From: a virus
Reading direction: 5' to 3' (one strand)
Length of the DNA stretch: 64,000 bases
IMG/VR virus record: IMGVR_UViG_3300046010_015054
Location: 32,001-96,000 of that record
In this document: positions 1 to 64,000 of the stretch, in pieces
How positions within the stretch are numbered: position 1 is the stretch's first letter
Layout of the letters: each line of letters starts with the position of its first letter
Made by a program: the position numbers and the translations under genes
Notes under the pieces: model-generated
The model's database searches: none
Seen by the model: the letters and a program-made list of their open reading frames with translations, nothing else
Told to the model about the DNA's origin: nothing

Positions 1-404
1 ATTGATAGAGGATTGGTTGCAATTTCAATACTATCAAATACTCTTCTTAAAAATGTATCATTAAAAATAACATCAGTATCAAGATACATAATATAATCTG
101 CATCTGTAGTTCTAATTGTATGTCTTCTTAAGTCATTGCAACCTAAAAATGAAGCACTATCATCTATTCTTAAAACACATTCAGCCCAATCTTCATTTAA
201 TTTAATTAATTTATGATAAGCATCTTCAAAAAACCATAAACCAATTTTAGATAAATTCCAATTTACTAAATTAGTATTAAGTAAAACTTCAATTCTTACC
301 CTATGATTTTCATTTAAATAATGACTTGAACGTTTTAATTGAATTAAAGTTTGTTCTAAAGCATTAAGTTCATAAGGTAAGGTGTGTATTATTATATGAA
401 TCAT
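1..404 (-). CDS. GT-A fold glycosyltransferase, partial (runs off window start)
   Basis: Not in ORF track. ATG at 404 overlaps the stop of the upstream gene. Hand translation MIHIIIHTLPYELNALEQTL...DADYIMYLDTDVIFND is open to position 1 and has a DxD motif after a hydrophobic strand. Confidence 0.7.
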   Translation of the reverse strand, partial: MIHIIIHTLPYELNALEQTLIQLKRSSHYLNENHRVRIEVLLNTNLVNWNLSKIGLWFFEDAYHKLIKLNEDWAECVLRIDDSASFLGCNDLRRHTIRTTDADYIMYLDTDVIFNDTFLRRVFDSIEIATNPLS

Positions 405-1168
405 TATAACGTAACTAAAGTATGATCTTTTAATCCTGTAATTATATCAAATTGCTCCCAACCTTCAGGAACTTCCCAGTGTTCACAGAGAAGTGGATTT
501 TGAATAATTTCATAACCACCAATCATCATAATGTATTGTAAGAAGAAATCAACCCAACCCATAATTTTACTAACTTTAACTAACTCATCATAGTCTTCAT
601 AAAGTTGATCTTTACAATTTTCCCAAGCTTCAATAAATTGTTCTCTATTAAAAATAGTTCCACCACCTGAAGCATATCCTGGGCATGTGGTTACTCCTCC
701 TAATTTAGCAGAATAATCAAAAAATTCTCTAGGTATAGGATTTGGTCTCATTCTTCCTGTTGGACTCGGTGCTGTAGGGTGGATTGCACAACTAAATTCA
801 TAATCTAAAATAGTAGCTGGTTTAAGAAGAAAATCATCTTCTTCTAATAGCATCATATAATGTGAATCAGTTGTTTTACAAGCTTCATAGAAGCCCCTAA
901 TAAATTCAAATGTTTTTTCTTTATCCCAACATTCGTAACCAACATTGACATTTCCAAAGTTACCACAATAACCTAATTGAAATAAATTAATTGAGGTTTT
1001 AGCCCCAATTTCTAGACCACGTTGTTGATAATTAATCAGATCACCTTCATAATCTACATTAATGAATAAATCAGCATCTGGGTAGTATTTTTTAAGGCTT
1101 TGAAGTGATTTAATCCCAGAATCTACATTTCGGTATGCCCAAAGGTACCCACTTATTAGTTTACTCAT
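404..1168 (-). CDS. putative GT-A glycosyltransferase
   Basis: SLQSLKKYYPDADLFINVD N-terminus, acidic motif YMMLLEEDDF, GGGTIFNR; glycan gene context. Confidence 0.6.
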   Translation of the reverse strand: MSKLISGYLWAYRNVDSGIKSLQSLKKYYPDADLFINVDYEGDLINYQQRGLEIGAKTSINLFQLGYCGNFGNVNVGYECWDKEKTFEFIRGFYEACKTTDSHYMMLLEEDDFLLKPATILDYEFSCAIHPTAPSPTGRMRPNPIPREFFDYSAKLGGVTTCPGYASGGGTIFNREQFIEAWENCKDQLYEDYDELVKVSKIMGWVDFFLQYIMMIGGYEIIQNPLLCEHWEVPEGWEQFDIITGLKDHTLVTL

Positions 1169-1829
1169 GTCTGGTTAGGATATATAAGTTATTAGTAATC
1201 GTATTTATAAATTCTTCTTCAACCCATTGAACTTTACCTAAACCTACTTGATTTACCATTGGTAGATACCAATTATGCATAGCTATATTTACATTATAAG
1301 ATGGGTTAATCTCCATTTCATGAATAGAATCTATAACATTTCCTAACATATTATAAGGAAATACTACAAAAGTATCATTTACAATGGGTAAATGAGTAAA
1401 TTCAGGTTCTCTCCAAAGAAAATTAAATTTAGTAAAATCAAAATTATATTCTTTAAATGGATTTTTTAAAAATTTAATATCAAATCTAGTAGATATTACT
1501 AAATCTAAATCTTGATTTCTCATTTGTTCTAAACTAACAATGTAAATAGAAGATATAGCTTTAAAATTACCTACTTTATCACCTCCTCCTAATTGATTAT
1601 AAGAAGAAGGAGCAATAATGAAGTTTTTAGGTGAGTAATATTTTTGTATGTCTTCTATTTCAGAATTAAGATAAGTACAAAGATAAAATGAAATTTCGTG
1701 TCCTTCTTCTTTTAGAGGATTAACAATGTGCTCAAAAAATTCGTTTATAGCGTCTTTATAGTTCCTATATCGACCGAAAACCCCATCATTATAGGACACC
1801 CCAACTAAATTTATACCGATTTTCATCAA
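1161..1829 (-). CDS. putative glycosyltransferase of the 'KIAxxxxG...RxD' orphan family
   Basis: MKIGINLVG start, DLVISTRFDI motif, VNDTF; resembles the adjacent gene. Confidence 0.5.
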   Translation of the reverse strand: MMKIGINLVGVSYNDGVFGRYRNYKDAINEFFEHIVNPLKEEGHEISFYLCTYLNSEIEDIQKYYSPKNFIIAPSSYNQLGGGDKVGNFKAISSIYIVSLEQMRNQDLDLVISTRFDIKFLKNPFKEYNFDFTKFNFLWREPEFTHLPIVNDTFVVFPYNMLGNVIDSIHEMEINPSYNVNIAMHNWYLPMVNQVGLGKVQWVEEEFINTITNNLYILTRHE

Positions 1830-2530
1830 CTTATAACTTTATCTGAGATGATATTTCCATTTTGGTCACCCCACCAGAGCCAGTTATCTCTTAAAAGTTG
1901 AAATTGGAGAGATAGATTTTTTTGAGAATAAGTTATTAAACCTGCTCTATTCACTATTTCAGTCCAACTTTCTTCAGCACTACCTAAATAACCTTTTTCT
2001 TGTGAGTAATTAATTAACTTGTAAAATACCCCCCAATATAATTTTTCAGCATTTTGGTAATTAGTAATACATAAATTATCATCAAGAAAATTACCATCAC
2101 TACTATGATTAACTAAACTATGATCTAAATTTTCTAAATTTAAAGGTTGAAAAATACCTAAATCATATCTACTTCTAATTATAACATCATATTGAATTTG
2201 AGTATCATACATTTGTTGATAAACATTTTGCCAACTATAAACCATTGGAAATTGTCTAAAACAACTCATTACATCATATTGAGGTAAAGGTCTGGAAGTA
2301 TCGTTATGAGGTAGTTTTATACCTTCTTTATATTTAGTAAATTTGAAAGGTTCCTGTATGTGGGTTGATTTAGCATTAGGATAAAATTGAGATATTTTAT
2401 TCCATTCTTCATCTTTCCAAGCATGTAGATAGATATCTACATCATAATTATCTATAAGATGCCCCCAAGTAGCTTTATATCCTTCTTCTACCTTTCTAGC
2501 AAGACCTGATAGTAGTAGTGCTACTTTCAT
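1826..2530 (-). CDS. putative glycosyltransferase of the 'KVALxxSGxxR...RxRxD' orphan family
   Basis: MKVALLLSGLAR, DIYLHAW, YDVIIRSRYD, DDNL and late E motif, typical of uncharacterised polysaccharide-locus proteins. Confidence 0.55.
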   Translation of the reverse strand: MKVALLLSGLARKVEEGYKATWGHLIDNYDVDIYLHAWKDEEWNKISQFYPNAKSTHIQEPFKFTKYKEGIKLPHNDTSRPLPQYDVMSCFRQFPMVYSWQNVYQQMYDTQIQYDVIIRSRYDLGIFQPLNLENLDHSLVNHSSDGNFLDDNLCITNYQNAEKLYWGVFYKLINYSQEKGYLGSAEESWTEIVNRAGLITYSQKNLSLQFQLLRDNWLWWGDQNGNIISDKVIS

Positions 2531-3282
2531 ATTCCGTATTTAACTATATCCTCGTGTTTAAATAATCCTTCTCCGTGTGCACAAGTAAAGTTTTGTCGAG
2601 CCCACCAATAACTAATATTCTTTTCTAAATCTATACCTTCACCTGGAAATTCAGTAAGCACTTGTTCAAAAAATTTAGTTTTAAATAGTCCTGGATTGTT
2701 AGTCCAATTACTTACTTCAGAATCAGCTAAATAATAATTTTCTTCTAAAAAATCTAATTTAGAAATTTTATCTGGGAATTTTTGATCAGGATTTTCAACC
2801 CAATGTACACAATCAAGTAAGTGACTAGATCTAGTTTGAATCCAAGGATCAATATAATTCCAATTAATGCTCATGTAACGTTCACTGAAATGAGGATAAC
2901 CTGGTTGTTTTCTATGACGTAATCTAATTGTACTGATTCCTCTGTCTAAAAGTTTAATTCCGTTGTTTAGCCTATTGTAAGTAATCTCAGAATTTTCAAT
3001 TAATTTCCAATCATGTTCTAAAATAAGAAAATTTTCATATTTAGCTTTTTTAACTAACTCAATAAAAGCTTTACCAATACCAATATTATCAGGTGAAGCT
3101 ATATACTCAATTCCAAAATGATCAGCAATTCGTTTATCTTCATCACTAAATTCTTGGAAGAATAATTTTATATCATCAGATAACTCTAATAAACCATTAT
3201 GGTAATATGTAACTAAAGTTTCTACTAAAGTTTGCCCTGAATTCCAGGCTAATATTCCTATACTTAAAGGTAATTTATTCAT
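2527..3282 (-). CDS. GT2-like glycosyltransferase
   Basis: SIGILAWN, NIGIGKA, FLILEHDW (ExD variant), WTNNP. Confidence 0.7.
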   Translation of the reverse strand: MNKLPLSIGILAWNSGQTLVETLVTYYHNGLLELSDDIKLFFQEFSDEDKRIADHFGIEYIASPDNIGIGKAFIELVKKAKYENFLILEHDWKLIENSEITYNRLNNGIKLLDRGISTIRLRHRKQPGYPHFSERYMSINWNYIDPWIQTRSSHLLDCVHWVENPDQKFPDKISKLDFLEENYYLADSEVSNWTNNPGLFKTKFFEQVLTEFPGEGIDLEKNISYWWARQNFTCAHGEGLFKHEDIVKYGI

Positions 3283-3905
3283 AGAGAATTATAGTAATTG
3301 TTTTGTCTTTCTTGGCGTTCAATATCCTTATGATGCTCTAAAGCAAATTCTTCCTCTAAAGGTAAAATAGCATGAGTCTTATAACCATCTAAAACCTCAT
3401 GTACTTTATTCTTCCATTTAATTTCAGGGGTACGTTTGTAAATTCTCCACTGGAGGTCAGGCCAATTAACTCTACCTCTATTATCTACAGTCCACCCCCA
3501 TTTTTGGGTATGTTCTTGGGTAAGACCTTTAACTGTATTAATGCGGGGTACTCTAAGTACTTCTACATCATTATTTTCAAGAAGAATGGGCAAATATTGT
3601 ATTAAGTACCAATTAGGCATTTCATCTGCATCAATTTGAAAGATATAGTCTCCTAAACAAGCTTCTGTCAGGGCATTTTTCATATTAGCAAAATGTCCAT
3701 CAAAATGGTAATGAATACATCTAAAAGGAGCAAATGTAAGTTGAGATTGAGATCTTAAATACTCATCTACTGATTTAGAGCCATTACTAGAATCATAAAA
3801 TACAACTATTTCATCCTGTTTTCTTTTATTTTCAGCTAAAAAAGGAAGTAGGCGTTGTATTTCTGCTAATTCATTACAAACTGTTATAGCGTAACTAATT
3901 TTCAT
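3279..3905 (-). CDS. GT2 glycosyltransferase (beta-1,4-glucosyltransferase-like)
   Basis: ISYAITVCNE, FANMKN, DYIFQIDADE, WPDLQWR, VHE motifs. Confidence 0.85.
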   Translation of the reverse strand: MKISYAITVCNELAEIQRLLPFLAENKRKQDEIVVFYDSSNGSKSVDEYLRSQSQLTFAPFRCIHYHFDGHFANMKNALTEACLGDYIFQIDADEMPNWYLIQYLPILLENNDVEVLRVPRINTVKGLTQEHTQKWGWTVDNRGRVNWPDLQWRIYKRTPEIKWKNKVHEVLDGYKTHAILPLEEEFALEHHKDIERQERQNNYYNSL

Positions 3906-3907
3906 CT

Positions 3908-4357
3908 TTATTCAGGTAATACACCAATATATGAGAGTGCTTCCATATAATCACGTTCATGAAAATGCATCATAGTAGACATATCCATTTTCCACTCATA
4001 ATCTTTACCTTTTTCTTTAAACTTGGCTCTTTCTTCTTCAGGCATTGGAACTGCTTTAACCGCAGCCCAACCCCAAACAGCTCCTTTACCAGCACCATCA
4101 GCAAATACCATTCCTTTATCAGGAATATTTACAATTGAAGGCATCCAGACAAGACCATTTTCATCTTCACCCATTAATTCTTTATATAGTTCTGGAAGAA
4201 GTTCAAGTTGTTCTTTTAAAAATTCTGAGTCACGTTTCATAGCTGAATTGGCTTGAAAGCCACAGCCATAACAAAAGTGTAATGTGATTTTAGAGTTTAC
4301 TTCTTGTACATAACAAGCATCTGAACCACAGCGGTTACAAGTTGTTAGATTATCCAT
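3908..4357 (-). CDS. hypothetical protein with N-terminal Zn ribbon
   Basis: CNRC...CYGC cysteine pairs. Confidence 0.6.
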   Translation of the reverse strand: MDNLTTCNRCGSDACYVQEVNSKITLHFCYGCGFQANSAMKRDSEFLKEQLELLPELYKELMGEDENGLVWMPSIVNIPDKGMVFADGAGKGAVWGWAAVKAVPMPEEERAKFKEKGKDYEWKMDMSTMMHFHERDYMEALSYIGVLPE

Positions 4358-5630
4358 TTAATTTTTCTAATTTTGGTAGTTGTAGTTTTGGTAATTCTAA
4401 TTTTACTTCTTTAGGAAATTCAGGAATATTATTAGTCAAAATCATATCTAATTTTTCTTTCATTTTATCCCAGCTAAATTCAGTTTTGCTTCTATAAGCT
4501 TGTCTTTTAGCTCCATCAAGATATTTTTTATAATTTTCAAATACATCTCTAAGATAAAAACCAACCTGCCCAGAATCAACTTGAAACCATTGAGCTTCAG
4601 TTAAAATCATATCTTTTACTGCTGCTGAAGGATGAACATTTTCTAATTTACCATTAATTAAAGGGACAAATTCAGGGTTAAGAAACTCTGTGTGGGCACT
4701 CCAATTTGAAGTAATAATTGGTTTTTTAGAAGTTGAAAACTCAAGTAAAGGTCTTCCAAATCCTTCACCTTTAGTAAAACTAATCATAGCTTTAATTTTA
4801 GGATGATTATAAAGAACATTTATATCTTCATCACTTAAATCACCATGAACTAAATAGATATTAGGTAAATTAGTACTATTTACACTTTCTCTAATTGAAT
4901 TAATTCGTTTAAGTAATTCATCTCTATCCATAATAGATGAACCCATTACACTAGTTTTAAGAATAAGTGCAGGTTTTTTAGCTTTATTTTTAAAAGTTTC
5001 AAGAAACGCTTTAATCATATAACCTACATTCTTTCTATCTTGACCAAAATCACCTTGTAACCAATGACCTACAAATAAATAAGCAAAATCTTCAGTTACT
5101 TGTGATAAGTTAAAAATTTCATTAGTTGATTTATATTTTTCTAAATCAACACCTTCAAATAACACTTCAATAGTAGTTTTTAACTCAAGATTTCCTTGAA
5201 CTAAACCTTGAGCATTTCTTACTTCATATTTAGTATTTTGGAAAACCCCTTTAGCAAATTCAGAAGATGTAATTACTAAATTCATTCTATTACAACCTTC
5301 AACCCAAGGGCCTGAAATTAAAGTAGTTTCCATTCCTGCAGTAACACCAATGTTATATTTTCCTACGGGTTGAAATTCATTGGGGACTGTAATTTGCATC
5401 CAAATTTCAGGTTGTTTATCTAATCTAGGTTCTTTTAAAATGTATTTATTTAAAAATTCCCATTCAGGATTTTCTAAAATAAAGTTCCAAGCGGTATTAC
5501 CCCATCTTTGGGGGATAATTTTTACATCATACTTATCAAGTTCAACAATAGCTTTAACTAAATCTCTTGAGCGGGCTCCATAACCTGAGTATGTGTCTAT
5601 AGGACAACTAATTGCGAATATAGGCTTCAT
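4350..5630 (-). CDS. GT-B (GT4-like) glycosyltransferase
   Basis: SGYGARSR, RKN, GEGFGRPLLE (E-x7-E) motif. Confidence 0.85.
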   Translation of the reverse strand: MKPIFAISCPIDTYSGYGARSRDLVKAIVELDKYDVKIIPQRWGNTAWNFILENPEWEFLNKYILKEPRLDKQPEIWMQITVPNEFQPVGKYNIGVTAGMETTLISGPWVEGCNRMNLVITSSEFAKGVFQNTKYEVRNAQGLVQGNLELKTTIEVLFEGVDLEKYKSTNEIFNLSQVTEDFAYLFVGHWLQGDFGQDRKNVGYMIKAFLETFKNKAKKPALILKTSVMGSSIMDRDELLKRINSIRESVNSTNLPNIYLVHGDLSDEDINVLYNHPKIKAMISFTKGEGFGRPLLEFSTSKKPIITSNWSAHTEFLNPEFVPLINGKLENVHPSAAVKDMILTEAQWFQVDSGQVGFYLRDVFENYKKYLDGAKRQAYRSKTEFSWDKMKEKLDMILTNNIPEFPKEVKLELPKLQLPKLEKLNG

Positions 5631-7066
5631 TAATATACTAAACTATGATTTATATAATTAGGTTTAATTTTATCAACTTTGATAACATCGTATTTAGGTC
5701 TTGGAGACCAAGTATGAAATAGAGTATCACAAGCTTCAATAACTCTCTCACCCATAATTTCAGCAGTAAAACCGGCTTCTACATTAGTAGCCCATTTTCG
5801 ACCTTCTTCACCTCGTCTTTGTTTTTCTTCAGGTGTCATTTCGTAAAGCTCCATAATTCTATCAGAAGCATCTTCAGGAGTACATCTATCATCCCAAATA
5901 TAAGGAGTTAAAGGGCTACCAACTAAAGAACGATTTGAAGGATATACGGGAAAAGCCCACTCACCATGTTTAGTTAAAGTTTTTCTATTATTTGAAGGTA
6001 ATTCTGGGGTAGGTTCAAACCAACCTCCTTTTTTACCTTCAAATCTCATTTGGTCTTGCATTCCTCCTGTAACATTAGCAATAAATGGGGTTCCGGTTAC
6101 CATTGCTTCAGTTAATGATAAACCCCAACCTTCAGCTGATGATAAAAGAATAACAGCATCTGATATGTTATACATTTTATTTAAAGTAGCATGATCCACT
6201 TTATCATAAGAGAAATAAACATTATCATAAACATCTCCAAATAATAATTCTTTAACAGCTACTAAATCTGTACCTGCTTCACTAACTAATTCAGTATGAA
6301 GTAAAAAAGCACATTTATTAGCTTTTTCTTTAGGTAGTTTATCTAAAAATAATTTAAATGCTAATAAAGTATCTGGGGTAGATTTTCTTCTAATATTTCT
6401 AGAATTAAAAAATAAAATAAAATCATATTCTTTACCACCAAATAATTTCTTTTTAATTTCTAATAATTCTGTACTATTTTTTTCAATAGGATAAAAGAAA
6501 TTAGTATTAATTCCATGGGGGATGTATCTTGTTACTTTATCTTTTATTTTATCACCTAAAACTAATTCATTAATTAATTTAGTTTGTTTTGAGATAGCTA
6601 ATAAAGCATCACACGATTCATAAAATGCTCTATTATAATGAGGAGCAGGGTAATCATCCCAAATATTAAGATAAATGATAGGCATTTTTTGGCGAATCTC
6701 ATTTTCAATCTGAAAAAGCCAAATAAAGTATCTAGGATCTGTAATTAAAAAGATAGCATCAAAATGTTCTCCTTTTAAAATAGCTCTAATTTGATCAGCA
6801 CTACCATAACCAGTATTAGCCATGATATGAACATATGAATCACTAAGCCCTGTTAATTTATCAGTCTCAGGACTTAAATCAAAACGTTTTCCATTTTCTG
6901 GGTGGTTAACTGCTCCTCCTAAATTTACCCAATTAAAATGGTGGGCTGTGTGTAGGATAATTTCTTTACCCATACTACCAACACCCGAAGGAAATCTAAT
7001 ATCATCTGTAATTAATAATATTTTCTTCCTCTCATTTTGAGGAAGATATCGAAACTTATCTTGCAT
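5630..7066 (-). CDS. GT-B (GT4-like) glycosyltransferase
   Basis: SGVG, RNIRRK, EGWGLSLTEAM (E-x7-E) motif. Confidence 0.85.
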   Translation of the reverse strand: MQDKFRYLPQNERKKILLITDDIRFPSGVGSMGKEIILHTAHHFNWVNLGGAVNHPENGKRFDLSPETDKLTGLSDSYVHIMANTGYGSADQIRAILKGEHFDAIFLITDPRYFIWLFQIENEIRQKMPIIYLNIWDDYPAPHYNRAFYESCDALLAISKQTKLINELVLGDKIKDKVTRYIPHGINTNFFYPIEKNSTELLEIKKKLFGGKEYDFILFFNSRNIRRKSTPDTLLAFKLFLDKLPKEKANKCAFLLHTELVSEAGTDLVAVKELLFGDVYDNVYFSYDKVDHATLNKMYNISDAVILLSSAEGWGLSLTEAMVTGTPFIANVTGGMQDQMRFEGKKGGWFEPTPELPSNNRKTLTKHGEWAFPVYPSNRSLVGSPLTPYIWDDRCTPEDASDRIMELYEMTPEEKQRRGEEGRKWATNVEAGFTAEIMGERVIEACDTLFHTWSPRPKYDVIKVDKIKPNYINHSLVY

Positions 7067-7071
7067 GAAAA

Positions 7072-7260
7072 CTATTTTTCTATTTCTAAATTATTGTGGT
7101 TATGTAATTGTTTTCTAAAATTCTCATCAGTAAGATATAAATGAATAGCTCGGTCGGCAAGTTTTTGAAACGAAAACTTATGTCTTACACACGAAACTTT
7201 AAATTCATTAAATAAATCACTTTGGATTTTTACACTGGTTAATGTCATATCTTTTGCCAT
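7072..7260 (-). CDS. small ribbon-helix-helix-like DNA-binding protein
   Basis: 62 aa; TSVKI strand followed by two predicted helices (DLFNEFKVSC; SFQKLADRAIHLYL). Confidence 0.5.
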   Translation of the reverse strand: MAKDMTLTSVKIQSDLFNEFKVSCVRHKFSFQKLADRAIHLYLTDENFRKQLHNHNNLEIEK

Positions 7261-7284
7261 ATTTATATAATTTTATATACGAAC

Positions 7285-7292
7285 ATACATAT
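7285..7292 (-). promoter_or_regulatory. putative phage late promoter motif ATAT(G/T)TAT
   Basis: ATATGTAT on the minus strand ~25 nt upstream of the RHH gene; the same motif precedes most structural genes. Confidence 0.4.
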
Positions 7293-7308
7293 ATCGGGAT
7301 TTACATTT

Positions 7309-8253
7309 CTATTGAAAATTGCACAAATTTTTCATGTCTTTAAAAACACAATATTGACAATTCCATTTAGAGGGTTTTGCTTCTTGTTGATGCTTATTAT
7401 AAGTACCATCTTTTGAGAAAGCAAGCTCAATAAACGTATTAAGTCTATTTGTGGCTTGATTTAATTTTATCTTACCAGAAGTAGGCTTATGAGTTTGTAT
7501 TCTTCTATCAGGATACTCACTTTCTTCATTTATTTTTCTTTTTAGAATAAAATATTCTATATCTATATTTTCTACTGGGTAGTCAAATTGCTCAGCAAAA
7601 AATTTTTTATAAAGAATAAGTTGAGAATTTTTTACTTCATCACCTTTTTCTTTTTGTTTCCAACCCCTAGTACTAGTTTTAATATCTATAATTTTTACAT
7701 TTCTAGTATTTTCATTATAAAGTACTAAATCAAGTAAACCTTTATAAAGAATACTAGGGTATCCTGAGTGTGGTTTAAGTATAATTGGGAGTTCAATTCC
7801 TAATAAATGCCAAAATCTTTTACTAAAATATTTACCTTTATTTTTCTTAAACCAATTTATAATAGCTACACCATCATTAAAAAATTCTCTTAGTTCAGTA
7901 GCACTAGAAAAATGGATTTTATTGTTTTTTTCGTAATCTTGTTTATATTGATTACGTAATTTTTCTTCAAATAATCCAATAATATTTTCTCTATCAGCTG
8001 CAGCTATACTTTTACTATACATTATTTGTAGATAATGTTGCAATGTTTCATGCATAGCAGTTCCAAAGGTCATATGAATGCTAAATTCACTTTTATAATG
8101 ACCATCACGATAAAGAAGTGCCCATTTATGAGGACACTGCTCGAAAATTTGATATTGACTAAAAGAAATTACTCTGTTTTTAGTATAATCTATTTCAATT
8201 AGTTTTTTATCTCTTACTTCTTTTAATATACTTGGTTCTTTCTTTTTAGCCAA
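7309..8253 (-). CDS. PD-(D/E)XK nuclease, Cas4/RecB-like with Fe-S cysteines
   Basis: SFSQYQIFEQCP, GTAMH, GLLDL, IIDIKT, QLILY, C-terminal CQYC-x7-C. Confidence 0.85.
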   Translation of the reverse strand: MAKKKEPSILKEVRDKKLIEIDYTKNRVISFSQYQIFEQCPHKWALLYRDGHYKSEFSIHMTFGTAMHETLQHYLQIMYSKSIAAADRENIIGLFEEKLRNQYKQDYEKNNKIHFSSATELREFFNDGVAIINWFKKNKGKYFSKRFWHLLGIELPIILKPHSGYPSILYKGLLDLVLYNENTRNVKIIDIKTSTRGWKQKEKGDEVKNSQLILYKKFFAEQFDYPVENIDIEYFILKRKINEESEYPDRRIQTHKPTSGKIKLNQATNRLNTFIELAFSKDGTYNKHQQEAKPSKWNCQYCVFKDMKNLCNFQ

Positions 8254-8255
8254 AA

Positions 8256-9350
8256 CTATTCTTTTATAAATCTAGTATTTAATTCTAAAATATTTTGAGG
8301 AGATACTTTATTTGTAAATTCTTCTACTACTCCGTTTCTTATATTTTTATTAAATACTATATATTCTCCTTCTAAATCTAATTCATCATAACACCACGTA
8401 AAAGGATTAAGTGAAATGTTTTTATGATAAATTTCTTTCCCTTCTAAATTAATAACCTTACATTCAATCTCCAAGCTATCTTCTTCATTCCAGTAAAATA
8501 AACCTATTTTATTAGTAAGTTCTTTTTTATCATTTTTATGTAAAAGAATTTTACAAACTTTAGGTATATTTTTCCATTTATCTACCCACCCTCCAGGATT
8601 ATTAATAAGATCAAATTTAGAATTAGGATATTGATCTCTAACACTTCCTGGGTGGTTTATACCTTTAAATGGGTATTTTTGTTTTTGGTAATAAAATATT
8701 GTTGGGATAATATATTCAATCCATTTACCATAATAGTTAATTTTTTTACATAAATCCCAATAGTCTTTATCATTATTTACTAGATTAAAACCGGTAAATA
8801 AATCTGTAGAAAAGCCTACCATATGAACATCCATTAATCTATGATGAGGTTTGGCCCAATCTCCTTCTTGACGTTCACCATATAAAAGAAAATGTTCAAA
8901 TGTTTCTAGGTCATTTTTTAAAGATTCTAAATCATTTAGATCAAATTCGGTATCAGCTTCAATTCTAAAAATACGTTTATAACCTAAATTTTCAGCTGCT
9001 GTGCTAGCAAATATAAAACTATTGTAAATATTAGCAGTATGATCTTGAACACCTACTAAGGGTAACCAATTTTCATGGGTACCCATAGATGTTTTTACAT
9101 AAACATAAGGACGTTCATATAATTCTTTATCTAAAAGTTCTTGAGGGGGATGCCCTATCATAAATCCTCCTGTATGATTCCAGTAATGTTTTACTTTAGA
9201 ATCTAACCCCCATGAAAATGAAAATTTATTAAATAAAGCAATTTCATATGGTAAAATTGAATTAAGTTGATCTATTAAATTAGAACATACTTTTGCTCTT
9301 TCTGGGGTAGATAAATAACCATCTACAACTATTAATAGATCTGAGGTCAT
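8256..9350 (-). CDS. hypothetical protein, possible GT-A-like enzyme
   Basis: 364 aa ORF; GYKRIFRIEAD acidic motif; glycan island context. Confidence 0.4.
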   Translation of the reverse strand: MTSDLLIVVDGYLSTPERAKVCSNLIDQLNSILPYEIALFNKFSFSWGLDSKVKHYWNHTGGFMIGHPPQELLDKELYERPYVYVKTSMGTHENWLPLVGVQDHTANIYNSFIFASTAAENLGYKRIFRIEADTEFDLNDLESLKNDLETFEHFLLYGERQEGDWAKPHHRLMDVHMVGFSTDLFTGFNLVNNDKDYWDLCKKINYYGKWIEYIIPTIFYYQKQKYPFKGINHPGSVRDQYPNSKFDLINNPGGWVDKWKNIPKVCKILLHKNDKKELTNKIGLFYWNEEDSLEIECKVINLEGKEIYHKNISLNPFTWCYDELDLEGEYIVFNKNIRNGVVEEFTNKVSPQNILELNTRFIKE

Positions 9351-11803
9351 ACTTTTATGATATTTGTGTAAATAATCTTATTAGTATATTCTTCTACTAT
9401 TCTAGTTTCATAATAACCTGAGTTTAGAAATAAATCACTTAAGAAAAAACTCCAATATTTAAAAATTTCTTGATAATTTAAAGTATAAAGAATCTGATCA
9501 TTGTTTAATATTTCAAATCTAACAACAGGTTGGAGATTTTTATCTCCTAAAAACGAATTTTTAGTCCACCAAAAAGAATTATTTTTGTATTCAATTAAAA
9601 AATCATCTTGAGATAATATCGTTTTAAAATAATTTTCTTTTAATTGGTTTTGAAATTCAGGATTTTTAAACCCATGAAATGCAATTAAATCATTTTCATG
9701 TTGAGGTAAGACTAATTCATCAGATACTGGATGTTTGCCATATTTGTAGTTATGGAATATTTCCATATCAACGTATGGGATTTCTTCAATATCTACTAAT
9801 GGGAGGCATTTTCTGTAATTATATCTATTAATTAATAAATTAGCAGAATCTTCATCATGTAAAGCAAATATACCTGGTTTAGTATTTTTGTAAGTATTAA
9901 ATAAATTAATTTGTTCTTCAAAAAACCATTTACAAGTTTTATCAAAAACAATTACATTAGTTTTTCTTCTAGGATAAACATGAACTGGGTCACCTGTAAC
10001 ATCTGCTAAAATATTTAAAGGGCTAGACCATTCTTCTCCTTCAATTAAATTCATAACAACAATCCTATCGTGAGTATGTGAATTTATTAAAGGAAATCCT
10101 TCTAAATGCTTAAAGTATTTAACTATAGAATCAGCATTTACTGTCAAAGAAATATCTGTATCAACGTACACAAATTTACTTTCGGGAAGATATTCAACTA
10201 CATCTGTTAAAATAGAAGGCTTTAAGGATAATACATTATCATATTTACCTCTAGCATTTAATTCACCTAATTCAACATCTAATCTTCTTACTATAAATTG
10301 ATCACTTAGTTTAAAAGCTAAATCTGAGGTATAGTTTATAGTATAAAGAATACATTTTCTATTAGAAAATTGTTCTATTGAATTAATTAAAACCTGAAGT
10401 AAAGATTCATAATTTTTAGTAAAATGGGTTACCCAATAAAAATCTTCTAAATAAACTTTTTTATATTCTGAAATTATAGAATTTCCTCTAAAGGATAATT
10501 TTGTATAAGGTTTATTATAGAAATGGTGAAGCATAATTTCCTTATCTTTACAATAAGTTTTACCCCCAACCCAAGTAGCTCCATAAATTACTTTACCTGA
10601 TTCTTCTTCTAGATTTTGACTATAAGTAATTACTTTAACTTTTTTATTTTGAGTAGCCCAATCATTCAAATCCTTTTCTCCTATACCATAAATTTCTTTA
10701 GTATCAAAAATATTATAATATCTTTCAGTCTGGAATTGGTTTAGTATTTCAGGATCATTTTTAAAAATTAATAAAGGACCTCCTAATCTATTATGAAAAT
10801 TTTCTCCTCCAGTACTTATAAAATCATATTCTCCTAAATAAGGATTTACCCAATTGTACAGATCACCCATTAAAGTGTCTATATCAAAAATACCAAAATA
10901 GTCATACTTTGAATAATCAATTATGTCGCTAAACATATTTACAAAGTATGAAAACTTTAAATCAGTAATTTTTTTATTACCTCCTAAAAGTTGTAATTCT
11001 CTATTATTAGCACGACTAAATCTTTGTTTTAATTCTTCTATATTTAAAGGAATAATATTATAATTAGAAGGTAAATTAGAAATATCTACTTCTTGATCTG
11101 TAAAAAAGTAAATATCAAAAATTTCATTTTGCTTTGTAATAGTTTCTTTATGAAACTGATAATAATCTGGTAAAGGTCCTAACCAAACTTCAATTAATAA
11201 TACTTTGGGTTGAGAGTTATATTTTAAAATAACATCTCTTTTAGCATTAAATTCTATAAATGAATATCCTACACTTTTAGCTTTATTAATAGTATCTATT
11301 CTAGTTTGGTCTGGGGTTAATTCATTAGCTTCAAAAATAATAGTTTCAGGGTATACATTATGTCCTCCTTCTAGGATATTATTAACAATAATAGTATCGT
11401 GCCCTTCAGCATCTATTTTTAAAGTTTTAACACTTTCTATATTATACCTTTCTACTAAATCTTTCCAAGTAAGAACTTCTACTTCATCTATTTTTAAAAG
11501 ATGTTCTAAACTTCGTTCTTTTAACTCTCTAAGAGTAACAGGATGAGGTTCACCAATAGAATTACAACCTTTTAAATACCAAGAAAGATTATTAGATTCT
11601 ATGTCTTCAGGTTCAACATAATAAACCTGAGTAATTCCTGAATAGTTACTAATGGCATGGTTTAATTTAGTAACTTTTTCTTTATTTGGTAGGCGATTAA
11701 GGTATAAATTAACAGCATCTATAGATAATCCTATTTCATCAGTTGAGGATTGGATAAGAGTTTCAAAATCAGAAGTACCTATTTCTATAAAATCGTAATT
11801 CAT
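9347..11803 (-). CDS. three-domain fusion: FkbM-type methyltransferase plus two putative glycosyltransferase domains
   Basis: N-term FIEIGTSD...LKIDAEGHD (FkbM); middle VWLGPLPDY...DLK...YDYFGIFDID (DUF6625-like GT); C-term KPSIL...FVYVDTD (GT-A DxD). Confidence 0.7.
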   Translation of the reverse strand: MNYDFIEIGTSDFETLIQSSTDEIGLSIDAVNLYLNRLPNKEKVTKLNHAISNYSGITQVYYVEPEDIESNNLSWYLKGCNSIGEPHPVTLRELKERSLEHLLKIDEVEVLTWKDLVERYNIESVKTLKIDAEGHDTIIVNNILEGGHNVYPETIIFEANELTPDQTRIDTINKAKSVGYSFIEFNAKRDVILKYNSQPKVLLIEVWLGPLPDYYQFHKETITKQNEIFDIYFFTDQEVDISNLPSNYNIIPLNIEELKQRFSRANNRELQLLGGNKKITDLKFSYFVNMFSDIIDYSKYDYFGIFDIDTLMGDLYNWVNPYLGEYDFISTGGENFHNRLGGPLLIFKNDPEILNQFQTERYYNIFDTKEIYGIGEKDLNDWATQNKKVKVITYSQNLEEESGKVIYGATWVGGKTYCKDKEIMLHHFYNKPYTKLSFRGNSIISEYKKVYLEDFYWVTHFTKNYESLLQVLINSIEQFSNRKCILYTINYTSDLAFKLSDQFIVRRLDVELGELNARGKYDNVLSLKPSILTDVVEYLPESKFVYVDTDISLTVNADSIVKYFKHLEGFPLINSHTHDRIVVMNLIEGEEWSSPLNILADVTGDPVHVYPRRKTNVIVFDKTCKWFFEEQINLFNTYKNTKPGIFALHDEDSANLLINRYNYRKCLPLVDIEEIPYVDMEIFHNYKYGKHPVSDELVLPQHENDLIAFHGFKNPEFQNQLKENYFKTILSQDDFLIEYKNNSFWWTKNSFLGDKNLQPVVRFEILNNDQILYTLNYQEIFKYWSFFLSDLFLNSGYYETRIVEEYTNKIIYTNIIKV

Positions 11804-12381
11804 TATTTTATTTTTTTAGCGGGAATCCCCACATAAACCCCAGATTCTTCTATAGGTTTTACTACGCATGAATTCATACCAATGGTAGATGAGCTATGGA
11901 TTGAAAGTTTTTCTTTAATAGACGAGTTAGTACCCATATAAACCATATCAAATATGGTAACATTACCTGATACTATGGCTCCAGGCATAGCACTAAAATA
12001 AGAACCTATTTTACAATCATGACCAATTTGATTACCTCGATTCAAAATAGAATGTCTACCTAATTCAATATTTGTAGTTAATATGCTATTTACTCCTATA
12101 AAACTACCTACTCCTACTTTGATATTACTATCTAATATTTGAACTGTTGGATGAACAAAAGTAAAATATTGAGTTTCTTTAGGTAAACGTTGAACTATAT
12201 CAAAACGATCTTTTGGGTCAGCTACGGCAACCATCATAGCATATTCTTGAGGATTAAACTCAGAAATAGGCTTAGCTACATCATTAGCATACTGATCATC
12301 TACAAAAAATGTAACTTCATCTTCAATCTGACATGCTACTTCTCTTGCATGTCCTCCATAACCGAATAGTGCTAATTTCAT
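11803..12381 (-). CDS. NeuD/PglD-family sugar acetyltransferase (left-handed beta helix)
   Basis: FGYGGHAREV, HPT, hexapeptide repeats, IGHD, GIPAK. Confidence 0.9.
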   Translation of the reverse strand: MKLALFGYGGHAREVACQIEDEVTFFVDDQYANDVAKPISEFNPQEYAMMVAVADPKDRFDIVQRLPKETQYFTFVHPTVQILDSNIKVGVGSFIGVNSILTTNIELGRHSILNRGNQIGHDCKIGSYFSAMPGAIVSGNVTIFDMVYMGTNSSIKEKLSIHSSSTIGMNSCVVKPIEESGVYVGIPAKKIK

Positions 12382-13037
12382 TGTTGATAAATTGGGAATT
12401 TAGATAGATCTGGGTATGGTAGAGTTAAATCTTCGTTTTGTTTTTTACTACCATCTAAATTATAAAATTGATTCATAAGTAATAAACCACGAGCTGCTAA
12501 TTCAGGCATCATATAAAAATTCCACCCTAGCATATCAAGATTATCGTCATGATATGAACACTCACGTCTTCCTGAATATCTGGCTCTTTTGAACCAATGA
12601 TAAGCTGCTAAATTATCAGTTAAGATAGCTCCTCCTTTACTTAATTTAAAATGTTTATATGGGCCCGTAAAAGAAATACACATATGGGTTCCTTTTAAGT
12701 ACATATCTGCTGTAAATCTTAAAGCAGAATCATACACATTACTATTACCTAATTCATAGGCTCCAGTTAAAGTACCCTTTTTTGTATCTAAACATCCGTA
12801 ATTTTTAGTAAACTTAACTTTTAAACCAGCATGAATAATTTCACAAGGTACAGATGGGTAAGTTCGATTTGGGATAATAATATGATCACTAATAATACTT
12901 TTCTTTACATTTTTTTCATAATATAAAGCTAAAAATAAAGCATTAGACATGTTATCTAATGTAACGACATAAGGGGCCCCAGTATAATCACCTAGGGCTT
13001 TTTCAAACTCGTTTGTTATATCATAAACGTTTTTCAT
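12378..13037 (-). CDS. short DegT/DnrJ/EryC1/StrS-family PLP-dependent enzyme
   Basis: EFEKAL, NALFLAL, YDSA, SF-x4-KH, GGAILTD, GWNFYM; lacks the C-terminal small domain. Confidence 0.75.
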   Translation of the reverse strand: MKNVYDITNEFEKALGDYTGAPYVVTLDNMSNALFLALYYEKNVKKSIISDHIIIPNRTYPSVPCEIIHAGLKVKFTKNYGCLDTKKGTLTGAYELGNSNVYDSALRFTADMYLKGTHMCISFTGPYKHFKLSKGGAILTDNLAAYHWFKRARYSGRRECSYHDDNLDMLGWNFYMMPELAARGLLLMNQFYNLDGSKKQNEDLTLPYPDLSKFPIYQQ

Positions 13038-13446
13038 ATTCCATCTTAATATAATTTCTATCTCTTACAAATCCACGCTCACCTGTTTCTTTAAAACCTA
13101 ATTTTAAATATAAATCTTTAGCAAAATTATCACTAAAAACCCATAAACTAGCATAAGTTTTATCTTTTAGATACTCTTGATAAGCAGCTTTAGCATATCC
13201 TTGTTTTCTATGTAAAGGATGGATATCACATCCAACTTCATCTCCATTAGTTCTTAAATAACCTACAGCTTCTAAGTGTTTATTAATTATAATATACCAA
13301 GGAGATGTTAAATTACTAAACCAGCTTTCACATTGTTCAAGATTAAAAATAGAATTATTCTCTAAATTTCTTCTAGTTGAATAATCATTTCTAACTTCTA
13401 AAAGAAATGGTAAATCTTCTTTAGTTAAAAGTCTTAATGTTACCAT
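13021..13446 (-). CDS. GNAT N-acetyltransferase (PseH-like)
   Basis: LRLLTKEDL, HRKQGYAK (motif A), N-x2-A-x2-LYLKLGF. Confidence 0.8.
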   Translation of the reverse strand: MVTLRLLTKEDLPFLLEVRNDYSTRRNLENNSIFNLEQCESWFSNLTSPWYIIINKHLEAVGYLRTNGDEVGCDIHPLHRKQGYAKAAYQEYLKDKTYASLWVFSDNFAKDLYLKLGFKETGERGFVRDRNYIKMEYEKRL

Positions 13447-14633
13447 CCTTTTTTAATACAATCAGCAATGTATTCTCTTTCTTCAGGAGTAACCCACCAA
13501 CCAACTGGGATTGAAACTATTTTTCCAATTGTTTTATCCAATGTAGGGAGTGAAGTTCTAAATTCTTTAACGGCTGTATGCTTATCATTTCTTTCATGTA
13601 CTTGAGATACAGCAATTTTACATTCATCCATCCAACGATAGAAACCATCTCTATTGTCAACTAACATTGAGTAAATCCAAAAAGAACTTTCATGACCAAA
13701 ATGACGATCTAAAAGAGTTACACCCTTAACATCATTAAGATTTGAATCATAAAAAAAAGCATTTTCTTTATGTTTATTTACTATTGAGTTGATGTGTTTT
13801 AGATTTTCTATACCAATAGTCGCATTAACATCATTCATGTGGAATTTATAACCCCACTCTTCAATATTGGCTTCACAACGGAAATCTTTACGATCACCAT
13901 CTCTGTCAATTCCATACCAACGAATTAATTTACCTCTATCATGTAGTTCTTTATGAGGTGAAAGAAGTAAACCACCGTCTACTGAAGTAAGGTGTTTAAT
14001 TGCTTGAAGAGAGAACATAGTTAGATTACCATGACTTCCAATTGGTTTGTTTTTATAGTAAGAACCAAATGAATGAGCTCCATCTTCAATTACAGCAGGT
14101 TTAAAACCATACATGTGATAGGCTTTATTCTGTATTTGTTTAATTTTATCTAAATCGTTAGGGTACCCACCCCAATGGACTAACATTATAGCTTTGGTTG
14201 TGGGGCTAATTTTACGAGCTAAGTCATCCAAATCCATATTAAGTGTAGTAGGGTCAATATCTACCCACTTAATTTTTAAACCATGAGCTAAAATAGGCCA
14301 ATTTGAAGCAGTACACGTCATAGCTGTAGCTAACACTTCATCTCCAGGTTGTAAGCCTGGCCAATTGGTTTCGTATCCTATAACTCCTTCAAAAACTTTA
14401 TTATAAGTAGCAGGTTTTTTTAATAAATGAAGTGCTAAATGTAAAGCAGAAGTTCCAGAATTTACGGTTTGAACATAATCATGATTAAAATAGGTTTTAA
14501 GTTGATTTTCAAACTTTTCAACTTGGGGACCTTGACCAATGTAGCCACTGTTAAGAACTTTTGTTACCTCTTCAGCAGCGGTATCCGCCATGAATACTTT
14601 AAATAATGGAATTTTATTTTTTGGACTAAACAT
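13440..14633 (-). CDS. DegT/DnrJ-family NDP-sugar aminotransferase
   Basis: NSGTSALHLAL, VHWGG, IEDGAH, FSLQAIKHLTSVDGG, GYKFHM. Confidence 0.9.
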   Translation of the reverse strand: MFSPKNKIPLFKVFMADTAAEEVTKVLNSGYIGQGPQVEKFENQLKTYFNHDYVQTVNSGTSALHLALHLLKKPATYNKVFEGVIGYETNWPGLQPGDEVLATAMTCTASNWPILAHGLKIKWVDIDPTTLNMDLDDLARKISPTTKAIMLVHWGGYPNDLDKIKQIQNKAYHMYGFKPAVIEDGAHSFGSYYKNKPIGSHGNLTMFSLQAIKHLTSVDGGLLLSPHKELHDRGKLIRWYGIDRDGDRKDFRCEANIEEWGYKFHMNDVNATIGIENLKHINSIVNKHKENAFFYDSNLNDVKGVTLLDRHFGHESSFWIYSMLVDNRDGFYRWMDECKIAVSQVHERNDKHTAVKEFRTSLPTLDKTIGKIVSIPVGWWVTPEEREYIADCIKKGW

Positions 14634-14634
14634 A

Positions 14635-15075
14635 TTATTTATATTTTTCTATATAATCACTACAAACACCAAGTGTTTTTTCGTTAGGTTCTTTATTAAA
14701 TACTTCGGGCATAACTAAAATACCTCTTTCAAATAAATTTGTTGACCAAATATAACCCTTAGATGTTAAAACACCAAGGTCATTTTCATGCCAAAAATAA
14801 TTTACTTTATCACCATTTTGATCTAATTGATTTAATGTAGATAAAGCAGCCATATTTTTACAATGAATCCAAAGATTAGGATAGTTTTTATCTAAAAGAT
14901 CAAAAGGAAATTCATATTGTGGTTCATCATGCCCAAGCATAAATTTTCCGTTTTCAAGCCAAACATCAATTTCAACATCATATCCTGCTTTTAAAGCTTC
15001 AAAAATATATTCTGGGTGGTTTTCGCGTTCAGGGTTGGGGCCTGAAATGTTTCCGCGGTGTGATATTAATTTCAT
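14635..15075 (-). CDS. minimal glycerophosphodiester phosphodiesterase/PLC-like protein
   Basis: ISHRGN, EN, DVEIDV, LGHD, WIHCKN, GVCSD motifs of a truncated GDPD TIM barrel. Confidence 0.75.
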   Translation of the reverse strand: MKLISHRGNISGPNPERENHPEYIFEALKAGYDVEIDVWLENGKFMLGHDEPQYEFPFDLLDKNYPNLWIHCKNMAALSTLNQLDQNGDKVNYFWHENDLGVLTSKGYIWSTNLFERGILVMPEVFNKEPNEKTLGVCSDYIEKYK

Positions 15076-15767
15076 TTTTTAATTATTATTGACATATTAT
15101 TTCCTAAAGGTTCTTTAATTTTTATAATAGGTAAAACACCAAATAATTTTTTTAGAAACTTAATTACTTTAGGTGTCATAAACTCAGGAAATATATCGTG
15201 AAGTACAATTATATATTCTTTATCTAATAAAGGATAAATTGCTTCTATATCTTTTATTAATTGATCAGGAAAATGTCCTCCATCAATAAAAATAAAGTCT
15301 AAAGGCTCTGTAATGTGCTTTTTAATACATTTTTCAGTATCATTAGGACTCCAACCTATTTCTAAAAAAACATTATCTTTTAAATCAAAATGTTCTATTA
15401 AGTAATTAGCAGATTTATAACCATCTGCATCATAAAACAATGAAGGATTTTGATTTTCATAAGTCCAAAAAGAATTTACTTCTTCTTCAATATAGGCATC
15501 CATTGAAACAAGTTTACCTCCTGTTTGTTTAAATCCTAATCCTAAAGCGGTTGTACTAATGCCAAACGCTGTAGCTATTTCAAAACCATTTTTACAATTA
15601 TATTCTACTATAGTATTTTTTAAAAATTCAAATTCAGTAGGTCTAATTGAATAAGGAAAATCATGACCAACCATTTTTAAATTTTTACCTAAACCATATT
15701 CTCCAGGAGCTATTTCATACTGAACAGGTCCATCTTTTAGATTAAGTAGATTTTCAAAATAGTCCAT
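15072..15767 (-). CDS. class I SAM-dependent methyltransferase (Methyltransf_24-like)
   Basis: FEIATAFGIST, DFIFIDGGH, IVLHD. Confidence 0.8.
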   Translation of the reverse strand: MDYFENLLNLKDGPVQYEIAPGEYGLGKNLKMVGHDFPYSIRPTEFEFLKNTIVEYNCKNGFEIATAFGISTTALGLGFKQTGGKLVSMDAYIEEEVNSFWTYENQNPSLFYDADGYKSANYLIEHFDLKDNVFLEIGWSPNDTEKCIKKHITEPLDFIFIDGGHFPDQLIKDIEAIYPLLDKEYIIVLHDIFPEFMTPKVIKFLKKLFGVLPIIKIKEPLGNNMSIIIKK

Positions 15768-15769
15768 AA

Positions 15770-16420
15770 TTATTTTATTTTAGCAAATCCAATCCCCCAA
15801 TCATCTTGTTGCTCACAATATTGAGTAACTTCAAAAATATCTGGGTTTAGGTTTTTAATAATTCTACTAGGGCCTGGGTGATAATTTGTGTCATGGAAAC
15901 CTATTACCCCACCAGGTGCCATGAAATCAACATACCAAAGTTCATCAATAACTTGATTAATAGAATGCCAACCATCTACAAATAAAAAGTCAATTTGAGA
16001 TATTTTTAGAGCATCTAATTTAGCTTGAATTTTTTCATAATCTTCACTTTTAGATTGTAAAGTAAAAATATTTCGACCCATTCCCTGTAAGAATGTTTTA
16101 TCATCAATATCAATTCCTAAATAAATAGCTTTAGGATTTTTATGTTTTAAAAGTATAGAGGTTGAAGTTTGGTCGTAGGATTGGTTATAAGTAATTCTTG
16201 AAACACCAATTTCGACAATAACCTTAGTTTGGTCTTTTACTTTAGTAAATTCTTCGGTCAATGCTGCTTGGTTGCACATTGAAAATTCTTTGTTCCCTAC
16301 TAATTCAAAAGGGTTAGGGAATTGAGGTATAAAATCTTTATCGTTATCTTCTAAATTTTCTAGTCTAATATCATTTACAAGATATTTTTGTATATTATGT
16401 TTTCTAAAGTTGTTTTCCAT
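15770..16420 (-). CDS. class I SAM-dependent methyltransferase (Methyltransf_24-like)
   Basis: IVEIGV, GIDI, DFLFVDGWHS, PGGVIGFHDT. Confidence 0.8.
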   Translation of the reverse strand: MENNFRKHNIQKYLVNDIRLENLEDNDKDFIPQFPNPFELVGNKEFSMCNQAALTEEFTKVKDQTKVIVEIGVSRITYNQSYDQTSTSILLKHKNPKAIYLGIDIDDKTFLQGMGRNIFTLQSKSEDYEKIQAKLDALKISQIDFLFVDGWHSINQVIDELWYVDFMAPGGVIGFHDTNYHPGPSRIIKNLNPDIFEVTQYCEQQDDWGIGFAKIK

Positions 16421-16430
16421 TTTATTATTA

Positions 16431-17666
16431 TTAAAAAATTCTATATGCTAAATCTTCAGAAAACTCTTCTTTACCCCATTTTTCAATAGCAGCTTTATAT
16501 TCAGGTTTATCTGTTTCGTGATTAATTGCTTGTTTCATAGCTAAACCACCTGCTAAAGTTCCCATAGGATGACCATGTAATGCTCCTCCTACATTAGCTA
16601 ACCAATCATTACTTTCTAACGACTGATTAATAAATTGAACTAGTCCTGGGTGCATACCGCAACTTAAAGCAGGGACAATATTGTAATGCCAAAGTACTTT
16701 TAAGGCATCTCTTAATTCTTCTTCGTCTTGATTCATGTAACCACCAATCATACCAGCGTGGATTGAATCAGCACCTGACCATCCTGCTATCTTACATATT
16801 ACAGGCCAGTAAATATGGAATGGTGCTCTTCTATCTGTAAAGAATTTATCACCACTCTTTTGGAAGTGAATCCATAAACAAGGATTTTGTTTTCTAATTG
16901 CTCTGTATATTCCTAATCCACTCCAAACGTTAATGTGAATGCCATTTCCACCATTATCTGCTACAAATTTAGCTCTTTCTAAGGCATATGGGCTATCCCC
17001 ATTTATACAAAAACAATAAATAACGTCAGGAGCATTTTCTTTAAGCCATGATGCAATCAAAGGTACTCTTACTTCAAGAGGACAATGTTCTGGGTTAGCT
17101 AATAATTCATCTTCTTTAATAAAATTAACTCCCCCATAAACCATTTCTTTTACTGCTTCTAGTAGTACTTCAGGACTCATCCCTACTTTAGGTTTAATAA
17201 TACCTCCTAAAAATGGTTTGTCATAAACCTTATTAAATTTTCTCCAACCATCAATTCCGTAGGCAGGTTTTAAAGCAAATTGTTCCTCTACTTTTTCTGG
17301 GAGTTGGATATCAAGTACTTGGCATTTTTGAATTTCTAAGATATCAACTTGACCACCTGCTATATGGCATAAAATTTGAGAAATACCATCTTCTTCAAGA
17401 TTAATATTAGCTAAAGGAAATGCTATTTTTACATTTCCTGCTTTAGTAGATTTAAGATATTCTTGATTAGCTAAAATAAAACAACTATGGTTTTCAAACA
17501 TTTCTTCTGTTTCCCATATACTTCTATTATTAGGATTACCTATACTTTGACCTATAGCTAAATTCCAAGCTGCTTCTCGAAGTGAAGTTTTTGCTTCTAA
17601 ATAATAAGTAACTATAAAGTATTTTTCTTTATTTATTTCTTCTTCTGTTCTAAAAATTTTAATCAT
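16431..17666 (-). CDS. RuBisCO-like protein (form IV RLP), non-carboxylating
   Basis: GGIIKPKVG, FIKEDE carbamate/Mg motif, DSIHAG, PALSCG, GGALHGHP; loop-6 Lys replaced by Tyr. Confidence 0.9.
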   Translation of the reverse strand: MIKIFRTEEEINKEKYFIVTYYLEAKTSLREAAWNLAIGQSIGNPNNRSIWETEEMFENHSCFILANQEYLKSTKAGNVKIAFPLANINLEEDGISQILCHIAGGQVDILEIQKCQVLDIQLPEKVEEQFALKPAYGIDGWRKFNKVYDKPFLGGIIKPKVGMSPEVLLEAVKEMVYGGVNFIKEDELLANPEHCPLEVRVPLIASWLKENAPDVIYCFCINGDSPYALERAKFVADNGGNGIHINVWSGLGIYRAIRKQNPCLWIHFQKSGDKFFTDRRAPFHIYWPVICKIAGWSGADSIHAGMIGGYMNQDEEELRDALKVLWHYNIVPALSCGMHPGLVQFINQSLESNDWLANVGGALHGHPMGTLAGGLAMKQAINHETDKPEYKAAIEKWGKEEFSEDLAYRIF

Positions 17667-17669
17667 AAC

Positions 17670-17990
17670 TTATACTATATACTTATCTCCTTTTACACTA
17701 GGGGTTTTTACAACTATTAGTTCACAATTAGTTAAAAATTCAGGAACTGCTACTTCACCCGGGTGTAGAATAAATATATCACCCTTTTTTAAGTAAGTCC
17801 CGCTTAACTTCATCTTCCCACGAATAATATAATTTATTTCAGTAGCTACTTTGTGGTAGTGGTTATCCCAAATTTCTCCTTTTGGGTGAAACTTATAACT
17901 AACTTCAAATTCTTTTGTAGAATAAGCAGTTGGTTCGAAGTCACCTACAAACCAACCACCTACCATATTTTTACCTTTTAAAACGTCCAT
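17670..17990 (-). CDS. cupin-domain protein
   Basis: GGWFVGDF, HYHKVATE metal motif, GDIFILHPGE, DKY C-terminus. Confidence 0.8.
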   Translation of the reverse strand: MDVLKGKNMVGGWFVGDFEPTAYSTKEFEVSYKFHPKGEIWDNHYHKVATEINYIIRGKMKLSGTYLKKGDIFILHPGEVAVPEFLTNCELIVVKTPSVKGDKYIV

Positions 17991-19363
17991 TATTTAAAAT
18001 TTTCAAGATAATACGTTAACTCTTCAGGGGTACCTAATCCCCACATATCATCTTTATCAATCATAAAACATGAAATATGTTTATCATCTTGAATAGCTTC
18101 ATTATATACAGGACAAACATAAAATTCATTATTTACCCTAATATTTTTAGAAATCATTTGTTCAGCATATTTTACAAAGTCTGAACCTTGTTTCCAGTAA
18201 TACATTCCAACTGTTGCATTATCTGAGATTGGGTTTTTTTCTGCTACTTCGGTTACTCTATTATTTTCATCTACTTTAGCAAATGACCATTTAGGATGAG
18301 TGCCTTTAAAACATAAAATACCTCCATCAACACTAGTTTCATTCATTTTATAAAAGAATTCATTTGAATCCCAAATAATATGTTGATCTGAATTAGCAAA
18401 CAAAAGTGGAGAATCATTATCAATATATTCTTTAGCTAATAAAGCAGTACAAGCAGCACCTTCGGTTACACCATCTACTTCTATAATTTTACATCCTGGA
18501 GTAAGTAAATTGAGTAGAGTATCTAAGTTGTATTTTTCTCTATGTTCTTTTTGTACTGCATAGATAAAATTAGCTTTAATGTTAAGCATTTCAACTACAA
18601 CTTGAATCATAGGTTTACCTTTAACATCAATTAAAGGTTTAGGGAATGTATAACCCGCTTGAGCAAATCTAGAACCTGCTCCAGCCATTGGTATAATTAC
18701 ATTTAATTTATTATCTCTCCAAGCAGGTGATTTCATGACGTATCCTTTTTCTATTTCTGTTAATTTATTAAAAATATTTGTATAAGTAACTTCTTTTGGA
18801 TTTTTTACTCTTAAAATATGTGATTTACTTCTTGAAGCTGCTAATAATCCATAAGGTGAATCTTCTACAATAAGTGTTTCTTCTGGGAGGCAACTCATCA
18901 TAGAAATAGCCTTCCAATACATTTCAGGGTGTGGTTTGCTATTTTTAACGTCTTCGTTAGAAATAACTAAATCCATAAATTCCATTATCCCTAACTTAGA
19001 AAGTACAGTTAATACTGTTTTTCGAATGCTATTAGAACAAACTGCTAGTTTATAACCGCTTTCAGATAAAGATGACATCATTAATTGAAATTCTTCATTC
19101 GGTTTAAGGGCACGAAGTTCTTCTAAAGTATATTTTTGTTTATCTTCCCAAACTTTAGAATGTAATTCAACTGGTAAACCTTTTTCCTTAGTTAACATTT
19201 CAAGTTTTTGATTGGTTTTTAAACCATCATATTTACTTAAATGTTCTTTCCAACTAATAGAATATTCATTCCCTAAAGCTTTATTTAGGGCTTCATAATG
19301 AAGATTTTTAGCTTCAACTAATACTCCATCTAAATCAAAAATAATTAACTTTATCATTTCCAC
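17990..19363 (-). CDS. HAD-IA phosphatase fused to sugar-phosphate nucleotidyltransferase
   Basis: N-term FDLDGVL, SNS, KPHPE, EDS; C-term IPMAGAGSRF, PKPLI, TEGAACT, NSD, EK, EFYV, GLGTPE. Confidence 0.85.
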   Translation of the reverse strand: MEMIKLIIFDLDGVLVEAKNLHYEALNKALGNEYSISWKEHLSKYDGLKTNQKLEMLTKEKGLPVELHSKVWEDKQKYTLEELRALKPNEEFQLMMSSLSESGYKLAVCSNSIRKTVLTVLSKLGIMEFMDLVISNEDVKNSKPHPEMYWKAISMMSCLPEETLIVEDSPYGLLAASRSKSHILRVKNPKEVTYTNIFNKLTEIEKGYVMKSPAWRDNKLNVIIPMAGAGSRFAQAGYTFPKPLIDVKGKPMIQVVVEMLNIKANFIYAVQKEHREKYNLDTLLNLLTPGCKIIEVDGVTEGAACTALLAKEYIDNDSPLLFANSDQHIIWDSNEFFYKMNETSVDGGILCFKGTHPKWSFAKVDENNRVTEVAEKNPISDNATVGMYYWKQGSDFVKYAEQMISKNIRVNNEFYVCPVYNEAIQDDKHISCFMIDKDDMWGLGTPEELTYYLENFK

Positions 19364-19716
19364 TTATTTCTCATAACTAGCTGGGCAATGATTCCATAGT
19401 TTGAAATGTCAATAAAACTATCAATTGCGGCTTCTCCTGCTACGTAATTTTTACCATTACGCTTAAGAATATTCTTTAAGCGATTGATTTTATCATTACA
19501 GCGAAGCCAGATGCCTGTGATTGAAAGGTTTATATCATCTTGGTCTTCGAGTGTTGAGCCCAAAGCAATATTACCTAGACCGTAATCCATCATTTTAGCA
19601 GCGAACAATTCATATTGTTCCTCTTGAATTTGCTTAAATTCAGCTGCTAATTCAGGGTATGTTTTTTGAAAATCTGTAACTGCTTTTGAATTACCGTAAC
19701 CTGCTTGTTCTTCCAT
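19354..19716 (-). CDS. DUF1599 / nucleotide-modification-associated all-alpha domain protein
   Basis: K-x2-DYG, R-x2-DK-x2-R, D-x3-D-x2-NY pattern. Confidence 0.7.
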   Translation of the reverse strand: MEEQAGYGNSKAVTDFQKTYPELAAEFKQIQEEQYELFAAKMMDYGLGNIALGSTLEDQDDINLSITGIWLRCNDKINRLKNILKRNGKNYVAGEAAIDSFIDISNYGIIAQLVMRNKWK

Positions 19717-19717
19717 T

Positions 19718-20395
19718 TTATTTATTGTTTATGTAAATTATAACTTCATTATAGTATTCTATAAAATGCTCATTCCACAAATCCCATTTTATATCTATCC
19801 CATCTACAGAATATACAGCATGATTTGGAAAAAGCCTAAGGAAAACATCCCTAAATACTCTAAATTGTTGTTTTAGTTCTGGGGTAGATAGATGCCATTC
19901 ACCTACTGCTACTCCTAGATTATCTTTTAACCAACAAAGATTTTCAAAATTAAAAATACTATATTCTCCTCCTTCACAATCTGTTTTAAGAAAATCTATC
20001 TTATTAATATTATTTTCTTTTAGTAAAGTTTTAAATGAAATACCCTCTAATGTTGAAGATTTTGTTGGATCAAAAATTTCAGTAGTAGCTAATTCACCAT
20101 CAGTAGGTGTTATAGCTTTTTTAATAATAGTAACAGGACCTCCTTGTGTATTTTTTTCTAAAGTAGGGTGTTCAATTACTGATGGTTCTATACAAAATAC
20201 TTTAGATGGATTTTTATGAAGTATAGAATAAGTAAAAGGACCAATGCTAGAACCAACATCTAATACAATATCACCTTCTTCAACTTCAAAAAACTTTTCG
20301 TATAAATTTTGTTCAAAAATTTCAAATGTAATAGCCTTTTGGTGAAAAGCATCTCCTTCAGCCATCCAACCCCAGTCAAAACCTTTTAAATCCAT
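19718..20395 (-). CDS. FkbM-family methyltransferase
   Basis: VLDVGSSIG, CIEP, IDFLKTDCEGGE, GEWH. Confidence 0.85.
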   Translation of the reverse strand: MDLKGFDWGWMAEGDAFHQKAITFEIFEQNLYEKFFEVEEGDIVLDVGSSIGPFTYSILHKNPSKVFCIEPSVIEHPTLEKNTQGGPVTIIKKAITPTDGELATTEIFDPTKSSTLEGISFKTLLKENNINKIDFLKTDCEGGEYSIFNFENLCWLKDNLGVAVGEWHLSTPELKQQFRVFRDVFLRLFPNHAVYSVDGIDIKWDLWNEHFIEYYNEVIIYINNK

Positions 20396-20396
20396 A

Positions 20397-20813
20397 TTAA
20401 AGTTTTTTAATTAACTTATCTTGTTCTTTAACGTCAACTCCCATTTCCCACAAAATATGTCGAACACCTGGTTCTCGAATTATATCAATATAGTGATCAG
20501 CTTCACCTAAACTACATTCATAATATTTTGCTATGTATTCTACTACTTCTTGTGGTTTTATTTTTTTATTTGATTTAGTGTATTTTAAAAATACATTTTT
20601 CTTGGGAATCATTTGACAATAAATGGTATAATATTTTTCTTTTTCGGTAAACGGGATTGTTTGGACATAATTTACAAATTCTATATAATTAACATCCATC
20701 GATAAATACCGATTAATCATGAAAACATTAAAAGACTCGCGATCTTTCTCAGAAAAATTTTCCCAAGGTGTTTTATTGGTTGTTATTTCTTTTAACCAAT
20801 CAAACAAATTCAT
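20397..20813 (-). CDS. clamp loader small subunit (T4 gp62-like)
   Basis: FDWLKEI, FMINRYLS, IAKYYECS...A pattern; adjacent to gp44-like gene. Confidence 0.7.
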   Translation of the reverse strand: MNLFDWLKEITTNKTPWENFSEKDRESFNVFMINRYLSMDVNYIEFVNYVQTIPFTEKEKYYTIYCQMIPKKNVFLKYTKSNKKIKPQEVVEYIAKYYECSLGEADHYIDIIREPGVRHILWEMGVDVKEQDKLIKKL

Positions 20814-21069
20814 TGTACTCGTCTTGTAAATCCTTAGGTAAAGTATCTTTTAGAATTTTACCACTAGTTACATCATAAAATACGGGGATAGGGATAATAG
20901 CATCCTCTGCAGTTCCGGTCATAAATTTAGAAGCTTTGCGAAGAATAAGACCTTCAGCAAATACTACATTACCATCTTCTGATTTTACGATTTCTGTATT
21001 TTTTAGATTAATATTTAATCTAGGTTGTTCTGTGTTTTTCATGAGTTTTCTTTTTTGTGTTTTAACCAA
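20800..21069 (-). CDS. hypothetical protein
   Basis: Co-directional ORF coupled to its neighbours; probable start near 21042 (MKNTEQ). Confidence 0.55.
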   Translation of the reverse strand: MVKTQKRKLMKNTEQPRLNINLKNTEIVKSEDGNVVFAEGLILRKASKFMTGTAEDAIIPIPVFYDVTSGKILKDTLPKDLQDEYNEFV

Positions 21070-21263
21070 TCTAAATAAAAGCCTATTCCTACTATTATAT
21101 TCATCCCAAAGGAAGCTATAATTTCATATAAATCTTCATATACATTTGTTGTTAGGTGAACGTGTCCTACCATCCAAAAAGGTATTGACAAATTACCACT
21201 AATCCAACTTAATGTATATGAGATAAATTTTTTCATAGAGCTTGAATAACTTTTGCAATACAA
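21039..21263 (-). CDS. small membrane protein
   Basis: Two hydrophobic segments; probable start at MKKFIS overlapping the gp44-like stop. Confidence 0.5.
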   Translation of the reverse strand: MYCKSYSSSMKKFISYTLSWISGNLSIPFWMVGHVHLTTNVYEDLYEIIASFGMNIIVGIGFYLDWLKHKKENS

Positions 21264-22138
21264 GCCATGATATTAATTTCTTTATCTATTCTAAAATTAG
21301 CATGATATTGATATTCTTCAAGAATAATTGTTATAACTCCCTCGTTCCCTCCAGCATATGTTGAAGCTTTCTCGTAAAGTGCTTTAAATAATTCATCATA
21401 ATCATTAATATTAGAATCTGTAATTATCTGGCGGATATTTTTCCAGTTTTTACTGGTTTTAAGTTCGTTTATAACTTGCTCAATGTAATTATTCGATACA
21501 AGTATTGATTTATCTAAAGTAAGTTTATTATCAATTGTAGATAATTGAGCTGTACCTAAAATTTTACGAACATCTGGGTAAAATTGTTTAACAATAGTGC
21601 CTAATGATTCTTTATCCCAATCAATATTTTCTTTATCTAAAATACCTGCTACGTGTCGCGCAACATCCTTCATTGAAGGAGGTATAATTTTAAGTACCTG
21701 ACAACGTGATTGAAGAGGGTCAATAATACGCTCAACAAAGTTACAAGTTAAAATAAAACGAGTACTTCGTGAAAAAGTTTCAATAACACTTCTTAATGAA
21801 GCTTGGGCTTGAATTGTTAAGAAATCTGCTTCGTCTAAAATAACTACTTTGAGTGGTTTGAACGAAGCAACCGAAGCAAAACCGGACACTTTGTCCCTAA
21901 TTGTTTCAATTCCTCTTTCGTCTGAGGCATTGATGTAAAGATGGTCACAATTAAGGTTATTAACAATGAGCTTAGCAAGAGTAGTTTTGCCAGTTCCAGC
22001 GGGTCCATAAAATATAAGATTTTGAATGTCGTTCTGTTCTAAATATTTAGAAATTGTCAGTTTGACATTCTCATTTCCTACATATTCATCAAGGGTTTTA
22101 CTTCGGTACTTCTCAACAAGTAAAGTATGTTCTTTCAT
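21233..22138 (-). CDS. clamp loader large subunit (T4 gp44/RFC-like AAA+)
   Basis: VEKYR, GPAGTGKTT, NASD, LDEAD, SRC motif. Confidence 0.95.
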   Translation of the reverse strand: MKEHTLLVEKYRSKTLDEYVGNENVKLTISKYLEQNDIQNLIFYGPAGTGKTTLAKLIVNNLNCDHLYINASDERGIETIRDKVSGFASVASFKPLKVVILDEADFLTIQAQASLRSVIETFSRSTRFILTCNFVERIIDPLQSRCQVLKIIPPSMKDVARHVAGILDKENIDWDKESLGTIVKQFYPDVRKILGTAQLSTIDNKLTLDKSILVSNNYIEQVINELKTSKNWKNIRQIITDSNINDYDELFKALYEKASTYAGGNEGVITIILEEYQYHANFRIDKEINIMACIAKVIQAL

Positions 22139-22147
22139 ACTTAGAAG

Positions 22148-23803
<1,656 letters not shown>

Positions 23804-24094
23804 TTATTTATTAATTTTTGCTAAAATATCATTTTCTTTACCAATCCAGTATTCTTCACCTTGATATTCAAATTTGGTAAATCCTAATGCAGGTAATACA
23901 ACAATATCTCCTACTTCGAGGATAGTTTTAACAAATTTTCCATAACCTGATTCAAAACCAGGGCCAATAGAAATAACTTCTGCTGTTTTATTTCTTTCAC
24001 TACCCAAATCAGGTACAATAATATTACCATAAAGAGTTTCTTCCAATTCAATTGGTTTTACTATAATGGCATTAAATAGGGCTTCTAATTTCAT
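23804..24094 (-). CDS. groS: co-chaperonin GroES
   Basis: 96 aa; GNIIVPD mobile loop, VISIGPG, VGDIV, ENDILA; directly upstream of groL. Confidence 0.93.
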   Translation of the reverse strand: MKLEALFNAIIVKPIELEETLYGNIIVPDLGSERNKTAEVISIGPGFESGYGKFVKTILEVGDIVVLPALGFTKFEYQGEEYWIGKENDILAKINK

Positions 24095-24378
24095 AACTCT
24101 GTTAGTTTACTTAATCTATCAATTATTTTATTATATTCTTTAATGAATTCTTTTACACTTTCGTAACTACCTTTTTTAACTTCACTTTTAGCAATTGCCT
24201 TTAAACAACTACCAAAATCAGAGAAAAACCCTAAAGTGTTTTGATATTCTTTACCACTTTCTTGGGCTACAATTATTTCTTGTACTGCATAGCAGTAGTC
24301 ATCTAATTGTATAAAATAAGGTTCGAGAGCAGGATCTTTAATGTACCGGATTCCTGTCGGTTTTTGGTTGTCACTCAT
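24091..24378 (-). CDS. hypothetical protein
   Basis: First gene after the promoter at 24397-24427; overlaps the groS start. Confidence 0.6.
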   Translation of the reverse strand: MSDNQKPTGIRYIKDPALEPYFIQLDDYCYAVQEIIVAQESGKEYQNTLGFFSDFGSCLKAIAKSEVKKGSYESVKEFIKEYNKIIDRLSKLTEL

Positions 24379-24396
24379 AAACTTTTTAATTATAAC

Positions 24397-24427
24397 CGAA
24401 GATACGAAAAGACCTAATACCCGGCAA
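24397..24427 (-). promoter_or_regulatory. Bacteroidota-type housekeeping sigma promoter (-33/-7)
   Basis: TTG-N20-TATCTTCG on the minus strand upstream of the groES/groEL transcription unit. Confidence 0.6.
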
Positions 24428-24447
24428 GCTAAAGTACGAGGTCTTTT
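24407..24447 (-). terminator. inverted repeat AAAAGACCT/AGGTCTTTT, possible terminator after clamp gene
   Basis: 9-bp perfect inverted repeat with a 23-nt spacer immediately after the clamp stop; overlaps the promoter. Confidence 0.4.
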
Positions 24448-24454
24448 ATAAATA

Positions 24455-25201
24455 TTAAAGATCTGCTTTTCTTACTAAAAAGTAAGTACTTTCAATATTT
24501 TCGTTTTCAAATTGCAATTTTAATAACCCTTGAGTGTTTAAACTCATGTGAGCTGTTTCAAAATCTTTATTATTACTTAATATAGTTTTAAGAATGTCAG
24601 AATTAAACGGAATTACAAAATCCATAGTTCCATTTGATAAAGAAACATCTTGAATTATATAATTAATTTTATTAGAATGTTCTGAATTGTCTCCAAAGAT
24701 TAATTCTAATACAGCTTCACCATCAAAATTTCTACCTACATTAAAAATAACATTATCACTATCTAAAGCTGATTTTGCTCTAATAATGTTATCTACTATT
24801 TCTTTAGTTAAATCACAATTAATCTCAAATGTAAAATTATCAGTAGGTTCATTTAATTTTTTAAACTGGTTAAGTAAAATATCACCTAGTGGATAATGTA
24901 GTGTGTAATTGGTATCTGAAAATGAAAGTTTAGTAAATACTTTATTTATAGAATCTAATTTTAATTCTATTAATCCTGTTGTTACTGCAAGTAATTTATT
25001 AAGTTTACTTGTATCAGTTATACCAATTTCACAATTATTTAAAGGAAAATTTTTATGGCATATTTTACCAATCATTTCCTTATTAGGTGATTTAAAACTA
25101 ATATTTAATTTTTTATCACTTACTTCCCACCTAACAGCTTCATTAAGACCTCCCAAAAAATATTTTGAAATAATTGATTGGAGTTCACTTTTATTAATCA
25201 T
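24455..25201 (-). CDS. DNA sliding clamp (gp45/PCNA-like)
   Basis: 248 aa with alternating beta-alpha pattern, GLLKLQF...STYFLV C-terminus; lies between polymerase and clamp loader. Confidence 0.75.
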   Translation of the reverse strand: MINKSELQSIISKYFLGGLNEAVRWEVSDKKLNISFKSPNKEMIGKICHKNFPLNNCEIGITDTSKLNKLLAVTTGLIELKLDSINKVFTKLSFSDTNYTLHYPLGDILLNQFKKLNEPTDNFTFEINCDLTKEIVDNIIRAKSALDSDNVIFNVGRNFDGEAVLELIFGDNSEHSNKINYIIQDVSLSNGTMDFVIPFNSDILKTILSNNKDFETAHMSLNTQGLLKLQFENENIESTYFLVRKADL

Positions 25202-25204
25202 AAC

Positions 25205-26134
25205 TTATATATTAAAAAACATTGTAATGTAAGGGTTAAGATTTAAACTCCAACCCAAATCATGATAAAAACCTTCTAATTTACTTTCAAGAATAGACTC
25301 AAAAGATTTATTTTTATTTGCGTACTTATTTAAAAGATCTTTTATTTTATCAGGCATATCAAAATCAAGAAAAGCAAGTGCCTCTATTTTATAAGGATTA
25401 TCTTTTAAGTAAATCCATTTTACTTTATCACCTTGTACAATACGAGAATGTTGCTTATCTAAGCCCCAAAATGATAATAAATCATTATATTTAATAGCAG
25501 CTTTAACTGAAGCAGGTGCTCCTTGTTTAATAGCAGAGAACATTTCACCTTTTTTAGCTTTACGTTCAATGTATTTATCTAAAGTTTTAACTGAAGTAGG
25601 GTTACCTAAAATAGCAATATCTAAATCTTTAGAAAGAATATAATTTTTAAAATCTAAAAGTAATTTATCAATTTCTTTTTGATCAGATCCTTTTAGTACT
25701 TTTTCTAAGATTGAATTAAAGAATTTACCAAATATTGGAGGGAAATTAGCTTTCATAAACTCTAACCCTTTAATATCTAATTCTTCTTTAGTTACACCTT
25801 CTTTTTTAGTAATCCATTGAGCATATCTACGAGTAGCTCTAAAATAGGCCGAACGAATAACTGCTTCAGTTTTCATTTCAAATCGGTGTTCTTTAATATT
25901 GAATACTTCTTCAGCCATTTGTTGGTAGTACCCCGTAATTAAATCTTGGTATTTAAGGGCAATCTTTTCTAATGCTTCATCTCTTTCTGCTTCAGACATC
26001 TCATCAAAATTAGGATAAAGATGCTTTAATAAAGGCTCTGCATTATAATAGTTAGAATCCGTATCTACATAAGCACAGAAATTCACGTCATCTTCTTTAC
26101 AGATGAACCACGGAGTACCTTCTAAATGAATCAT
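25205..26134 (-). CDS. family B DNA polymerase, C-terminal subunit (motif C, thumb)
   Basis: YVDTDS motif C, RRYA (KKRY-equivalent), IKGLE, GDKVKWIYLK. Confidence 0.9.
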   Translation of the reverse strand: MIHLEGTPWFICKEDDVNFCAYVDTDSNYYNAEPLLKHLYPNFDEMSEAERDEALEKIALKYQDLITGYYQQMAEEVFNIKEHRFEMKTEAVIRSAYFRATRRYAQWITKKEGVTKEELDIKGLEFMKANFPPIFGKFFNSILEKVLKGSDQKEIDKLLLDFKNYILSKDLDIAILGNPTSVKTLDKYIERKAKKGEMFSAIKQGAPASVKAAIKYNDLLSFWGLDKQHSRIVQGDKVKWIYLKDNPYKIEALAFLDFDMPDKIKDLLNKYANKNKSFESILESKLEGFYHDLGWSLNLNPYITMFFNI

Positions 26135-26355
26135 TCTATTACTTGAATTTCGCCTAAATTATCAGACGGAATATAATATTTAAAATCATACCCATCAAGC
26201 CATTCAGTAACAATTTTCTGCATAGCAGAAGACTTACCAGTGATAATTTTAGTATTTTTAAATTCTTGAGAATGCCAAAAGAAAAAATCAACTAATTCTT
26301 TCTCAACATCCTCATGTTTAACACCATGTAAATCTAGGGTTCTTTGTGTTTTCAT
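26131..26355 (-). CDS. stand-alone Smr-domain protein
   Basis: TLDLHG, IITGKS, NLG motifs of the MutS2 C-terminal Smr domain. Confidence 0.85.
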   Translation of the reverse strand: MKTQRTLDLHGVKHEDVEKELVDFFFWHSQEFKNTKIITGKSSAMQKIVTEWLDGYDFKYYIPSDNLGEIQVIE

Positions 26356-26600
26356 TCTTCATCAAATACTTCTAAAGGTTGTTCTTCTTCTCCTTTAGAA
26401 TTATAAATGGTTTCTAGAGCAAAAATAGTAAATTTTTTACCTTTAATTTTAAAAGTACCTCCTTGTTTTAACATTTTCTTTAATAAAGAGGTTTCTTTAT
26501 CTGACCAATTTAAAGTAAGATTAATTAATTGATCTTTATTTAATTGTTCTCCATCACAAAATATAGTGACTCCGTTTCGAATTGATTGTTTTGATATCAT
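26352..26600 (-). CDS. hypothetical protein
   Basis: ATGA overlaps on both sides; lies between the two polB halves. Confidence 0.6.
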   Translation of the reverse strand: MISKQSIRNGVTIFCDGEQLNKDQLINLTLNWSDKETSLLKKMLKQGGTFKIKGKKFTIFALETIYNSKGEEEQPLEVFDEE

Positions 26601-28312
26601 AAGGCTATCTCTTCTCGCATTATTTTGTTCATATGTGTGTTAGCAAACAAGGCCGATTCTTGGATAATACGCTGACCGGACAATGTAATACTCTCACTTA
26701 GAATAACATTACCATAACGAAAACCCCCTAAAGCAGTAGCACCATACAATGAGTTCAACAAGATCTTCATTGTATGTTGTAGTAAGTGGTATTGAGCCCC
26801 TTTCTCTTTATCACCTGCTTTATAAGATTCCTTCATTTTATTTTTATACAAAACCCTTTCTTCAAACCATTTAGCAAGAATAGTTTTCAATACTGAATCG
26901 AAATCTGTTCTATACATAACACCATTAGCAGACACTGCAAATCCCATATCTTCAATTAGATTTATAAGTTTCCCAGCCTCTATCTTGGTTCGTTTTCTGG
27001 ATGAATTTTCCAGTGTAAGTTCGGTTTCCGGATTTAGTTTTTTCAAATCATTTAATCCGTAACGGCAGTTAAATATTTCCTTTCCTTCCACTATAACTTT
27101 CTCATTTGGTATAATTATACGCCCTACTAGCGTTTCTTTACCAATGTTTAAAGACATAATAATAGATGGGTATAGAGAAGTTAAATCTTCGTCAAACATA
27201 TACTTATATAACCCTGCTTGGGGGCAAAATAAGTAACCACCGGCGTAGTTCAACTTAGTAATTGGGTTTTTATCGCGGCTAGGCGGTATAGTACCTTGAG
27301 ACAATAGGTAAGCACTAATTGCGCCGTCGTGAATCATGCTGTTTTTATAGACGTCACTATAATTGATCTTACCTTTGTGGGCTAGGTTTTTTGTTAACGA
27401 AATATATTGAAATTTTTCGTCTAACGCTTTTAAGATCTCAACATCTCGAAAGTTATATTGAATAAAAGTTTGAATATCTTCTTCAAACAACCGATCTAAA
27501 CTACCTTCGTATTCAATTTTTTCTAAACCAACGTATTTTTTACCTAACGCATCTAATTTATACGAGGGTTCATCTTTAAAGCTATATTTTTTGTGTAGCT
27601 TCATGTAGTCAAGATTTTCAACTCCCGCCATTAGTAGGGGTTGGTCTTTATTCCACTCACTTTGGTCGTAAACAATGTTAACCGGAGAGATAGCACTAGC
27701 GATTTCTTGGTCGAATACATTAGAGATGCGGTAGTAGAGGTAGGGTATGTCGAAATAATCGCTATTATACCCTATGAGTATATCCGGATTAATTTCGCGC
27801 ATTCTTATTAAGAAAGTTTCTAAAAGCTTTTCTTCGCTTTCACAAGGAACAATTTCTTTATTTTTAGCTTTGGTGTGCTTTAATTGTCCTTTTTTATCTA
27901 AAATAAGAATTACCCATTGATCCTCTTGTTTGTACCACCATGCAATTGAAGTAACGGGTTTGGGAGCACTTTTGATATATTCTTCCGTAAGTGCTCCCCC
28001 CATTTCAATCTCAATATCAAAAAATACTTCTTTATGGGTTGTTGAAGGTTCATCATTAGTTCCATACTTTTCAACTAAAAACCTTTGGTAAGGTTTCATA
28101 TCGTTAAAATGAACTTTATTATCTTCTTTATCCCATTTGTAAGTTTTCCTAAGAGATTCTTTTTTTAAACCAACAAATTCTTCTTCTTGTTCGTCACATT
28201 CGATGTAGGCAGGGTAGTTCCACTCAAAATTAGTGTAACCCTTATCTTCCCATAAATGGATTTTATATTTGTTATTGCCTAATCTAGTAGCAAAACAAGA
28301 TTTGTAACTCAT
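26597..28312 (-). CDS. family B DNA polymerase, N-terminal subunit (3'-5' exonuclease, motifs A and B)
   Basis: FDIEI (ExoI), GYNSDYFDIPY (ExoII), YNFRD (ExoIII), DLTSLYPSII (A), KILLNSLYG (B); no motif C. Confidence 0.92.
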   Translation of the reverse strand: MSYKSCFATRLGNNKYKIHLWEDKGYTNFEWNYPAYIECDEQEEEFVGLKKESLRKTYKWDKEDNKVHFNDMKPYQRFLVEKYGTNDEPSTTHKEVFFDIEIEMGGALTEEYIKSAPKPVTSIAWWYKQEDQWVILILDKKGQLKHTKAKNKEIVPCESEEKLLETFLIRMREINPDILIGYNSDYFDIPYLYYRISNVFDQEIASAISPVNIVYDQSEWNKDQPLLMAGVENLDYMKLHKKYSFKDEPSYKLDALGKKYVGLEKIEYEGSLDRLFEEDIQTFIQYNFRDVEILKALDEKFQYISLTKNLAHKGKINYSDVYKNSMIHDGAISAYLLSQGTIPPSRDKNPITKLNYAGGYLFCPQAGLYKYMFDEDLTSLYPSIIMSLNIGKETLVGRIIIPNEKVIVEGKEIFNCRYGLNDLKKLNPETELTLENSSRKRTKIEAGKLINLIEDMGFAVSANGVMYRTDFDSVLKTILAKWFEERVLYKNKMKESYKAGDKEKGAQYHLLQHTMKILLNSLYGATALGGFRYGNVILSESITLSGQRIIQESALFANTHMNKIMREEIAL

Positions 28313-28935
28313 TATTTAAAGAATTGATTCAGATCAGGTTTAAAATAATTAATTGATTTCATTACTTTACGGTCTCGAGTACGATATACAACATACTTGT
28401 TACCAACCTGCTCATAGTGACAGCCTTCGCCTTGTTCTTGTGAACGTGTTTCAACAGTCTTTTGTGCCTCTTCTTGTGTAAAACAAGCTTTTGAAAGATT
28501 TGATGCCTGTACTTCCATATAAGCGGGCCAAATTTGATTCTTAAGGCCATGAAGCATAGTACCGTTCCCAAGGGATACATAAGCAATGTCACACAATGCA
28601 TCCAAAATTTCCACGATGTCTTGTTTTTCACAAGCTTGTTTATATTCCTCAAGTTCTTCCAAAACGAAGTTGTAGACAAAATCCCATTCAGATTTTGCTG
28701 GAATTGTGGGTGCATAATTGTTGGGTTTATTCATTAAGCTGTTGAACTCTTCAACCTCGCTTACGAATGGTACATATTTGGAATTGAATAATTTTGCAAT
28801 TCTACCTGCAGTTTCTTCAGCCCAATCTATTTCAGGGTTACGGGTTGCTTCATCTCGATCAGAGAATGAACGAAGTAATCCTAAACTATTAATTAATTCT
28901 ATTGTTATTAATTCTTTAAATTGAGACATGACCAT
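28312..28935 (-). CDS. MazG-like all-alpha nucleoside triphosphate pyrophosphohydrolase
   Basis: EELEEY...EILDALCD metal motif, SNLSK, KVMKS..Y.KPDL. Confidence 0.8.
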   Translation of the reverse strand: MVMSQFKELITIELINSLGLLRSFSDRDEATRNPEIDWAEETAGRIAKLFNSKYVPFVSEVEEFNSLMNKPNNYAPTIPAKSEWDFVYNFVLEELEEYKQACEKQDIVEILDALCDIAYVSLGNGTMLHGLKNQIWPAYMEVQASNLSKACFTQEEAQKTVETRSQEQGEGCHYEQVGNKYVVYRTRDRKVMKSINYFKPDLNQFFK

Positions 28936-29620
28936 TATTTATTTTAAGACTATCAAAGAATTCTTTACGAGCTTGGTTATCATTTTCCATGAACACACCT
29001 GATGCTTTGGTAGTTACCATTGCTGCACCTTGGTGATTAATACCTCTACAAGATACACAGTTGTGTGTAGCAACTACAGTTACAATTACACCACGATTAC
29101 CTTCACATACTTTATTTACTGCTTGGTGAATAGCTGATGTAAGTTGTTCTTGGATAGCACCTCGACGACCAAAATGTTCTACAATTCGGTTTAGTTTAGA
29201 TAAACCAATTACACGACCATTATCTCCAGCTACATAACCAATATGTACTACACCACGAATTGTTTGGTGGTGGTGTGAACACATTGATGTAAGTTGAATG
29301 TTACGTTCAATGATAATTCCATCATAACCATCTGAGGGGAATGAAGTAATTTCTGTAAATGGAGTATAACGGCCTTTCCATAAATCGTTTACGTATGCTT
29401 TAGCTACGCGACGAGGTGTCTCCATTGAGTTAGGGTCATTTTGCCAATCACATTTTAGTGCTGTAAGAAAGCGTCCAAAGTGCTCTGCTGCTTCCTCGAT
29501 CATTGCTTCTTTTTGTTCAGCTGAAAGTGGGAAATCACCTGCTACTCCGTTTGCGAAACCAACAGGAACGCATTCAATATTTTCGTGTTTTTTACGACGT
29601 TTATTTTCTATATTTTCCAT
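28916..29620 (-). CDS. folE: GTP cyclohydrolase I
   Basis: ETPRRVAK, SMCSHH, GLSKLNR, IQEQLT, HNCVSCRG. Confidence 0.95.
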   Translation of the reverse strand: MENIENKRRKKHENIECVPVGFANGVAGDFPLSAEQKEAMIEEAAEHFGRFLTALKCDWQNDPNSMETPRRVAKAYVNDLWKGRYTPFTEITSFPSDGYDGIIIERNIQLTSMCSHHHQTIRGVVHIGYVAGDNGRVIGLSKLNRIVEHFGRRGAIQEQLTSAIHQAVNKVCEGNRGVIVTVVATHNCVSCRGINHQGAAMVTTKASGVFMENDNQARKEFFDSLKINNGHVSI

Positions 29621-29643
29621 AACATTAATATAATAACTTTTTT

Positions 29644-30168
29644 TTAAAGAGCAAAGATAGATTTAAGATTTCTTTTATAACCCCCTGTTGAATCCATTCC
29701 ATAACCAATCAACCATTCATCCTCGCATTCAAAAGCATGTCTAAATGAAGATATAAGACTATGAGGTCCTATAGGGTTAAATTCATTTTTAGCTCGTTTT
29801 ACTAGAGTAACAACATTGATATCTTTTGCACCTTTAATATTAAAATATTTAGCTAAAAATCGCATTGTTTCTCCTGAATCAAAAATATCATCAACTAAGT
29901 AAACGTACTTACCCTGCACTGATGTTTCAATATCTTTAGTGAGTTGAATACTGCCTCGTTCTTTACCTGAGTAGGATTTGACTCGAACAAAATCACATTC
30001 TACATCAATATCCATATTACGAACTAGATCTGAATAGAACATAAATGCTCCATTTAGTACTCCTACCATTACAACAGGTGTAGCATCATTTTTATGCTCG
30101 CGAGAAATTTGTTGAGCAATAATTTTGGTTTTAATGTCTATATCGTGAGCAGAATATAATTCAATCAT
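29644..30168 (-). CDS. hpt: hypoxanthine/guanine phosphoribosyltransferase
   Basis: VLNGAFMFYSDL, KSY, LVDDIFDSGET PRPP motif, IGYGMD. Confidence 0.88.
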   Translation of the reverse strand: MIELYSAHDIDIKTKIIAQQISREHKNDATPVVMVGVLNGAFMFYSDLVRNMDIDVECDFVRVKSYSGKERGSIQLTKDIETSVQGKYVYLVDDIFDSGETMRFLAKYFNIKGAKDINVVTLVKRAKNEFNPIGPHSLISSFRHAFECEDEWLIGYGMDSTGGYKRNLKSIFAL

Positions 30169-30170
30169 AA

Positions 30171-31109
30171 TTAATTAGATAAAGGTGCTTTGATTGGATC
30201 GTGGTGAATATAGTTTTTTAATTCTGCCGATACACTACCTTCCAACAAATCTAGTTCTGTTATCTCTACTGTAGGTAAAGTCATTGGTTTTCTAGTGATT
30301 TGTTCTTTTGCCTGTTCAACGTGATTTGAATACAAATGAACATCACCTAAATTACCAATCAATTCATCAGGTACCATGTCTACTTCTTTAGCAATCATTT
30401 CAAGCAATAATCCGTAAGAGGCAATATTGAATGGTAAACCTAAGAATGTATCTACTGAACGTTGATTCCACATTAGAGAGATTGCTCTGTATTTTCCAGG
30501 ATTAATAATCTTCTCTTCACGTGTAGTTGGTCTTGTATAAACTTGAAATCCGTAATGGCAAGGAGGTAGAGCCATATGTTCTAGATCATCAACATTCCAA
30601 GCTGAAACCATTAATCGTCTTGAATCTGGGTTTGTTTTGAGTTGATAAATTAGATTTTTAATTTGGTCAATATCACCACCTGCTAAATCAGATGATGGCC
30701 ACTTTCTCCATTGTGCTCCATAAATTGGTCCTAACTCACCCCAAACGTGTGCAAAAATAGGATCTGTTTTAATACGCTGAACAAAGTCTTCCATTGACAA
30801 TGGTTCATCTAATTCGTATTCCCATACAGTTTTATAACGTTTGTATGCATCCCCAGTCCATATGTTACATCCATTCTCAACCAAATACTTAATGTTGGTA
30901 TTTCCTTTCAAAAACCACAGTAACTCAGTTACCATAGTTTTGAATGCCATTTTCTTAGTAGTAAGCAAAGGATAACCGTCAGACATTTTATGTCTGATCT
31001 GACGACCAAATACTGAAATAGTTCCGGTACCTGTTCTGTCTTCCTTTTTTACTCCGTTATCTAGGATATCTTGTAGGAGTGCTTGGTATGTTTTATCTAA
31101 ATTGTTCAT
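30171..31109 (-). CDS. thyA: thymidylate synthase
   Basis: DRTGTGT, ELLWFL, SRR, MALPPCH, QRSVD, PFNIASY, HLYSNH. Confidence 0.97.
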   Translation of the reverse strand: MNNLDKTYQALLQDILDNGVKKEDRTGTGTISVFGRQIRHKMSDGYPLLTTKKMAFKTMVTELLWFLKGNTNIKYLVENGCNIWTGDAYKRYKTVWEYELDEPLSMEDFVQRIKTDPIFAHVWGELGPIYGAQWRKWPSSDLAGGDIDQIKNLIYQLKTNPDSRRLMVSAWNVDDLEHMALPPCHYGFQVYTRPTTREEKIINPGKYRAISLMWNQRSVDTFLGLPFNIASYGLLLEMIAKEVDMVPDELIGNLGDVHLYSNHVEQAKEQITRKPMTLPTVEITELDLLEGSVSAELKNYIHHDPIKAPLSN

Positions 31110-31279
31110 TTTACAAAACGTGTTGCAGAGTGAGTCCCATCTGGGTTATTTGTAAAACTGGCTAAGTTAATAAAATCTTGTTTATTTTTAATAGCATTAT
31201 GAACGACAACAGAAATAATTTTACCTGTAGAATCGTCTACTATAACATGTCCTTTATTATTTTCTAGTAGGAGCTGCAT
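31106..31279 (-). CDS. small hypothetical protein
   Basis: Track ORF 31106-31321; the ATG at 31279 (MQLLLENN) is more plausible given the upstream Zn-finger ORF. Confidence 0.45.
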   Translation of the reverse strand: MQLLLENNKGHVIVDDSTGKIISVVVHNAIKNKQDFINLASFTNNPDGTHSATRFVK

Positions 31280-31409
31280 CGTAACATTTTTTACAAATCC
31301 AAACAAAATGAGGAATCCCAAAGTTATTTCTTTCTACTTTAACTCCTTTTTTAAAAGTTATAGAATCTAAACAGTTATGGCAAACTATTTTTTCACTAGT
31401 TTTAGCCAT
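31257..31409 (-). CDS. 50-aa Zn-finger protein
   Basis: Not in track; MAKTSEKIVCHNC...WICKKCYDAAPTRK; TAATG coupling with the upstream ORF. Confidence 0.65.
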   Translation of the reverse strand: MAKTSEKIVCHNCLDSITFKKGVKVERNNFGIPHFVWICKKCYDAAPTRK

Positions 31410-31588
31410 TATTTTATTTTTTTTACTTCGTAAATATTTCCTGAAGTGGTGTTGGCTTGAAATAGTTCAGCTAATTTTGTAGCAGCACTCATAGATTCAA
31501 ACTCCATAGGAATACCCTCACTATCATTCACGATGATAGTACGAGGGATTCCTTGGATGTTAGTATGCTTAAAAATGACAAAAGGCAT
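31409..31588 (-). CDS. 59-aa hypothetical protein
   Basis: Not in track; MPFVIFKHTNIQ...YEVKKIK; TAATG coupling to the queE stop and to the next ORF. Confidence 0.65.
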   Translation of the reverse strand: MPFVIFKHTNIQGIPRTIIVNDSEGIPMEFESMSAATKLAELFQANTTSGNIYEVKKIK

Positions 31589-32370
31589 TAGACTTCACGT
31601 TTAGTATCAAAAGCAATAATATGTTCACGACCTGTAAAGTTATAGTAATTCTTAGTACACCAATCAATTACCATAGGATAAACACGAATTAGTTCTTGAC
31701 GATTATCTCCAGGAGGCATAATCCAGATTTTATCTTTTGGTACTTCTAGCTCATCCATAAATGAACGAATTTCAGCCCAAGTTTCTGGCATTTCATCTGG
31801 GTTAACGACTACCTTCATATGGTAGTCTGAATGATAAGCCATTGACTTTTTAATCGCGTCTTTGTTTAGACGTAGTCGATTGTGAGTATCAATGAATTTT
31901 TGATCTACAATACTCCCAAGAGGTGTAGTACCCCCAAGTACAGGCACGCTGTTACTAAATTTAGGGCTGAAACTAATAAGCCCAATAGGATAATCTGTTT
32001 CAAGGAAAGCAGACCCTTCTGTTTCGATCGTGATGATGATTTGCCTTTCATTTGCAAAGTGAGTTAGTTCGTTTACGAGTTTTGGATGCATAGTTGGAGA
32101 ACCTCCAGTTAACATCATCTCCTTAATTTCAGGATTTTGATCGTAAATGTTAATAATATCCTGGAAAGTGTATTTACCTTTTTCAGGGTGGATACTTGTG
32201 TACCAAGAATCACACCATCCACCTTCACCAAAGTAGCAGCGGTGGGTGCAACCCGTAGTGCGGACTGCAACAGTAGGGCGACCTGCTCGGCTACCCTCTG
32301 ATTGCACACAAGTGTATAATTCTACAATTGGTAGAATTTTATTGTAGTCTTCTATTCTTCCTAGTGACAT
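31588..32370 (-). CDS. queE: 7-carboxy-7-deazaguanine synthase (radical SAM)
   Basis: QSEG, VRTTGC, CX3CX7C, LTGGSP, IETEG, SPK, REH; next to queD. Confidence 0.9.
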   Translation of the reverse strand: MSLGRIEDYNKILPIVELYTCVQSEGSRAGRPTVAVRTTGCTHRCYFGEGGWCDSWYTSIHPEKGKYTFQDIINIYDQNPEIKEMMLTGGSPTMHPKLVNELTHFANERQIIITIETEGSAFLETDYPIGLISFSPKFSNSVPVLGGTTPLGSIVDQKFIDTHNRLRLNKDAIKKSMAYHSDYHMKVVVNPDEMPETWAEIRSFMDELEVPKDKIWIMPPGDNRQELIRVYPMVIDWCTKNYYNFTGREHIIAFDTKREV

Positions 32371-32372
32371 AA

Positions 32373-32837
32373 TTATCCTTTATAAAATGCTGTGTTTTTC
32401 TCGTGTTCACGAAATTCAACTTGAACTACTTTAACACGACCATCTGTTTCTTCTTGAATAAATGTATTTAATTTGTTGTAGAAGTACTCTGCAAAACGCT
32501 CTGCTCCTGTAGCTGGAATAATTCGTAGTTGAATTAGACCTTCGGTGTACATGTTATGGAAGTAAGAAAGGTATGGATCATCATCTGCAATAATTGTAGT
32601 ATGATCAAGCATATAATCCATCCATGCTTTAGGGTTCATACCATCGATAGTACCTTTAGCACGCTTCATACCTCCGAAGTCCCATACCCAGTTACGCTGG
32701 TCAAGTTCACCTTCGAACCATACTTTTAAACTTACTCCATAGCCATGAAGGAATCTACAATGTGTTCCTTCAGCTTTCCATTGGCGGAATACTGTTGAGT
32801 AGCCATCAAATACTTTTGTTGACCTAAAACTACTCAT
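32373..32837 (-). CDS. queD: 6-carboxy-5,6,7,8-tetrahydropterin synthase
   Basis: HCRFLHGY, WVWDFG, LDHT, AERFA, E-x3-N motifs. Confidence 0.88.
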   Translation of the reverse strand: MSSFRSTKVFDGYSTVFRQWKAEGTHCRFLHGYGVSLKVWFEGELDQRNWVWDFGGMKRAKGTIDGMNPKAWMDYMLDHTTIIADDDPYLSYFHNMYTEGLIQLRIIPATGAERFAEYFYNKLNTFIQEETDGRVKVVQVEFREHEKNTAFYKG

Positions 32838-33085
32838 TATTGATTGTAAAATTTAATCACATCATTCAAAGAACGAGCTCCTATAAAACGTGCTTTTTCT
32901 TGTCCGTCTTCAACTAAAATAACAGTTGGAACACTTTTAATACCATAAGTAGTTGAGGCATTAGGTTCATAATCAATATTAACTTTTTTTACATTTACAC
33001 CTGCATTTGTTACTTGATCCATAATAGGACCAAAAGATTGACATGGACCGCACCATGGGGCTGAAAAATACCAAAGTTGTTTCAT
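32837..33085 (-). CDS. thioredoxin
   Basis: WCGPC active site, VPT cis-Pro motif. Confidence 0.92.
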   Translation of the reverse strand: MKQLWYFSAPWCGPCQSFGPIMDQVTNAGVNVKKVNIDYEPNASTTYGIKSVPTVILVEDGQEKARFIGARSLNDVIKFYNQ

Positions 33086-33228
33086 TTTTTGTTTAAAAAT
33101 TGATAGTTAATAAAAAGAAACATAAAAGCAGCCGCCGTTAACCAACGACTCTCTGATGCTTCAAAAAGTGAGCTTGTTAAAAAACTCCAATGTCCATATT
33201 TCAAAAACCAAGTTTCGAATTTTTTCAT
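33082..33228 (-). CDS. 48-aa hydrophobic protein
   Basis: Not in track; MKKFETWFLKYGHW...YQFLNKK; ATGA overlaps at both ends. Confidence 0.55.
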   Translation of the reverse strand: MKKFETWFLKYGHWSFLTSSLFEASESRWLTAAAFMFLFINYQFLNKK

Positions 33229-33527
33229 ACTAATTCTTCTAATATACCTACTATTTCACTAAATATAAGAACAAGAGCAGCTGAGGTCAAGTCGAATGGG
33301 ATAAGAATATAACCAGTTATACGGATACTTGATTTAATAAAGCTCATAATTTTATGCCATTTTTGATTAGGCATATGTTTAAAATCTTTAATTTTAGTAT
33401 CTATTTTCACGTTTTTTGTACTTTTTATTTTTCCGTATAACTCAGGATTAATAATACTATCATCATGGTTATATTTATCGGATTTAAAATAGGTGCCTCT
33501 ACGAGCTTCTGTTATTCCATCACTCAT
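33225..33527 (-). CDS. hypothetical protein with C-terminal membrane segment
   Basis: Track ORF 33225-33554; likely start at 33527 (MSDGITEA) overlapping the queC stop; hydrophobic C-terminus. Confidence 0.55.
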   Translation of the reverse strand: MSDGITEARRGTYFKSDKYNHDDSIINPELYGKIKSTKNVKIDTKIKDFKHMPNQKWHKIMSFIKSSIRITGYILIPFDLTSAALVLIFSEIVGILEELV

Positions 33528-34398
33528 GATTAGATAGTACTTTAGATACTTCATTTATTACATGTTCCCAAGTTACAGGACCGGTCTCGTCAGCATACTC
33601 TGCGGGATCGGGGCGACCCAGCTTAATAAACGCTTCAACTCGTTCAACAGATGATGCTGATTTGTAATCACTAAACCATACTAGCTCAGTCCATCCAGGT
33701 TGCGTTTCAATAATATGTTGAAGTGGTTTATAAGAGGTATTAGTGCGTTTATAAACTTCATTAAAGTCAACTCCTAGATTAGCACACAATTTCTCTCCAT
33801 CTTGCAAAATAGTAAATTTATCACCTTCAAGATATGGAGTCCAATATGAAACTAATTCACTATCCCAGTTACCTACTCGAAAGGCGAGGTCATCAGCGTC
33901 ACGAAACTCTTGACGACAATCAGGATAAATAGCGTGATCACCTGCGTGAATACCTAAAGCAATAGAACATTCTTCTTTTTTTTCAGTAGCAATAGACAAA
34001 GCAATTGCCTGAGTAATTGAACTGAAAATCTTGTTTCGATTGGGTACTACTGTAGCTTTCATGTTTTCTTCAGCATAGTGACCTTCTGGTACCTCGGCAC
34101 CACCTGTTACTAGGGCTGAGTTAAGTAAATCAACTAAACCATCAAGTTTAATTACTCGGTAATTTACTAATGGATACGATTCTTCAAATCCATTTGGAGC
34201 ATGATCATGATGGAATACTCTAGTAGGATTATCATTAATATAATTTACCAGTGATTGGGCTCGATCAAGCTCTACTTTATGTTTTTGACCATAGTCAAAC
34301 GATACTGCTGTTACAGTATCAAATTCGCTTAGCGCTCTAAGCAATAGTGTTGAGGAATCCATTCCTCCAGATAACGAAACTACAACGTGTTTTGCCAT
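33520..34398 (-). CDS. queC: 7-cyano-7-deazaguanine synthase, lacking Zn-binding cysteines
   Basis: SGGMDS, FDYGQKH, TVVPNRN, YPDCR; the C-terminal Cys cluster is replaced by TNTSY...SDYKSASSVER. Confidence 0.9.
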   Translation of the reverse strand: MAKHVVVSLSGGMDSSTLLLRALSEFDTVTAVSFDYGQKHKVELDRAQSLVNYINDNPTRVFHHDHAPNGFEESYPLVNYRVIKLDGLVDLLNSALVTGGAEVPEGHYAEENMKATVVPNRNKIFSSITQAIALSIATEKKEECSIALGIHAGDHAIYPDCRQEFRDADDLAFRVGNWDSELVSYWTPYLEGDKFTILQDGEKLCANLGVDFNEVYKRTNTSYKPLQHIIETQPGWTELVWFSDYKSASSVERVEAFIKLGRPDPAEYADETGPVTWEHVINEVSKVLSNHE

Positions 34399-34458
34399 GT
34401 TTTGTATAAATATTTAATTTGCCATGTATTGTAAGCGTATAGGCAAACGCTTTTACAA
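34391..34458 (-). promoter_or_regulatory. candidate cis-regulatory hairpin/pseudoknot in queC leader
   Basis: Stem UUGU-(AA)-AAGCGU/ACGCUU-ACAA; loop UUGCCUAU is complementary to two copies of GGCAA within a 10-nt direct repeat, one of which contains the queC start codon. Confidence 0.45.
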
Positions 34459-35241
34459 ATCGTTAATTTCACGAAACTTTAAAATGTTATAAGATAAAAG
34501 CTCATAATCAACTTGATCAGACAACATAAAGAAATAATCGTTCATGTTTGCTTTTGGTTTTTCAATTAAACCCGCATTTGTGTAACGCATGCCTTCTAGA
34601 GCAGCCATTACTGGGTTTGAAGTATCAATTGATTCGATAAATTGAAATCCATTATACCATCCAAATTCTTGTGGTACTTGACATCCTAATAAATGTACTC
34701 GATCGTTATTTTCAATTACTTTAGTTTCATATAGAGCTGAGATAACAGATAAACGTCCAAGTGCTTTACCTAGGTTTTTATTAGCGTGAGGTACTACATC
34801 ATTATAGTAAGAAGCGCCATATGAAAATGCAATTTTCTTGTAACCTAGATCTTTGTAGGTTTGATAGCAAGTAGCAGCTTCGTGAATAGTAGTTGCTTGA
34901 ACTACTGCTACTTTTTCTACCCCCATAGGTAGTTTAACTTGAGCCCATTTACGAGCGTTTACTACTGATTTGTCTCGATCTTGCCAAACATCAGGTACAA
35001 TAAATTCATTAGGGCGAAGTACACTAATCCAGTGTAGCAAACGATCCTCATCATAAGCATGTCCTAGCTCATGAAGTGAATTATCCATAATAACATAGCG
35101 ACCTTGTGCTACTGATGTTAAAAAATAATCTTGATAGCCTTGCTCTTGATCGAGCAAGTGGGGGAGGCAATAATCATAATCATTAAATAAACGACTATCT
35201 TCTAATAGACATAACGGAGTTTCGTGACTAACTTTTATCAT
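34453..35241 (-). CDS. DpdA-like (TGT-fold) 7-deazaguanine transglycosylase
   Basis: IMDNS, VPDV, VVQ, HLLG, SIDTS motifs in TGT order; no Zn-binding tRNA-TGT tail; directly upstream of queC. Real start is likely ATG 35241 (the track TTG at 35289 is the -33 box). Confidence 0.7.
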   Translation of the reverse strand: MIKVSHETPLCLLEDSRLFNDYDYCLPHLLDQEQGYQDYFLTSVAQGRYVIMDNSLHELGHAYDEDRLLHWISVLRPNEFIVPDVWQDRDKSVVNARKWAQVKLPMGVEKVAVVQATTIHEAATCYQTYKDLGYKKIAFSYGASYYNDVVPHANKNLGKALGRLSVISALYETKVIENNDRVHLLGCQVPQEFGWYNGFQFIESIDTSNPVMAALEGMRYTNAGLIEKPKANMNDYFFMLSDQVDYELLSYNILKFREINDL

Positions 35242-35258
35242 TAAGAATTTATTTATCT

Positions 35259-35289
35259 TGAATTTACAACCAATTTTAAAAAAAAGCAA
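35259..35289 (-). promoter_or_regulatory. Bacteroidota-type promoter (variant) for the dpdA-que operon
   Basis: TTG-N20-TAAATTCA, same 20-nt spacer as four other copies. Confidence 0.5.
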
Positions 35290-35314
35290 GGGAAAATTAT
35301 AAAAATTTTCCCTT
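35278..35314 (-). terminator. rho-independent terminator
   Basis: AAGGGAAAATT/AATTTTCCCTT 11-bp stem followed by GC and a T-tract on the minus strand, downstream of 35340-35855. Confidence 0.65.
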
Positions 35315-35339
35315 CTTTCTAAAATATTTTTTATTTCAA

Positions 35340-35855
35340 TTAAGAATCTGAACCTGGTCCTGTGCCTGGGCTTTGTCCTTGATACCCAGTTGGGTATTGA
35401 TAGTAATAACCACGGCTTTGTAAATTAGTTTTAGCAGATGCTGTATTAGCTATTTCAACTCCAGTTACAATTTCAGCTAAAGCAATAAATTCAGCATCAT
35501 TAGCAGCTTGATCTTCTTGTGCAATCCAACCCCAACATGAAACTGTTGAAATTCTACCATCTGGAGAAGTATTTGCAAATACATCATTTCCACCTACAAT
35601 AATACCATATCCCGTAGCTCCGTCAATACTAGGACTAGGCCACCAACCTTCTGCAGTGCCTGAGTTTGCAATATAGGGGCTGCTATTTTGAGTGGTGATA
35701 GTCATAGAATCATTAGCTAAATTTGATCGACCACCATCAACTAGTAGTCTACTAACAGATCCAGTAACTACAAAAGTTGATGCAGGACGGTTAAAAGTGC
35801 CATATTCTGAAGGAATTTGGTAAAATTGTCTAACTGCTAAAGTTGTTATTGCCAT
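35340..35855 (-). CDS. putative virion structural/decoration protein
   Basis: Gly/Ser/Thr/Ala-rich, almost Lys-free; has its own late-type motif (35885-35892) and terminator. Confidence 0.45.
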   Translation of the reverse strand: MAITTLAVRQFYQIPSEYGTFNRPASTFVVTGSVSRLLVDGGRSNLANDSMTITTQNSSPYIANSGTAEGWWPSPSIDGATGYGIIVGGNDVFANTSPDGRISTVSCWGWIAQEDQAANDAEFIALAEIVTGVEIANTASAKTNLQSRGYYYQYPTGYQGQSPGTGPGSDS

Positions 35856-35916
35856 TTTTATTTATGGTATTTTGTTATACAATAATACATATTAGGATTT
35901 TTTAAAAGAATAATTC

Positions 35917-36162
35917 TTATCCTAAAAATTTTGTTATTTTAAAATGAGGATCTTCTTTATAATAAAACCAAAAACAAGCATTCCTTTCACTACAACTTTT
36001 TAAAGCAATTAAAGGACCTTTGCTAGAGTAAAATTCAGACAAGTCGTTAACAACTCGCTCAATTTGCCAGATTTTTCCGTGAATAGAAGTTCTAGAGATA
36101 CCTTGTTCAGAGATACCTTTAACTTTAATTTTGGATCCTTTAATTAACTTTTTTTTGCTCAA
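35917..36162 (-). CDS. hypothetical basic protein
   Basis: ORF track; coupled to the upstream ORF. Confidence 0.5.
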   Translation of the reverse strand: MSKKKLIKGSKIKVKGISEQGISRTSIHGKIWQIERVVNDLSEFYSSKGPLIALKSCSERNACFWFYYKEDPHFKITKFLG

Positions 36163-36356
36163 TTTTCTAAATTAGATAATTCAGTTTCAATTTGTACTTT
36201 TCTCTCACTTAACTCTTGGAAATAATCCTCTACTTTAATTTGTTTAGGATTTGCGGGGTGGTATTGATAGGCTTCATCTAATAGGCTAGCTACAGATAAA
36301 AGCTCATCAATAAGTTGTGTTTTCTTTTTGTCCTGTTCAGTTAGAAAATTTTCCAT
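36159..36356 (-). CDS. hypothetical helical protein
   Basis: ORF track; first gene after the promoter at 36376-36406. Confidence 0.55.
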   Translation of the reverse strand: MENFLTEQDKKKTQLIDELLSVASLLDEAYQYHPANPKQIKVEDYFQELSERKVQIETELSNLEN

Positions 36357-36375
36357 TTGTTTATTTTATTTTTAA

Positions 36376-36406
36376 TAAATATACTAAACATACTAGTTGG
36401 GGGCAA
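36376..36406 (-). promoter_or_regulatory. Bacteroidota-type promoter
   Basis: TTG-N20-TATATTTA. Confidence 0.6.
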
Positions 36407-36419
36407 GTTAAGTAAAAAA

Positions 36420-37208
36420 TTATTCTTTTAATCTGTAAAATTTTAGATATTTAGCTTTTAAAGATAACCATGGTCCTTCTCCTATAGGCCCTCCTCCACT
36501 ATGATAAGTGCCACCATTTAACCACACTACCCTATTATTAGGTGTATACCCGTTTATAGTTTTATATACAACATAATTATTTACCTTATATAGAGTCTCG
36601 TGAGGATAAAATTCAGCGCTAAATTTAATGGGTTTATCCCACGTTTTTCCACTTACACCCAACCAACTTGGATTATCAAATTTCCATTTTTTAGAATCAT
36701 AAGCAGTTCCATAGTGAATATTCCCAGCCATTGTAGCTTCTTCTTTCCATGAGGGCCAAATAAACTCAAATATATCAAATTCGGGCATTGCTGCTAATTC
36801 ATCAGTCGTCCAAAATGCTGGGAATTGTCCCTTATACCTTGGGATTTCAACCAACGCCTCAATTTTCCCGAATGCTGGTAAAGTAGTTGCTTTTCTCGTT
36901 ATAATCGCTCCTGCAATATAAGGAGTTTCCGTATTATCACTTCCAGTATTTACTGAATTCCAAAATTCAATTCCTTCAGAGGTTAATTTAATATTATTCT
37001 CGTTAAACTTACACGAGTGTTTCTTATTTATTTTTTCACCCCAAGGTGGGGTAAAACGAAAATCTTTTTTTAACTCATCAAAAGTAGTTTTAGTAAAATC
37101 CCATTCTTTAACTAGCTCAAAATTCTCATTATTGTCTTGTTTTTTAAGTCCTAAAAATGATTGAATTTGAAAATTTATTGCTCGCAATCTATTATCTAGC
37201 GTTGCCAT
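36420..37208 (-). CDS. GH16 family glycoside hydrolase
   Basis: FGKIEA, FPAFW, catalytic E-x-D-x-x-E motif PEFDIFE. Confidence 0.8.
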   Translation of the reverse strand: MATLDNRLRAINFQIQSFLGLKKQDNNENFELVKEWDFTKTTFDELKKDFRFTPPWGEKINKKHSCKFNENNIKLTSEGIEFWNSVNTGSDNTETPYIAGAIITRKATTLPAFGKIEALVEIPRYKGQFPAFWTTDELAAMPEFDIFEFIWPSWKEEATMAGNIHYGTAYDSKKWKFDNPSWLGVSGKTWDKPIKFSAEFYPHETLYKVNNYVVYKTINGYTPNNRVVWLNGGTYHSGGGPIGEGPWLSLKAKYLKFYRLKE

Positions 37209-37223
37209 GTATTGTAAAATGTT

Positions 37224-37625
37224 TTAAATTTTTTTAATGTAGGGTCTTTGAGCCCAATATTTTTCGTCTCCATAATAAGTACAAATCTCTTCTCCTACTT
37301 GTATATCTCTTATAGCTATAAATTGAAAAATTTGACTATCTAATGGATTGTGTTGCCATTTAGCATTAGGTGTATCTGAATGATTGTATATACAGCCAAA
37401 TCCAAGAGGAAGAACTTGTAGTTGAGGGTTTTCTATTGGATAAGCAAAAGCATAATCCATAAAAGCTTCAGGGTGAGAGTTAGATAATTTAGTAGGTACT
37501 TCTAATAAAGGACATTCTTCAATAACTTCATTAAGATATATAGGTGAAGTAGCAAATACTCCCCAACCTTTTTGATAGGTTTTTCTTATTTCTAATTTAT
37601 AAGGTCGTTTTAGATTTGAAATCAT
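37224..37625 (-). CDS. SET-domain methyltransferase
   Basis: KGWGVFA, YNHSDTPN, RDIQVGEEICTYYG. Confidence 0.9.
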   Translation of the reverse strand: MISNLKRPYKLEIRKTYQKGWGVFATSPIYLNEVIEECPLLEVPTKLSNSHPEAFMDYAFAYPIENPQLQVLPLGFGCIYNHSDTPNAKWQHNPLDSQIFQFIAIRDIQVGEEICTYYGDEKYWAQRPYIKKI

Positions 37626-37637
37626 TTTACAAATAAA

Positions 37638-38054
37638 TTATTCGTAGAAATAATAAACTTTTTTATGTGCTTCAACGTAAATACCCATTTTAAATTTATT
37701 ATCAATAGTATTTGCAATCATTAAAACAGGAATATTTAAAGTTTCATTGTAAGCATTCATTACAACCATTTTCATTCCTTCTCGCTCTTCAATTGTGGTT
37801 GATTTTACTCGGTAAGTAATATTACCTGAGGTTACAAATCCTTCTCCGTTTACTACATCTAATGTAATATCCCAAACAGCACTGGTTGCTGCTAAATCGT
37901 GATTATCAAAAAATATTGTTTTTTGTTCTACCTGACTCCAAATCATTTCGGAGGTAGACATATAGTTAGTAACTTTATGCCATTTTAGAATTTGTTGCCC
38001 AAATGAACTAAATGATACTAATAAAAAAATAAATAAAACTAATATTTTTTTCAT
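37638..38054 (-). CDS. secreted beta-rich hypothetical protein
   Basis: Sec signal MKKILVLFIFLLVSFSSFG|QQ. Confidence 0.65.
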   Translation of the reverse strand: MKKILVLFIFLLVSFSSFGQQILKWHKVTNYMSTSEMIWSQVEQKTIFFDNHDLAATSAVWDITLDVVNGEGFVTSGNITYRVKSTTIEEREGMKMVVMNAYNETLNIPVLMIANTIDNKFKMGIYVEAHKKVYYFYE

Positions 38055-38056
38055 AA

Positions 38057-39139
38057 CTAATATTTTATAGTCAAATCATCATCTGATTTATTAAATTTTT
38101 GTTTAATTTTTAATTCTCGGGGGCTGAGTTGGGGTTGGGTTTGGATATTTTCTTTATATTCATTTACAAGCTCAACTAAACTTTCAGTAGGTTCAGCTAA
38201 AGTAACTTTTTTTTCTTCAGAAACATCACTTTTAATATCTTCTAAAATAATTTCTTCAGGAAAAATCTCAGGTTCATTATTAGAAACTTCTTGTACTGGG
38301 GTAGGTTCTGGGGTGGTTTGTTTTTTAAACCAATTAAATAACTTCATATCATTTTTATTTTTAGAATTTTCAAAAGCAAAATTAGCTGCTATAACTAATG
38401 CAATTGCTAAAGGATCAAATACAAATATTATAATTAATAATAACCAATTTATGATCCTATCCATGGCAACGCCCGTTAAGTTAGAAAGAAATTTTAAAGG
38501 TCCTAATTCACTTGCGGCTTCACCATTAGTTTTAACTTCTAATATTTGAGTTTCTAAACTAAATATAGAATCATTAACTATATTTAATTTATTTGTTAAA
38601 GCATCATCCGATTTATTAGCAGATTCAATTTGTTTAATAGATGCATTATTAGATCTAACTACTAAATTACCATTCTTATCTGTATATTGAGTAGTTGAAC
38701 CTTTAGATAATGTACCTTTTAATTCAGCTAATGATTGTTTTTCTTGGATAATATTATTACGATTATCTTCGTATAATTCTTTTTTAGTTTCTAATACTTC
38801 TATTTGTTGAGTAACAAAACCATCTTTATTTGCTGTTTCTTGATATGCTGCTGATAAAAAACCATAAATACCCATAGAAGTAATTAAAACAAGGATAGTA
38901 GCAGCTATTGTTAAATAAATTTTTAACATTAAAGGTAAAGTTTTTCTATACTGATAAAGTAAAGAAACAATAATTAGTTTAGCTATTTCTAGAGAAGTTG
39001 CCATAATAATTACAGCCAAACTAGCACCTGCGAAAAGTTTACTAAGGCCGCTTACTGAATAGAAAGCGGCCGAAGCAGAAACTGATAGTGCAGAAAGCGC
39101 TATTAAAAATGGAAATATTTTATTCTGTAGATTTTTCAT
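38057..39139 (-). CDS. multi-pass membrane protein with coiled-coil loop
   Basis: Three N-terminal TM segments, long coiled coil, IIIFVFDPLAIALVIAA TM, acidic tail. Confidence 0.65.
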   Translation of the reverse strand: MKNLQNKIFPFLIALSALSVSASAAFYSVSGLSKLFAGASLAVIIMATSLEIAKLIIVSLLYQYRKTLPLMLKIYLTIAATILVLITSMGIYGFLSAAYQETANKDGFVTQQIEVLETKKELYEDNRNNIIQEKQSLAELKGTLSKGSTTQYTDKNGNLVVRSNNASIKQIESANKSDDALTNKLNIVNDSIFSLETQILEVKTNGEAASELGPLKFLSNLTGVAMDRIINWLLLIIIFVFDPLAIALVIAANFAFENSKNKNDMKLFNWFKKQTTPEPTPVQEVSNNEPEIFPEEIILEDIKSDVSEEKKVTLAEPTESLVELVNEYKENIQTQPQLSPRELKIKQKFNKSDDDLTIKY

Positions 39140-39563
39140 CTTTTTTTCTTATACCTTTATGTTGATCTATTTTATCAAGAATCTCATTTAATAAAGATGC
39201 CTTAATAAAACCAGCCATAGATGCATTTTTAAGTGCACTTATGATTTGAAATATCATAAAAGGTACTACGATTACTTCACTAAGCCAAGCTGTTCCAGTA
39301 AAACCTTGTTCTACCATCAGGATACCTGTTAGAATAACTAACCAAGCAAAGGTATTTCTTAATACTTGTAAAGCTTTACGAGTTTGAAATCCTTCTCTTC
39401 TAGCACCTGCAATCATTCCAAATATGCCATCTAGAAACATAACTCCCACTACGGCTAAATACTGATCAGAATTAGCCATAGTTAGCTTCATAAAATAAGA
39501 ACACATAAAGGTTACACCTGCTGATAACGAAGTAATAGCCAGTAGTGGAAGGTTAAGTTTCAT
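39120..39563 (-). CDS. phage holin (holin-4/toxin-secretion-like)
   Basis: FLDGIFG, 3-4 TM segments, ISALKNA-x3-G, basic C-terminus; follows the endolysin. Confidence 0.65.
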   Translation of the reverse strand: MKLNLPLLAITSLSAGVTFMCSYFMKLTMANSDQYLAVVGVMFLDGIFGMIAGARREGFQTRKALQVLRNTFAWLVILTGILMVEQGFTGTAWLSEVIVVPFMIFQIISALKNASMAGFIKASLLNEILDKIDQHKGIRKKDEKSTE

Positions 39564-39571
39564 TATTGTTA

Positions 39572-40039
39572 TTATTTGTAAGGTTCGTAAACAGTTTTAC
39601 CTGCAGAATTTCTTACTGCACGTAAAATTTGTTTTCTTTGAGGACCACCTTTTTTATAAGATACGTGAACCCAATCTGGTGCTGTTTTAGTACCAAATTC
39701 CCAAATTAACTGATCAAAGTTTAAGTTTTCTTTGATGTAATTAAAGATTTCAGCATTAGATGGACCTTTATGCCCGTCCATATCAATATCAATTGCTTCA
39801 CCTTTTGAGTGTTGTGAAGTAGCTGAACCACCTACTGCTTTATTTAAAGCATCACTTCTATATCCTGAAGATAAGAAGATAGGTACTCCATAATGTTCTC
39901 TAATAGGTTGGAAAATATTTTGAGCTAATTCTTTAGCTGCTTCTAAATGAACTCCCTTTGGAGTATTATCAATACCTTTTCTTTTTGCGGTATCTGATTT
40001 GCTAAATTCAGCGACTGAAAGATTTTCGGATAACATCAT
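39572..40039 (-). CDS. peptidase M15A endolysin
   Basis: SSGYRS, LNKAVGG, SQH, EAIDI, WVHVS Zn-peptidase motifs. Confidence 0.9.
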   Translation of the reverse strand: MMLSENLSVAEFSKSDTAKRKGIDNTPKGVHLEAAKELAQNIFQPIREHYGVPIFLSSGYRSDALNKAVGGSATSQHSKGEAIDIDMDGHKGPSNAEIFNYIKENLNFDQLIWEFGTKTAPDWVHVSYKKGGPQRKQILRAVRNSAGKTVYEPYK

Positions 40040-40041
40040 GA

Positions 40042-40209
40042 TTATTCTTCGGTTTTAGGGGTTTCTTCTTGTTTTACTTCAGTATCACTATCAATTTTAT
40101 CAATAGTATCTACTTTTTCTTTTAAGTTACCTAGCTCATCAGCTAATGTTTCATCTAATTTTGTTTTACCTAGTAAAAATTTCAAAATTGCATTAAAAAT
40201 ATCTTTCAT
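40042..40209 (-). CDS. 55-aa protein with amphipathic N-terminus and acidic tail
   Basis: Not in track; MKDIFNAILKFLLGKTK...EETPKTEE; fills the gap with TAATG coupling. Confidence 0.6.
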   Translation of the reverse strand: MKDIFNAILKFLLGKTKLDETLADELGNLKEKVDTIDKIDSDTEVKQEETPKTEE

Positions 40210-40466
40210 TATCCTATTTCTTCTTCGTTAGACTTATCTTTTTTATTACCACCAAAAATTTTACCTGCTTCAGCAATACCGAAAGCACCAAGAGTGATGA
40301 TTACAAAAGAGTTAAAGATTGTATCACTGATAACGAGTTCTTGACCCATAATACCAGTTGCGACGTCTGCAAGAGCTGCAATACTCATTACTGAGAATGA
40401 CATAAAGCCAACGATAGTTTTTTCGTTGAAATCATTCTTGTCTTTAAAAATGTCACTAAATGCCAT
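40209..40466 (-). CDS. small two-TM membrane protein (holin-like)
   Basis: Two hydrophobic helices and a charged C-terminus; upstream of endolysin; late motif at 40519-40526. Confidence 0.55.
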   Translation of the reverse strand: MAFSDIFKDKNDFNEKTIVGFMSFSVMSIAALADVATGIMGQELVISDTIFNSFVIITLGAFGIAEAGKIFGGNKKDKSNEEEIG

Positions 40467-40525
40467 AATTTTAAATTTAAAAGTTAATTTAATACAACTA
40501 TTATATAAAACATTTATTATAAATA

Positions 40526-41470
40526 TTACCTACTAAATCTAAAAGCTAGACCCGCATAAGTATATTGTATAATATCTGGGGTTCCTTTATTGTAAGAAGC
40601 CCAAGCATCTAAATCGTCTGTTGAATAAACATTTACTTTAGTACCACCAAATACTTTTACAGATTTAGTTAAGTTAATTCCTACCTCACCTCCTAAAGTA
40701 GTAAAGATTGTCCAAACTCCTCCTGCTGAATTAATTTCCATTAAAGGGTAGTTAGGATTACTAGCTGAGGTTAAATAACGATGGGCATGAGCAAATCCAT
40801 TACCTCCAAAAATAGTAATACTTCCATCTTTACTTACTGCAAAATTATAAGCTAAGACTAATTCAGCTGAATAAAGTGTAGCTCCAAATGTTTGGGTGTC
40901 TTCTATTGGAGTGGTTCGAGTACCTCTAATAGTGCCTTGAGTTAATATACCTCTAGTTTCCCAATGTTTATCAGGCGAATATGTTAAAGCTTGAGTACTA
41001 CCTTCTATGGCTTCAATAGATTCACTTCTTAAATCACTAAATGAATTTAAAGAACCTCTAGAAAAACTCATACCCCATCTTGATAAACCTTTAACAGGTG
41101 GTAGACTTGGTACTTGAATTTCTTTAATTACAGTATCAATTTTAACAATTGGTTGTTGATTCTTTATAATCGAATCTAATTCAGTTACTTTAGCACTTTT
41201 TTGACCTGCATAAATATGAAGTTCATTAAAACTAGAATCTAAAACAGCATATTCGGCTTTAGCAGAATCATACTCAGTTTTAATTTCGTTAAGTTTTGTT
41301 TTTTGCTTAGCAATAGTCTGGTTAAGATAAACAGCCTGTGACTTAAGCATAGTCACAGTTGTATCTTTACCTTTAATTAACTCGTAAGGATATCTAGTTT
41401 GAGCCGTCAGACTCGAGTTCAAAAGGAGTAGCGGAAGGAGAAACAGAATCGATGATAGCCTTGACTTCAT
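40526..41470 (-). CDS. signal peptide + coiled coil + C-terminal outer-membrane beta-barrel protein
   Basis: SPI-type signal (LTA|Q), heptad region aa ~45-105, about 8 amphipathic strands, STDDLD loop, terminal YAGLAFRF beta-signal-like strand. Confidence 0.65.
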   Translation of the reverse strand: MKSRLSSILFLLPLLLLNSSLTAQTRYPYELIKGKDTTVTMLKSQAVYLNQTIAKQKTKLNEIKTEYDSAKAEYAVLDSSFNELHIYAGQKSAKVTELDSIIKNQQPIVKIDTVIKEIQVPSLPPVKGLSRWGMSFSRGSLNSFSDLRSESIEAIEGSTQALTYSPDKHWETRGILTQGTIRGTRTTPIEDTQTFGATLYSAELVLAYNFAVSKDGSITIFGGNGFAHAHRYLTSASNPNYPLMEINSAGGVWTIFTTLGGEVGINLTKSVKVFGGTKVNVYSTDDLDAWASYNKGTPDIIQYTYAGLAFRFSR

Positions 41471-41729
41471 TTAGTTGTGTTGTTAAAATTAGTTTTTCTT
41501 CTTGCAACGTCTGGATTGACTCCTTCATTCCAACAACTTTTTCTGTAGTAGATTTATCAATAGCCTTAGCCATTTTAGTGGCTTGTTTCATTTGTTCCTG
41601 TGATTTTTGAAGTAGGAACTTAACTTCATCAACTTTAGGCTCATTTGGTTTTTGAGCCGTAACTGAAATTATAGTGGTAGCTAAAATAATAGATGCTACT
41701 CCTATAATGTAAGTTTTTTTAACGTCCAT
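41394..41729 (-). CDS. exported or membrane-anchored coiled-coil protein (spanin-like)
   Basis: N-terminal hydrophobic segment (VTA|Q) and long heptad repeats; overlaps the next gene by 77 nt. Confidence 0.5.
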   Translation of the reverse strand: MDVKKTYIIGVASIILATTIISVTAQKPNEPKVDEVKFLLQKSQEQMKQATKMAKAIDKSTTEKVVGMKESIQTLQEEKLILTTQLNEVKAIIDSVSPSATPFELESDGSN

Positions 41730-41980
41730 TATTTCATGATTTGAAGCATTTCAACCTTGCTTATCATGTAACCTAATGTAGAATCACTTCTACGAACGTG
41801 TTCAGTTAATAACTCAATTTTTTGGTCTTGACCAGCTACACGCTCGTCGTATTTACCGATCAAATCAGAATTGCTTAATTTGATATCGACGTATAAATAA
41901 CCTATAGCAACAATTACTAAAAACAGTAGACCTTTTGTAGGATCTTTTGAAAATTGTTCAAAAGTAATAGGTAGTTTCAT
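41729..41980 (-). CDS. inner-membrane-anchored coiled-coil protein (i-spanin-like)
   Basis: Single TM GLLFLVIVAIGYLYV then helical heptads; late-type motif GTATTTAT at 41997-42004. Confidence 0.5.
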   Translation of the reverse strand: MKLPITFEQFSKDPTKGLLFLVIVAIGYLYVDIKLSNSDLIGKYDERVAGQDQKIELLTEHVRRSDSTLGYMISKVEMLQIMK

Positions 41981-42004
41981 AATTTATGGGTTTATTATAA
42001 ATAC

Positions 42005-42027
42005 AAAGAGGTGTCCGAAGACACCCC
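42005..42027 (-). terminator. rho-independent terminator after nrdA
   Basis: GGGGTGTC-TTCG-GACACCTC-TTT (cUUCGg tetraloop). Confidence 0.8.
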
Positions 42028-42052
42028 TAGTAAAAAAGAAATTTAAAATTAT

Positions 42053-43762
42053 CTACCCATCACAAGCAACACAATCTACAGTGCGAGATCCAAGATCTCC
42101 TTTAATTACTGAATCAGTGCGTAAGTAATAAAGTGTTTTGATTCCAAGCTTCCAAGCCTCCATATGTACCTGGTTAATCCATTTAGGTGAATCGGTTGGA
42201 TCAAATGAAAGATTAAGTGATTGGGTTTGGTCAAGATACTTTTGGCGAACTGCTGCTTGTTGAACTAAAGCTAACTGGTTAATTTCTGGGAAGGTTAAGA
42301 ATATTTCTTTTTCGTCTTCAGTTAGAATTTCATGAGATAAATTTTGTACTGAACCATTGTCAGCTAGAATTTGATCCCAAACTTTACTTACATTATGTCC
42401 TTTTTTCTTTAATAGTGCTTCAAGCTCAGGATTTTTAACAATAAAAGTTCCTTTGGCACCATTAAACACATAAACGTTTGCTGGTTGAGGTTCAATACCT
42501 GCTGAACAACTGCTAATACGAGAATTAGAAACTGTTGGTGCAATTGCTAGTAAGTGAGTATTTCTCATACCCGTACCTTTACACCAGAGTGGTTCACCAT
42601 ACTCTGTAGCCATTTTACGAGATGCGGCTTCTGCTTGTAATTTAATTTGGCTGAAAATAGTGTGAGTCCAAGCAGTAGAGGCAATTGAGTTAAATGGTAA
42701 ATTCTTTTGTTGTAAGAATGTATGCCATCCCATTACTCCTAAACCAAGTGCACGACCTTTTTTAGCATGTCTGTGTGAGCGAATCATAGATTCTTTACCA
42801 TTGGTTTTTTGGATGAATTCTTCCATTACACCATCAAGAAAATAGATTGCAGTTTCAACTACATCTGTATCTTTCCACTCATCATATTTAGCTAAGTTTA
42901 ATGAACTTAAACAACAAATAAATGAATGTTCTTCATCTGTGTGAAGTGTAATTTCAGTACAGATGTTAGTCATTGAAACATTTAAATTGTTCATTCTGTA
43001 TGCTAGTGGGTTGTCTTTATTGACATTATCACTAAACATAATGTAGGGTTCACCGGTTTCTACGCGTGATTTAAGTATTTCTAACCACAATGACATAGCC
43101 TCGCTGTCGCGATCATTTAAGCGCTTCATAAACGCATCATCAACAACTACACACTGATGTAGGTTAAGGCATTGTCTATTTGGGTCTCCTTTAGGTCTGC
43201 GAATCTGAAGAAACTCATGAATGTCTTTATGGCTGATATCTAAGTTTACGGATGCAGCTCCTCGTCTAACAGAACCTTGGTTAGTGGCAATGATAGTGGA
43301 GTCATAGATTTTAGCCCATGGTACAACTCCTTCTGACTTTCCATTTCCTGTGATATGAGCACCTCTTGGTCGAATGCGGCTAAGCGAGATTCCAACTCCT
43401 CCGCCGTAGGAAGTAAGGCGCATAAGTTCAGCGTTAGTAAGTCCAATTCCACGAACACTATCGGGCGTATCAATTCCAAAACAAGAGATAGGCAAACCAC
43501 GATCAGTACCGGTATTGCTAAGAACAGGGCTGGCAAGACCAATCCATCCATTCCAAATGTATTTAAAAAATTTATTTTCTAAGTCAGGACGATTTAAACG
43601 CATCGCCACAGCGTGTGCTACTCTTCTGTAAGCTTTTTTGGGTGTTTCACCTGGGAGTAAATAACCTTTTGAAATGGTACTGAGTGCTACCTCATCCATG
43701 TACTCAGGGTAGTCTTTCCCTTTTTCCCAAATAGAAAAATCTGCTACTAAATTATTATCCAT
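42053..43762 (-). CDS. nrdA: class I ribonucleotide reductase alpha subunit (short, no ATP cone)
   Basis: SCF, GGGVG, RRGA, TNICTEI, APTVS, KTLYY, C-terminal CVAC. Confidence 0.95.
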   Translation of the reverse strand: MDNNLVADFSIWEKGKDYPEYMDEVALSTISKGYLLPGETPKKAYRRVAHAVAMRLNRPDLENKFFKYIWNGWIGLASPVLSNTGTDRGLPISCFGIDTPDSVRGIGLTNAELMRLTSYGGGVGISLSRIRPRGAHITGNGKSEGVVPWAKIYDSTIIATNQGSVRRGAASVNLDISHKDIHEFLQIRRPKGDPNRQCLNLHQCVVVDDAFMKRLNDRDSEAMSLWLEILKSRVETGEPYIMFSDNVNKDNPLAYRMNNLNVSMTNICTEITLHTDEEHSFICCLSSLNLAKYDEWKDTDVVETAIYFLDGVMEEFIQKTNGKESMIRSHRHAKKGRALGLGVMGWHTFLQQKNLPFNSIASTAWTHTIFSQIKLQAEAASRKMATEYGEPLWCKGTGMRNTHLLAIAPTVSNSRISSCSAGIEPQPANVYVFNGAKGTFIVKNPELEALLKKKGHNVSKVWDQILADNGSVQNLSHEILTEDEKEIFLTFPEINQLALVQQAAVRQKYLDQTQSLNLSFDPTDSPKWINQVHMEAWKLGIKTLYYLRTDSVIKGDLGSRTVDCVACDG

Positions 43763-43763
43763 T

Positions 43764-44360
43764 TTATTTTATTACGTTTCTACAATTACACTTATAATCA
43801 TTTAATTCTTTTGATACAGGTGCTACATTTTTAAAATAATAACACTCTTTGCGATTTCCAATCTTAAGTTCCTTATAATATCCTTTAGGGATAGCAGCAT
43901 TTGTAGGAACTCGAGCTGGTGTTTTATCATATTCTATTCGAATAAACACTTGAACTTGAGCTGTTTTTGCTTGTTCACGTTCATATATTTCTAACTTTTT
44001 CCAAACACCACGATTTAGACTTTGTTGTTGAAGGCTAGAATTGACATAAGTAAAAGTAGCGTATAGCATATCGCGATCACAATTAAGAGATGCCGCGGGA
44101 GCCATGTGTCCTTTGTCCCATTCATTTTCTTCATAGTCTTTATTATCTGATGTTTTAAGTCCTTTTTCAGTATAAAAATCCATTCCAGTACGAGATGCAG
44201 TACCATTTGGGCAAGCTACAGAGTATCTTACTGAACGAGGTCCTTCTAGTACTTCTGAATAGTTAATTATAAAGTAAGGGGTGTTCCAATATACACTATC
44301 TTTTAGTTGGGCTAAAAGAGTAAGTGGGAATAAAAGAGTAATTAAAAAATACTTTTTCAT
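43764..44360 (-). CDS. secreted DNA/RNA non-specific endonuclease (NucA/His-Me finger)
   Basis: Signal MKKYFLITLLFPLTLLA|Q; DKGHMAP; N-x3-Q-x3-LNRGVW-x2-LE; IPKGYYK. Track start 44384, likely start 44360. Confidence 0.85.
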   Translation of the reverse strand: MKKYFLITLLFPLTLLAQLKDSVYWNTPYFIINYSEVLEGPRSVRYSVACPNGTASRTGMDFYTEKGLKTSDNKDYEENEWDKGHMAPAASLNCDRDMLYATFTYVNSSLQQQSLNRGVWKKLEIYEREQAKTAQVQVFIRIEYDKTPARVPTNAAIPKGYYKELKIGNRKECYYFKNVAPVSKELNDYKCNCRNVIK

Positions 44361-44404
44361 TTTAATGCGATTGAATAGTTTCAAAAAATGCTCTAATAAA
44401 TTTT

Positions 44405-45391
44405 TTAAAAAATGCTTTCATCCCACTGCATGTGTCCTTTAGAATAATTAGTAACACGACTAGCAAAGAAATCAGTGTGTTGTTTACCCGCAGATAAAGC
44501 ATCAAACCATTTCATACGTTCAACCGCTGTCATATCAATATTTGAAACGATTGGATTATAACCAAGATCACCAAGTTTGGTATTAACACGATTTTTGATA
44601 AAATTTTGAAGATCGTATTTTGAACATCCTTCAAGATCACCTAACTCATATACCTTATCAATAAAATCAAGTTCGAGTTTAAGAGATAATAAAGCTGCTT
44701 CATTAATTGCTGCTTCTAGTTCTTTTGTTTTGAGTTTTGGATTTTCTTTAATAAGAGTTCTAAATAACCAACATCCTGCTTCTGAGTGGAGAGACTCGTC
44801 TCTAATAGACCATTCAACAATTTGACCCACTCCCTTAAGCTTGTTTCGCATTTTAAAAGAGAGTAGTATGGCGAATGAAGAGAATAAGTTAACGCCCTCG
44901 GTAAAGGCTGAGAATATAGCCAATGATTTGGCAATTTCGTGGAAATCTTTTTCGCCATTAAAACTATCCCTAACAAGCATAAGATTTTCAATTTTAGCCA
45001 TCGTAGTTTCATCTTCGAGAAACTCTGAAAAATTATCAAGTCCGAGTGTTTCATTTAATAAAGAATAAGCTTCAGCGTGAATTGTTTCAAAAGCGCCAAA
45101 TGTTGTAGCCATCATAATAACTTCTGGTTTTCTAAACCATTTAGTTACTAACCCTGACCAATAATCATTTACAATAGTTTCTGTTTGGGCAAAACCTTTT
45201 AAGATAGAACCAATAATATTTTTTTCAGATTCATTAAGATTAGAGTTCCAGTCATTCAAATCAGACATCATTGGAACTTCAGTATGTAACCAGTGTGCCT
45301 GTTGTTGTTTAAGCCAATAATCATATGCTTCCGGATATTCGAAAGGTTTGTAGATAATTCTCTCATGCAACAGATTTGATTTCTTTGCCAT
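44405..45391 (-). CDS. nrdB: class I ribonucleotide reductase beta subunit
   Basis: ETIHAEAY (radical Tyr), EGVNLFSSF, RDESLH, DFF-x4-NY. Confidence 0.95.
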   Translation of the reverse strand: MAKKSNLLHERIIYKPFEYPEAYDYWLKQQQAHWLHTEVPMMSDLNDWNSNLNESEKNIIGSILKGFAQTETIVNDYWSGLVTKWFRKPEVIMMATTFGAFETIHAEAYSLLNETLGLDNFSEFLEDETTMAKIENLMLVRDSFNGEKDFHEIAKSLAIFSAFTEGVNLFSSFAILLSFKMRNKLKGVGQIVEWSIRDESLHSEAGCWLFRTLIKENPKLKTKELEAAINEAALLSLKLELDFIDKVYELGDLEGCSKYDLQNFIKNRVNTKLGDLGYNPIVSNIDMTAVERMKWFDALSAGKQHTDFFASRVTNYSKGHMQWDESIF

Positions 45392-45412
45392 AGTATTAGT
45401 TTTTTTAATAAA

Positions 45413-46768
45413 TTAGTTTATCTTGAGTAAAAAATCACTTATTTTACTCTTGTCGTCACTTGAAAATGAATCAAAACTTGTATTTTGTGTAGGACTTGGT
45501 GTGCTGTATGAATCAAGATCTGAAGATATTTCAAAGAATCCGGTAGAGGTATCAATTTTTGCCCCATATGTCAGGCCATCTATTCCATATCTATTTTTCA
45601 TAATGTGAAATCTACCTGTTCCATTTACTTTATCTTCTTTTTTTCTTGATAATGAAGCTGCGAAGTCAGTAATCATCATCTTATCATAGGAGCCAGCAGC
45701 CTTATCCCCCTCAATGATGTCATCCTTTGAACCTGCTCGGTTTACTTGTGATACACTCCATATTGGGAGATTAAGCTCTCTAGCTAATCCTTTTGTGCCA
45801 ACATAAATATCATCTATCTCTTCCTTACGTTCTTTACTATTACGTTTTGAACGAAGAAGGTCTACATAGTCAACAAGAATTAAATCTGGTTGGAATTCTA
45901 AATCAATACATTTTTTAATGTGTGATTCAAGAGTCGATATAGTTGCCTTACCTGTTGGAAATTCTTTAATAATTAATCGACCTGGGATTTGCTCAACAAC
46001 GTCTGAAACTTCTTTTTTATATTGAGTAATTTTATTAACTGGGATTTGGGTAAAGTAAGCGTCATAACGACGGCCTACATAATCTTCACCTAATTCAAGA
46101 GTGTAGTGGATTACATTAAAACCCATTTTAACAGCATGACCTCCTAGAGCAACTAATGCCCAAGATTTACCACCACCAGGGTTACCAAAAATAAGACCAA
46201 AATCACCACCACCTAAACCACCTTGAAGTAGTTCATTAAATTCTCCCCAAGGTGTGGGTACTGCAATTCTATGTTCTTCTCTGTATCGAGATTCAATATC
46301 TTTAGAGTATTCGTGACCTACATTTTTATCTTGACCGGCTTTCATAGCAGATTCAATCATAAATTTAATTGAATCATAATCACCGGCTTGTAGTAAGTCA
46401 ACAGATTGAAGTAAGGCTTTTTTCAACATCTGGTTTTTACAGAAAGTTGAAAATTCTTCTTCAATATAAGCTAAATCATCATTTAATGATTTGTATGCTT
46501 CTTTTAATTGTTCTTTAATAGAAATTTGGAGTACTTCATTTTGAACTTTTTTAAGTTCTACTTTTAGTACTTCCATTGTTGGAGTTGTGTGATACTTTTC
46601 ATAATACTTAAGTATCTCTTTTACAACCCATTTATGTGCTTGATTATCGAAATAATCTTCACTTAAAATATCATGAATGTTTATTAAAAACTCTTTATGA
46701 TTTAAAAGTGAAGCTAAAACCTTTATCTGAAAACCTGGACCATATGAATTTAAATTACTCAGAGTCAT
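45413..46768 (-). CDS. DnaB-family replicative helicase (T4 gp41-like)
   Basis: GNPGGGKS Walker A, YTLEL, IIKEFPT, VDYVDL, SQVNR, KNRYG. Confidence 0.92.
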   Translation of the reverse strand: MTLSNLNSYGPGFQIKVLASLLNHKEFLINIHDILSEDYFDNQAHKWVVKEILKYYEKYHTTPTMEVLKVELKKVQNEVLQISIKEQLKEAYKSLNDDLAYIEEEFSTFCKNQMLKKALLQSVDLLQAGDYDSIKFMIESAMKAGQDKNVGHEYSKDIESRYREEHRIAVPTPWGEFNELLQGGLGGGDFGLIFGNPGGGKSWALVALGGHAVKMGFNVIHYTLELGEDYVGRRYDAYFTQIPVNKITQYKKEVSDVVEQIPGRLIIKEFPTGKATISTLESHIKKCIDLEFQPDLILVDYVDLLRSKRNSKERKEEIDDIYVGTKGLARELNLPIWSVSQVNRAGSKDDIIEGDKAAGSYDKMMITDFAASLSRKKEDKVNGTGRFHIMKNRYGIDGLTYGAKIDTSTGFFEISSDLDSYSTPSPTQNTSFDSFSSDDKSKISDFLLKIN

Positions 46769-46769
46769 T

Positions 46770-47843
46770 TTATTCGCTTATAATATCTTTAAAATTGCTT
46801 GTTAACCAATATTCAATGTTTTTAATTAAATGTCTTAAACCATCTTCATGGTAAAACTTTAAAAAAGCATTTTCATTCAATTTTGGTGTTTTATCTTTTA
46901 TTAAATTATCCAAAAAACATTTTTCTTTATCATCTAACATTGGATTAGCTAAATCCATTATTGTATAATTTTTTTCTAATTCATCTATACTTTGTATTAC
47001 ACGAGCATAAGTTACATGTTCTTTAAACTTATTTTCACAAATACTAAAGATGCCATCTAAATCTAATTCTTTTTCAGCTAATTCAGGAAATTTTTTTAGG
47101 ATACCTTTTTCACCTAAACCTTTAATTCCTTTAATCATATCTGAACTATCTCCCAATAATGTTTTATATAATATAAAATTCTTTGCGGGGATTCCAAATT
47201 TTTCTTTAATTGTTTCTTGAGTATAATAATCTTTTTCTATTGGTCTGTAAACAATAATGTTTTCAGTTACTAATTGAATAAAATCTTTATCACTAGAAAC
47301 AATAAAAACTTTAGAATTATATTTAGATTCTAATTTTTTAGATAAATGAGCAATGATATCATCTGCCTCGACTTTGGGCAGGGATACTACTTTAACAGGT
47401 AAACATTTTAAATAATGAATTAATCTTACAATTTGGTTTATTTTTGCTTCGTTTTCTTCTTCTAAACTATTAAAAACTTGCCAATTTGTAATTCGTCTAA
47501 TATTTCTATTAGATTTATAATCAGAATTTATATTTTTTCTGTTAGTAGCAGATCCCTGCCCGTCAAAAACAATATATATAGAAGTTGGCTGAATTTGATT
47601 TATTAAAGTTCCTAAAGAACGAATAAAACCCCCAAGACCTCCTACGTGAAGACCTTCTTCATTAACAAAATTTAACATTGCAAAGTTTCTAAAAAATAGA
47701 TTTAAACCATCTATCAAAAGAACTCTATCGTGCTTTTTAGGGAGTACTATTTCATTCTCCTCATCTAAATTGCTGAGGAGTTTTAATAAATCTTCTTTAT
47801 TCATCTTATTCTGGTTCCTGAGAGAATTCTTGTGTTGGTTCAA
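46770..47843 (-). CDS. 5'-3' exonuclease/flap endonuclease (T4 RNase H-like)
   Basis: LIDGLN, VFDG, YKSNR, EADD, SSDKDFIQL, GDSSD, GIKGLGEK; likely start MNKEDL near 47804. Confidence 0.92.
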   Translation of the reverse strand: MNQHKNSLRNQNKMNKEDLLKLLSNLDEENEIVLPKKHDRVLLIDGLNLFFRNFAMLNFVNEEGLHVGGLGGFIRSLGTLINQIQPTSIYIVFDGQGSATNRKNINSDYKSNRNIRRITNWQVFNSLEEENEAKINQIVRLIHYLKCLPVKVVSLPKVEADDIIAHLSKKLESKYNSKVFIVSSDKDFIQLVTENIIVYRPIEKDYYTQETIKEKFGIPAKNFILYKTLLGDSSDMIKGIKGLGEKGILKKFPELAEKELDLDGIFSICENKFKEHVTYARVIQSIDELEKNYTIMDLANPMLDDKEKCFLDNLIKDKTPKLNENAFLKFYHEDGLRHLIKNIEYWLTSNFKDIISE

Positions 47844-48891
47844 AGTTGTCTAATTCTTCTACAACTTCAAAATCACCACCACCTAGAATTTTACTCCACT
47901 CTTTTGCGTGAGCATCCTTATAAGATTTTAATGCCTTATCACTATCATCAATAAAACCATGAGGAGTCATAATAATATTACCACGAGTAGTAATACCATT
48001 AATGTGGTTTTTATCAATTTGGATTTTAGTGCGTTTTGCAAATTCAACCTGCTTACCATCCTTAATTGCTTTAATTTTGGAGGTACCAGCATTAGAAACA
48101 TTACCAAACGTTACAACAAACGTGGCATCAAACCACATTGCGAAACCACCTTTGTTCATCAGTTTAGGTTGACTCATAGGTGTTTCAGCTTTTGCTGTCC
48201 ATACCTTATTGATACAAACTAATGTGTTAGTATGTTTAGATGATTCTTTACGAGATAATGTAATTTGTTGATTTACACCATTACCAAATTGAGTTGACAT
48301 CGCTCCTGCGTTCCATTCGTTGTTATTTTTATTAGAACGTACAGACAATTCACAAGGTACAGAACCAATTGAATCCCACAAGAACATTAAATCATAAGGT
48401 AGATTACCTTTTTTCTGCTCATCAAGTAAATCAAGAATAAATGCTGCTACGTCTTCAATTGTGTGAATAGTTTCGCGGTCAGCATATAAGAAAAATCCTT
48501 TATAATCTAGAATTTCTCCAGTTTCTTCATCTACTACCTCTTCGATTTGCAGACCCATTTGAGTAGCGTGTTCCCAACTCCATTTCATCTCGGTAATAAT
48601 GAATACTGGTAGAATACCTGCTTTTTGGGCATTAACTGCTGCTTCAATCAAAGCAGTAGTTTTACCAGTATCACTATGACCTCTCAAGAGAACAATGTGT
48701 CCGGTAGGAATACCGGGCACACTTGTTACTTCTTGATAAGCATTAGATAAAGGTACCCATTGTTGGGATTTAAATTTGACATTACCAAGTAAACCTTTTT
48801 TATTCTTAAATTTATCTAAGTCAAAATTTGCTTGGATTTCTGCCGTTACCGCAGCCGACAACGACTGGGTTGGTTTTTTACCTCTTGCCAT
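47806..48891 (-). CDS. RecA/UvsX-like recombinase
   Basis: GIPTG, GHSDTGKTT, ITE, WDSIGS, KGG, KNH. Confidence 0.88.
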   Translation of the reverse strand: MARGKKPTQSLSAAVTAEIQANFDLDKFKNKKGLLGNVKFKSQQWVPLSNAYQEVTSVPGIPTGHIVLLRGHSDTGKTTALIEAAVNAQKAGILPVFIITEMKWSWEHATQMGLQIEEVVDEETGEILDYKGFFLYADRETIHTIEDVAAFILDLLDEQKKGNLPYDLMFLWDSIGSVPCELSVRSNKNNNEWNAGAMSTQFGNGVNQQITLSRKESSKHTNTLVCINKVWTAKAETPMSQPKLMNKGGFAMWFDATFVVTFGNVSNAGTSKIKAIKDGKQVEFAKRTKIQIDKNHINGITTRGNIIMTPHGFIDDSDKALKSYKDAHAKEWSKILGGGDFEVVEELDNFEPTQEFSQEPE

Positions 48892-48894
48892 GTA

Positions 48895-49725
48895 TTATTC
48901 TAGATCAAAGGGAAGATCACTTTCAAACATCTGGTCAAACTTATCAGCTTTACTTTGTTTAATAGTTTTAGCTGAAGTGTTTAAACTATAATTTGTTTTA
49001 GGTGCTTCTTCTACTTCTGGTTCCTTTTCGTTATCAATGATATCACCTTCTTCAGCAGCATCTTCAGGTACGAGGAATTTAACAAGAGATTGTTTCATTT
49101 CTTCGTAAGACCACTTTTTGAAGACTTCTTCTGGGTTAGGTTGGGTATCTAACCATTGCTTAACTTCAGCAGCATCTTCAGATAATAGAGTTTGTTTAGT
49201 TTTAACTCTGATTGAAGATTTATTGTAGTTAGTACCGGTTACTTCGGGCCCAACAGTGTCAACTGTAAAATCACGACCTTCAGCTACGTCAGTGTAATCA
49301 CCAATATCATCATCATCAGCAATTGACATAAGTTCAAGGTACATTTCTTTACCAAACTGCCATAGACGTACTCCTTTATCTTCTTCTCCACGTACAACTA
49401 CAGGAGCAAAAACTCGCATTTTGGGATCAAGTTTTTTAGCTAAGCGCCAATTTTCTTTATCACTAGTTTGGCGTAGTTGTTTTGCTGTTTCAGCAATTGG
49501 GTCTTTGTCTCCAAAATTAAGAGGTGAAATCATTACTGGGCGATCGATGCCGTAGTAAAATAGAAGTTCTTTAAAAGGAGAATTAGGATTGTACTTTGAA
49601 GGTACAATACGAATTTGAACTTTGCCTACAGGTGGTTTCCAGAATAGATCTTTATTCCCACCCTTACTCTGTTCGGGTTTTTGCTGCATCGCAGCCATTT
49701 TTTGTTTGATGAAATTTAAATCCAT
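48895..49725 (-). CDS. single-stranded DNA-binding protein (gp32-like)
   Basis: FWKP, IRIVP, DPI, LWQFGK, GRDF, acidic tail ending DLPFDLE. Confidence 0.85.
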   Translation of the reverse strand: MDLNFIKQKMAAMQQKPEQSKGGNKDLFWKPPVGKVQIRIVPSKYNPNSPFKELLFYYGIDRPVMISPLNFGDKDPIAETAKQLRQTSDKENWRLAKKLDPKMRVFAPVVVRGEEDKGVRLWQFGKEMYLELMSIADDDDIGDYTDVAEGRDFTVDTVGPEVTGTNYNKSSIRVKTKQTLLSEDAAEVKQWLDTQPNPEEVFKKWSYEEMKQSLVKFLVPEDAAEEGDIIDNEKEPEVEEAPKTNYSLNTSAKTIKQSKADKFDQMFESDLPFDLE

Positions 49726-49750
49726 AGTATGTAACTAATTAATTTGTAAC

Positions 49751-49781
49751 CAAATATACAAAACTTTTTTTAAACTGCCAA
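49751..49781 (-). promoter_or_regulatory. Bacteroidota-type promoter, consensus match
   Basis: TTG-N20-TATATTTG (TAnnTTTG -7 box) upstream of the SSB gene. Confidence 0.75.
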
Positions 49782-49782
49782 G

Positions 49783-50238
49783 TTAAAGTTCAATAATTTT
49801 ATAAATTTTTGTTCTTAACAGTCTTAACTCATTTTGTTGAGTTAAAAGTATGGTATTTTTATAGTGTTTCCAATCTATCTTATAACGAGGGTCAACTACT
49901 CCACCATTTAACTTTTTGATTAACTCATTAAGAGCATTAATTGTGTATAAAGTATTTGTTTCCTTTTTTCTATGAACTAATATAGTATTTAAAGGTATAC
50001 CAGCCAAATTAGCTAAATCAATATTATAAGTGATAACGTATTCATTATTGTCTTTTACTTCTAAGACAAAAATTTTATTATACAAAATGGAATACTTATA
50101 AGATAAGTCTGCTATAATATCATCTACGAGATGCTCCTGAGTAAAGGTGCAAAATAACTTATTATTCAAATCTATGGCTTTAAAATTAGTCTCACCATAA
50201 ATATCGTATTGCATATCAAAAATTGTAGCTAGTTCCAT
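49783..50238 (-). CDS. conserved-looking hypothetical protein
   Basis: LFCTF, VHRKKETNTLYTINALN motif; coupled to the PolA-like gene. Confidence 0.6.
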   Translation of the reverse strand: MELATIFDMQYDIYGETNFKAIDLNNKLFCTFTQEHLVDDIIADLSYKYSILYNKIFVLEVKDNNEYVITYNIDLANLAGIPLNTILVHRKKETNTLYTINALNELIKKLNGGVVDPRYKIDWKHYKNTILLTQQNELRLLRTKIYKIIEL

Positions 50239-51469
50239 TTTTTATTTTATAACTTAAGTTTTGTTTGATAATTATCTTACCGATTGCGCTTAATTCATCT
50301 TTTTCATTAGGATCAAAATCAAATAAAAAAGAATCATAAGTGTATAAGACAAGCTTTGTATTTTTTCCTTTTAAAATTCTAAAAAATTCCCACATTAAAT
50401 TAATATTATTGGAAGTTTCTAGATTTTGAATTACATAATTTAATAATTTTTGAGGATTCATATTTTCGAGTTTATCCTTATAAAATTTAAAACCCGAAAT
50501 AGGGCATTCAACATACCCCATATGTTGAAATGTATCCCATAAATTATCTATGTATATTATTATCTTTTTAAAAAATTCAAGATTTTGATATTGAGGTAGA
50601 ACCCCCCCGTATAATTGTTGTAGAGTTAATATTTTGGCTTCCTGCCTATCACATCTATAAACTTGTGCAAGATGACTATAAATGTCCTCACTATTAAAAT
50701 CATACCTAACTGCATGAGCCAAAAGAGTAGGATGATAAGCGCTAATGTCGAACTCAACAAATAAAGAATTCCTTGGGATAAAAGCTTCCCTACACCCATT
50801 TTCTTTGTTAAGTGCTGCATAATTTATTCCATTAAATGTGTTTGACGGGCGTGTTGTAAGTGTTTTAAAATTATACTTTGTAAAAACATAGGGTTCCGTT
50901 GTTTTGTGAAAATATTGATTATATAAATCTATATTAACGTGTAACCCGCTTTTTTCTATACCACAGAACACCCAACTAGCTTTTAAATTATAAAATTCAT
51001 TTACTGGGTTATCTATTAAATGTTCTAATTCTTCAAATAGTGCTTCGCAATATTCGTAATGTTTTACAATAGGTATAATTGTATTTACATCTGCTCTATG
51101 TTTATGTTTATCATAGATAAACTCATGAGCTGTTGTGTACTTTACCTCTATTTGATTAGGGAATGTTATGTCAAAACTTTGATTTAAAGGAAAATAGTGT
51201 AAAAATTCCTTTTTATCTTTAACATATATTTTTTCTAAACTCTTAATTAGTAAAAATACATCATCTTCAAATAACACACTAGATTCAGTGTGATAAATTG
51301 GAAGTAAATAACCCTTATAATCGTTTAAAGGACGAATATAAAGGGCGCAAATTGAATTTTGCGCCGGGTGTATAAAAGGATTATAGGGTATGATCTCAAT
51401 AAAAGCCTCTTTGCCGAGATTCTTTTTAAATTCCTTAAATTGTTCTTGAGATTCAACTAACCAAAACAT
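50216..51469 (-). CDS. divergent, compact family A DNA polymerase-like protein
   Basis: TTRPSN (TGRLSS-equivalent), motif A FDISAYHP, motif B RQEAK-x7-YG, NYVIQ, motif C TYDSFLFD. Confidence 0.75.
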   Translation of the reverse strand: MFWLVESQEQFKEFKKNLGKEAFIEIIPYNPFIHPAQNSICALYIRPLNDYKGYLLPIYHTESSVLFEDDVFLLIKSLEKIYVKDKKEFLHYFPLNQSFDITFPNQIEVKYTTAHEFIYDKHKHRADVNTIIPIVKHYEYCEALFEELEHLIDNPVNEFYNLKASWVFCGIEKSGLHVNIDLYNQYFHKTTEPYVFTKYNFKTLTTRPSNTFNGINYAALNKENGCREAFIPRNSLFVEFDISAYHPTLLAHAVRYDFNSEDIYSHLAQVYRCDRQEAKILTLQQLYGGVLPQYQNLEFFKKIIIYIDNLWDTFQHMGYVECPISGFKFYKDKLENMNPQKLLNYVIQNLETSNNINLMWEFFRILKGKNTKLVLYTYDSFLFDFDPNEKDELSAIGKIIIKQNLSYKIKNGTSYNF

Positions 51470-51492
51470 CTATATCATAACCTTTAGAGATA

Positions 51493-51524
51493 TAAAGATA
51501 TGACAAGAATTTTAATTAACCAAA
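51493..51524 (-). promoter_or_regulatory. Bacteroidota-type promoter
   Basis: TTTG-N20-TATCTTTA upstream of the PolA-like gene. Confidence 0.65.
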
Positions 51525-52145
51525 TTAACCTTTATAAAATTTAGTATAATCAAAATTTAAATATAAACCTAAACCTTTTACGCCATATTGTTTTTCAACA
51601 TTACCAGTAGTTCTAGCATTAGTTTTATAAACTTCTTCTTTTACACCGACTAATTGCCAAGGTAAAATAATAGCTAAAACCGATTGATATAAAAATTTAG
51701 TTTCTTTATTAATTAAAGAATTATAATCTCCTTGACTAATTTCAACATATCTTTCACCACTTAAAGTTTTATAAAAATATCTGTTAAATTGAGTATTTTT
51801 ATAATCTTGTTCTGTTGGTTTTGCAAAATAAAATTTTGGATAAATAGGTTGAGGTGTATTTGGATTTTGTTTAGTTACTATTGAGTAAGCGTAGTTTGGT
51901 TCTGTAAATCTAGCATCAATCACTAAATCATTATCAGCATTTGTTTGAGTTGGATCTAATGCAGTTTCACTAATTGGAATTAATGGAACTGAATTTGGGT
52001 CTTGTGGGTTTTTACCTGTAAATTTTTGATCTAAAGAAGTTTCATAGTAATTACCCACATATAATTCTTTTGTTATAGAATTAATAAATTCACCCCCATT
52101 TGTAAAGAGGTTAGTGCGAATTTGGGTTTTAGGATAATAGATCAT
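51525..52145 (-). CDS. putative baseplate/virion protein
   Basis: Last gene of the tail operon; YVGNYY, PTEQDY, RYF, WQLVG motifs. Confidence 0.5.
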   Translation of the reverse strand: MIYYPKTQIRTNLFTNGGEFINSITKELYVGNYYETSLDQKFTGKNPQDPNSVPLIPISETALDPTQTNADNDLVIDARFTEPNYAYSIVTKQNPNTPQPIYPKFYFAKPTEQDYKNTQFNRYFYKTLSGERYVEISQGDYNSLINKETKFLYQSVLAIILPWQLVGVKEEVYKTNARTTGNVEKQYGVKGLGLYLNFDYTKFYKG

Positions 52146-55054
52146 TTTCTAACAAATAATGCTCTTTCAGTAGTTCTTCTTCTTAAAAGACCCGGAAGTA
52201 CTTTTCCTCCTGCTTTACTATATTCTAAAATTTTATTAGCTGCGGCTGGTTTATTACCAGCTACAATTAGATTTTTTAATCCTGAATTTTTAGACCATCC
52301 TGCTCCTAAATTATAAGTAAATGATAAAAGAGCATCCCATTCATTTTGAGTAAAGGTAATCTGTTTACCACCTGTATTTTTAGGTAAAAAATTATTTTTT
52401 ACTGTAAATTGAAATCTTTGAAGGTCTACTCTTAATAAATTAACTGCTTCACTTTCAGTAACAACATCTGTAGAAGTTATAGCTCTACCTGCTCTTCTTG
52501 TTGTACCATAACCAATAGTCCAAACTCCAACAGAATCTTTATAAGCTTTTGATCTAAATCCTTCAAATTGTTTAATTAGATTAATAGCATTATTACTAAA
52601 AGATATATCTTGAACATTTTGTTCATTATTATTTACTTCTTGATAAGTAAATGGGGCAGCTTGTACCTTAGGTAATTCAGTTGCATTACCTGAAGTAGTG
52701 TATAATTGATTTTCTGTGGGTCTGTTTGGTGATTTGGGTACAAATAGAGTTTCTAATTCAGTAGTCCAAGTATTATTATTAACTTTATGTACAATATTTT
52801 TTAAAATATAACTTAAATTATCAGCATATCCTGCAGGTAAGAAATCAGATTGTACTTCAAATTGTTGAAGAATTTTCATACCTGAAATTCCATCAAGGGT
52901 TAAATTTAAATTGATAGGAATAGCAGGTAAAGTAGTACTTATAGCATTATTTTGAAGCGCTTCAATAGCATTATTATACTGAACTAAATTTTTAATTAAG
53001 TTCTTTTGAGTTTCATATACATCTGGATTCCATTTGTAAGTATTATAAGTTTCTATAATGTTTTTATCATAAGCTAAAGCTGCTTCTTCATAATTAGCCA
53101 ATAATTCATTAGCTTCAGGGTTATTTAAAGCATTATTTTTTTCTTTTTCAAATTCACTCAAGGCTTGAACAGATGATATACCTACAACAGGTGAAGGTTC
53201 AGTACTTGGTCCTGATTTTTGGGTGTTAGTGCTACTAGTAAGTTTTTCAGGAAATACTCTATCAATTAAACCTTCATTTAATTTACTAAATGCCGTAGCA
53301 TCCTCAGAGATACTAGCGCCATTAGCTTGAGCCCCAATTGCTACAGTTGACTGTAAATCATTATCTAGTTGAGTTTGAAAAGAGAAATCTCTAACAAAAC
53401 TACCTTCTTCTAAACCAAAATTGCTTTTAACCCCTAAAAGTCTAATAGGAGTATTTTCTACTTTTTTCTTAGTAGTATTTTGAATTAATTTATTTTGATC
53501 TGGGAATGTTCTACGCTCAATTATTTTAATAGTGTTAGTATCAGCATCAATGTATGGTTCTAGTTTATTTATGTAACCAAAAGATTCATTAATGCCATCA
53601 CAAATAGCTTTTAAAAAATCAAAATAATTTACTTTGTTATTATTATCTATTAATTCATCTAATTTACTTAATATAAATTCAAAATTAATATAAACATTCA
53701 TTAATAATCCAATAGGATAACTTAAAACTTCTCTATTAAACCCTACTTCAGCAGATGAATATAATTCTATAGGTACATTAGGATTAAATGTAGAATCTAT
53801 TTTTTTCATTATACAGATTCTTGGATCAGCCGCGAATTGAAGTCTATCTAAATAAAGAAAATTAGTTTGAGTATCAAAATCAAAATCAATATAAGGAGGA
53901 TATTCTGTTTCACTAACAAATTTATAATTTCCCTTATTATTATTAAATATTTGAGAATTCCATTGCAAAAATTTTAAAAAACTTCCTAATCTATAATAAA
54001 ATTGAAAATTATCTTGGTCATCTGAGAATTTAGCTGCATAACAATGTGCTACATTAGGTGTAGGGGTGAATTTTAAATTTAAATTAGGATTAGTTAAATA
54101 AATTCTCCACTGATTTTGTTCAGTATTTTCAGAGATATTAGTATTATTTTGCTTAATTAAAAATAAATGTTTACCTATAGCATGTTTATCTTTATGTCTC
54201 TGAAAGATGTCTACAGGTTGATTAGCATCTGTTCCTGTTGTTTGAGTTGTTGTATTTAAATTGTTAACTTTTAAACTTTCAATTAAATCGCCATAGGAAA
54301 TTAAATCAAGTGTGATATCATAATGTCCATCTTTATTAATAGCCCAACTATAATTTCTTACTCTACCAATCATAGCATCATAATTGGCACTATTAATTTT
54401 TCTTAATTCTAAAATTTTATTATGAACATCAAAATGACTTTTACCTTCTTGAAAAATAGAGTTTTGTAATGTTTTGGATATTTGACTTAAACTAGGATTT
54501 TCTTCATCTGTACCATTTTCCCAGTATAAAGTATTACCCCATTCAACAACAACAGAATATCCTAAACGTAAATAAAGTAAATCTAAAATTTCAAATTGTA
54601 CTTTATTATAAGCTTTTAATTGTATTTGTGCTTCTCTTAATGAACCATCATTTTTGTGTTTAACAATTAATGAAGAAACACCTGGAATTGGGTTAATACC
54701 AAATTCGGTACCACCTAGACCATAAGCAAAATTATTAATTAAAGAAGTATTATTTGTAACTCCAGAAAATATTTGATTAGGAGTAGTCCTAGTATCTGTT
54801 AATCCGGTATCTAATACAAAAGCTTTAGCTAAGTCTGAGCCTTTTAGATTTGCATCTTGTAACCAGCTGTATCTTTTTAGGTTTGTAGTTTGAGTATCGA
54901 TAACATTTACCATACTAGTAACTTTAATAAATCCTGTTTTAGCATTTTGCCAAACAAGATTTTCGTTACTTCTACCAGCTAAACCTAATTTTTGCTGTCT
55001 TTTTTTAATTTGATCGTTAACAAACTCATCAAAACTTTCTCCTATAAGGTTCAT
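52142..55054 (-). CDS. baseplate hub-like tail protein with C-terminal GH24 lysozyme
   Basis: 970 aa; C-term IKQFEGFRSKAYKDSVGVWTIGYGT (E-x8-D-x5-T triad), ALLSFTYNLG, LPGLLRRR; hub-like LTLDGISGM and WTTEL motifs. Confidence 0.8.
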   Translation of the reverse strand: MNLIGESFDEFVNDQIKKRQQKLGLAGRSNENLVWQNAKTGFIKVTSMVNVIDTQTTNLKRYSWLQDANLKGSDLAKAFVLDTGLTDTRTTPNQIFSGVTNNTSLINNFAYGLGGTEFGINPIPGVSSLIVKHKNDGSLREAQIQLKAYNKVQFEILDLLYLRLGYSVVVEWGNTLYWENGTDEENPSLSQISKTLQNSIFQEGKSHFDVHNKILELRKINSANYDAMIGRVRNYSWAINKDGHYDITLDLISYGDLIESLKVNNLNTTTQTTGTDANQPVDIFQRHKDKHAIGKHLFLIKQNNTNISENTEQNQWRIYLTNPNLNLKFTPTPNVAHCYAAKFSDDQDNFQFYYRLGSFLKFLQWNSQIFNNNKGNYKFVSETEYPPYIDFDFDTQTNFLYLDRLQFAADPRICIMKKIDSTFNPNVPIELYSSAEVGFNREVLSYPIGLLMNVYINFEFILSKLDELIDNNNKVNYFDFLKAICDGINESFGYINKLEPYIDADTNTIKIIERRTFPDQNKLIQNTTKKKVENTPIRLLGVKSNFGLEEGSFVRDFSFQTQLDNDLQSTVAIGAQANGASISEDATAFSKLNEGLIDRVFPEKLTSSTNTQKSGPSTEPSPVVGISSVQALSEFEKEKNNALNNPEANELLANYEEAALAYDKNIIETYNTYKWNPDVYETQKNLIKNLVQYNNAIEALQNNAISTTLPAIPINLNLTLDGISGMKILQQFEVQSDFLPAGYADNLSYILKNIVHKVNNNTWTTELETLFVPKSPNRPTENQLYTTSGNATELPKVQAAPFTYQEVNNNEQNVQDISFSNNAINLIKQFEGFRSKAYKDSVGVWTIGYGTTRRAGRAITSTDVVTESEAVNLLRVDLQRFQFTVKNNFLPKNTGGKQITFTQNEWDALLSFTYNLGAGWSKNSGLKNLIVAGNKPAAANKILEYSKAGGKVLPGLLRRRTTERALFVRK

Positions 55055-55356
55055 TGGATCTCATTTAAGGTTTCAAACGCAGAAATAATAGCACTAGGAT
55101 TACTTGGAATTCTAATTTGAATTCCTTCAGGTGGAAACAATGAATTTTTAGGTAACTCAGCATTTGCAGCTGAGATAATCCACCAAAGTGAAGAATCTCC
55201 ATAATATTGTGATGCTAAAGTATCAAATCGATCCCCTTGAGTTGTATAAACATACACATCTGTTTGTTGTAAGGGAATTTCAGGATACAAAGTAGTTTTA
55301 TAATATCTGCTACCTGTATTGTCCTTTAGAATGGGTATATTTCTATATCTGTTCAT
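55051..55356 (-). CDS. LysM-domain baseplate wedge protein
   Basis: GDRFDTLASQYYGDSSLWWIISAAN...IRIP. Confidence 0.85.
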   Translation of the reverse strand: MNRYRNIPILKDNTGSRYYKTTLYPEIPLQQTDVYVYTTQGDRFDTLASQYYGDSSLWWIISAANAELPKNSLFPPEGIQIRIPSNPSAIISAFETLNEIQ

Positions 55357-57374
55357 TAGGGTGCGGTAGTGTAATTATTATTAAATCCGTTTGATAAACT
55401 AATATATCTTTGTAAACCATAACCTTCTACTTTTGTAGGTGCTAATGTAGCATCTTGTTCTGTAGCTAAATTACCAAAATTAAGAATTTGAGTTCTTGGT
55501 AAGAAGCTTTGAATTGGAGTAAATCTAAATCCAGTTACTCTGATTAATTGTGATAATTCTTTAACACCTTCAGCTGCTTGAATCCTATCTTCATCCAAAC
55601 CTGTACCTAAAGTATTAATGCCTATTTCCCAAGTTGCATCTTGGGGCATTTCGTATGTAAATCCTCTTATTATTCCCACTGTCTCATAAAGATAACCACC
55701 AATCGTTAATTGGACAAGGTTACCTCTCATATATCCTGAATTTGAGTAATCTGGAGAGCAAACTGATGCTAGGTAATTTAGTTTTTTATACATTGGAATC
55801 AGTTCAGCACGTGATTGTGCGGCTACTGACCAACCTAATGATATATCACGTGTAAAACCCTGATAGGTGTAGAAGTTTTCACCACGACCTGTGTATTTAA
55901 ATGAATTCCATTCACTTGCATAGTTATCTGAAATACTATCTAAGAATGCTCTAAAGTGAATAAAAGTTTTGTTCTGAGGGTTATTGTTATCAATTACAGC
56001 TATTCTAAATTTAACTAAATCATTGACAGGAAAATCTGGCATGTTATTAGTTGCTACTGAGCTAGCTTTATAAAGTGGCAAAGCTGTAATCTTATCTAAA
56101 GGATTAGGTGAATCGTTATAATTTGCTTTATTTTTAGGAGTACCAGGATTTCCTAAATGTACTCTGGTTTCAATAGCTCCTGTTATATAATCTGGAGCTT
56201 CAGCGAGGTTATTATTATCTTTACCTAAAAGTTTTTTACCTTCAGGAGTTTCAATAATTGTTTTTCTAAAATCTTTTGGAAATTGACCACTTTTATTACC
56301 AATAGGTTCAGCGTTTAATATCTGGAATTGGTTAAAAGTAGTTGTTCCGTTTTGTTGAATAATATTAGTATTAGTTGCTGGAAATGTTCCTCCTTGTTTG
56401 TAAACATTTCTTTCACTTGTTAAAGTACCACCTGCTCCAAAAAGAGTATCATTTAATCTAATTGCAGAGATAAAAGCTGCGGGTAATCCTCCAGAGGCTA
56501 AAGCTGTAGCAGTATTAGCAGCATTAATACGAGCTATTGCTTTATTAACATTTTGTTGATATTCTAAACTTGCTCCTTGTTTATTATACCTAATAGGTTC
56601 GTCATCGTGTAATTTAACAGGTCCTGTTTTACCTAAAGTTAAAATTCCACCCTTAGCATAACTCCCATAAAAGTATGCTTTATCAGCCCCAATAGATCGA
56701 GCTAATGGGTTATTTATACCTGTTCTTTGATCACCAAATTTAATATTAGTTGTACCTACTCCTAAAGGAGCACCAGGACCTCCTCTATATGATAGAATAT
56801 TAGAAGGTAAATCAGCAATGTTATTAGGAACTAAGGAAGATTTACCTGCAAAAGGTAAATTTTCCATTTTAACCTGAAAAAGGTTAATTAATCTGTTATT
56901 ATTAGTAGTTTTTAAACTAAGAGCAGCTCCAGCTTTAGGATTTACAACATCTAAATAAGTTCTAAGAGATAAAGGTGATAAACCAGTTGGATCAATACCT
57001 TGTTTATTTAAATGACCCCCAAACGCAACAATACCTGCTTGAGCTAAAGTAGATAAAGGAGTATAAACTCCCTGATTTAAGATACCACCTGCTTGAGTTC
57101 TAACGTTAGAGTTAGATAATAAATTTTGTTTAGCGATAAATAAAAGACCATTAGGTGATTTTAAATCGAAAAACATTTTTGTTAACCTCTTTATATCTGT
57201 TAAAGAATTTTGAGGTGCTAAGTAACCATTACGCAATAAGAAATCCGGTGATTTAGGTGCTAACCCTACAGGAATTTCTTTCTGTATGTAGGGTTGCCCG
57301 CTATAACCACCACCGGGAGTATCTTTCCCGTACCTAATATCTTTTAGGTTCGTTGTAAGGTTAATTAATGGCAT
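55356..57374 (-). CDS. baseplate/tail-tube initiator-like protein
   Basis: C-terminal FRAFL, YTGRGENFYTYQGFTRDI, LTIGGYL, WE motifs of tube-fold baseplate proteins. Confidence 0.65.
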   Translation of the reverse strand: MPLINLTTNLKDIRYGKDTPGGGYSGQPYIQKEIPVGLAPKSPDFLLRNGYLAPQNSLTDIKRLTKMFFDLKSPNGLLFIAKQNLLSNSNVRTQAGGILNQGVYTPLSTLAQAGIVAFGGHLNKQGIDPTGLSPLSLRTYLDVVNPKAGAALSLKTTNNNRLINLFQVKMENLPFAGKSSLVPNNIADLPSNILSYRGGPGAPLGVGTTNIKFGDQRTGINNPLARSIGADKAYFYGSYAKGGILTLGKTGPVKLHDDEPIRYNKQGASLEYQQNVNKAIARINAANTATALASGGLPAAFISAIRLNDTLFGAGGTLTSERNVYKQGGTFPATNTNIIQQNGTTTFNQFQILNAEPIGNKSGQFPKDFRKTIIETPEGKKLLGKDNNNLAEAPDYITGAIETRVHLGNPGTPKNKANYNDSPNPLDKITALPLYKASSVATNNMPDFPVNDLVKFRIAVIDNNNPQNKTFIHFRAFLDSISDNYASEWNSFKYTGRGENFYTYQGFTRDISLGWSVAAQSRAELIPMYKKLNYLASVCSPDYSNSGYMRGNLVQLTIGGYLYETVGIIRGFTYEMPQDATWEIGINTLGTGLDEDRIQAAEGVKELSQLIRVTGFRFTPIQSFLPRTQILNFGNLATEQDATLAPTKVEGYGLQRYISLSNGFNNNYTTAP

Positions 57375-57377
57375 ATA

Positions 57378-57584
57378 TTATCCTGGAGGATTGTCTAAAT
57401 ACTTAGGTGGGGTTATTCCATTTAAATCCAATTGTGATGGATTAGGAAATCCTGGGAATGGGGGAGTATTGTTGATTGAATACTCATAGTGTAATTTAGA
57501 TTGAGGATTTGCACTACCAATAGTTGGTGGGGTTAATCCTTTCAAACCTAAAGGAGATGAAGGTAAAAGTTTTAGTAGTCCCAT
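57378..57584 (-). CDS. small Pro-rich virion protein
   Basis: PSQLDLNGITPPKYLDNPP; late motif at 57596-57603. Confidence 0.55.
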   Translation of the reverse strand: MGLLKLLPSSPLGLKGLTPPTIGSANPQSKLHYEYSINNTPPFPGFPNPSQLDLNGITPPKYLDNPPG

Positions 57585-57607
57585 AGTTTTTTATTATAAA
57601 TATTGGA

Positions 57608-59677
57608 TTAATTAATTTTTACTGCTGATACTCTTAATGCTTCTCCAACTTTAGTTGAATCCATATAAACATTCGTATCTTTAGCAAGTAGTTGTCCTAG
57701 TAGATTTTTTACAGCAGCCATTTCTTGTACTAAAGGTCCCATATCCATTGAAACTGCACTTGAAACTGCAGCTTGTGATTTTCTTTTTCCTTCTAAATTA
57801 GTACCTGCTATAATAGTATCGTTATCGTTTAATTGAATTGAGCCTTCTGGGGATAGGATTGTTCTTTTACCATATCCAGGCTGTACCATATCATCTGCTA
57901 CTTGTGAGTTAGCACTTGAGATTAATGATAAAAGACCTCCTGCTACACCTGTAGCAGCAGCTAAACCAATACCAAATGGAATTTGAGATAATGAGGTATA
58001 GATACCAGCAATTGCAGTAACTACAGATTTGATAGCTAAAGGTGCCATTGCTGCAGCAACACCTACAATAATTGGAGATAAAGCAGCCATTTTTGAAACT
58101 AAAAATGATACTATATCAAGAATGGGAGCAAATGCTAAACCAATATCTCCAACTACACCCTGGATTTTAGTTAAGGTATTTTGGAAGTTTTCTGCTGCTG
58201 ATTGTGCTTTTAATTGCTCATATGCTTGTTCACCAAATTTTTCTCTTACAGCTTCAGCTCCAATTGTCATAACTTGTTGTTGATAAACCATTTGAGCCAT
58301 CTCTTCTCGAGACATACCCAAAGCTTCAGCAACAGCTTGTTGTTGGAATCGGTTACCTGTAGCAAATGTATCTATAATTTGTTGATTTTTACCAATTTCT
58401 TGGGTTAAACCAACCATATCATTCATTAAAGCTGCTTGTCTGGCTTGTTCAAGATTGATTTCTTGACCTATTAAAAGTTCAGCTTTTAATTCTTTGGTAA
58501 TTGAATCTTCAAAATTTAGAAGTGAACCTGCTATTTTATCAACTTCACCTAAACTTAAACCTAATTGTCTTGCTTCAGTTGCGGCTTCAGCAATAAGGCT
58601 GGGATTCATTCCTAAACTTACTACAATAGATTTAGAAGCAGATGCAATATCATTAAATACTTGTTTTAAAAGTATTCCTGTACCTTTTTGAGCGTTTAAA
58701 CCATCAACTGTCTTACTAACATTATCTAAAACATCTTCAGTGTTTTCACCTTGACTGCGTGCTAATAATGTTAATTGAGCTGCTTCTTTATTACCTAAAC
58801 CTAATCTTTGAGTTAAATTAGTAAAGGTTTCAAGTGTTTGACCACTTGTATTAACAATTGAACCTAATTCTTTTGATAAATCAACAAAAGATTTTGAAAG
58901 TTTAGCAGAATTAATAAAAGCATCACCAGTAGATGCAGCAACAACTTTTAATTCAGCTGAAAGTGCTAAGGATTCTGAGTAGCTTAAGCCTGCTTCTTTT
59001 CTAAATGAAGCCATTTGTGCCGAAGCATCAAACATTCCTTTAATAATAAATCCAATTGCACCCTCTATTAAGTTAGCAGTTGAAAATACATCTTTAAAAT
59101 TACCATTTAAAACCTTAGCAAGAGTACCAGTTTTATCAATAGTATTAGCTTGCTGTTGTAATAAACCTCTTCCTTTTTCAAGAAGAGACATACCTTTTAT
59201 TCTTTCAGTATTTTGCTTTTCTAAATCTTCAAGTTGTAATTCAGCTAATGCTTGTTGTTCTTTTAGTTCTGTAACTAATTCAGCATTTATTTCTACACCT
59301 TGTAATTCTAATGCCTGAATTCTACTTTGAACAGCAGCAATTGTTGCTTGTACTCTAATTTTTTCTTTGTCAAAATCAGCTTGTTTAGCTTGACCTGAAA
59401 TAATTTTTTGCTGTAAAGCTATTTGAGAATCTAAAGAGCCATTAATCTTTTTAAGACCATTAACAATATCTCTTTCGTATGATTTAGCTACACGTTGTCC
59501 TACTGAGCCTAAATTGTCAGTTTTATCAATAGCTTCTTGAATAGCGTCTTGGATGGTGAATCCTAACGAAGTAAAGGCATCTCTCAGAAAGGTTATGTTT
59601 TCACTAAACCTATCTGTGAACTGCTGCTGTGCGTTATTAGCGTCGTTAAACTGCTGTTGAGGATCTCCTTCTGCCAT
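57608..59677 (-). CDS. tail tape measure protein
   Basis: 689 aa, Ala/Gln-rich helical, hydrophobic segments near the C-terminus; follows the tail chaperone. Confidence 0.75.
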   Translation of the reverse strand: MAEGDPQQQFNDANNAQQQFTDRFSENITFLRDAFTSLGFTIQDAIQEAIDKTDNLGSVGQRVAKSYERDIVNGLKKINGSLDSQIALQQKIISGQAKQADFDKEKIRVQATIAAVQSRIQALELQGVEINAELVTELKEQQALAELQLEDLEKQNTERIKGMSLLEKGRGLLQQQANTIDKTGTLAKVLNGNFKDVFSTANLIEGAIGFIIKGMFDASAQMASFRKEAGLSYSESLALSAELKVVAASTGDAFINSAKLSKSFVDLSKELGSIVNTSGQTLETFTNLTQRLGLGNKEAAQLTLLARSQGENTEDVLDNVSKTVDGLNAQKGTGILLKQVFNDIASASKSIVVSLGMNPSLIAEAATEARQLGLSLGEVDKIAGSLLNFEDSITKELKAELLIGQEINLEQARQAALMNDMVGLTQEIGKNQQIIDTFATGNRFQQQAVAEALGMSREEMAQMVYQQQVMTIGAEAVREKFGEQAYEQLKAQSAAENFQNTLTKIQGVVGDIGLAFAPILDIVSFLVSKMAALSPIIVGVAAAMAPLAIKSVVTAIAGIYTSLSQIPFGIGLAAATGVAGGLLSLISSANSQVADDMVQPGYGKRTILSPEGSIQLNDNDTIIAGTNLEGKRKSQAAVSSAVSMDMGPLVQEMAAVKNLLGQLLAKDTNVYMDSTKVGEALRVSAVKIN

Positions 59678-59702
59678 TCAACATTTTATGATAAATATTG
59701 CA

Positions 59703-60002
59703 CTATTTAAAACTTGATTTAGATTTTTGAGGCATTGATTTCATAAATTGAGGAGTATTAACATTTCCTGAAGAATCCATAATATTAGTAGTATTACTAC
59801 CGGTTTTAGATTTATCAATTTCTTCTTTTTGTTTAGTATAATAATCCTGTATTTTATTAAAAGTAAATTTCCTTAGCCATGTAGGCATGTTGTAGATAGT
59901 TTCCCAAGAATACCCCCCATTTCCATGAAAAACAATTTCATGAATTTGAGTAAATAAATTAAATCTTATTTTGGGTGCTGTTTCAGAGGTCAGGCCAAAA
60001 AA
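59703..60002 (-). CDS. C-terminal extension of tail assembly chaperone (frameshift product)
   Basis: Frame open from the T7 run: FFGLTSETAPKIRFNLFTQIHEIVFHGNGGYSWETIYNMPTWLRKF...; no ATG until 59888. Confidence 0.6.
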   Translation of the reverse strand, partial: FFGLTSETAPKIRFNLFTQIHEIVFHGNGGYSWETIYNMPTWLRKFTFNKIQDYYTKQKEEIDKSKTGSNTTNIMDSSGNVNTPQFMKSMPQKSKSSFK

Positions 60003-60705
60003 AGCTAAGAGTAATTGGAATAGCGGCCTCCTGTCCGCTGTCCGTAGTAAATTTCAAATCAACATCGGGTTGAACTCGTGAAATATACTCTCTTAATGCT
60101 CTTGAATCTCTAGCTAATAAATTAGTATCAACAAAATCACGTATAGTTTTAGTATCACTACTACCATTTACAGAAGTAATAATATACTTTAAACGTGTTG
60201 ATAATTCTGGTGATAATTCTCTACCTAATTTTTTAAGACCTTCTAATTCCTGATTAATTTTTAACTCATCTGAATGGGTTAAAATTTTAAAAGTAATAGC
60301 AGTATTAGAAGCTGGTAGGGTAAATTGAAATTCGTTTTTGTATTGAACAATTAATGATTCATCAAAAGGCTTATTTTCTACCTGTGATAAATCAATAGTA
60401 TATTCTTTATTAGCATACTTAAACGTGTAATCAGCACCATAACCTAAAATTCTAGAAGCTACCATTAGTGCATTTTTATCACCAATGACAAGATCGTCAT
60501 AATTCATTTTAGTGACAATTAATGCTTTTAAAAGCTTGTCTAAAACAGTACCATTTTGAATATAAGACTGGTTGGTAAGGATATCTTCTTCCTTAGCAGT
60601 CATATATTTCATTTCAATTTTACCGGATGATAGAGGACTTTCTTCAGGATATAGTAAGCCTTTTGAAGGTAATTCAATAACCTCTGTTGGAAAACTTGTA
60701 TTCAT
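59983..60705 (-). CDS. tail/baseplate assembly chaperone (T4 gp26-like)
   Basis: ELPSKG, MTAKEEDIL, GDKNAL...RILGYG, C-terminal FFWP; lies between tube and tape measure. Confidence 0.75.
   Translation of the reverse strand: MNTSFPTEVIELPSKGLLYPEESPLSSGKIEMKYMTAKEEDILTNQSYIQNGTVLDKLLKALIVTKMNYDDLVIGDKNALMVASRILGYGADYTFKYANKEYTIDLSQVENKPFDESLIVQYKNEFQFTLPASNTAITFKILTHSDELKINQELEGLKKLGRELSPELSTRLKYIITSVNGSSDTKTIRDFVDTNLLARDSRALREYISRVQPDVDLKFTTDSGQEAAIPITLSFFWPDL
59997..60003 (-). other. putative programmed +1/-2 frameshift site (TTT TTT T)
   Basis: T7 run three to four codons before the chaperone stop links frame 0 to the downstream +1 frame. Confidence 0.55.
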
Positions 60706-60744
60706 ATAATTTTAATAACAATTTGCGAGTATACATATTAAAAT

Positions 60745-60773
60745 AAAAAAGAGCTTGACCGAAGCCAAGCTCT
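60745..60773 (-). terminator. rho-independent terminator after tail tube gene
   Basis: AGAGCTTGGC-TTCG-GTCAAGCTCT followed by a T-tract. Confidence 0.85.
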
Positions 60774-60796
60774 CTTTGTAAAGTATGTAAACTTTT

Positions 60797-61285
60797 TTAG
60801 AAGTTTAGTACACAATAATCCATACCTAACACTACAGTCAAGTTGGTAGCAACGTTATCAGTATCCCAGTTGTAGTCACCAAAAGTAGCTGATTTAATAA
60901 ATGCACCTTTGATTACCCATTCTGATACGATATCACCTACAGGGCCTAAGATATCAATTGTTACATCTTTCTTGTAGAAGTCAGAGTAACCATCTCTACC
61001 TGTTACTGATTCGTGGTGTAAACGAGTCCATTCCATTACAGCCTGAGCACCTGAAGGAGTGATTGGGTCAAATAATGTCATTGTGATATCGTTCCATCTT
61101 GTTTTGCCTTTGATTTTGCGATATACGTTGATATGATTAAGAACTGTCTCACTTTGATCGAATCCAACAGCCGAGATTGCTTTAATGATATATGATGGGA
61201 AACCATCTACATACATTATGAATCTGTTAGGAATTTTAGGTTCAAATGCTGTAAAAAATATTTCGTTCGGATCTAATACTGCCAT
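60797..61285 (-). CDS. tail tube protein (T4 gp19-like)
   Basis: NRF, GKTRWNDITMTLFD, EW, YKKD, W-x3-GAF; follows the sheath gene. Confidence 0.88.
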   Translation of the reverse strand: MAVLDPNEIFFTAFEPKIPNRFIMYVDGFPSYIIKAISAVGFDQSETVLNHINVYRKIKGKTRWNDITMTLFDPITPSGAQAVMEWTRLHHESVTGRDGYSDFYKKDVTIDILGPVGDIVSEWVIKGAFIKSATFGDYNWDTDNVATNLTVVLGMDYCVLNF

Positions 61286-61307
61286 TTTATGTATTCTTTA
61301 TTTTATT

Positions 61308-61315
61308 ATAAATAT
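61308..61315 (-). promoter_or_regulatory. putative late promoter ATATTTAT
   Basis: The same motif lies upstream of sheath, chaperone (60731-60738), tape measure (59691-59698) and others. Confidence 0.55.
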
Positions 61316-61330
61316 CAACTTTTTAAGCTT

Positions 61331-63148
61331 TTACCCTGGGAAAGTAGCTCCTGTTGGTAAGATGTTAAAGTCTAGGTAAATGAATTCAGCAGTCTTAGTT
61401 GGTTGTAGATAGATCTGACCAATTAATTGATTTCTATCGATTACGTCTGGAGTGTTATTGGAATCATCCATAATTACTCTAAACGCATATAAACCTTGAC
61501 GTTGTTGAACTGATTCTAGGTATGGGTTAACTTGGCTTAAGAATTGATTTCTTGTAGCAATTGTGTTTTGTTCGAACACTAAATTATTAGCTACTTGAGA
61601 AATGTAAGACTTAAGTGAAATTAATAATCTTCTAACATTTACACGATCAAGTGCAGATGCTTTTTTCTGTAGAGTTTTCTGACCATATACTACAACACCT
61701 ACGTTAGGGAATGTTGCAATTGGGTTTACATTACCGATGTAAAGATCATTACGTTGTGTTTGAGTTAGCTTTTGTTCAGCTCTTACAACTGTATCTAAAC
61801 CACCTCTGTTAATACCAGCGGGTGCAAACCAAGGATCTGATACACTATCGTTAAATGCATATACACCTGGGATTAATGTAGAAGCTGGGATCCAAACTAA
61901 CTGGCCAGTGCCTGGGTCTACTGTTTGTAACCAAGGCCAATAAGTAGCAGCATATGAGCTATTGTAAGTTGTTGCTGCTGTGATAGTTTGATTGGTTGAA
62001 GAACCATAAGCTACCAAATCAATTACTGCTACTGCATCTCCACGAGTTTGAACAGTGTTAATTAAAGCAGAAATTTGTGAAGTTGCATTATCTTTAGTTA
62101 AACCAGGAACTGTAATAACATTATAAACATATTCATCCTGATTCCCCATTAAGCCAATTGCAGTATCGTAGTCGTTATTATCTAAACCTTGAATATTGCC
62201 TGATGAGCTAATATTGTTATAGAATCTAGCAGCTCCTAAATTATCATAAAATAAATCACCATTTGCTCCACCAAATGCACCATTAGATGCTATTGGTAGA
62301 GAAGCACTCCAGCTTAAAGTTGTTGCGGGGTTAGTACCTACAGCGCCTGCATTATTAAAATAGAAAGGAGTTGGTGAATTTACTGCTGATATGTAAACAT
62401 ATCTTGAGTTGTTTGGATAATTACCTACAACTTCAATAAATGTGTCTGAACCAACTGTAGTAACTTTTTTATAAGTATCACCTATTACTTTCGAAATGTA
62501 ATTAGGTTGAGTTGGGTCTAATGAAAGGTTTGTCCAAGTTTCTAAAACACTAGGTTCAGTTGCTGTATCATTACCTTGTCTAATTAATAAACTAAATATA
62601 CCATTAGCAGGATCAACACTTGTAATTTGCCACCTAACATTATTTGCAGAGCCTGAAACTAAAGTACCATCACTGCCAGTTTGACCAAAGAAATTATTTG
62701 AACCTGATACATAATTATCCATTATATTACCTTCAGCAATAGTACTAAGAGTAAATGATGCTGTAAAGAAAGCAGCCTGACCGAAGTTAGGATCACTTGG
62801 AGCTATAATTGCACTATTTGAAATAAAGGTACCGGCAGAAGCAGTTGCTGAGGTCCATGCAGATGCAGAAGGTACTACTCTAGTTACTAATAAAGTATTT
62901 CCTCCGTTTTGGAAATAATTAAATGCAGCAATAGAAGTTAAGTAGCTATATTCTTGGCTACCACTCATAACAGTATTTCCGAACTTTGTAGTAAAGTCAG
63001 AAAATGAGGTAACTAAAGTAGGGATTTCTACGGGTCCTAAAACTGTAGGGCCAATAATTGCTGCGCCTACCTCTACAGGTTGTTGTGTTAGGAAAGACTG
63101 GTCGTTCTCTCTCGCTAAAACCCCAGGTGATAATAAAGTTTCTGCCAT
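61331..63148 (-). CDS. tail sheath protein (T4 gp18-like)
   Basis: SPGV, YFQNGG, YWPW, PWFAPAGINRG, NPI, GQKTL, RVNVRRL, PTKTAEFI. Confidence 0.95.
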   Translation of the reverse strand: MAETLLSPGVLARENDQSFLTQQPVEVGAAIIGPTVLGPVEIPTLVTSFSDFTTKFGNTVMSGSQEYSYLTSIAAFNYFQNGGNTLLVTRVVPSASAWTSATASAGTFISNSAIIAPSDPNFGQAAFFTASFTLSTIAEGNIMDNYVSGSNNFFGQTGSDGTLVSGSANNVRWQITSVDPANGIFSLLIRQGNDTATEPSVLETWTNLSLDPTQPNYISKVIGDTYKKVTTVGSDTFIEVVGNYPNNSRYVYISAVNSPTPFYFNNAGAVGTNPATTLSWSASLPIASNGAFGGANGDLFYDNLGAARFYNNISSSGNIQGLDNNDYDTAIGLMGNQDEYVYNVITVPGLTKDNATSQISALINTVQTRGDAVAVIDLVAYGSSTNQTITAATTYNSSYAATYWPWLQTVDPGTGQLVWIPASTLIPGVYAFNDSVSDPWFAPAGINRGGLDTVVRAEQKLTQTQRNDLYIGNVNPIATFPNVGVVVYGQKTLQKKASALDRVNVRRLLISLKSYISQVANNLVFEQNTIATRNQFLSQVNPYLESVQQRQGLYAFRVIMDDSNNTPDVIDRNQLIGQIYLQPTKTAEFIYLDFNILPTGATFPG

Positions 63149-63175
63149 TTTAAATGTTATATTATGGTTTTTATT

Positions 63176-63183
63176 ATAAATAT
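63176..63183 (-). promoter_or_regulatory. putative late promoter ATATTTAT
   Basis: About 28 nt upstream of the sheath start. Confidence 0.55.
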
Positions 63184-63243
63184 TGTACTTTTCTTCAAAA
63201 ATACCTTACAAAACCAATTAATATAACACTTTAGCAAAAGTTT

Positions 63244-63492
63244 TTAGGATGTAAAGCTGCCTTCTTCTAAATTAAATTTCCCATCAGTACCATATTTTTC
63301 AACAAGTACTTTTTCAAATTCTTTTAATTTATCTTCGTAAATAGATATATTTTGTTTTATATTTTCTTTACTTTTTTGTAATAAAACAATCTGATATTCT
63401 ATTGTTCCTAGAGAATTTATTAGTTCAACATATTCGTTTTCTAATTGTCTTAAATTTTCTAGTTCTTCTTTATTTAAAAACTTTTTTTCCAT
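63244..63492 (-). CDS. small coiled-coil protein
   Basis: Heptad pattern, EKYG...NLEEG C-terminus; late motif at 63498-63505. Confidence 0.6.
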   Translation of the reverse strand: MEKKFLNKEELENLRQLENEYVELINSLGTIEYQIVLLQKSKENIKQNISIYEDKLKEFEKVLVEKYGTDGKFNLEEGSFTS

Positions 63493-63504
63493 TTCGTATA
63501 AATA

Positions 63505-64000
63505 TTATTTTTTTAGTAAAGGTTTAATTTTAGACATAACTAATTGTGGGGTAATTGATTTTTGACAAATATGTTGTTTATCAGTTCCTTTCCAAATAGG
63601 ACACCAATCCCAATCACCTGCATCAAACACAAAATTTGGATTAGTCCAACACGGAAAACAATTATCTGTTGTTATACGTGTAACACGAGAAGTAAATTCG
63701 TGGTTTTTTTCTGCAAAACCATTAATCATAGCTGTATGTTTCCCGATTGTCCAGTTCAACCAAGATAGACCTGAACCTAATCCAATAAATAAATCCGCAT
63801 GATAAAGATAATTAACTACTTTATCTATAGAATGCCCATAGTGATTAATGGTACCTGGAATTGTAAATTCTTTTTGTGTAAGAGAAATTATAGTATAACC
63901 TTGTTGGTTAAGTAATTTAACTAAAGCACACCAATATTCATACTTCCATTCTTTACAACCTGCTGTAGCATTAGGACCTATTACAATATATTTTTGTTTA
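63505..64000 (-). CDS. TibC/Aah-like (GT9-related) heptosyltransferase, C-terminal part (runs off window end)
   Basis: Frame open to the window end: YIVIGPNATAGCKEW...HADLFIGLGSGLSWL...GF-x5-EF...CFPCW...FD-x2-DWDWCP...CQKSIT (iron-finger-like four Cys). Confidence 0.75.
   Translation of the reverse strand, partial: KQKYIVIGPNATAGCKEWKYEYWCALVKLLNQQGYTIISLTQKEFTIPGTINHYGHSIDKVVNYLYHADLFIGLGSGLSWLNWTIGKHTAMINGFAEKNHEFTSRVTRITTDNCFPCWTNPNFVFDAGDWDWCPIWKGTDKQHICQKSITPQLVMSKIKPLLKK

What the first reader, a model, noticed from the sequence alone, without database searches (positions are those of the whole stretch)
14635..19363. Phage RuBisCO-like protein wired into a sugar-activation module (RLP + HAD-nucleotidyltransferase + cupin + mini-phosphodiesterase): candidate undescribed pathway to a rare activated ketose or branched sugar
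Seen: a tightly coupled run of HAD phosphatase-nucleotidyltransferase fusion, cupin, form IV RLP, two methyltransferases and a minimal GDPD-like protein, inside a ~20 kb glycosyltransferase island. No methionine-salvage, sugar-acid catabolic or transporter genes are nearby. Established: characterised RLPs enolise ketose-phosphate-like substrates in methionine salvage or catabolism; RuBisCO misprotonation yields the C3 epimer xylulose-1,5-bisphosphate, which a HAD-IA phosphatase (CbbY) dephosphorylates. From memory and unverified: nucleotidyltransferase/HAD/small-PDE gene sets occur in capsule loci that add ketofuranose (fructose) branches. Inference: this RLP is anabolic. It would epimerise, isomerise or rearrange a host ketose phosphate, with the cupin as a further epimerase/isomerase, the HAD trimming a phosphate and the nucleotidyltransferase activating the product for the island's orphan transferases, to decorate virion proteins, DNA or the host surface.
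Basis: partly seen in the sequence, partly recalled or inferred. Interest (0 to 1): 0.92.

Follow-up and report, generated by a model that had tools for sequence, protein, structure and literature searches.

The report
Phage RuBisCO-like sugar-activation gene cassette
A lake-water T4-like phage carries a RuBisCO relative that cannot fix CO2 and that, in phages and a few bacteria, almost always sits beside a sugar-activating enzyme, a small isomerase-like cupin and a miniature phosphodiesterase, which points to an untested sugar-building job for this enzyme family.

Summary
In detail: all six genes lie at the stated coordinates on the minus strand, packed with gaps of 10 nt or less.

The RLP keeps RuBisCO's Mg-carbamate enolisation residues but lacks the carboxylation residues. 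It scores far below every curated RLP or RuBisCO model. With its homologues it forms one well-supported clade.

Linkage is specific to that clade.
- Among 68 dereplicated loci, a nucleotidyltransferase lies within 5 kb in 63, the cupin in 51 and the mini-GDPD in 50.
- None of these occurs in 62 loci of other RLP clades.
- Fusions exist: NTase-cupin, RLP-NTase and miniGDPD-DUF7796.
- Bacterial copies sit among surface-glycan genes.

This supports an anabolic, donor-building role. The chemistry remains unknown.

- The HAD domain is not a core part. HAD-NTase is a sub-lineage that also occurs without an RLP in cyanophages.
- The methyltransferases are optional.
- A DUF7796 protein is the likeliest transferase partner.

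Phage RLPs were reported in 2019 with unknown function. This scan has already found the same cassette on many other genomes.

The parts
16431..17666 (-). RuBisCO-like protein, 411 aa. It belongs to the NTase-linked 'form IV-like' clade. The enolisation residues are kept and the carboxylation residues are lost.
   Evidence: Pfam PF00016 107 bits. Every NCBIfam equivalog scores far below cut-off. Active-site table. Clade support FastTree 100 and SH-aLRT 100.
17670..17990 (-). Minimal metal-binding cupin, 106 aa, with an invariant H44/H46/E51 triad. It resembles a phosphosugar isomerase.
   Evidence: Alignment A2. Model pLDDT 97. Foldseek best hits are Thermococcus cupin phosphomannose isomerases 7zvy and 7zvm, E about 1e-5, 25% identity. 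Profile hits to cupins in the PDB. Present in 51 of 68 RLP loci.
17990..19363 (-). Fusion of a HAD-IA domain (sugar-phosphatase / beta-phosphoglucomutase type, residues about 1-205) with a sugar-phosphate nucleotidyltransferase (about 216-457). It is the only NTase in the phage genome.
   Evidence: Pfam and NCBIfam. PDB neighbours of the HAD domain. NTase family profile against the PDB. Sole NTase in the genome. The sub-lineage is nested in the RLP-linked NTase family. 59% identical orthologues occur in cyanophages without an RLP.
14635..15075 (-). Miniature GDPD-like phosphodiesterase, 146 aa. Both catalytic His residues and the metal ligands are kept (H6, R7, E18/N19, E35, D37, H49).
   Evidence: Alignment A3. 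Profile against the PDB hits GDPDs at E 2e-5. Model pLDDT 95, with all top Foldseek hits GDPDs but weak. Present in 50 of 68 loci. Fused to DUF7796 in L078.
15770..16420 (-). SAM-dependent methyltransferase (Methyltransf_24, weak match). It is an optional cassette member.
   Evidence: Pfam 27 bits. Homologues lie next to the RLP in 13 of 68 loci.
15072..15767 (-). Second SAM-dependent methyltransferase (Methyltransf_24). It is specific to this lineage.
   Evidence: Pfam 42 bits. No homologue was found in any of the other RLP loci.
1826..2530 (-). DUF7796-family protein with an R-x-R-x-D motif. It is the candidate transferase that uses the cassette's product. In this phage it lies 12 kb from the cassette.
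   Evidence: Pfam DUF7796, E 6e-5. The family occurs in 39 of 69 RLP loci, and within 5 kb in 36. It abuts the mini-GDPD in 17 of 47 loci and is fused to it in L078. 20 of 39 aligned members match PF25072.
13440..14633 (-). DegT/PseC-like sugar aminotransferase, 1 nt downstream of the mini-GDPD. It is part of the island, not of the conserved cassette.
   Evidence: Pfam 239 bits and NCBIfam PseC 200 bits, below cut-off. Linked to the RLP in 4 of 68 loci.
19354..20395 (-). Upstream neighbours: a DUF1599 (Nmad1) protein that overlaps the HAD-NTase start by 10 nt, and an FkbM methyltransferase. Neither is a conserved cassette member.
   Evidence: Pfam. Each is linked in 1 of 68 loci.

Best explanation
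The RLP is the defining enzyme of a conserved biosynthetic cassette (NTase, cupin, RLP, mini-GDPD, often DUF7796). The cassette makes a nucleotide-activated sugar-like unit for glycan decoration.

Shown:
- The RLP keeps the Mg2+-carbamate enolisation machinery (K175, K177, K201, D203, E204 in spinach numbering) and the proximal phosphate site (G381, G403, G404).
- It lacks E60, N123, H294 and K334, so it cannot carboxylate.
- Eight changes are invariant across the clade: E60G, T65N, N123G, H294Q, R295K, H298D, K334Y and G380C.
- The distal pocket stays polar and cationic (K295, H327, S379), unlike the hydrophobic pocket of an MtnW-like RLP.

Inferred pathway:
1. The RLP enolises a ketose phosphate or bisphosphate drawn from central metabolism and isomerises or epimerises it. 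The invariant Cys380 may serve as the second base.
2. The PMI-like cupin performs a further aldose-ketose isomerisation.
3. In this phage the fused HAD domain moves or removes a phosphate.
4. The NTase makes the NDP- or NMP-linked donor.
5. The methyltransferases modify it, and a DUF7796 protein transfers it.
6. The mini-GDPD handles a phosphodiester at or after the transfer step.

Two sub-routes stay open: an NDP-aldose made in the PMI/GMP manner (odds about 3), and a donor linked through a non-anomeric phosphate, like CDP-ribitol (odds about 2).
For: Linkage:
- Within 5 kb of the RLP, the NTase occurs in 63 of 68 dereplicated loci, the cupin in 51 and the mini-GDPD in 50.
- None occurs in 62 loci of other RLP or RuBisCO clades.
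- All NTase-linked RLPs form one clade (FastTree 100, IQ-TREE C20 SH-aLRT 100).
- A member only 29% identical keeps the order RLP, 107 aa, NTase, 143 aa.

Fusions:
- NTase-cupin in 7 loci.
- RLP-NTase as protein P0124.
- miniGDPD-DUF7796 in L078.
- HAD-NTase in the window.

Bacterial contexts:
- Legionella next to LicD; Azospirillum next to CysD/CysNC and a GT41.
- Francisellaceae with a weak Wzz match and a GT2; Elusimicrobia with an ABC exporter.
- 5 of 24 genomes of the Legionella nautarum genus hold it.

Enzyme similarities:
- Active-site table.
- The cupin's nearest folds are minimal phosphomannose isomerases.
- The NTase profile matches GDP-mannose pyrophosphorylases and RmlA.

Parallel case: cyanophage S-SKS1 fuses a homologous NTase (28% identity) to DHBP synthase, another enzyme that enolises ribulose-5-P. 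It sits beside a DUF7796 gene, a C-methyltransferase and a GT.

Presence in samples:
- Identical DNA contigs occur in a lake-water run not marked as the source.
- RNA-library contigs 97-99% identical lie on the RLP gene. This is only a weak hint of expression.
Against: - No enzyme of the cassette has been assayed. Substrate, product and nucleotide are all unknown.
- The cupin is missing from 11 of 56 fully flanked loci and the mini-GDPD from 12, so only RLP plus NTase is near-obligate.
- Cultured cyanophages carry the orthologous HAD-NTase and mini-GDPD with no RLP. The NTase can therefore be fed without an RLP.
- Four phage lineages carry both a stand-alone NTase beside cupin-RLP and a separate HAD-NTase. 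In this window the HAD-NTase may not be the RLP's native partner.
- The RLP-NTase fusion rests on one 2.5-kb contig.
- The cupin and GDPD similarities are at fold or motif level only.
- The order of steps (RLP before or after nucleotidylation) is inferred.
Confidence: 0.62

Rival explanations
1. In this phage the HAD-NTase and the RLP are not in one pathway. The HAD-NTase, mini-GDPD and DUF7796 form an activation-and-transfer core, as in cyanophages without an RLP. The RLP-cupin pair lost its own stand-alone NTase and serves another role or none.
For: - HAD-NTase orthologues (59% identity) and the mini-GDPD occur in S-CAM9, S-PRM1 and related cyanophages with no RLP.
- L012, L035, L067 and L086 carry both a stand-alone NTase next to cupin-RLP and a separate HAD-NTase.
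- The window has only the HAD-NTase.
Against: - The HAD-NTase clade (support 98) also contains stand-alone NTases that directly abut RLPs (L069, L075, L080, L091, L094).
- In the window the HAD-NTase sits exactly where the stand-alone NTase usually sits, overlapping the cupin gene by 1 nt.
- The RLP is intact and keeps every clade-invariant active-site residue.
Confidence: 0.15
2. The RLP and cupin are a salvage pair, like MtnW/MtnD or the MTA-isoprenoid shunt of Rhodospirillum rubrum (an RLP isomerase plus a cupin methylsulfurylase). They would recycle methylthio- or deoxy-ribose phosphates during infection.
For: - RLP plus cupin (plus HAD) echoes MtnW, MtnD and MtnX.
- A cupin follows the RLP in the MTA-isoprenoid shunt (papers listed, e.g. 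PMC5893883; pathway details from established knowledge).
Against: - MtnW models score 92-125 bits against cut-offs of 409-514.
- The clade is separate from an MtnW-like representative, and its sister group also fails all equivalogs.
- The distal pocket is K/D/H/S where the MtnW-like protein has I/A/V/A.
- No MtnA or MtnB family hit in the genome.
- The constant partner is an NTase, and the bacterial contexts are glycan loci.
Confidence: 0.07
3. The cassette supplies a sugar donor for DNA hypermodification rather than for protein or surface glycans.
For: - A DUF1599 ('nucleotide modification associated domain 1') gene overlaps the HAD-NTase start.
- T4-like phages are known to glycosylate DNA (established knowledge).
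Against: - DUF1599 is linked to the RLP in only 1 of 68 loci.
- The only thymidylate-synthase-family gene scores 322 bits, which looks like an ordinary ThyA, though it was not separated from a hydroxymethylase here.
- Bacterial copies lie with weak-Wzz, GT2, ABC-exporter, LicD and GT41 genes.
Confidence: 0.1
4. The RLP is a residual nucleotide-salvage RuBisCO of the AMP / ribose-1,5-bisphosphate pathway type that still fixes CO2 onto RuBP.
For: Its best NCBIfam score is to form III RuBisCO (155 bits). IF-2B-RuBisCO fusions turned up among distant hits.
Against: - 155 bits is far below the 497-bit cut-off.
- E60, N123, H294 and K334 are replaced in all 31 clade members.
- No IF-2B family gene in the genome.
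Confidence: 0.02

Closest known systems
'Form IV-like' RuBisCO-related proteins of phages and Beckwithbacteria (Jaffe, Castelle, Dupont & Banfield 2019, Mol Biol Evol; PMC6389311)
   Same: These are phage-borne proteins, some on myovirus-type genomes. They are highly divergent from all characterised RLPs, lack carboxylase residues and branch outside the named form IV groups. The window's protein fits this description, and its clade includes CPR, DPANN and phage sequences.
   Different: In the passages read, that paper left the function open and described no gene neighbourhood for the phage proteins. Shown here are the clade-specific linkage to the NTase, cupin, mini-GDPD and DUF7796 genes, the fusions, the invariant active-site signature, and members in cultured Legionella and Azospirillum. 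I could not compare directly with their sequences.
Bifunctional type II phosphomannose isomerase / GDP-mannose pyrophosphorylase (ManC/AlgA type: NTP_transferase plus cupin)
   Same: An NTP_transferase-family NTase is paired with, and in 7 loci fused N- to C-terminally to, a small metal cupin. The cupin's nearest solved folds are cupin phosphomannose isomerases, and the NTase profile hits GDP-mannose pyrophosphorylases.
   Different: There is no match to the PMI Pfam family. Identities are only about 25%. An RLP and a mini-phosphodiesterase, which have no place in GDP-mannose synthesis, are constant partners.
MtnW/YkrW 2,3-diketo-5-methylthiopentyl-1-phosphate enolase, and the R. rubrum RLP plus cupin of the MTA-isoprenoid shunt
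   Same: Both are RLPs that use the carbamylated-Lys/Mg2+ site for enolisation without carboxylation. A cupin (and in Bacillus a HAD phosphatase) acts downstream.
   Different: The window's RLP fails the MtnW equivalog models, lies in a different clade and has a polar rather than hydrophobic distal pocket. No other salvage genes are present, and the constant partner is an NTase.
Nucleotide activation of non-anomeric sugar or polyol phosphates (CDP-ribitol, CDP-glycerol, CDP-6-fructose/glucitol of Campylobacter), transferred by LicD-type enzymes
   Same: A ketose- or polyol-phosphate made from central metabolism would be activated by an NTase and transferred as a phospho-unit. Legionella copies lie next to a LicD gene, and a GDPD-type phosphodiesterase fits phosphodiester chemistry.
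   Different: The NTase resembles sugar-1-phosphate NTases more than IspD, TarI or LicC types. LicD is found only in the Legionella loci. The Campylobacter precedent comes from memory and was not checked here.

Membership tests
RuBisCO large-subunit superfamily | N-terminal and C-terminal (TIM-barrel) RuBisCO large-chain domains | tested here: met
   PF00016 107 bits and PF02788 27 bits. 98 PDB RuBisCO or RLP sequences match at E up to 1e-33.
Carboxylating RuBisCO (forms I-III) | Full catalytic set, including E60, N123, H294 and K334 as well as K175, K201, D203 and E204 | tested here: not met
   K175, K177, K201, D203 and E204 are kept. E60G, N123G, H294Q and K334Y occur in all 31 clade members. 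The form III model scores 155 bits against a cut-off of 497.
MtnW/YkrW DK-MTP-1-P enolase | Scores above the equivalog cut-off and groups with MtnW | tested here: not met
   TIGR03332 scores 92 against a cut-off of 514, and NF007095 scores 125 against 409. The clade is separate from the MtnW-like representative P0165.
MtnW/YkrW DK-MTP-1-P enolase | Hydrophobic distal pocket for the methylthio group, and a methionine-salvage gene context | tested here: not met
   The pocket is K295/D298/H327/S379, against I/A/V/A in the MtnW-like protein. No MtnA or MtnB family hit in the genome.
OiaX/OiaC 3-oxo-isoapionate-4-phosphate decarboxylase RLPs | Scores above the equivalog cut-off | tested here: not met
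   NF042437 scores 114 bits against a cut-off of 700.
Phage/Beckwithbacteria 'form IV-like' clade (Jaffe et al. 2019) | Monophyletic with the published phage and Beckwithbacteria sequences | not testable with these tools
   Their sequences were not on hand. The described properties match, and the clade found here holds phage, CPR and DPANN members.
NTase-linked RLP clade (defined here) | One clade; NTase within 5 kb; invariant Q294/K295/Y334/C380 signature (D298 in 28 of 31) | tested here: met
   Support 100 in two trees. NTase in 63 of 68 loci against 0 of 62 controls. Signature present in all 31 members, including the window.
Cupin superfamily | Double-stranded beta-helix with HxH...E metal motif | tested here: met
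   H44, H46 and E51 are invariant. Model pLDDT 97. 173 PDB cupin matches at E up to 1e-3. Pfam cupin models match only weakly.
Type II phosphomannose isomerase (PF01050) | Match to the PMI family model | tested here: not met
   No Pfam hit. There is only fold-level similarity to the Thermococcus cupin PMIs.
Glycerophosphodiester phosphodiesterase (GDPD, PF03009) | Full (beta/alpha)8 GDPD domain above the Pfam cut-off | tested here: not met
   No Pfam hit even at E 10. The protein is 146 aa against about 220-250 aa for a GDPD. Foldseek E values are only 3e-3 to 1e-2.
Glycerophosphodiester phosphodiesterase (GDPD, PF03009) | Catalytic His pair and metal-binding Glu/Asp motifs | tested here: met
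   H6, R7, N19, E35, D37 and H49 are invariant in 56 sequences. The profile aligns these motifs to GDPDs 3i10 and 7e0v at E 2e-5.
Sugar-phosphate nucleotidyltransferase (PF00483) | NTP_transferase domain with the G-x-G-x-R signature | tested here: met
   PF00483 38 bits. G25, G27 and R29 are invariant in 50 homologues. The profile matches 4evw at 3.5e-36, then GDP-Man pyrophosphorylases and RmlA.
Beta-phosphoglucomutase (HAD-IA) subfamily | Scores above the subfamily or equivalog cut-off | tested here: not met
   TIGR02009 scores 96 against a cut-off of 153, and TIGR01990 scores 84 against 189. Generic HAD_2 scores 114 bits. Mutase and phosphatase cannot be told apart.

The most novel reading that the evidence does not exclude
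This RuBisCO branch is a biosynthetic sugar-phosphate isomerase or epimerase. It uses the ancient enediolate chemistry, with an invariant active-site Cys as second base, to turn a central ketose (bis)phosphate into a rare sugar. A dedicated NTase then activates that sugar, and DUF7796 transferases attach it, with a mini-phosphodiesterase step, to phage virion fibres or cell-surface glycans. That would be the first anabolic, glycan-building role for the RuBisCO superfamily, and a new nucleotide-sugar pathway shared by phages, SAR11-type hosts, CPR/DPANN organisms and Legionella.
Probability: 0.3. Interest if true: 0.85.

Novelty: new variant of a known kind. Interest (0 to 1): 0.7.

Why it matters
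All characterised RuBisCO-like proteins work in salvage or catabolism. A clade that is locked to a nucleotidyltransferase inside glycan loci would extend the superfamily to biosynthesis and would probably reveal a new activated sugar. The clade is abundant: over 2,000 homologues were found, and 366 viral contigs encode one. Near-identical DNA occurs in many lake and marine runs. Phage-directed glycan chemistry of this kind could therefore be common in aquatic infections. Cultured carriers (Legionella nautarum, L. maceachernii, Azospirillum oleiclasticum) make the question testable now.

Tried and rejected
- tblastn of the RLP against 50,697 cultured-phage records gave no match, so no isolate phage is on hand as a model.
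- Pfam and NCBIfam give nothing usable for the cupin, the mini-GDPD or DUF7796 function. The DUF7796 profile has no PDB relative.
- LicD as the general transferase is rejected. It is found only in the two Legionella loci and not in the phage.
- An SDR epimerase/dehydratase lies near the RLP in 20 of 69 loci but is absent from this genome, so it is not core.
- I first read the L078 fusion as methyltransferase-miniGDPD. BLAST shows it is miniGDPD-DUF7796.
- The promoter and terminator scan was uninformative: fewer promoter-like sites than in shuffles, and no minus-strand terminator inside the run.
- Four literature searches found nothing: RLP with nucleotidyltransferase and polysaccharide; RLP with virus and glycosyltransferase; DUF7796; and S-SKS1 DHBP synthase.
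- The genome search missed the genome's own PF00483 domain, so its negatives for MtnA, MtnB, LicD and SDR are weak.
- In the read laying, most RNA-library contigs were under 95% alike and parts of the stretch were barely covered. Nothing is concluded from the gaps.
No complex prediction was run, because I make no binding claim.

Full report
**What is there.** The window is bases 32001-96000 of a complete-looking 170,105-bp virus record. Its GC content is about 30%. It carries T4-type replication genes such as a gp44-like clamp loader, plus a GroEL-type chaperonin. Between 14635 and 19363 six minus-strand ORFs are packed with gaps or overlaps of 10 nt or less:
- a HAD-NTase fusion (457 aa);
- a 106-aa protein;
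- a 411-aa RuBisCO-family protein;
- two Methyltransf_24 methyltransferases;
- a 146-aa protein.

The 106-aa protein has an HxH...E triad that is invariant in 52 homologues. It folds at pLDDT 97 into a cupin. Its best PDB matches are the minimal cupin phosphomannose isomerases of Thermococcus (E about 1e-5, 25% identity), and the profile also matches cupins in the PDB. The 146-aa protein conserves the GDPD catalytic motifs (H6, R7, E18/N19, E35, D37, H49). Its profile matches GDPD structures at E 2e-5. It folds at pLDDT 95 into a stripped-down barrel whose top Foldseek hits are all GDPDs, though weak.

The surrounding island, from about 400 to 20400, holds a GT2, two GT4s, a DUF7796 protein, DegT, GNAT- and PglD-like enzymes and FkbM methyltransferases. 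One nuclease gene interrupts it.

**The RLP.** It scores far below cut-off for every curated model: form III 155 bits against 497, MtnW 92 against 514 and 125 against 409, and OiaX 114 against 700. I aligned it to a near-canonical form III sequence and an MtnW-like sequence.
- It keeps K175, K177, K201, D203, E204, H327, S379, G381, G403 and G404.
- It carries E60G, T65N, N123G, H294Q, R295K, H298D, K334Y and G380C.
- Seven of these eight changes are invariant, and H298D is nearly so (28 of 31), in the 31 clade members examined. These include bacterial ones only 35-39% identical.

The enolisation machinery and the proximal phosphate site therefore survive, while carboxylation residues are gone. 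The distal pocket stays polar and cationic, where the MtnW-like protein has I/A/V/A. I read this as arguing against methylthio- or deoxy-substrates and for a sugar phosphate or bisphosphate. That step is inference. The invariant Cys at position 380 is a candidate second base, which is also inference.

**Relatives and linkage.** The word-based protein search lists 2,234 homologues. Its best 120 are 78-94% identical. At 50% clustering the family thins gradually to about 30% identity. Scans returned 80 viral loci out of 366 confirmed, and 80 genomic loci.

After dereplication at 90% RLP identity, 68 loci remain. Within 5 kb of the RLP:
- an NTase homologue lies in 63 (52 of 56 loci with at least 3 kb on both flanks);
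- the cupin in 51;
- the mini-GDPD in 50;
- a HAD domain in only 3;
- the 15770-type methyltransferase in 13;
- DegT in 4.

None of 62 loci from other RLP or RuBisCO clades has any of these. All NTase-linked RLPs form one clade, with FastTree support 100 on a stem of 0.65 and IQ-TREE LG+C20 SH-aLRT 100. The sister group is another RLP set that fails all equivalogs. A member only 29% identical still shows RLP, a 107-aa gene, an NTase and a 143-aa gene.

Fusions tie the parts together:
- NTase-cupin in seven loci;
- RLP-NTase as P0124, on one contig only;
- miniGDPD-DUF7796 in L078.

The DUF7796 family has an R-x-R-x-D motif. It is the next commonest neighbour: 39 of 69 loci carry it, 36 of them within 5 kb. 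It abuts the mini-GDPD in 17 of 47 loci. In this phage its copies lie at window 1826-2530 and, beyond the window, at genome 97.8-99.3 kb.

**Bacterial carriers.** These sit in glycan settings:
- Legionella nautarum and L. maceachernii, next to LicD;
- Azospirillum oleiclasticum, next to CysD, CysNC and a GT41;
- a Francisellaceae single-cell genome, with a weak Wzz-like match and a GT2;
- an Elusimicrobia genome, with an ABC exporter.

Five of 24 genomes in the L. nautarum genus carry the RLP. This patchy spread suits an accessory surface-glycan trait.

**What is special about this window.** The HAD-NTase is a sub-lineage (support 98) nested in the RLP-linked NTase family. It groups with stand-alone NTases that directly abut RLPs. 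Orthologues at 59% identity, together with the mini-GDPD, occur in cultured cyanophages such as S-CAM9 and S-PRM1 that have no RLP. Four phage lineages carry both a stand-alone NTase beside cupin-RLP and a separate HAD-NTase. This phage has the HAD-NTase only, sitting in the stand-alone NTase's usual place. The domain cannot be assigned as mutase or phosphatase.

**Mechanism.** The NTase profile resembles sugar-1-phosphate NTases: the uncharacterised 4evw, then GDP-mannose pyrophosphorylases and RmlA. The cupin resembles PMI. Together they look like a PMI/GMP pair, with the RLP feeding it an unusual ketose phosphate.

An alternative is activation through a non-anomeric phosphate, as in CDP-ribitol. 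The LicD neighbour, the phosphodiesterase and a parallel in cyanophage S-SKS1 all suggest this. In S-SKS1 a homologous NTase is fused to DHBP synthase, another enzyme that enolises ribulose-5-P. That gene lies beside a DUF7796 gene, a C-methyltransferase and a GT. Neither route is shown.

**Known or new.** Jaffe et al. 2019 reported about 80 phage 'form IV-like' RLPs of unknown function. Full-text searches found no paper that links RLPs to nucleotidyltransferases or glycans. This scan has already recorded the same cassette in 53 findings on at least 33 other genomes. My results agree with those notes. They add the HAD-NTase paralogy, the polar distal pocket, the DUF7796 and mini-GDPD link, and the S-SKS1 parallel.

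**Occurrence.** Near-identical DNA is held by 17 runs from about 15 studies, mostly lake water. Contigs with no differences occur in a run not marked as the source. RNA-library contigs 97-99% alike lie on the RLP gene, which is only a weak hint of expression.

Noticed in passing
L177:4001-5428 (Synechococcus phage S-SKS1, SWZG_00042): A single 475-aa protein fuses an NTase homologous to the window's (28% identity) to a DHBP synthase domain (PF00926, 219 bits). Its neighbours are a DUF7796-like gene, a C-methyltransferase, a small HAD, a transaldolase-family gene and a GT. It may be a second way of feeding the same kind of NTase from ribulose-5-P.
   Followed up: partly
protein P0205 (metagenomic, 583 aa): A TIR domain is fused to the N-terminus of a full RLP from another clade (29% identity to the window's RLP). 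This may link an RLP to NAD-derived signalling or defence.
   Followed up: no
proteins P0155 and P0164: These are IF-2B (ribose-1,5-bisphosphate isomerase type) domains fused to a form III-like RuBisCO. Two steps of the AMP pathway sit in one protein.
   Followed up: no
window 12378-13037 (-) and 13440-14633 (-): A 219-aa ORF matches only the N-terminal 70 residues of the DegT aminotransferase family. It lies two genes from a full-length DegT. It may be a remnant or a split gene.
   Followed up: no
whole genome G000: The island encodes a DegT-type sugar aminotransferase, but no SDR 4,6-dehydratase or epimerase was found anywhere in the phage. The keto-sugar substrate must come from the host or from another enzyme of the island.
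   Followed up: partly
window 7309-8253 (-): A PD-(D/E)XK nuclease gene sits in the middle of the glycan island, between the glycosyltransferases and the sugar-modification genes.
   Followed up: no
window 19354-19716 (-): A DUF1599 ('nucleotide modification associated domain 1') protein overlaps the start of the HAD-NTase gene by 10 nt. It is linked to the RLP only in this lineage and a few others.
   Followed up: partly
window 22148-23800 (-): The phage encodes a GroEL/Cpn60-type chaperonin (PF00118, 232 bits) next to the clamp loader.
   Followed up: no
L104:6771-9568 (Azospirillum oleiclasticum) and L001:11047-11754 (S-CAM9): PAPS synthesis genes (CysD, CysNC) follow the cassette in Azospirillum, and a sulfotransferase lies in the cyanophage island. 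The final glycan may be sulfated in some carriers.
   Followed up: no
genome G000 97789-99299 (beyond the window): Two further DUF7796 paralogues lie outside the window, in a region that other first-stage notes describe as a collagen-like fibre and glycosyltransferase locus. Those notes are unchecked. The fibres are a possible target of the island's product.
   Followed up: no
The genome search on G000: The whole-genome family search found no PF00483 in this genome, although hmmscan finds it in the HAD-NTase. Negative results from that tool for weak family members should be read with care.
   Followed up: yes

What the first reader, a model, noticed from the sequence alone, without database searches (positions are those of the whole stretch)
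16431..17666. Distinctive RLP active-site signature: Mg/carbamate and phosphate sites kept, carboxylation residues lost
By-eye alignment to form I RbcL numbering. Retained: K175/K177 (IKPK), K201/D203/E204 (KEDE), H327, S379, G381, G403/G404. Changed: E60 to G (AIGQSIG), N123 to Q (GGQ), H294 to Q and R295 to K (IHFQK), G380 to C, and loop-6 K334 to Y (GMIGGY). Loss of E60, H294 and K334 together argues against CO2 fixation. The new Tyr/Gln/Cys around the enediolate could supply an opposite-face proton donor, consistent with an epimerase/isomerase (inference).
Basis: partly seen in the sequence, partly recalled or inferred. Interest (0 to 1): 0.7.

Follow-up and report, generated by a model that had tools for sequence, protein, structure and literature searches.

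The report
Phage RuBisCO-like enzyme, remodelled active site
A large uncultured water phage carries a relative of the CO2-fixing enzyme RuBisCO that keeps its metal site but has swapped the CO2-handling residues for a fixed Gly/Gln/Tyr/Cys/His set. It always sits beside a sugar-activating enzyme, so it most likely reshapes a keto-sugar phosphate for an unusual surface sugar rather than fixing carbon, a role nobody has tested.

Summary
The gene is real: window 16431-17666, minus strand, 411 aa, with a RuBisCO large-subunit fold (AF2 pLDDT 95; TM 0.85 to form III RuBisCO).

Aligned against canonical RuBisCOs, it is mostly right.
- Kept: K175, K177, K201, D203, E204, H327, S379, G381, G403 and G404.
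- Changed as stated: E60G, H294Q, R295K, G380C and K334Y.
- Correction: N123 aligns with Gly; the Gln is at position 124.
- Correction: the distal phosphate site is not intact (H298D, T65N, W66P).
- Missed: a new invariant His244.

**Conservation.** The signature is essentially invariant in 105 sequences at 30-94% identity. They form one clade (support 0.999) spanning phages, SAR11, Legionella, CPR bacteria and DPANN archaea. This matches the "form IV-like" phage clade of Jaffe et al. 2019, whose function is unknown.

**Context.**
- A nucleotidyltransferase lies within 5 kb in 51 of 54 lineages and is sometimes fused to the RLP.
- A small cupin, a mini-GDPD and GT-A-like transferases are frequent neighbours.
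- The phage has no PRK, IF-2B or RbcS.
- Enterobacterales and Vibrio carry the same cassette without the RLP, with a nucleotidyltransferase-SnoaL fusion instead.

**Verdict.** It is a non-carboxylating enolising isomerase or epimerase in an uncharacterised nucleotide-sugar pathway. The substrate is unknown. This scan has already found the same cassette on other DNA, in at least 52 genomes.

The parts
16431..17666 (-). RuBisCO-like protein (RLP), 411 aa. Family signature: G39, Q40, N44, P45, G105, Q106, K158, K160, K184, E185, D186, E187, H244, Q269, K270, D273, H303, Y310, S335, C336, G337, G360, G361.
17670..17990 (-). Small cupin, 106 aa, with an invariant HxH...E metal motif (H44, H46, E51). 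It lies immediately upstream of the RLP.
   Evidence: profile hits to cupin_2, M6P-isomerase-like and KdgF chains; phrog_24762. Present in 71 of 87 viral loci, plus 9 as nucleotidyltransferase-cupin fusions.
17990..19363 (-). Fusion of a HAD (beta-PGM-like) domain and a sugar-phosphate nucleotidyltransferase, 457 aa. The transferase domain is the cassette's universal partner ('NTP1').
   Evidence: Profile hit to PDB 4evw at 1e-34. 50% identical to V. parahaemolyticus NTP1. The HAD occurs only as this fusion, in 7 RLP loci.
14635..15075 (-). Mini glycerophosphodiester-phosphodiesterase-like protein, 146 aa, with HRG, EN, ExD, LGHD and HCK motifs.
   Evidence: GDPD 7e0v, 4.9e-05; phrog_34507. 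Present in 69 of 87 viral loci.
15770..16420 (-). Methyltransf_24/TylF-like methyltransferase, 216 aa, directly downstream of the RLP (cluster c3, found in 28 loci).
15072..15767 (-). Second Methyltransf_24 methyltransferase, 231 aa.
1161..2530 (-). Two DUF7796-like proteins (222 and 234 aa) that are GT-A-like putative transferases. Two more paralogues lie just beyond the window.
   Evidence: Foldseek hits to GT6/GT8 retaining glycosyltransferases, TM about 0.45; phrog_13607.
404..20813 (-). Surrounding glycan-building cluster. It holds GT1/GT4 glycosyltransferases, a PseC-like DegT aminotransferase, PglD-like and GNAT acetyltransferases, FkbM methyltransferases and a DUF1599 protein.

Best explanation
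The protein belongs to one tightly conserved, probably isofunctional branch of the RuBisCO superfamily that does not carboxylate.

**Shown here**
- It has the RuBisCO large-subunit fold.
- It keeps the Lys/Asp/Glu triad that forms the carbamate-Mg2+ site, the KPK lysines, H327, S379 and the glycine phosphate cradle.
- The residues RuBisCO needs to add CO2, hydrate and cleave (E60, N123, H294, K334) are replaced by an invariant set: Gly, Gly(+Gln124), Gln and Tyr, plus Cys380 and a new His244.

**Inferred from established RuBisCO and RLP chemistry**
- The enzyme binds a phosphorylated 2-keto-3-hydroxy sugar on Mg2+.
- The carbamate removes a proton to give a cis-enediolate.
- Instead of CO2, a proton is returned. 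One option is return to C2, giving a carbonyl shift as in the R. rubrum RLP. The other is return to C3 from the opposite face, giving a 3-epimer as in RuBisCO's xylulose-bisphosphate side reaction.
- Tyr310 sits at the loop-6 position of K334 and is the most likely donor. His244 or Cys336 are alternatives.

**Inferred from gene context**
- The rearranged sugar phosphate is processed by the adjacent cupin, which is isomerase-like.
- In this phage it may also be processed by the HAD domain, acting as a phosphatase or mutase.
- It is then activated by the ever-present nucleotidyltransferase.
- GT-A-like and other transferases pass it on and methyltransferases decorate it, yielding an unusual sugar unit on a surface or virion glycan.

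The role of the mini-GDPD is unexplained. The substrate is unknown.
For: **Fold and family**
- Pfam matches.
- AF2 model with pLDDT 95.2.
- Foldseek TM 0.85 to form III RuBisCO and to RLPs.

**Residue mapping and invariance**
-.
- The family is monophyletic with support 0.999 over 106 tips.

**Context**
- A conserved nucleotidyltransferase-cupin-RLP core occurs in 87 viral loci.
- The same pairing occurs in 50 cellular loci. These include a complete Ca. Pelagibacter chromosome, three Legionella species, Nonomuraea, and DPANN and CPR organisms.
- After dereplication to 54 lineages, a nucleotidyltransferase lies within 5 kb in 51, a cupin in 35, a mini-GDPD in 38 and a DUF7796-like protein in 27.

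**Fusions**
- RLP-nucleotidyltransferase, 667 aa, in a cluster of 128 members.
- Nucleotidyltransferase-cupin, about 350 aa, in 9 loci.
- HAD-nucleotidyltransferase.

**Comparison with the RLP-less cassette**
- Yersinia, Vibrio and Scandinavium carry cupin, NTP1, a GDPD-like protein and HAD in O/K-antigen loci without an RLP. In Yersinia and Vibrio an NTP2-SnoaL fusion follows; it was not identified in the Scandinavium locus.
- SnoaL was not found in any RLP locus.
- This is consistent with the RLP filling an enolisation or isomerisation slot.

**Sister clade**
- The nearest RLPs sit in catabolic sugar-kinase/aldolase operons, so this branch's anabolic context is specific to it.
Against: - No biochemical datum exists for any member.
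- The substrate, the order of steps and the nucleotide used are unknown.
- Fusions with the nucleotidyltransferase would equally fit an RLP acting on the nucleotide-linked sugar.
- The cassette works without an RLP in enterics, so the RLP is an add-on rather than the core step.
- The mini-GDPD has no place in the scheme.
- In Legionella the pair sits next to a LicD-type phosphotransferase. That points to a CDP-linked phospho-alcohol rather than a classical glycosyl donor.
- I could not inspect model coordinates. The positions of Y310, H244 and C336 relative to the metal are inferred from alignment only.
Confidence: 0.55

Rival explanations
1. The RLP acts after activation. It binds a nucleotide-linked keto-sugar, with the diphosphate in the glycine phosphate cradle, and enolises, epimerises or isomerises that.
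For: - RLP-nucleotidyltransferase fusions.
- In the RLP-less cassette, the enolising SnoaL domain is fused to a nucleotidyltransferase-like domain that could bind a nucleotide sugar.
- E60G, N123G and W66P remove bulk around the P1 side of the pocket. This could make room for a nucleotide (inference).
Against: - Every characterised RLP and RuBisCO acts on free sugar phosphates (established knowledge).
- Fusions do not prove step order; type II PMI-GMP enzymes fuse non-consecutive steps.
- No 4,6-dehydratase that would create a keto nucleotide sugar is part of the core. An SDR is present in only 17 of 54 lineages.
Confidence: 0.2
2. The RLP performs carbon-skeleton chemistry rather than a simple proton shuffle. 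Examples would be a Mg-dependent alpha-ketol rearrangement, or a decarboxylation or transcarboxylation as in OiaX/OiaC. The product would be a branched-chain or shortened sugar or acid phosphate that is then nucleotide-activated.
For: - The RuBisCO pocket is built around a 2-C-branched intermediate, and RLPs of apiose catabolism handle branched acid sugars (established knowledge; the OiaX model is the fourth-best NCBIfam hit).
- The space opened at positions 60, 123 and 334 lies where the extra carbon sits in RuBisCO (alignment).
- LicD next to the pair in Legionella suggests a phospho-alcohol or phospho-acid donor.
Against: - The OiaX model scores 114 bits against a cutoff of 700.
- No DUF1537 kinase or other apionate-pathway gene is nearby.
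- There is no direct evidence for any C-C bond change.
Confidence: 0.1
3. It is a methionine-salvage or SAM-by-product RLP, either a DK-MTP-1-P enolase or an MTRu-1-P 1,3-isomerase working with a cupin as in Rhodospirillum rubrum.
For: - An RLP next to a small metal cupin recalls the R. rubrum MTA-isoprenoid shunt (recalled from the literature, not tested).
- The N-domain aligns best with a Geobacillus DK-MTP-1-P enolase.
- One related phage locus is rich in radical-SAM genes.
Against: - The MtnW models score 125 and 92 bits against cutoffs of 409 and 514.
- The position that carries the catalytic Lys in MtnW-type enzymes (N123) is Gly here (the Lys role is from memory).
- No IF-2B/MtnA gene is found in the phage, in the complete Pelagibacter genome or in L. 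drozanskii.
- The universal partner is a nucleotidyltransferase inside glycan clusters.
Confidence: 0.03
4. It is a working carboxylase, or part of an AMP/nucleoside-salvage RuBisCO pathway like form III enzymes.
For: - Best structural matches and the best NCBIfam hit are form III RuBisCO.
- The KPK and K-x-D-E motifs are kept.
Against: - E60, N123, H294 and K334 are all replaced.
- The form III model scores 155 bits against a cutoff of 497.
- The phage has no PRK, R15P isomerase or small subunit.
Confidence: 0.01
5. It is a non-catalytic scaffold or sugar-phosphate-binding subunit of the nucleotidyltransferase complex.
For: Fusion to and constant adjacency with the nucleotidyltransferase.
Against: The metal triad, both KPK lysines and about twenty pocket residues are invariant across bacteria, archaea and viruses. 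That is the pattern of a catalytic site.
Confidence: 0.03

Closest known systems
'Form IV-like' RuBisCO-related proteins of phages and Beckwithbacteria (Jaffe, Castelle, Dupont & Banfield; bioRxiv 10.1101/386292, also PMC6389311)
   Same: - Phage-encoded, some from myoviruses.
- Highly divergent from other RLPs, with key residues unlike known form IV enzymes and function unclear.
- A Beckwithbacteria sequence (L101, 51% identity) carries the same signature and falls in this clade.
   Different: - That work gives no gene context or reaction.
- Here the clade also includes SAR11, Legionella, actinobacteria and DPANN archaea, and is tied to a nucleotidyltransferase cassette.
- Identity with their sequences was not checked directly.
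Rhodospirillum rubrum RLP (5-methylthio-D-ribulose-1-phosphate 1,3-isomerase) with its cupin methylsulfurylase (recalled from the literature)
   Same: - A non-carboxylating RLP that enolises a ketose 1-phosphate and returns the proton elsewhere.
- It is partnered with a small metal cupin.
   Different: - Here there is no MtnA/MtnK context.
- The partner is a nucleotidyltransferase in glycan clusters.
- No reference sequence was available for a residue comparison.
DK-MTP-1-P enolase MtnW/YkrW (PDB 2oek, 2zvi; NF007095, TIGR03332)
   Same: Same fold, carbamylated Lys-Mg site, E60 replaced by Gly, and enolisation chemistry.
   Different: - Scores lie far below the family cutoffs.
- K177 is kept here, whereas in the other RLPs compared it is usually replaced.
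- Position 123 is Gly.
- The context is different.
OiaX/OiaC RLPs of D-apionate catabolism (NF042437) and the sister RLPs in sugar-catabolic operons
   Same: RLPs acting on phosphorylated keto-acid sugars. The immediate sister clade also has Tyr at position 334.
   Different: - Those sit with kinases, aldolases and ABC transporters, whereas this family sits with a nucleotidyltransferase.
- The OiaX model scores 114 bits against a cutoff of 700.
Form III RuBisCO (PDB 2d69, 3a13)
   Same: Best structural match, TM 0.85. KPK, K-x-D-E, H327, S379 and the glycine cradle are shared.
   Different: E60, N123, H294, R295, H298 and K334 are replaced, and there is no AMP-pathway partner.
RLP-less cupin/NTP1/GDPD-like/HAD cassette in O/K-antigen loci of Yersinia enterocolitica, Vibrio parahaemolyticus and Scandinavium (itself uncharacterised)
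   Same: - Orthologous cupin (1e-30), NTP1 (1e-80; 50% identity to the window's domain), GDPD-like protein and HAD.
   Different: - It has no RLP. In Yersinia and Vibrio it carries a second nucleotidyltransferase fused to a SnoaL-like domain, not identified in the Scandinavium locus. That domain is absent from all RLP loci examined.
GmhB/HddC (heptose) and type II PMI-GMP (AlgA/ManC) activation logic
   Same: - A HAD phosphatase plus a nucleotidyltransferase, or a nucleotidyltransferase fused to a cupin isomerase, builds an NDP-sugar from a ketose phosphate.
- HddC is among the transferase's weak hits.
   Different: - No kinase and no SIS isomerase.
- The HAD is of the beta-PGM type.
- The cupin is only 106 aa.
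- An RLP has no counterpart in those pathways.

Membership tests
RuBisCO large-subunit superfamily | Sequence match to the catalytic and N-terminal domain models above the curated cutoffs | tested here: met
   PF00016 at 107 bits (cutoff 30.1) and PF02788 at 27.4 bits (cutoff 20.7)
RuBisCO large-subunit superfamily | Fold of an N-terminal alpha/beta domain plus an eight-stranded TIM barrel | tested here: met
   AF2 pLDDT 95.2 with eight barrel strands. Foldseek TM 0.85 to 2d69 and 3a13.
RuBisCO large-subunit superfamily | Carbamate-Mg triad K201, D203, E204 | tested here: met
   K184, D186 and E187 are invariant in 105/105 sequences. Carbamylation itself cannot be tested here.
Bona fide RuBisCO (forms I-III) | Carboxylation, hydration and cleavage residues E60, N123, H294 and K334 | tested here: not met
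   They are G39, G105, Q269 and Y310.
Bona fide RuBisCO (forms I-III) | Score above the NCBIfam equivalog cutoffs | tested here: not met
   Form III 155 against 497, PRK04208 138 against 438, form II 98 against 489
Bona fide RuBisCO (forms I-III) | A supply of RuBP (PRK or R15P isomerase) and, for form I, a small subunit | tested here: not met
   No PF00485, PF01008 or PF00101 in the complete phage genome. No IF-2B in the complete Pelagibacter carrier.
DK-MTP-1-P enolase (MtnW/YkrW) | Score above the equivalog cutoffs | tested here: not met
   125 against 409 and 92 against 514 bits
DK-MTP-1-P enolase (MtnW/YkrW) | Methionine-salvage neighbours or genome content (MtnA, MtnK and others) | tested here: not met
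   No IF-2B/MtnA in the phage, Pelagibacter or L. drozanskii. The neighbours are glycan genes.
R. rubrum-type MTRu-1-P isomerase | Sequence membership of the DeepYkr clade | not testable with these tools
   No named reference sequence could be fetched. Only the cupin adjacency resembles it.
OiaX/OiaC | Score above the equivalog cutoff and an apionate-pathway context | tested here: not met
   114 against 700 bits. No DUF1537 kinase nearby.
'Form IV-like' phage/Beckwithbacteria clade (Jaffe 2019) | Phage-encoded, groups with Beckwithbacteria sequences, outside the known RLP clades | tested here: met
   Myovirus genome with a tail sheath. Beckwithbacteria L101 lies in the same 106-tip clade, support 0.999.
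'Form IV-like' phage/Beckwithbacteria clade (Jaffe 2019) | Direct identity with the published sequences | not tested

The most novel reading that the evidence does not exclude
This branch of the RuBisCO fold is the signature enzyme of an undescribed anabolic route to a nucleotide-activated sugar, possibly a rare ketose, a 3-epimer or a branched-chain unit. The route would be used for surface or virion glycans by SAR11, Legionella, CPR bacteria, DPANN archaea and hundreds of phages. In it, a proton delivered by Tyr310 takes the place of CO2. That would be the first biosynthetic glycan role for the RuBisCO superfamily, and a new reaction for it.
Probability: 0.5. Interest if true: 0.8.

Novelty: new variant of a known kind. 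Interest (0 to 1): 0.6.

Why it matters
- All RuBisCO-like proteins with a known function so far work in salvage or catabolism: methionine salvage, the MTA shunt and apionate breakdown.
- This clade has a fixed, distinctive active site and is locked to a sugar-activating enzyme.
- A confirmed role would add an anabolic, glycan-building reaction to the best-studied enzyme fold in the carbon cycle.
- It would show what the RuBisCO pocket does when a proton donor replaces the CO2-binding lysine.
- The clade occurs in the most abundant marine bacteria (SAR11) and in many abundant aquatic phages. The unknown sugar may therefore matter for phage-host recognition in natural waters.
- Cultured carriers exist (Legionella nautarum, L. 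maceachernii, L. drozanskii, Nonomuraea rosea), so the question can be tested directly.

Tried and rejected
- **GenBank phages.** The RLP has no PHROG family.
- **N-terminal domain against PDB.** A search with the N-terminal domain alone gave only a marginal MtnW match.
- **Literature.**
  - Searches for RLP plus nucleotidyltransferase, cupin, Pelagibacter or Legionella found nothing relevant.
  - The Tabita 2007 review could not be read. Whether this is their IV-GOS clade therefore stays open.
- **NCBIfam.** It names none of the partners.
- **DUF7796-like protein.** Its sequence profile hit nothing in PDB. Only the fold search gave a GT-A likeness.
- **'BcbE-like' lead.** An earlier scan note led to a 2026 paper showing that P. 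multocida BcbE and BcbG are needed for a fructose side chain (PMC13552107).
  - I could not obtain a BcbE sequence, so the link to this nucleotidyltransferase is unverified.
  - A DNA search of E. coli genomes found nothing, and homologue names are generic.
- **Ketose activation.** The literature search on ketose activation found nothing.
- **Metatranscriptomes.** Contigs from RNA libraries of two studies hold short pieces like the RLP gene with few mismatches. DNA carry-over cannot be excluded, and the depth figures are not usable, so this is not counted as expression.
- **LicD.** It is confined to the Legionellaceae loci.
- **Model coordinates.** They could not be inspected, so no distances to the metal site are given.
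Full report
**What is there**

The finding's coordinates hold one ORF on the minus strand, 16431-17666, encoding 411 aa. It matches Pfam RuBisCO_large and RuBisCO_large_N above their cutoffs. Every curated NCBIfam model scores far below its cutoff: form III 155 against 497 bits, MtnW 125 against 409, and OiaX 114 against 700.

The window lies in a 170,105-bp IMG/VR virus record that CheckV rates 100% complete.
- It is about 30% GC, with almost all genes on one strand.
- It encodes a tail sheath, a UvsX-like recombinase, an exonuclease, DnaB, RNR, GroEL and an RFC-like clamp loader.
- The DnaB is 57% identical to that of Flavobacterium phage vB_FspM_immuto, so this is a large myovirus, probably of Bacteroidota.
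- Near-identical DNA occurs in many lake-water and some marine-plankton metagenomes.

**Check of the residue list**

Alignments that include canonical RuBisCOs fix the numbering. In those sequences the 21 checked positions read ESTWN[ILV]KKKDEHRHHKSGGGG.

- K175 and K177 (K158, K160)
- K201, D203 and E204 (K184, D186, E187)
- H327 (H303)
- S379 and G381 (S335, G337)
- G403 and G404 (G360, G361)

HMMER alignments to solved RuBisCOs show the same for the motifs they cover: IHFHRAGH against IHFQKSGD, and GK against GY in loop 6.

Three corrections are needed.
1. N123 aligns with G105. The Gln is at position 124.
2. The distal phosphate site and the partner-subunit contacts are not intact. H298 is D273, T65 is N44 and W66 is P45.
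3. Further invariant, family-only residues were missed: Q40, R48, D108, E185 (D202), H244 (M266 of spinach, at the end of barrel strand 4), N246, S271 and G272.

**Is it more than chance?**

Homologues are very numerous. There are 2234 hits, and the best 120 are all 78-94% identical. About 20 full-length clusters at 50% identity score below 1e-60 in the representative library.

In 105 family sequences from viruses, bacteria and archaea, sharing 30-94% identity with the query:
- G60, Q61, Q294, Y334, the KPK lysines, the metal triad, S379, G381 and H244 are 100% conserved;
- N65, P66, G123 and C380 are at least 99% conserved.

The sequences form one clade of 106 tips with support 0.999. This is the pattern of one conserved catalytic site, not of decay. 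The AF2 model is confident (pLDDT 95.2) and superposes on form III RuBisCO and on RLPs with TM about 0.85.

**Context**

In 87 viral loci the gene order is nucleotidyltransferase (about 240 aa), cupin (about 107 aa), then RLP.
- A 145-aa GDPD-like protein is usually nearby.
- So are one to three DUF7796-like proteins, whose model resembles GT-A retaining glycosyltransferases.
- A TylF-type methyltransferase is often present too.

The same pairing is found in 50 cellular loci:
- a complete Ca. Pelagibacter chromosome and many SAR11 single-cell genomes;
- Legionella nautarum, L. maceachernii and L. drozanskii;
- Nonomuraea rosea, Azospirillum and Turneriella;
- Beckwithbacteria, Saccharibacteria and several DPANN archaea.

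After dereplication to 54 lineages with at least 5 kb on both sides, the counts within 5 kb of the RLP are:

| Neighbour | Lineages (of 54) |
|---|---|
| Nucleotidyltransferase | 51 |
| Cupin | 35 |
| Mini-GDPD | 38 |
| DUF7796-like protein | 27 |

Natural fusions link the parts:
- RLP-nucleotidyltransferase, 667 aa, in a cluster of 128 members;
- nucleotidyltransferase-cupin, about 350 aa;
- HAD-nucleotidyltransferase, as in this window.

In Legionella the pair faces a LicD-family phosphotransferase. The nearest RLP relatives outside the family lie in catabolic operons with sugar kinases, a DeoC aldolase and ABC transporters.

**A cassette that also exists without the RLP**

The transferase profile hits an uncharacterised solved pyrophosphorylase, 4evw, at 1e-34. 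Close homologues occur in O/K-antigen loci of Enterobacterales and Vibrio.

In Yersinia enterocolitica, Vibrio parahaemolyticus and a Scandinavium plasmid the shared genes are the same cupin (1e-30), the same NTP1 (1e-80), a full-length GDPD-like protein and a HAD phosphatase. In Yersinia and Vibrio a second nucleotidyltransferase fused to a SnoaL-like domain follows; I did not identify it in the Scandinavium locus. None of the three has an RLP.
- The window's transferase domain is 50% identical to the Vibrio NTP1.
- The Vibrio HAD retrieves the window's HAD domain.
- No SnoaL domain was found in any RLP locus or in this phage (this was a weak two-sequence profile).

So the window's cassette shares four parts with the enteric one and differs by having an RLP where the other has NTP2-SnoaL. 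SnoaL-like domains catalyse enolisation-type reactions. This is comparative support, not proof, that the RLP supplies an enolisation or isomerisation step.

**What it is not**

The phage has no PRK, no IF-2B-type isomerase (MtnA or R15P isomerase) and no small subunit. IF-2B is also absent from the complete Pelagibacter carrier and from L. drozanskii. Together with the lost residues, this excludes a Calvin-cycle or AMP-pathway role and makes a methionine-salvage role unlikely.

**Most likely mechanism**

Shown here: the fold, an intact metal triad and KPK lysines, the loss of the CO2, hydration and cleavage residues, and constant coupling to a nucleotidyltransferase in glycan clusters.

Inferred from established RuBisCO and RLP chemistry:
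- A phosphorylated 2-keto sugar binds Mg2+ through O2 and O3.
- The carbamate abstracts a proton, giving an enediolate.
- A proton is returned instead of CO2. It may go to C2 (a carbonyl shift, as in the R. rubrum RLP) or to C3 from the other face (a 3-epimer, as in RuBisCO's xylulose-bisphosphate side reaction).
- Tyr310 sits at the loop-6 position whose Lys contacts the incoming CO2 in RuBisCO, so it is the best candidate donor. His244 and Cys336 are alternatives.

Inferred from context: the product is handled by the cupin and, here, by the HAD domain. It is then activated by the transferase, passed on by GT-A-like and other transferases, and methylated.

Not explained: the mini-GDPD, the Asp at position 298, the identity of the sugar and the nucleotide, and whether the RLP acts before or after activation.

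**Comparison with what is known**

Jaffe et al. reported about 90 phage 'form IV-like' RLPs grouping with Beckwithbacteria, with divergent key residues and unknown function. A Beckwithbacteria member with the same signature is in this clade. The clade itself is therefore known.

What I did not find in the literature I could search:
- the exact invariant signature;
- the spread to SAR11, Legionella and DPANN archaea;
- the coupling and fusions to a nucleotidyltransferase;
- the RLP-less sister cassette.

No curated family covers the RLP or its partners. This scan has already met the same cassette in at least 52 other genomes, with the same general reading. My analysis was made independently and agrees.

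**Verdict**

The 'not a carboxylase' reading is sound. The 'epimerase/isomerase' reading is the best available but is untested. I class it as a new functional variant of a known superfamily, of moderate to high interest.

Noticed in passing
L143:8673-16974 (Yersinia enterocolitica), L144:8697-12095 (Vibrio parahaemolyticus), L142:8669-16227 (Scandinavium plasmid): An RLP-less cassette in O/K-antigen loci: cupin, NTP1, a GDPD-like protein of about 210 aa, HAD and, in Yersinia and Vibrio, a nucleotidyltransferase-SnoaL fusion. It often sits beside a WavE-family protein and Wzm/Wzt. As far as I could find, it is itself uncharacterised.
   Followed up: partly
P0205 (583 aa), P0266 (1265 aa), P0155 and P0164 (about 730 aa): Other RuBisCO-family fusions in metagenomes: a TIR domain fused to an RLP, a RuBisCO-like domain fused to an APH-type kinase, and IF-2B (R15P-isomerase-like) fused to a RuBisCO.
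   Followed up: no
window 22148-24094 (-): The phage encodes a full bacterial-type GroEL (681 bits to TIGR02348). A 96-aa ORF just upstream could be GroES.
   Followed up: partly
window 12378-13037 (-) next to 13440-14633 (-): A 219-aa ORF matches only the first 70 or so positions of the DegT aminotransferase model. It sits beside a full-length PseC-like DegT gene and may be a truncated or diverged paralogue.
   Followed up: no
window 19354-19716 (-): A DUF1599 protein ('nucleotide modification associated domain 1') sits inside the glycan cluster, between the HAD-nucleotidyltransferase and an FkbM methyltransferase.
   Followed up: no
genome positions 97789-99299 (just beyond the window's right end): Two more DUF7796-like GT-A paralogues lie outside the glycan cluster, near the block of large plus-strand ORFs. 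This hints that some of these transferases may act on virion proteins.
   Followed up: no
L134:5213-7487 (Legionella nautarum) and the same region in L133, L135, L136: In Legionellaceae the RLP-nucleotidyltransferase pair is divergently adjacent to a LicD-family phosphotransferase, a Wzy-like membrane protein and a CMD-family protein. LicD was found in no other RLP locus.
   Followed up: partly
L003:1-9000 (334-kb phage contig): In a related jumbo-phage locus the cassette is embedded among several radical-SAM/SPASM enzymes, DUF6071 proteins, a carbamoyltransferase, an APS-kinase-like protein, 2OG-Fe oxygenases and a tryptophan-halogenase-like gene.
   Followed up: no
PMC7901785, table of the Campylobacter jejuni IA3902 capsule locus (CJSA_1357-1362): The published gene list shows an inserted block: a pyrophosphorylase, a 109-aa unknown, a 111-aa 'ketosteroid isomerase', a 241-aa 'glycosyl transferase', a HAD and a 212-aa unknown. 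It looks like the RLP-less cassette. This was not checked by sequence.
   Followed up: no

Follow-up and report, generated by a model that had tools for sequence, protein, structure and literature searches.

A three-gene envelope module in the lysis cassette of a Flavobacterium-type phage, possibly a spanin-like complex anchored by a beta-barrel

Described spanins and the position of the three-gene module

All described spanins are defined by a lipobox, overlap between paired genes is typical of them, and about 96% of two-component spanins carry a periplasmic Cys for intermolecular disulfides (PMC6139136). In phages of Bacteroidetes, the unimolecular spanin is the only spanin type annotated so far (PMC12596118, PMC8776804). 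The locus considered here lies in a window of 64,000 nucleotides (the whole stretch of DNA that was analysed) from the 170-kb genome, rated 100% complete, of a large, uncultured, Flavobacterium-type phage. Three ORFs were confirmed on its minus strand, 41729-41980 (83 aa), 41394-41729 (111 aa) and 40526-41470 (314 aa), hereafter gpA, gpB and gpC. The region is organized as follows:

42008..42027, minus strand: terminator-like hairpin (from sequence reading) with an 8-bp G+C-rich stem, a TTCG loop and a T-rich tail
41991..42003, minus strand: late-type promoter-like motif TATTTATAATAAA, 11 nt upstream of the gpA start
41729..41980, minus strand: gpA, 83 aa, proposed inner-membrane subunit
41394..41729, minus strand: gpB, 111 aa, proposed periplasmic connector
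41399..41470, minus strand: gpC signal peptide, residues 1-24, LTA-QT cut, inside the gpB overlap in a different frame
41153..41398, minus strand: conserved N-terminal tip of gpC, then its long helix (residues 37-103)
40529..41089, minus strand: C-terminal 8-strand outer-membrane-type beta-barrel of gpC, residues 128-314, as modelled
40513..40525, minus strand: second exact copy of the late-type motif, right after the gpC stop and 46 nt upstream of the 2-TM gene
40209..40466, minus strand: holin-like protein, 85 aa, with two membrane helices and a charged tail
40042..40209, minus strand: conserved accessory cassette gene, 55 aa, with an amphipathic N-terminus and an acidic/Lys-rich tail
39572..40039, minus strand: endolysin, Peptidase_M15_3 (E 8e-23; phrog_894, E 3e-37)
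39120..39563, minus strand: Phage_holin_4_1 family membrane protein

The hairpin comes after the gene for the ribonucleotide reductase large subunit. As the original prediction stated, the trio lies directly upstream of the holin and endolysin genes (the 2-TM holin-like, 55-aa, M15_3 and holin_4_1 genes follow downstream), and the 77-nt overlap of gpC with gpB is exact on the ORF coordinates; the gpA and gpB genes abut, and the gpB/gpC overlap spans 65-113 nt in relatives. The late-type motif noticed ahead of the trio is also real. TATTTATAATAAA occurs in exactly five copies, all intergenic and all on the coding strand, which precede gpA, the 2-TM gene, the tail sheath, the tail tube and one further gene; when up to one mismatch is allowed, 11 matches are found against 2.5 expected, a number reached in 0 of 100 shuffles.

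Compared with two-component spanins such as lambda Rz/Rz1, P2 LysB/LysC and T4 PseT.3/PseT.2 (Kongari et al. 2018, PMC6139136, where the word 'barrel' is absent), the trio shares a predicted type II inner-membrane protein with a periplasmic helical domain, an exported partner that would reach across the periplasm, adjacent and overlapping genes at the lysis cassette, and late expression, here suggested by the motif; in related loci, a true lipoprotein partner directly follows gpA. In contrast, the trio has three subunits and belongs to no described family, it contains neither a lipobox Cys nor a periplasmic Cys, and its putative anchor is an 8-strand barrel borne by a separate protein. The inner-membrane subunit would also be very small at 83 aa, with a conserved cytoplasmic motif and no sequence similarity to the described ones.

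The position of the genes bears on the alternative that had been offered from the outset, receptor blocking or superinfection exclusion, and on a broader form of it, in which the trio would act not in lysis but in late remodelling or guarding of the envelope, by excluding superinfecting phages, masking receptors or tethering the outer membrane. Phage-encoded barrels of the outer membrane (Lom, Ail-like) and phage lipoproteins (Cor, Llp) with such functions are known and provide precedents, and all three proteins of the trio are predicted to be targeted to the envelope. However, the trio has its late-type motif in common with tail genes, its place beside the holin and endolysin is fixed in 55 of 68 loci whatever the endolysin type, and gpA is strongly conserved, unlike fast-evolving exclusion genes; PADLOC holds no matching family. 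Since the motif is late-type and the trio keeps its place in the lysis cassette, receptor blocking or superinfection exclusion appears less likely than a role in lysis, and we regard envelope guarding in general as improbable.

Predicted architecture of gpA, gpB and gpC

gpA has a single hydrophobic segment at about residues 17-31 and a C-terminal tail of some 52 aa of helical character, in line with the single-TM protein with a helical tail that had been proposed. An N-in orientation is suggested by the N-terminal extensions of its relatives, which are rich in K/R, so that hydrophobicity and charge fit an N-in single-helix membrane protein with a periplasmic tail. This is the topology of an i-spanin (N-terminal helix, N-in/C-out, periplasmic helical domain). 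Two scans of viral contigs yielded 236 and 162 confirmed relatives, and the periplasmic tail carries an R/K-S-D-S motif. The putative cytoplasmic motif, P-I-[ST]-F-E-Q-F-S-K-D-P, together with the membrane helix, is much better conserved than gpB or gpC. The conservation of this motif is unusually high for an i-spanin.

This pattern raises the possibility of a lysis-timing or holin-control module, in which gpA would be a small single-helix holin or the partner of one, gpB and gpC would be membrane-tethered periplasmic regulators of antiholin type, and disruption of the outer membrane would be left to other factors. In T4, RI regulates the holin T, and this is the antiholin model for gpB and gpC. 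The conservation of the gpA motif and helix far above that of gpB and gpC suggests a conserved membrane partner, and the 2-TM holin-like gene, which accompanies the trio in relatives, directly abuts or overlaps gpA in some genomes. Language-model features give a weak lead from gpA to BhlA-type holins, with a score of 0.77 that falls below the reliable range. Nevertheless, no holin family matches the trio, nor do T4 T, RI or RIII, and two holin-type proteins are already present in the cassette.

gpB consists of an N-terminal signal peptide (VTA-QKP cut), a helical region and a conserved C-terminal P-F-x-L-E motif. The predicted signal peptides of gpB and gpC both end in a small residue followed by Gln (VTA-Q and LTA-Q), a cut-site pattern described as the Q-rule of Bacteroidetes (PMC5837995) and kept in relatives of both proteins, which agrees with the proposed export of gpB and the cleavable signal peptide of gpC. 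None of the three proteins contains a Cys, and a liberal scan of all six frames of the lysis region retrieved no lipobox, as expected from the claims that the trio has no lipobox Cys and the lysis region no lipoprotein.

gpC (314 aa) combines its signal peptide with a long helix and an 8-strand barrel. Automatic gene callers place its start at Met41, giving a protein of 274 aa; the longer form is taken to be real because the 40 upstream residues are conserved in every relative. The conserved N-terminal tip reads Y-P-x-x-x-I-x-G-x-D-T-x-V followed by Q-A-x-x-x-N, and within it D36, T37, V39 and Q45 are invariant among 33 diverse homologues. The Pro-rich linker of the original prediction is present but modest, with four Pro in about 20 residues. 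A complex prediction for mature gpB with the periplasmic part of gpC reached a score of 0.06 against a mark of 0.32, which speaks neither for nor against binding.

AF2 was usable only for the isolated barrel domain of gpC, as the full-length protein, with an alignment of 16 rows, was modelled at a pLDDT of 34. The model of residues 123-314 (pLDDT 65, pTM 0.62) contains eight long up-and-down strands. In VIA-align it matched OmpW (Z 13.4, rmsd 3.1, 162 aligned residues), the OmpA barrel (Z 13.2, rmsd 2.4, 135 aligned) and NspA (Z 13.2), and the top eight rows (Z 11.3-13.4) were all transmembrane beta-barrels, of which one was designed de novo and the other seven are natural outer-membrane proteins. 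Foldseek related it with a probability of 1.0 to OmpA, OprG, OmpW, Ail and OmpX, and the ESM Atlas to Bacteroidota proteins of the OmpA and OMP_b-brl families (TM-scores 0.68-0.73); all the best matches in both were outer-membrane barrels, and language-model features likewise indicated OMP_b-brl. At the sequence level, the window's gpC domain matches no curated barrel HMM of Pfam above threshold (a divergent homologue, P0057, reaches OMP_b-brl at E 0.19), and the barrel alignment, used as a profile against PDB sequences, gave no meaningful match.

The same data bear on whether this domain could be a soluble periplasmic 8-strand barrel of lipocalin or YceI type, binding a ligand or the cell wall and providing no outer-membrane anchor. 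YceI and BcnA/B were retrieved by VIA-align at Z 9-10, strands 1-3 of gpC are rather polar, the pLDDT of the model is only 65, and the Pfam barrel families all stay below threshold. The better-scoring VIA-align rows and the best Foldseek and Atlas matches point instead to the outer membrane, as do strands 4-8, which have one face free of polar residues, and the long loops, which are the odd-numbered ones and lie on the predicted outer side according to the outer-membrane rule. The C-terminus, G-L-A-F-R-F-S-R, provides a further but ambiguous argument: the terminal aromatic beta-signal had been claimed, and a signal-like G-x-x-F-x-F motif does stand near the end, but it is followed by two more residues (S-R/K), so that the final residue is Arg or Lys and not aromatic. 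The other two barrel lineages of gpC similarly end in 2-7 polar residues. In near relatives, moreover, a hydrophobic membrane helix takes the place of the domain, as would be expected of an anchor. A soluble barrel therefore seems to us an outside possibility.

Compared with the small barrels (the OmpA N-domain, OmpW, OmpX/Ail/Lom and NspA, and OMP_b-brl and DUF6089 of Bacteroidota), gpC resembles them in its signal peptide and in the fold of residues 128-314, with short periplasmic turns, long outer loops and an aromatic C-terminal strand. It differs from them in its N-terminal periplasmic coiled coil, where OmpA has a C-terminal domain instead, in falling below the family HMM thresholds and in the two residues after the last aromatic. 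It is also encoded by a phage within a lysis cassette, whereas Lom is a lysogenic-conversion gene. A cleavable signal and eight antiparallel membrane-spanning strands that close a barrel, which characterize 8-strand outer-membrane barrels, are thus both predicted for gpC, and the barrel of about eight strands that had been read from the sequence is supported, at the moderate confidence of the model, by its matches to OmpW, OmpA and NspA.

Relatives, exchanged anchors and u-spanin-like genes

Pfam, PHROGs and NCBIfam hold no family for the trio, with matches only at the level of coiled coils, and no sequence relation to known spanin families was found, the best being phrog_739, 'Rz-like spanin' (E 0.016, 16 bits), again at coiled-coil level. 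Among 50,697 cultured and deposited phages, megablast and tblastn searches with the region, gpC and gpA retrieved no relative except one weak gpA match, in an uncultured phage of 635 kb; the module can therefore be assigned to no named cultured phage. By tail sheath, the closest cultured phage is Flavobacterium phage immuto (55% identity), where gpA has no match. A search of 185,579 species genomes gave a single match, in a metagenome-assembled genome labelled Pirellulales, where the contig is probably mis-binned phage DNA; prophages gave no indication of a host.

The module was tabulated in 83 distinct viral loci, and endolysins and unimolecular spanin (u-spanin)-like genes were counted over 68 distinct loci. 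An endolysin follows the trio within 3.5 kb in 55 of the 68, and belongs to GH19 (33 loci), M15 (11), PG_binding+GH19 (7) or GH24 (4). Even among the closest relatives, the endolysin has been exchanged while the trio was kept in place.

The original prediction asked whether relatives keep the barrel or swap it for another anchor, and they do swap it. Among near relatives, gpC has switched at least three times between the barrel and a terminal hydrophobic helix, as in G003 and G002, sister genomes whose context is the same. In addition, 27 of the 83 loci encode a gpB homologue that itself bears a lipobox Cys; one such lipoprotein (locus L083) matches the profile of non-lipoprotein gpB at 36 bits, and gpA with lipoprotein gpB reproduces the canonical i-/o-spanin architecture. 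Of these 27 loci, 6 have gpC and 21 lack it, whereas the loci with non-lipoprotein gpB have it in 49 cases and lack it in 7 by automatic call (about 50 and 5 after correction by hand). We do not use this association as a statistical argument, since the lipoprotein state changes only about three times independently on the gpA tree. The commonest variant pairs non-lipidated gpB with a gpC ending in a 17-residue hydrophobic helix, and has no evident outer-membrane anchor.

The helix-tailed relatives of gpC resemble the unimolecular spanin of T1 gp11 type in size (about 100-160 aa) and in having an N-terminal signal and a C-terminal hydrophobic helix. However, gpC has a signal peptidase I site and not a lipobox, its middle is helical and not beta-rich, and the tail helix reaches the very C-terminus with no K/R after it, whereas the u-spanin-like genes of the same phages encode a K/R tail; in the window's gpC, the barrel stands where the tail helix would be. 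These u-spanin-like genes, with a lipobox, a beta-rich middle and a C-terminal helix, neighbour the module in 13 of the 68 loci and in at least five lineages, where the module is either redundant or doing something else. A complementarity between u-spanin-like genes and barrel-type gpC was considered and rejected: none of the 15-16 barrel loci has such a gene, against 13 of the rest, a difference that is not significant, and u-spanin-like genes are missing as well from the complete helix-tail genome G002.

A search of the complete 170-kb genome, as had been suggested, revealed no canonical spanin, and no ORF has both a C-terminal membrane helix and a signal or lipobox. Three small lipoproteins (G000:C1:2091-2255, 7785-8468 and 21825-22028) were rejected as hidden o-spanins, as they lie outside any lysis context and have no inner-membrane partner beside them.

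These observations weigh on both sides of holin control. Classical u-spanin-like genes coexist with the module in those 13 loci, and a helix-tailed gpC with non-lipidated gpB would put every part at the inner membrane. In contrast, it is difficult to see why a regulator of an inner-membrane holin would need a barrel in the outer membrane or a lipoprotein anchor, and this genome offers nothing else as a candidate for disrupting the outer membrane. We consider holin control unlikely, if deserving of more weight than envelope guarding or a soluble barrel.

A tentative spanin-like complex and its implications

We tentatively favour, at a little short of an even chance, the reading of the trio as a lysis complex that spans the envelope in the manner of a spanin and is anchored by a barrel. 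The three proteins would be expressed late, together with the holin and endolysin. gpA would sit in the inner membrane, N-in, with a periplasmic helix of about 52 residues; gpB would be exported, cleaved and left as a helical connector in the periplasm; and gpC would be exported and take its place in the outer membrane as an 8-strand barrel, through insertion by the host BAM machinery, with its long helix and conserved N-terminal tip hanging into the periplasm. The cell wall would hold the complex apart until the endolysin removes it, after which the complex would collapse, draw both membranes together and break the outer membrane as Rz/Rz1 do. The separate barrel subunit would thus replace the lipid anchor that gpB bears in a third of related phages.

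The original proposal of a lipoprotein-free spanin system stands in its architecture, and the swapping of anchors, the lipoprotein gpB in a third of the loci, the lack of a canonical spanin and the linkage to four endolysin classes all fit a spanin-like complex. The membrane locations, the contacts among the three proteins and the membrane-disrupting function are what we infer from this arrangement; the function must be interpreted cautiously, since the trio shows no sequence similarity to any known spanin family, the binding is putative, u-spanin-like genes neighbour the module in 13 of 68 loci and the commonest variant has no evident anchor. Extending this reading to Bacteroidota phages in general, as a modular spanin whose outer-membrane attachment is interchangeable, either lipid on gpB or gpC with a barrel or a bare hydrophobic helix, is a more doubtful proposition.

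If correct, the window would hold the first lipoprotein-free, three-subunit, barrel-anchored spanin, and from the helix-tailed forms it would follow either that a bacterial outer membrane can host a tail-anchored helix or that tail-anchored helices zipper together in a SNARE-like manner. Spanin-finding software is built on the lipoprotein-signal rule. Among phages of Gram-negative hosts, about one in seven lacks a recognisable spanin, and the phages of Bacteroidota are covered especially poorly. A conserved, widespread module with a lipid, helix or barrel anchor would explain part of this missing-spanin gap, its natural series of anchor swaps would allow the requirements of membrane fusion at lysis to be tested, and it would show a phage exploiting the BAM pathway of its host in lysis. 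Whatever their role, gpA, gpB and gpC constitute a new, abundant and unannotated family of the lysis cassettes of flavobacterial phages.

Genomic setting and sequence features of the trio

The source contig is viral, 170,105 bp long and rated 100% complete; the window covers its bases 32001-96000 and is AT-rich (G+C about 31%), and its minus strand carries nearly every gene. Judged by the tail sheath, the nearest cultured relatives are 160-kb Flavobacterium myophages of the 'immuto' group (55% identity). Three ORFs separate the gene for the ribonucleotide reductase large subunit from the lysis genes:

41729-41980, minus strand: gpA, membrane-helix protein, 83 aa
41394-41729, minus strand: gpB, exported helical protein, 111 aa
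40526-41470, minus strand: gpC, predicted barrel protein, 314 aa, with a 77-nt overlap with gpB

The genes downstream encode, in order, a holin-like 85-aa protein with two TM segments, a 55-aa protein, a Peptidase_M15_3 endolysin, a Phage_holin_4_1 protein and a 360-aa multi-helix membrane protein. A terminator-like hairpin past the reductase stop is followed by the motif TATTTATAATAAA, 11 nt upstream of the gpA start, and another copy precedes the 2-TM gene. Since the window holds only five exact copies, all intergenic and on the coding strand, and two of these lie ahead of the genes for tail sheath and tail tube, the late-type motif originally proposed here is real and shared with virion genes.

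The 55-aa protein (40042-40209, minus strand) has an amphipathic N-terminus (M-K-x-I-F-x-A-I-L-K) and an acidic/Lys-rich tail; its homologues lie after gpC or before gpA depending on the related locus. This small gene is a mobile accessory of the cassette and may encode a cytoplasmic lysis regulator. The 360-aa protein (38057-39139, minus strand) ends the cassette and has a long coiled-coil loop with several membrane helices on either side. Its gene shares 20 nt with the holin_4 gene; close relatives keep the protein (357-411 aa), which has no family match. Further away, a 970-aa protein (52142-55054, minus strand) adjoins the baseplate and tail genes; its C-terminal 150 residues match endolysin families (phrog_7, E 4e-45), and it probably acts during entry as a cell-wall hydrolase carried by the virion.

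Searches of gpA, gpB and gpC against Pfam, PHROGs, NCBIfam and PADLOC returned nothing above coiled-coil noise. As the original prediction stated, none of the three has a lipobox cysteine; they contain no cysteine at all, and the lysis region contains no lipobox ORF in any frame. gpB has a signal peptide ending in VTA/QKP, a helical body and a conserved C-terminal P-F-x-L-E, while the gpC signal peptide ends in LTA/QT. Both predicted cleavage sites place Gln after a small residue, in line with the Q-rule for signal peptidase I substrates in Bacteroidetes (PMC5837995, PMC10653852), and this also fits a Bacteroidota host. The most conserved stretch of gpC comes directly after the signal peptide (Y-P-x-x-x-I-x-G-x-D-T-x-V, then Q-A-x-x-x-N), followed by a long helix (residues 37-103, in a low-confidence model) and a beta-rich domain; the Pro-rich linker announced between them is present, although short and with four prolines. 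Automatic gene calls start gpC at Met41, yet conservation at the protein level extends, in all related loci, over the 40 residues before it, signal peptide included. Public calls for gpC and many relatives take either Met41 (274-278 aa) or internal Leu codons as the start; these late starts drop the signal peptide and the most conserved motif, and gpC-family database entries are therefore systematically truncated.

gpA has a single hydrophobic helix, a 52-residue tail with a conserved R/K-S-D-S motif and a conserved cytoplasmic motif, P-I-[ST]-F-E-Q-F-S-K-D-P; the K/R-rich N-terminal extensions of its relatives fit an N-in orientation. The cytoplasmic motif is so strongly conserved as to suggest that it has a conserved partner in the cytoplasm or the inner membrane; this would suit a module that controls the holin or times lysis, as would a weak, sub-threshold language-model lead to BhlA-type holins; we regard this role of the trio as unlikely, at roughly one chance in five.

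The predicted gpC barrel domain

The full-length gpC model was unusable, and the domain was modelled in isolation (residues 123-314) from a 15-row alignment over two subfamilies at 33% identity. The model (pLDDT 65, pTM 0.62) shows eight long up-and-down strands. Its first Foldseek matches in the PDB were OmpA, OprG, NspA, Ail, OmpW and OmpX (probability 1.0, E 1e-6 to 1e-4), and an exhaustive VIA-align search placed OmpW (Z 13.4), the OmpA barrel (13.2), NspA (13.2) and the OprF barrel (12.5) ahead of soluble barrels, which begin only at Z 10.4 and below. In the ESM Atlas, TM-scores of 0.68-0.73 were obtained to Bacteroidota OmpA-family, OMP_b-brl and DUF6089 proteins, and language-model features agree with an outer-membrane barrel. 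Strands 4-8 have one face without polar residues, and the long loops (17 and 15 residues) are both odd-numbered and thus outward-facing if the N-terminus is periplasmic. Nevertheless, strands 1-3 are polar and no barrel HMM reached threshold; a soluble barrel appears improbable, in an estimate that overlaps with those of the other alternatives. The eight-strand barrel of the original prediction stands as a model, whereas its putative aromatic beta-signal is sub-terminal rather than terminal, since S-R/K follows the G-x-x-F-x-F motif. With such small corrections, the earlier description of the trio holds, and its interpretation as a spanin system is partly supported.

A third barrel-type gpC lineage (L081:4508-5320 and L170; 262-271 aa, ending H-L-[MI]-I-T-R-K-I) has a beta domain barely alignable with that of the window, but the same eight-strand pattern. 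A search of 185,579 species genomes gave L170 (JBIKXY010000388.1) as the sole gpA match, an 11-kb contig with gpA, gpB and barrel-type gpC in a lake-metagenome MAG labelled Pirellulales; it looks like a phage contig mistakenly binned.

Exchange of anchors and endolysins among relatives

The barrel family is tiny, with ten matches in a profile search of 1.8 billion representative proteins, three of which are short proteins with a gpC-like N-terminal part and a hydrophobic-helix end instead of the barrel. gpA is much more widespread (236 and 162 confirmed loci in two IMG/VR scans).

Table. Forms of gpB and gpC in 83 distinct loci
gpB not lipoprotein, gpC helix-tailed: 33 loci
gpB not lipoprotein, gpC barrel: 15-16 loci
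gpB lipoprotein (lipobox plus Cys), gpC absent: 21 loci
gpB lipoprotein, gpC helix-tailed: 6 loci
gpB not lipoprotein, gpC absent: about 5 loci

One lipoprotein gpB (L083) matches the non-lipoprotein gpB profile at 36 bits; other lipoprotein forms match more weakly, yet are colinear and syntenic. On a tree of gpA+gpB, at least three changes are needed to account for the barrel form, which branches from within the helix-tailed ones. Relatives do swap the barrel for a C-terminal hydrophobic helix: G002 (complete) and G003, two sister genomes with identical gene contexts, differ solely in the anchor, a helix tail in the former and a barrel in the latter. By raw counts, gpC tends to be missing where gpB carries a lipid, a seemingly strong inverse relation that reflects only about three independent changes. 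In 55 of 68 loci the module is followed, at most 3.5 kb downstream, by an endolysin from one of four enzyme classes. The endolysin of the window's nearest relatives is exchanged between M15, GH19-like and PG_binding+GH19-like forms, with the trio unmoved.

A proposed spanin-like role, with the evidence for and against it

Both known spanin types require an outer-membrane lipoprotein signal (PMC6139136), and the spanins annotated in Bacteroidetes phages have all been unimolecular (PMC12596118, PMC8776804); we found no description of a barrel-anchored form in the literature. Besides the conserved gpA motif and the few independent changes behind the inverse gpB/gpC relation, two observations count against the spanin interpretation or are left unexplained by it. 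First, of 68 related loci, 13 (spread over at least five lineages) also encode, beside the module, a textbook u-spanin-like (unimolecular) protein in which a lipobox, a beta-rich middle part and a K/R-tailed C-terminal helix are combined. Examples of 139-159 aa, with no family match in PHROG or NCBIfam, are:

L155:2191-2646
L060:7321-7740
L065:6971-7420
L049:3570-4001
L105:931-1377

For these 13 loci the alternatives are a redundant module or one with a different function related to lysis; as for the trio itself, a late envelope-remodelling or exclusion function has perhaps one chance in ten. Second, the commonest variant (helix-tailed gpC, non-lipoprotein gpB) has no evident outer-membrane anchor. 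Its gpC carries a 17-residue hydrophobic stretch up to the very C-terminus (mean K/R 0.17 after it against 2.0 before), in contrast to the K/R-tailed helices of u-spanin-like proteins in the same phages.

Lipoproteins encoded outside the window include the following two. A small acidic one (G000:C1:2091-2255, minus strand; homologues G002:C1:84952-85137 and G003:C1:68176-68340; 54-61 aa) reads C-[AQ]-S-T-E after the lipobox; the residues following the Cys resemble a Bacteroidota surface-export signal, and the protein may be surface-exposed. In two related genomes its gene is about 1.4 kb upstream of gpA, but in the window's genome the distance is about 71 kb. The other, a 67-aa ORF (G000:C1:21825-22028, plus strand) with a textbook lipoprotein signal (M-K-K-L-L-L-I-G-V-A-L-V-M-A-S-C), is alone on the opposite strand amid small genes of early type and may serve as an exclusion lipoprotein.

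The case for a spanin-like role draws on the place in the lysis cassette behind a late-type motif, the overlapping gpB/gpC pair, the exchangeable anchor and the pairing, in relatives, of gpA with a downstream lipoprotein gpB, which has the same outline as canonical i-/o-spanins. Moreover, the complete genome holds no alternative candidate: lipobox ORFs are absent from every frame of the lysis region, and no protein in the whole genome joins a C-terminal membrane helix to a signal or lipobox. The proposed division of parts also counts in favour: gpA would be the inner-membrane subunit, gpB the periplasmic helical subunit and gpC the outer-membrane-anchored helical subunit. On balance, and with a little less than even confidence, we read the trio as a spanin-like envelope-spanning lysis complex, in which a separate barrel subunit would replace the lipid anchor borne by gpB in related phages.
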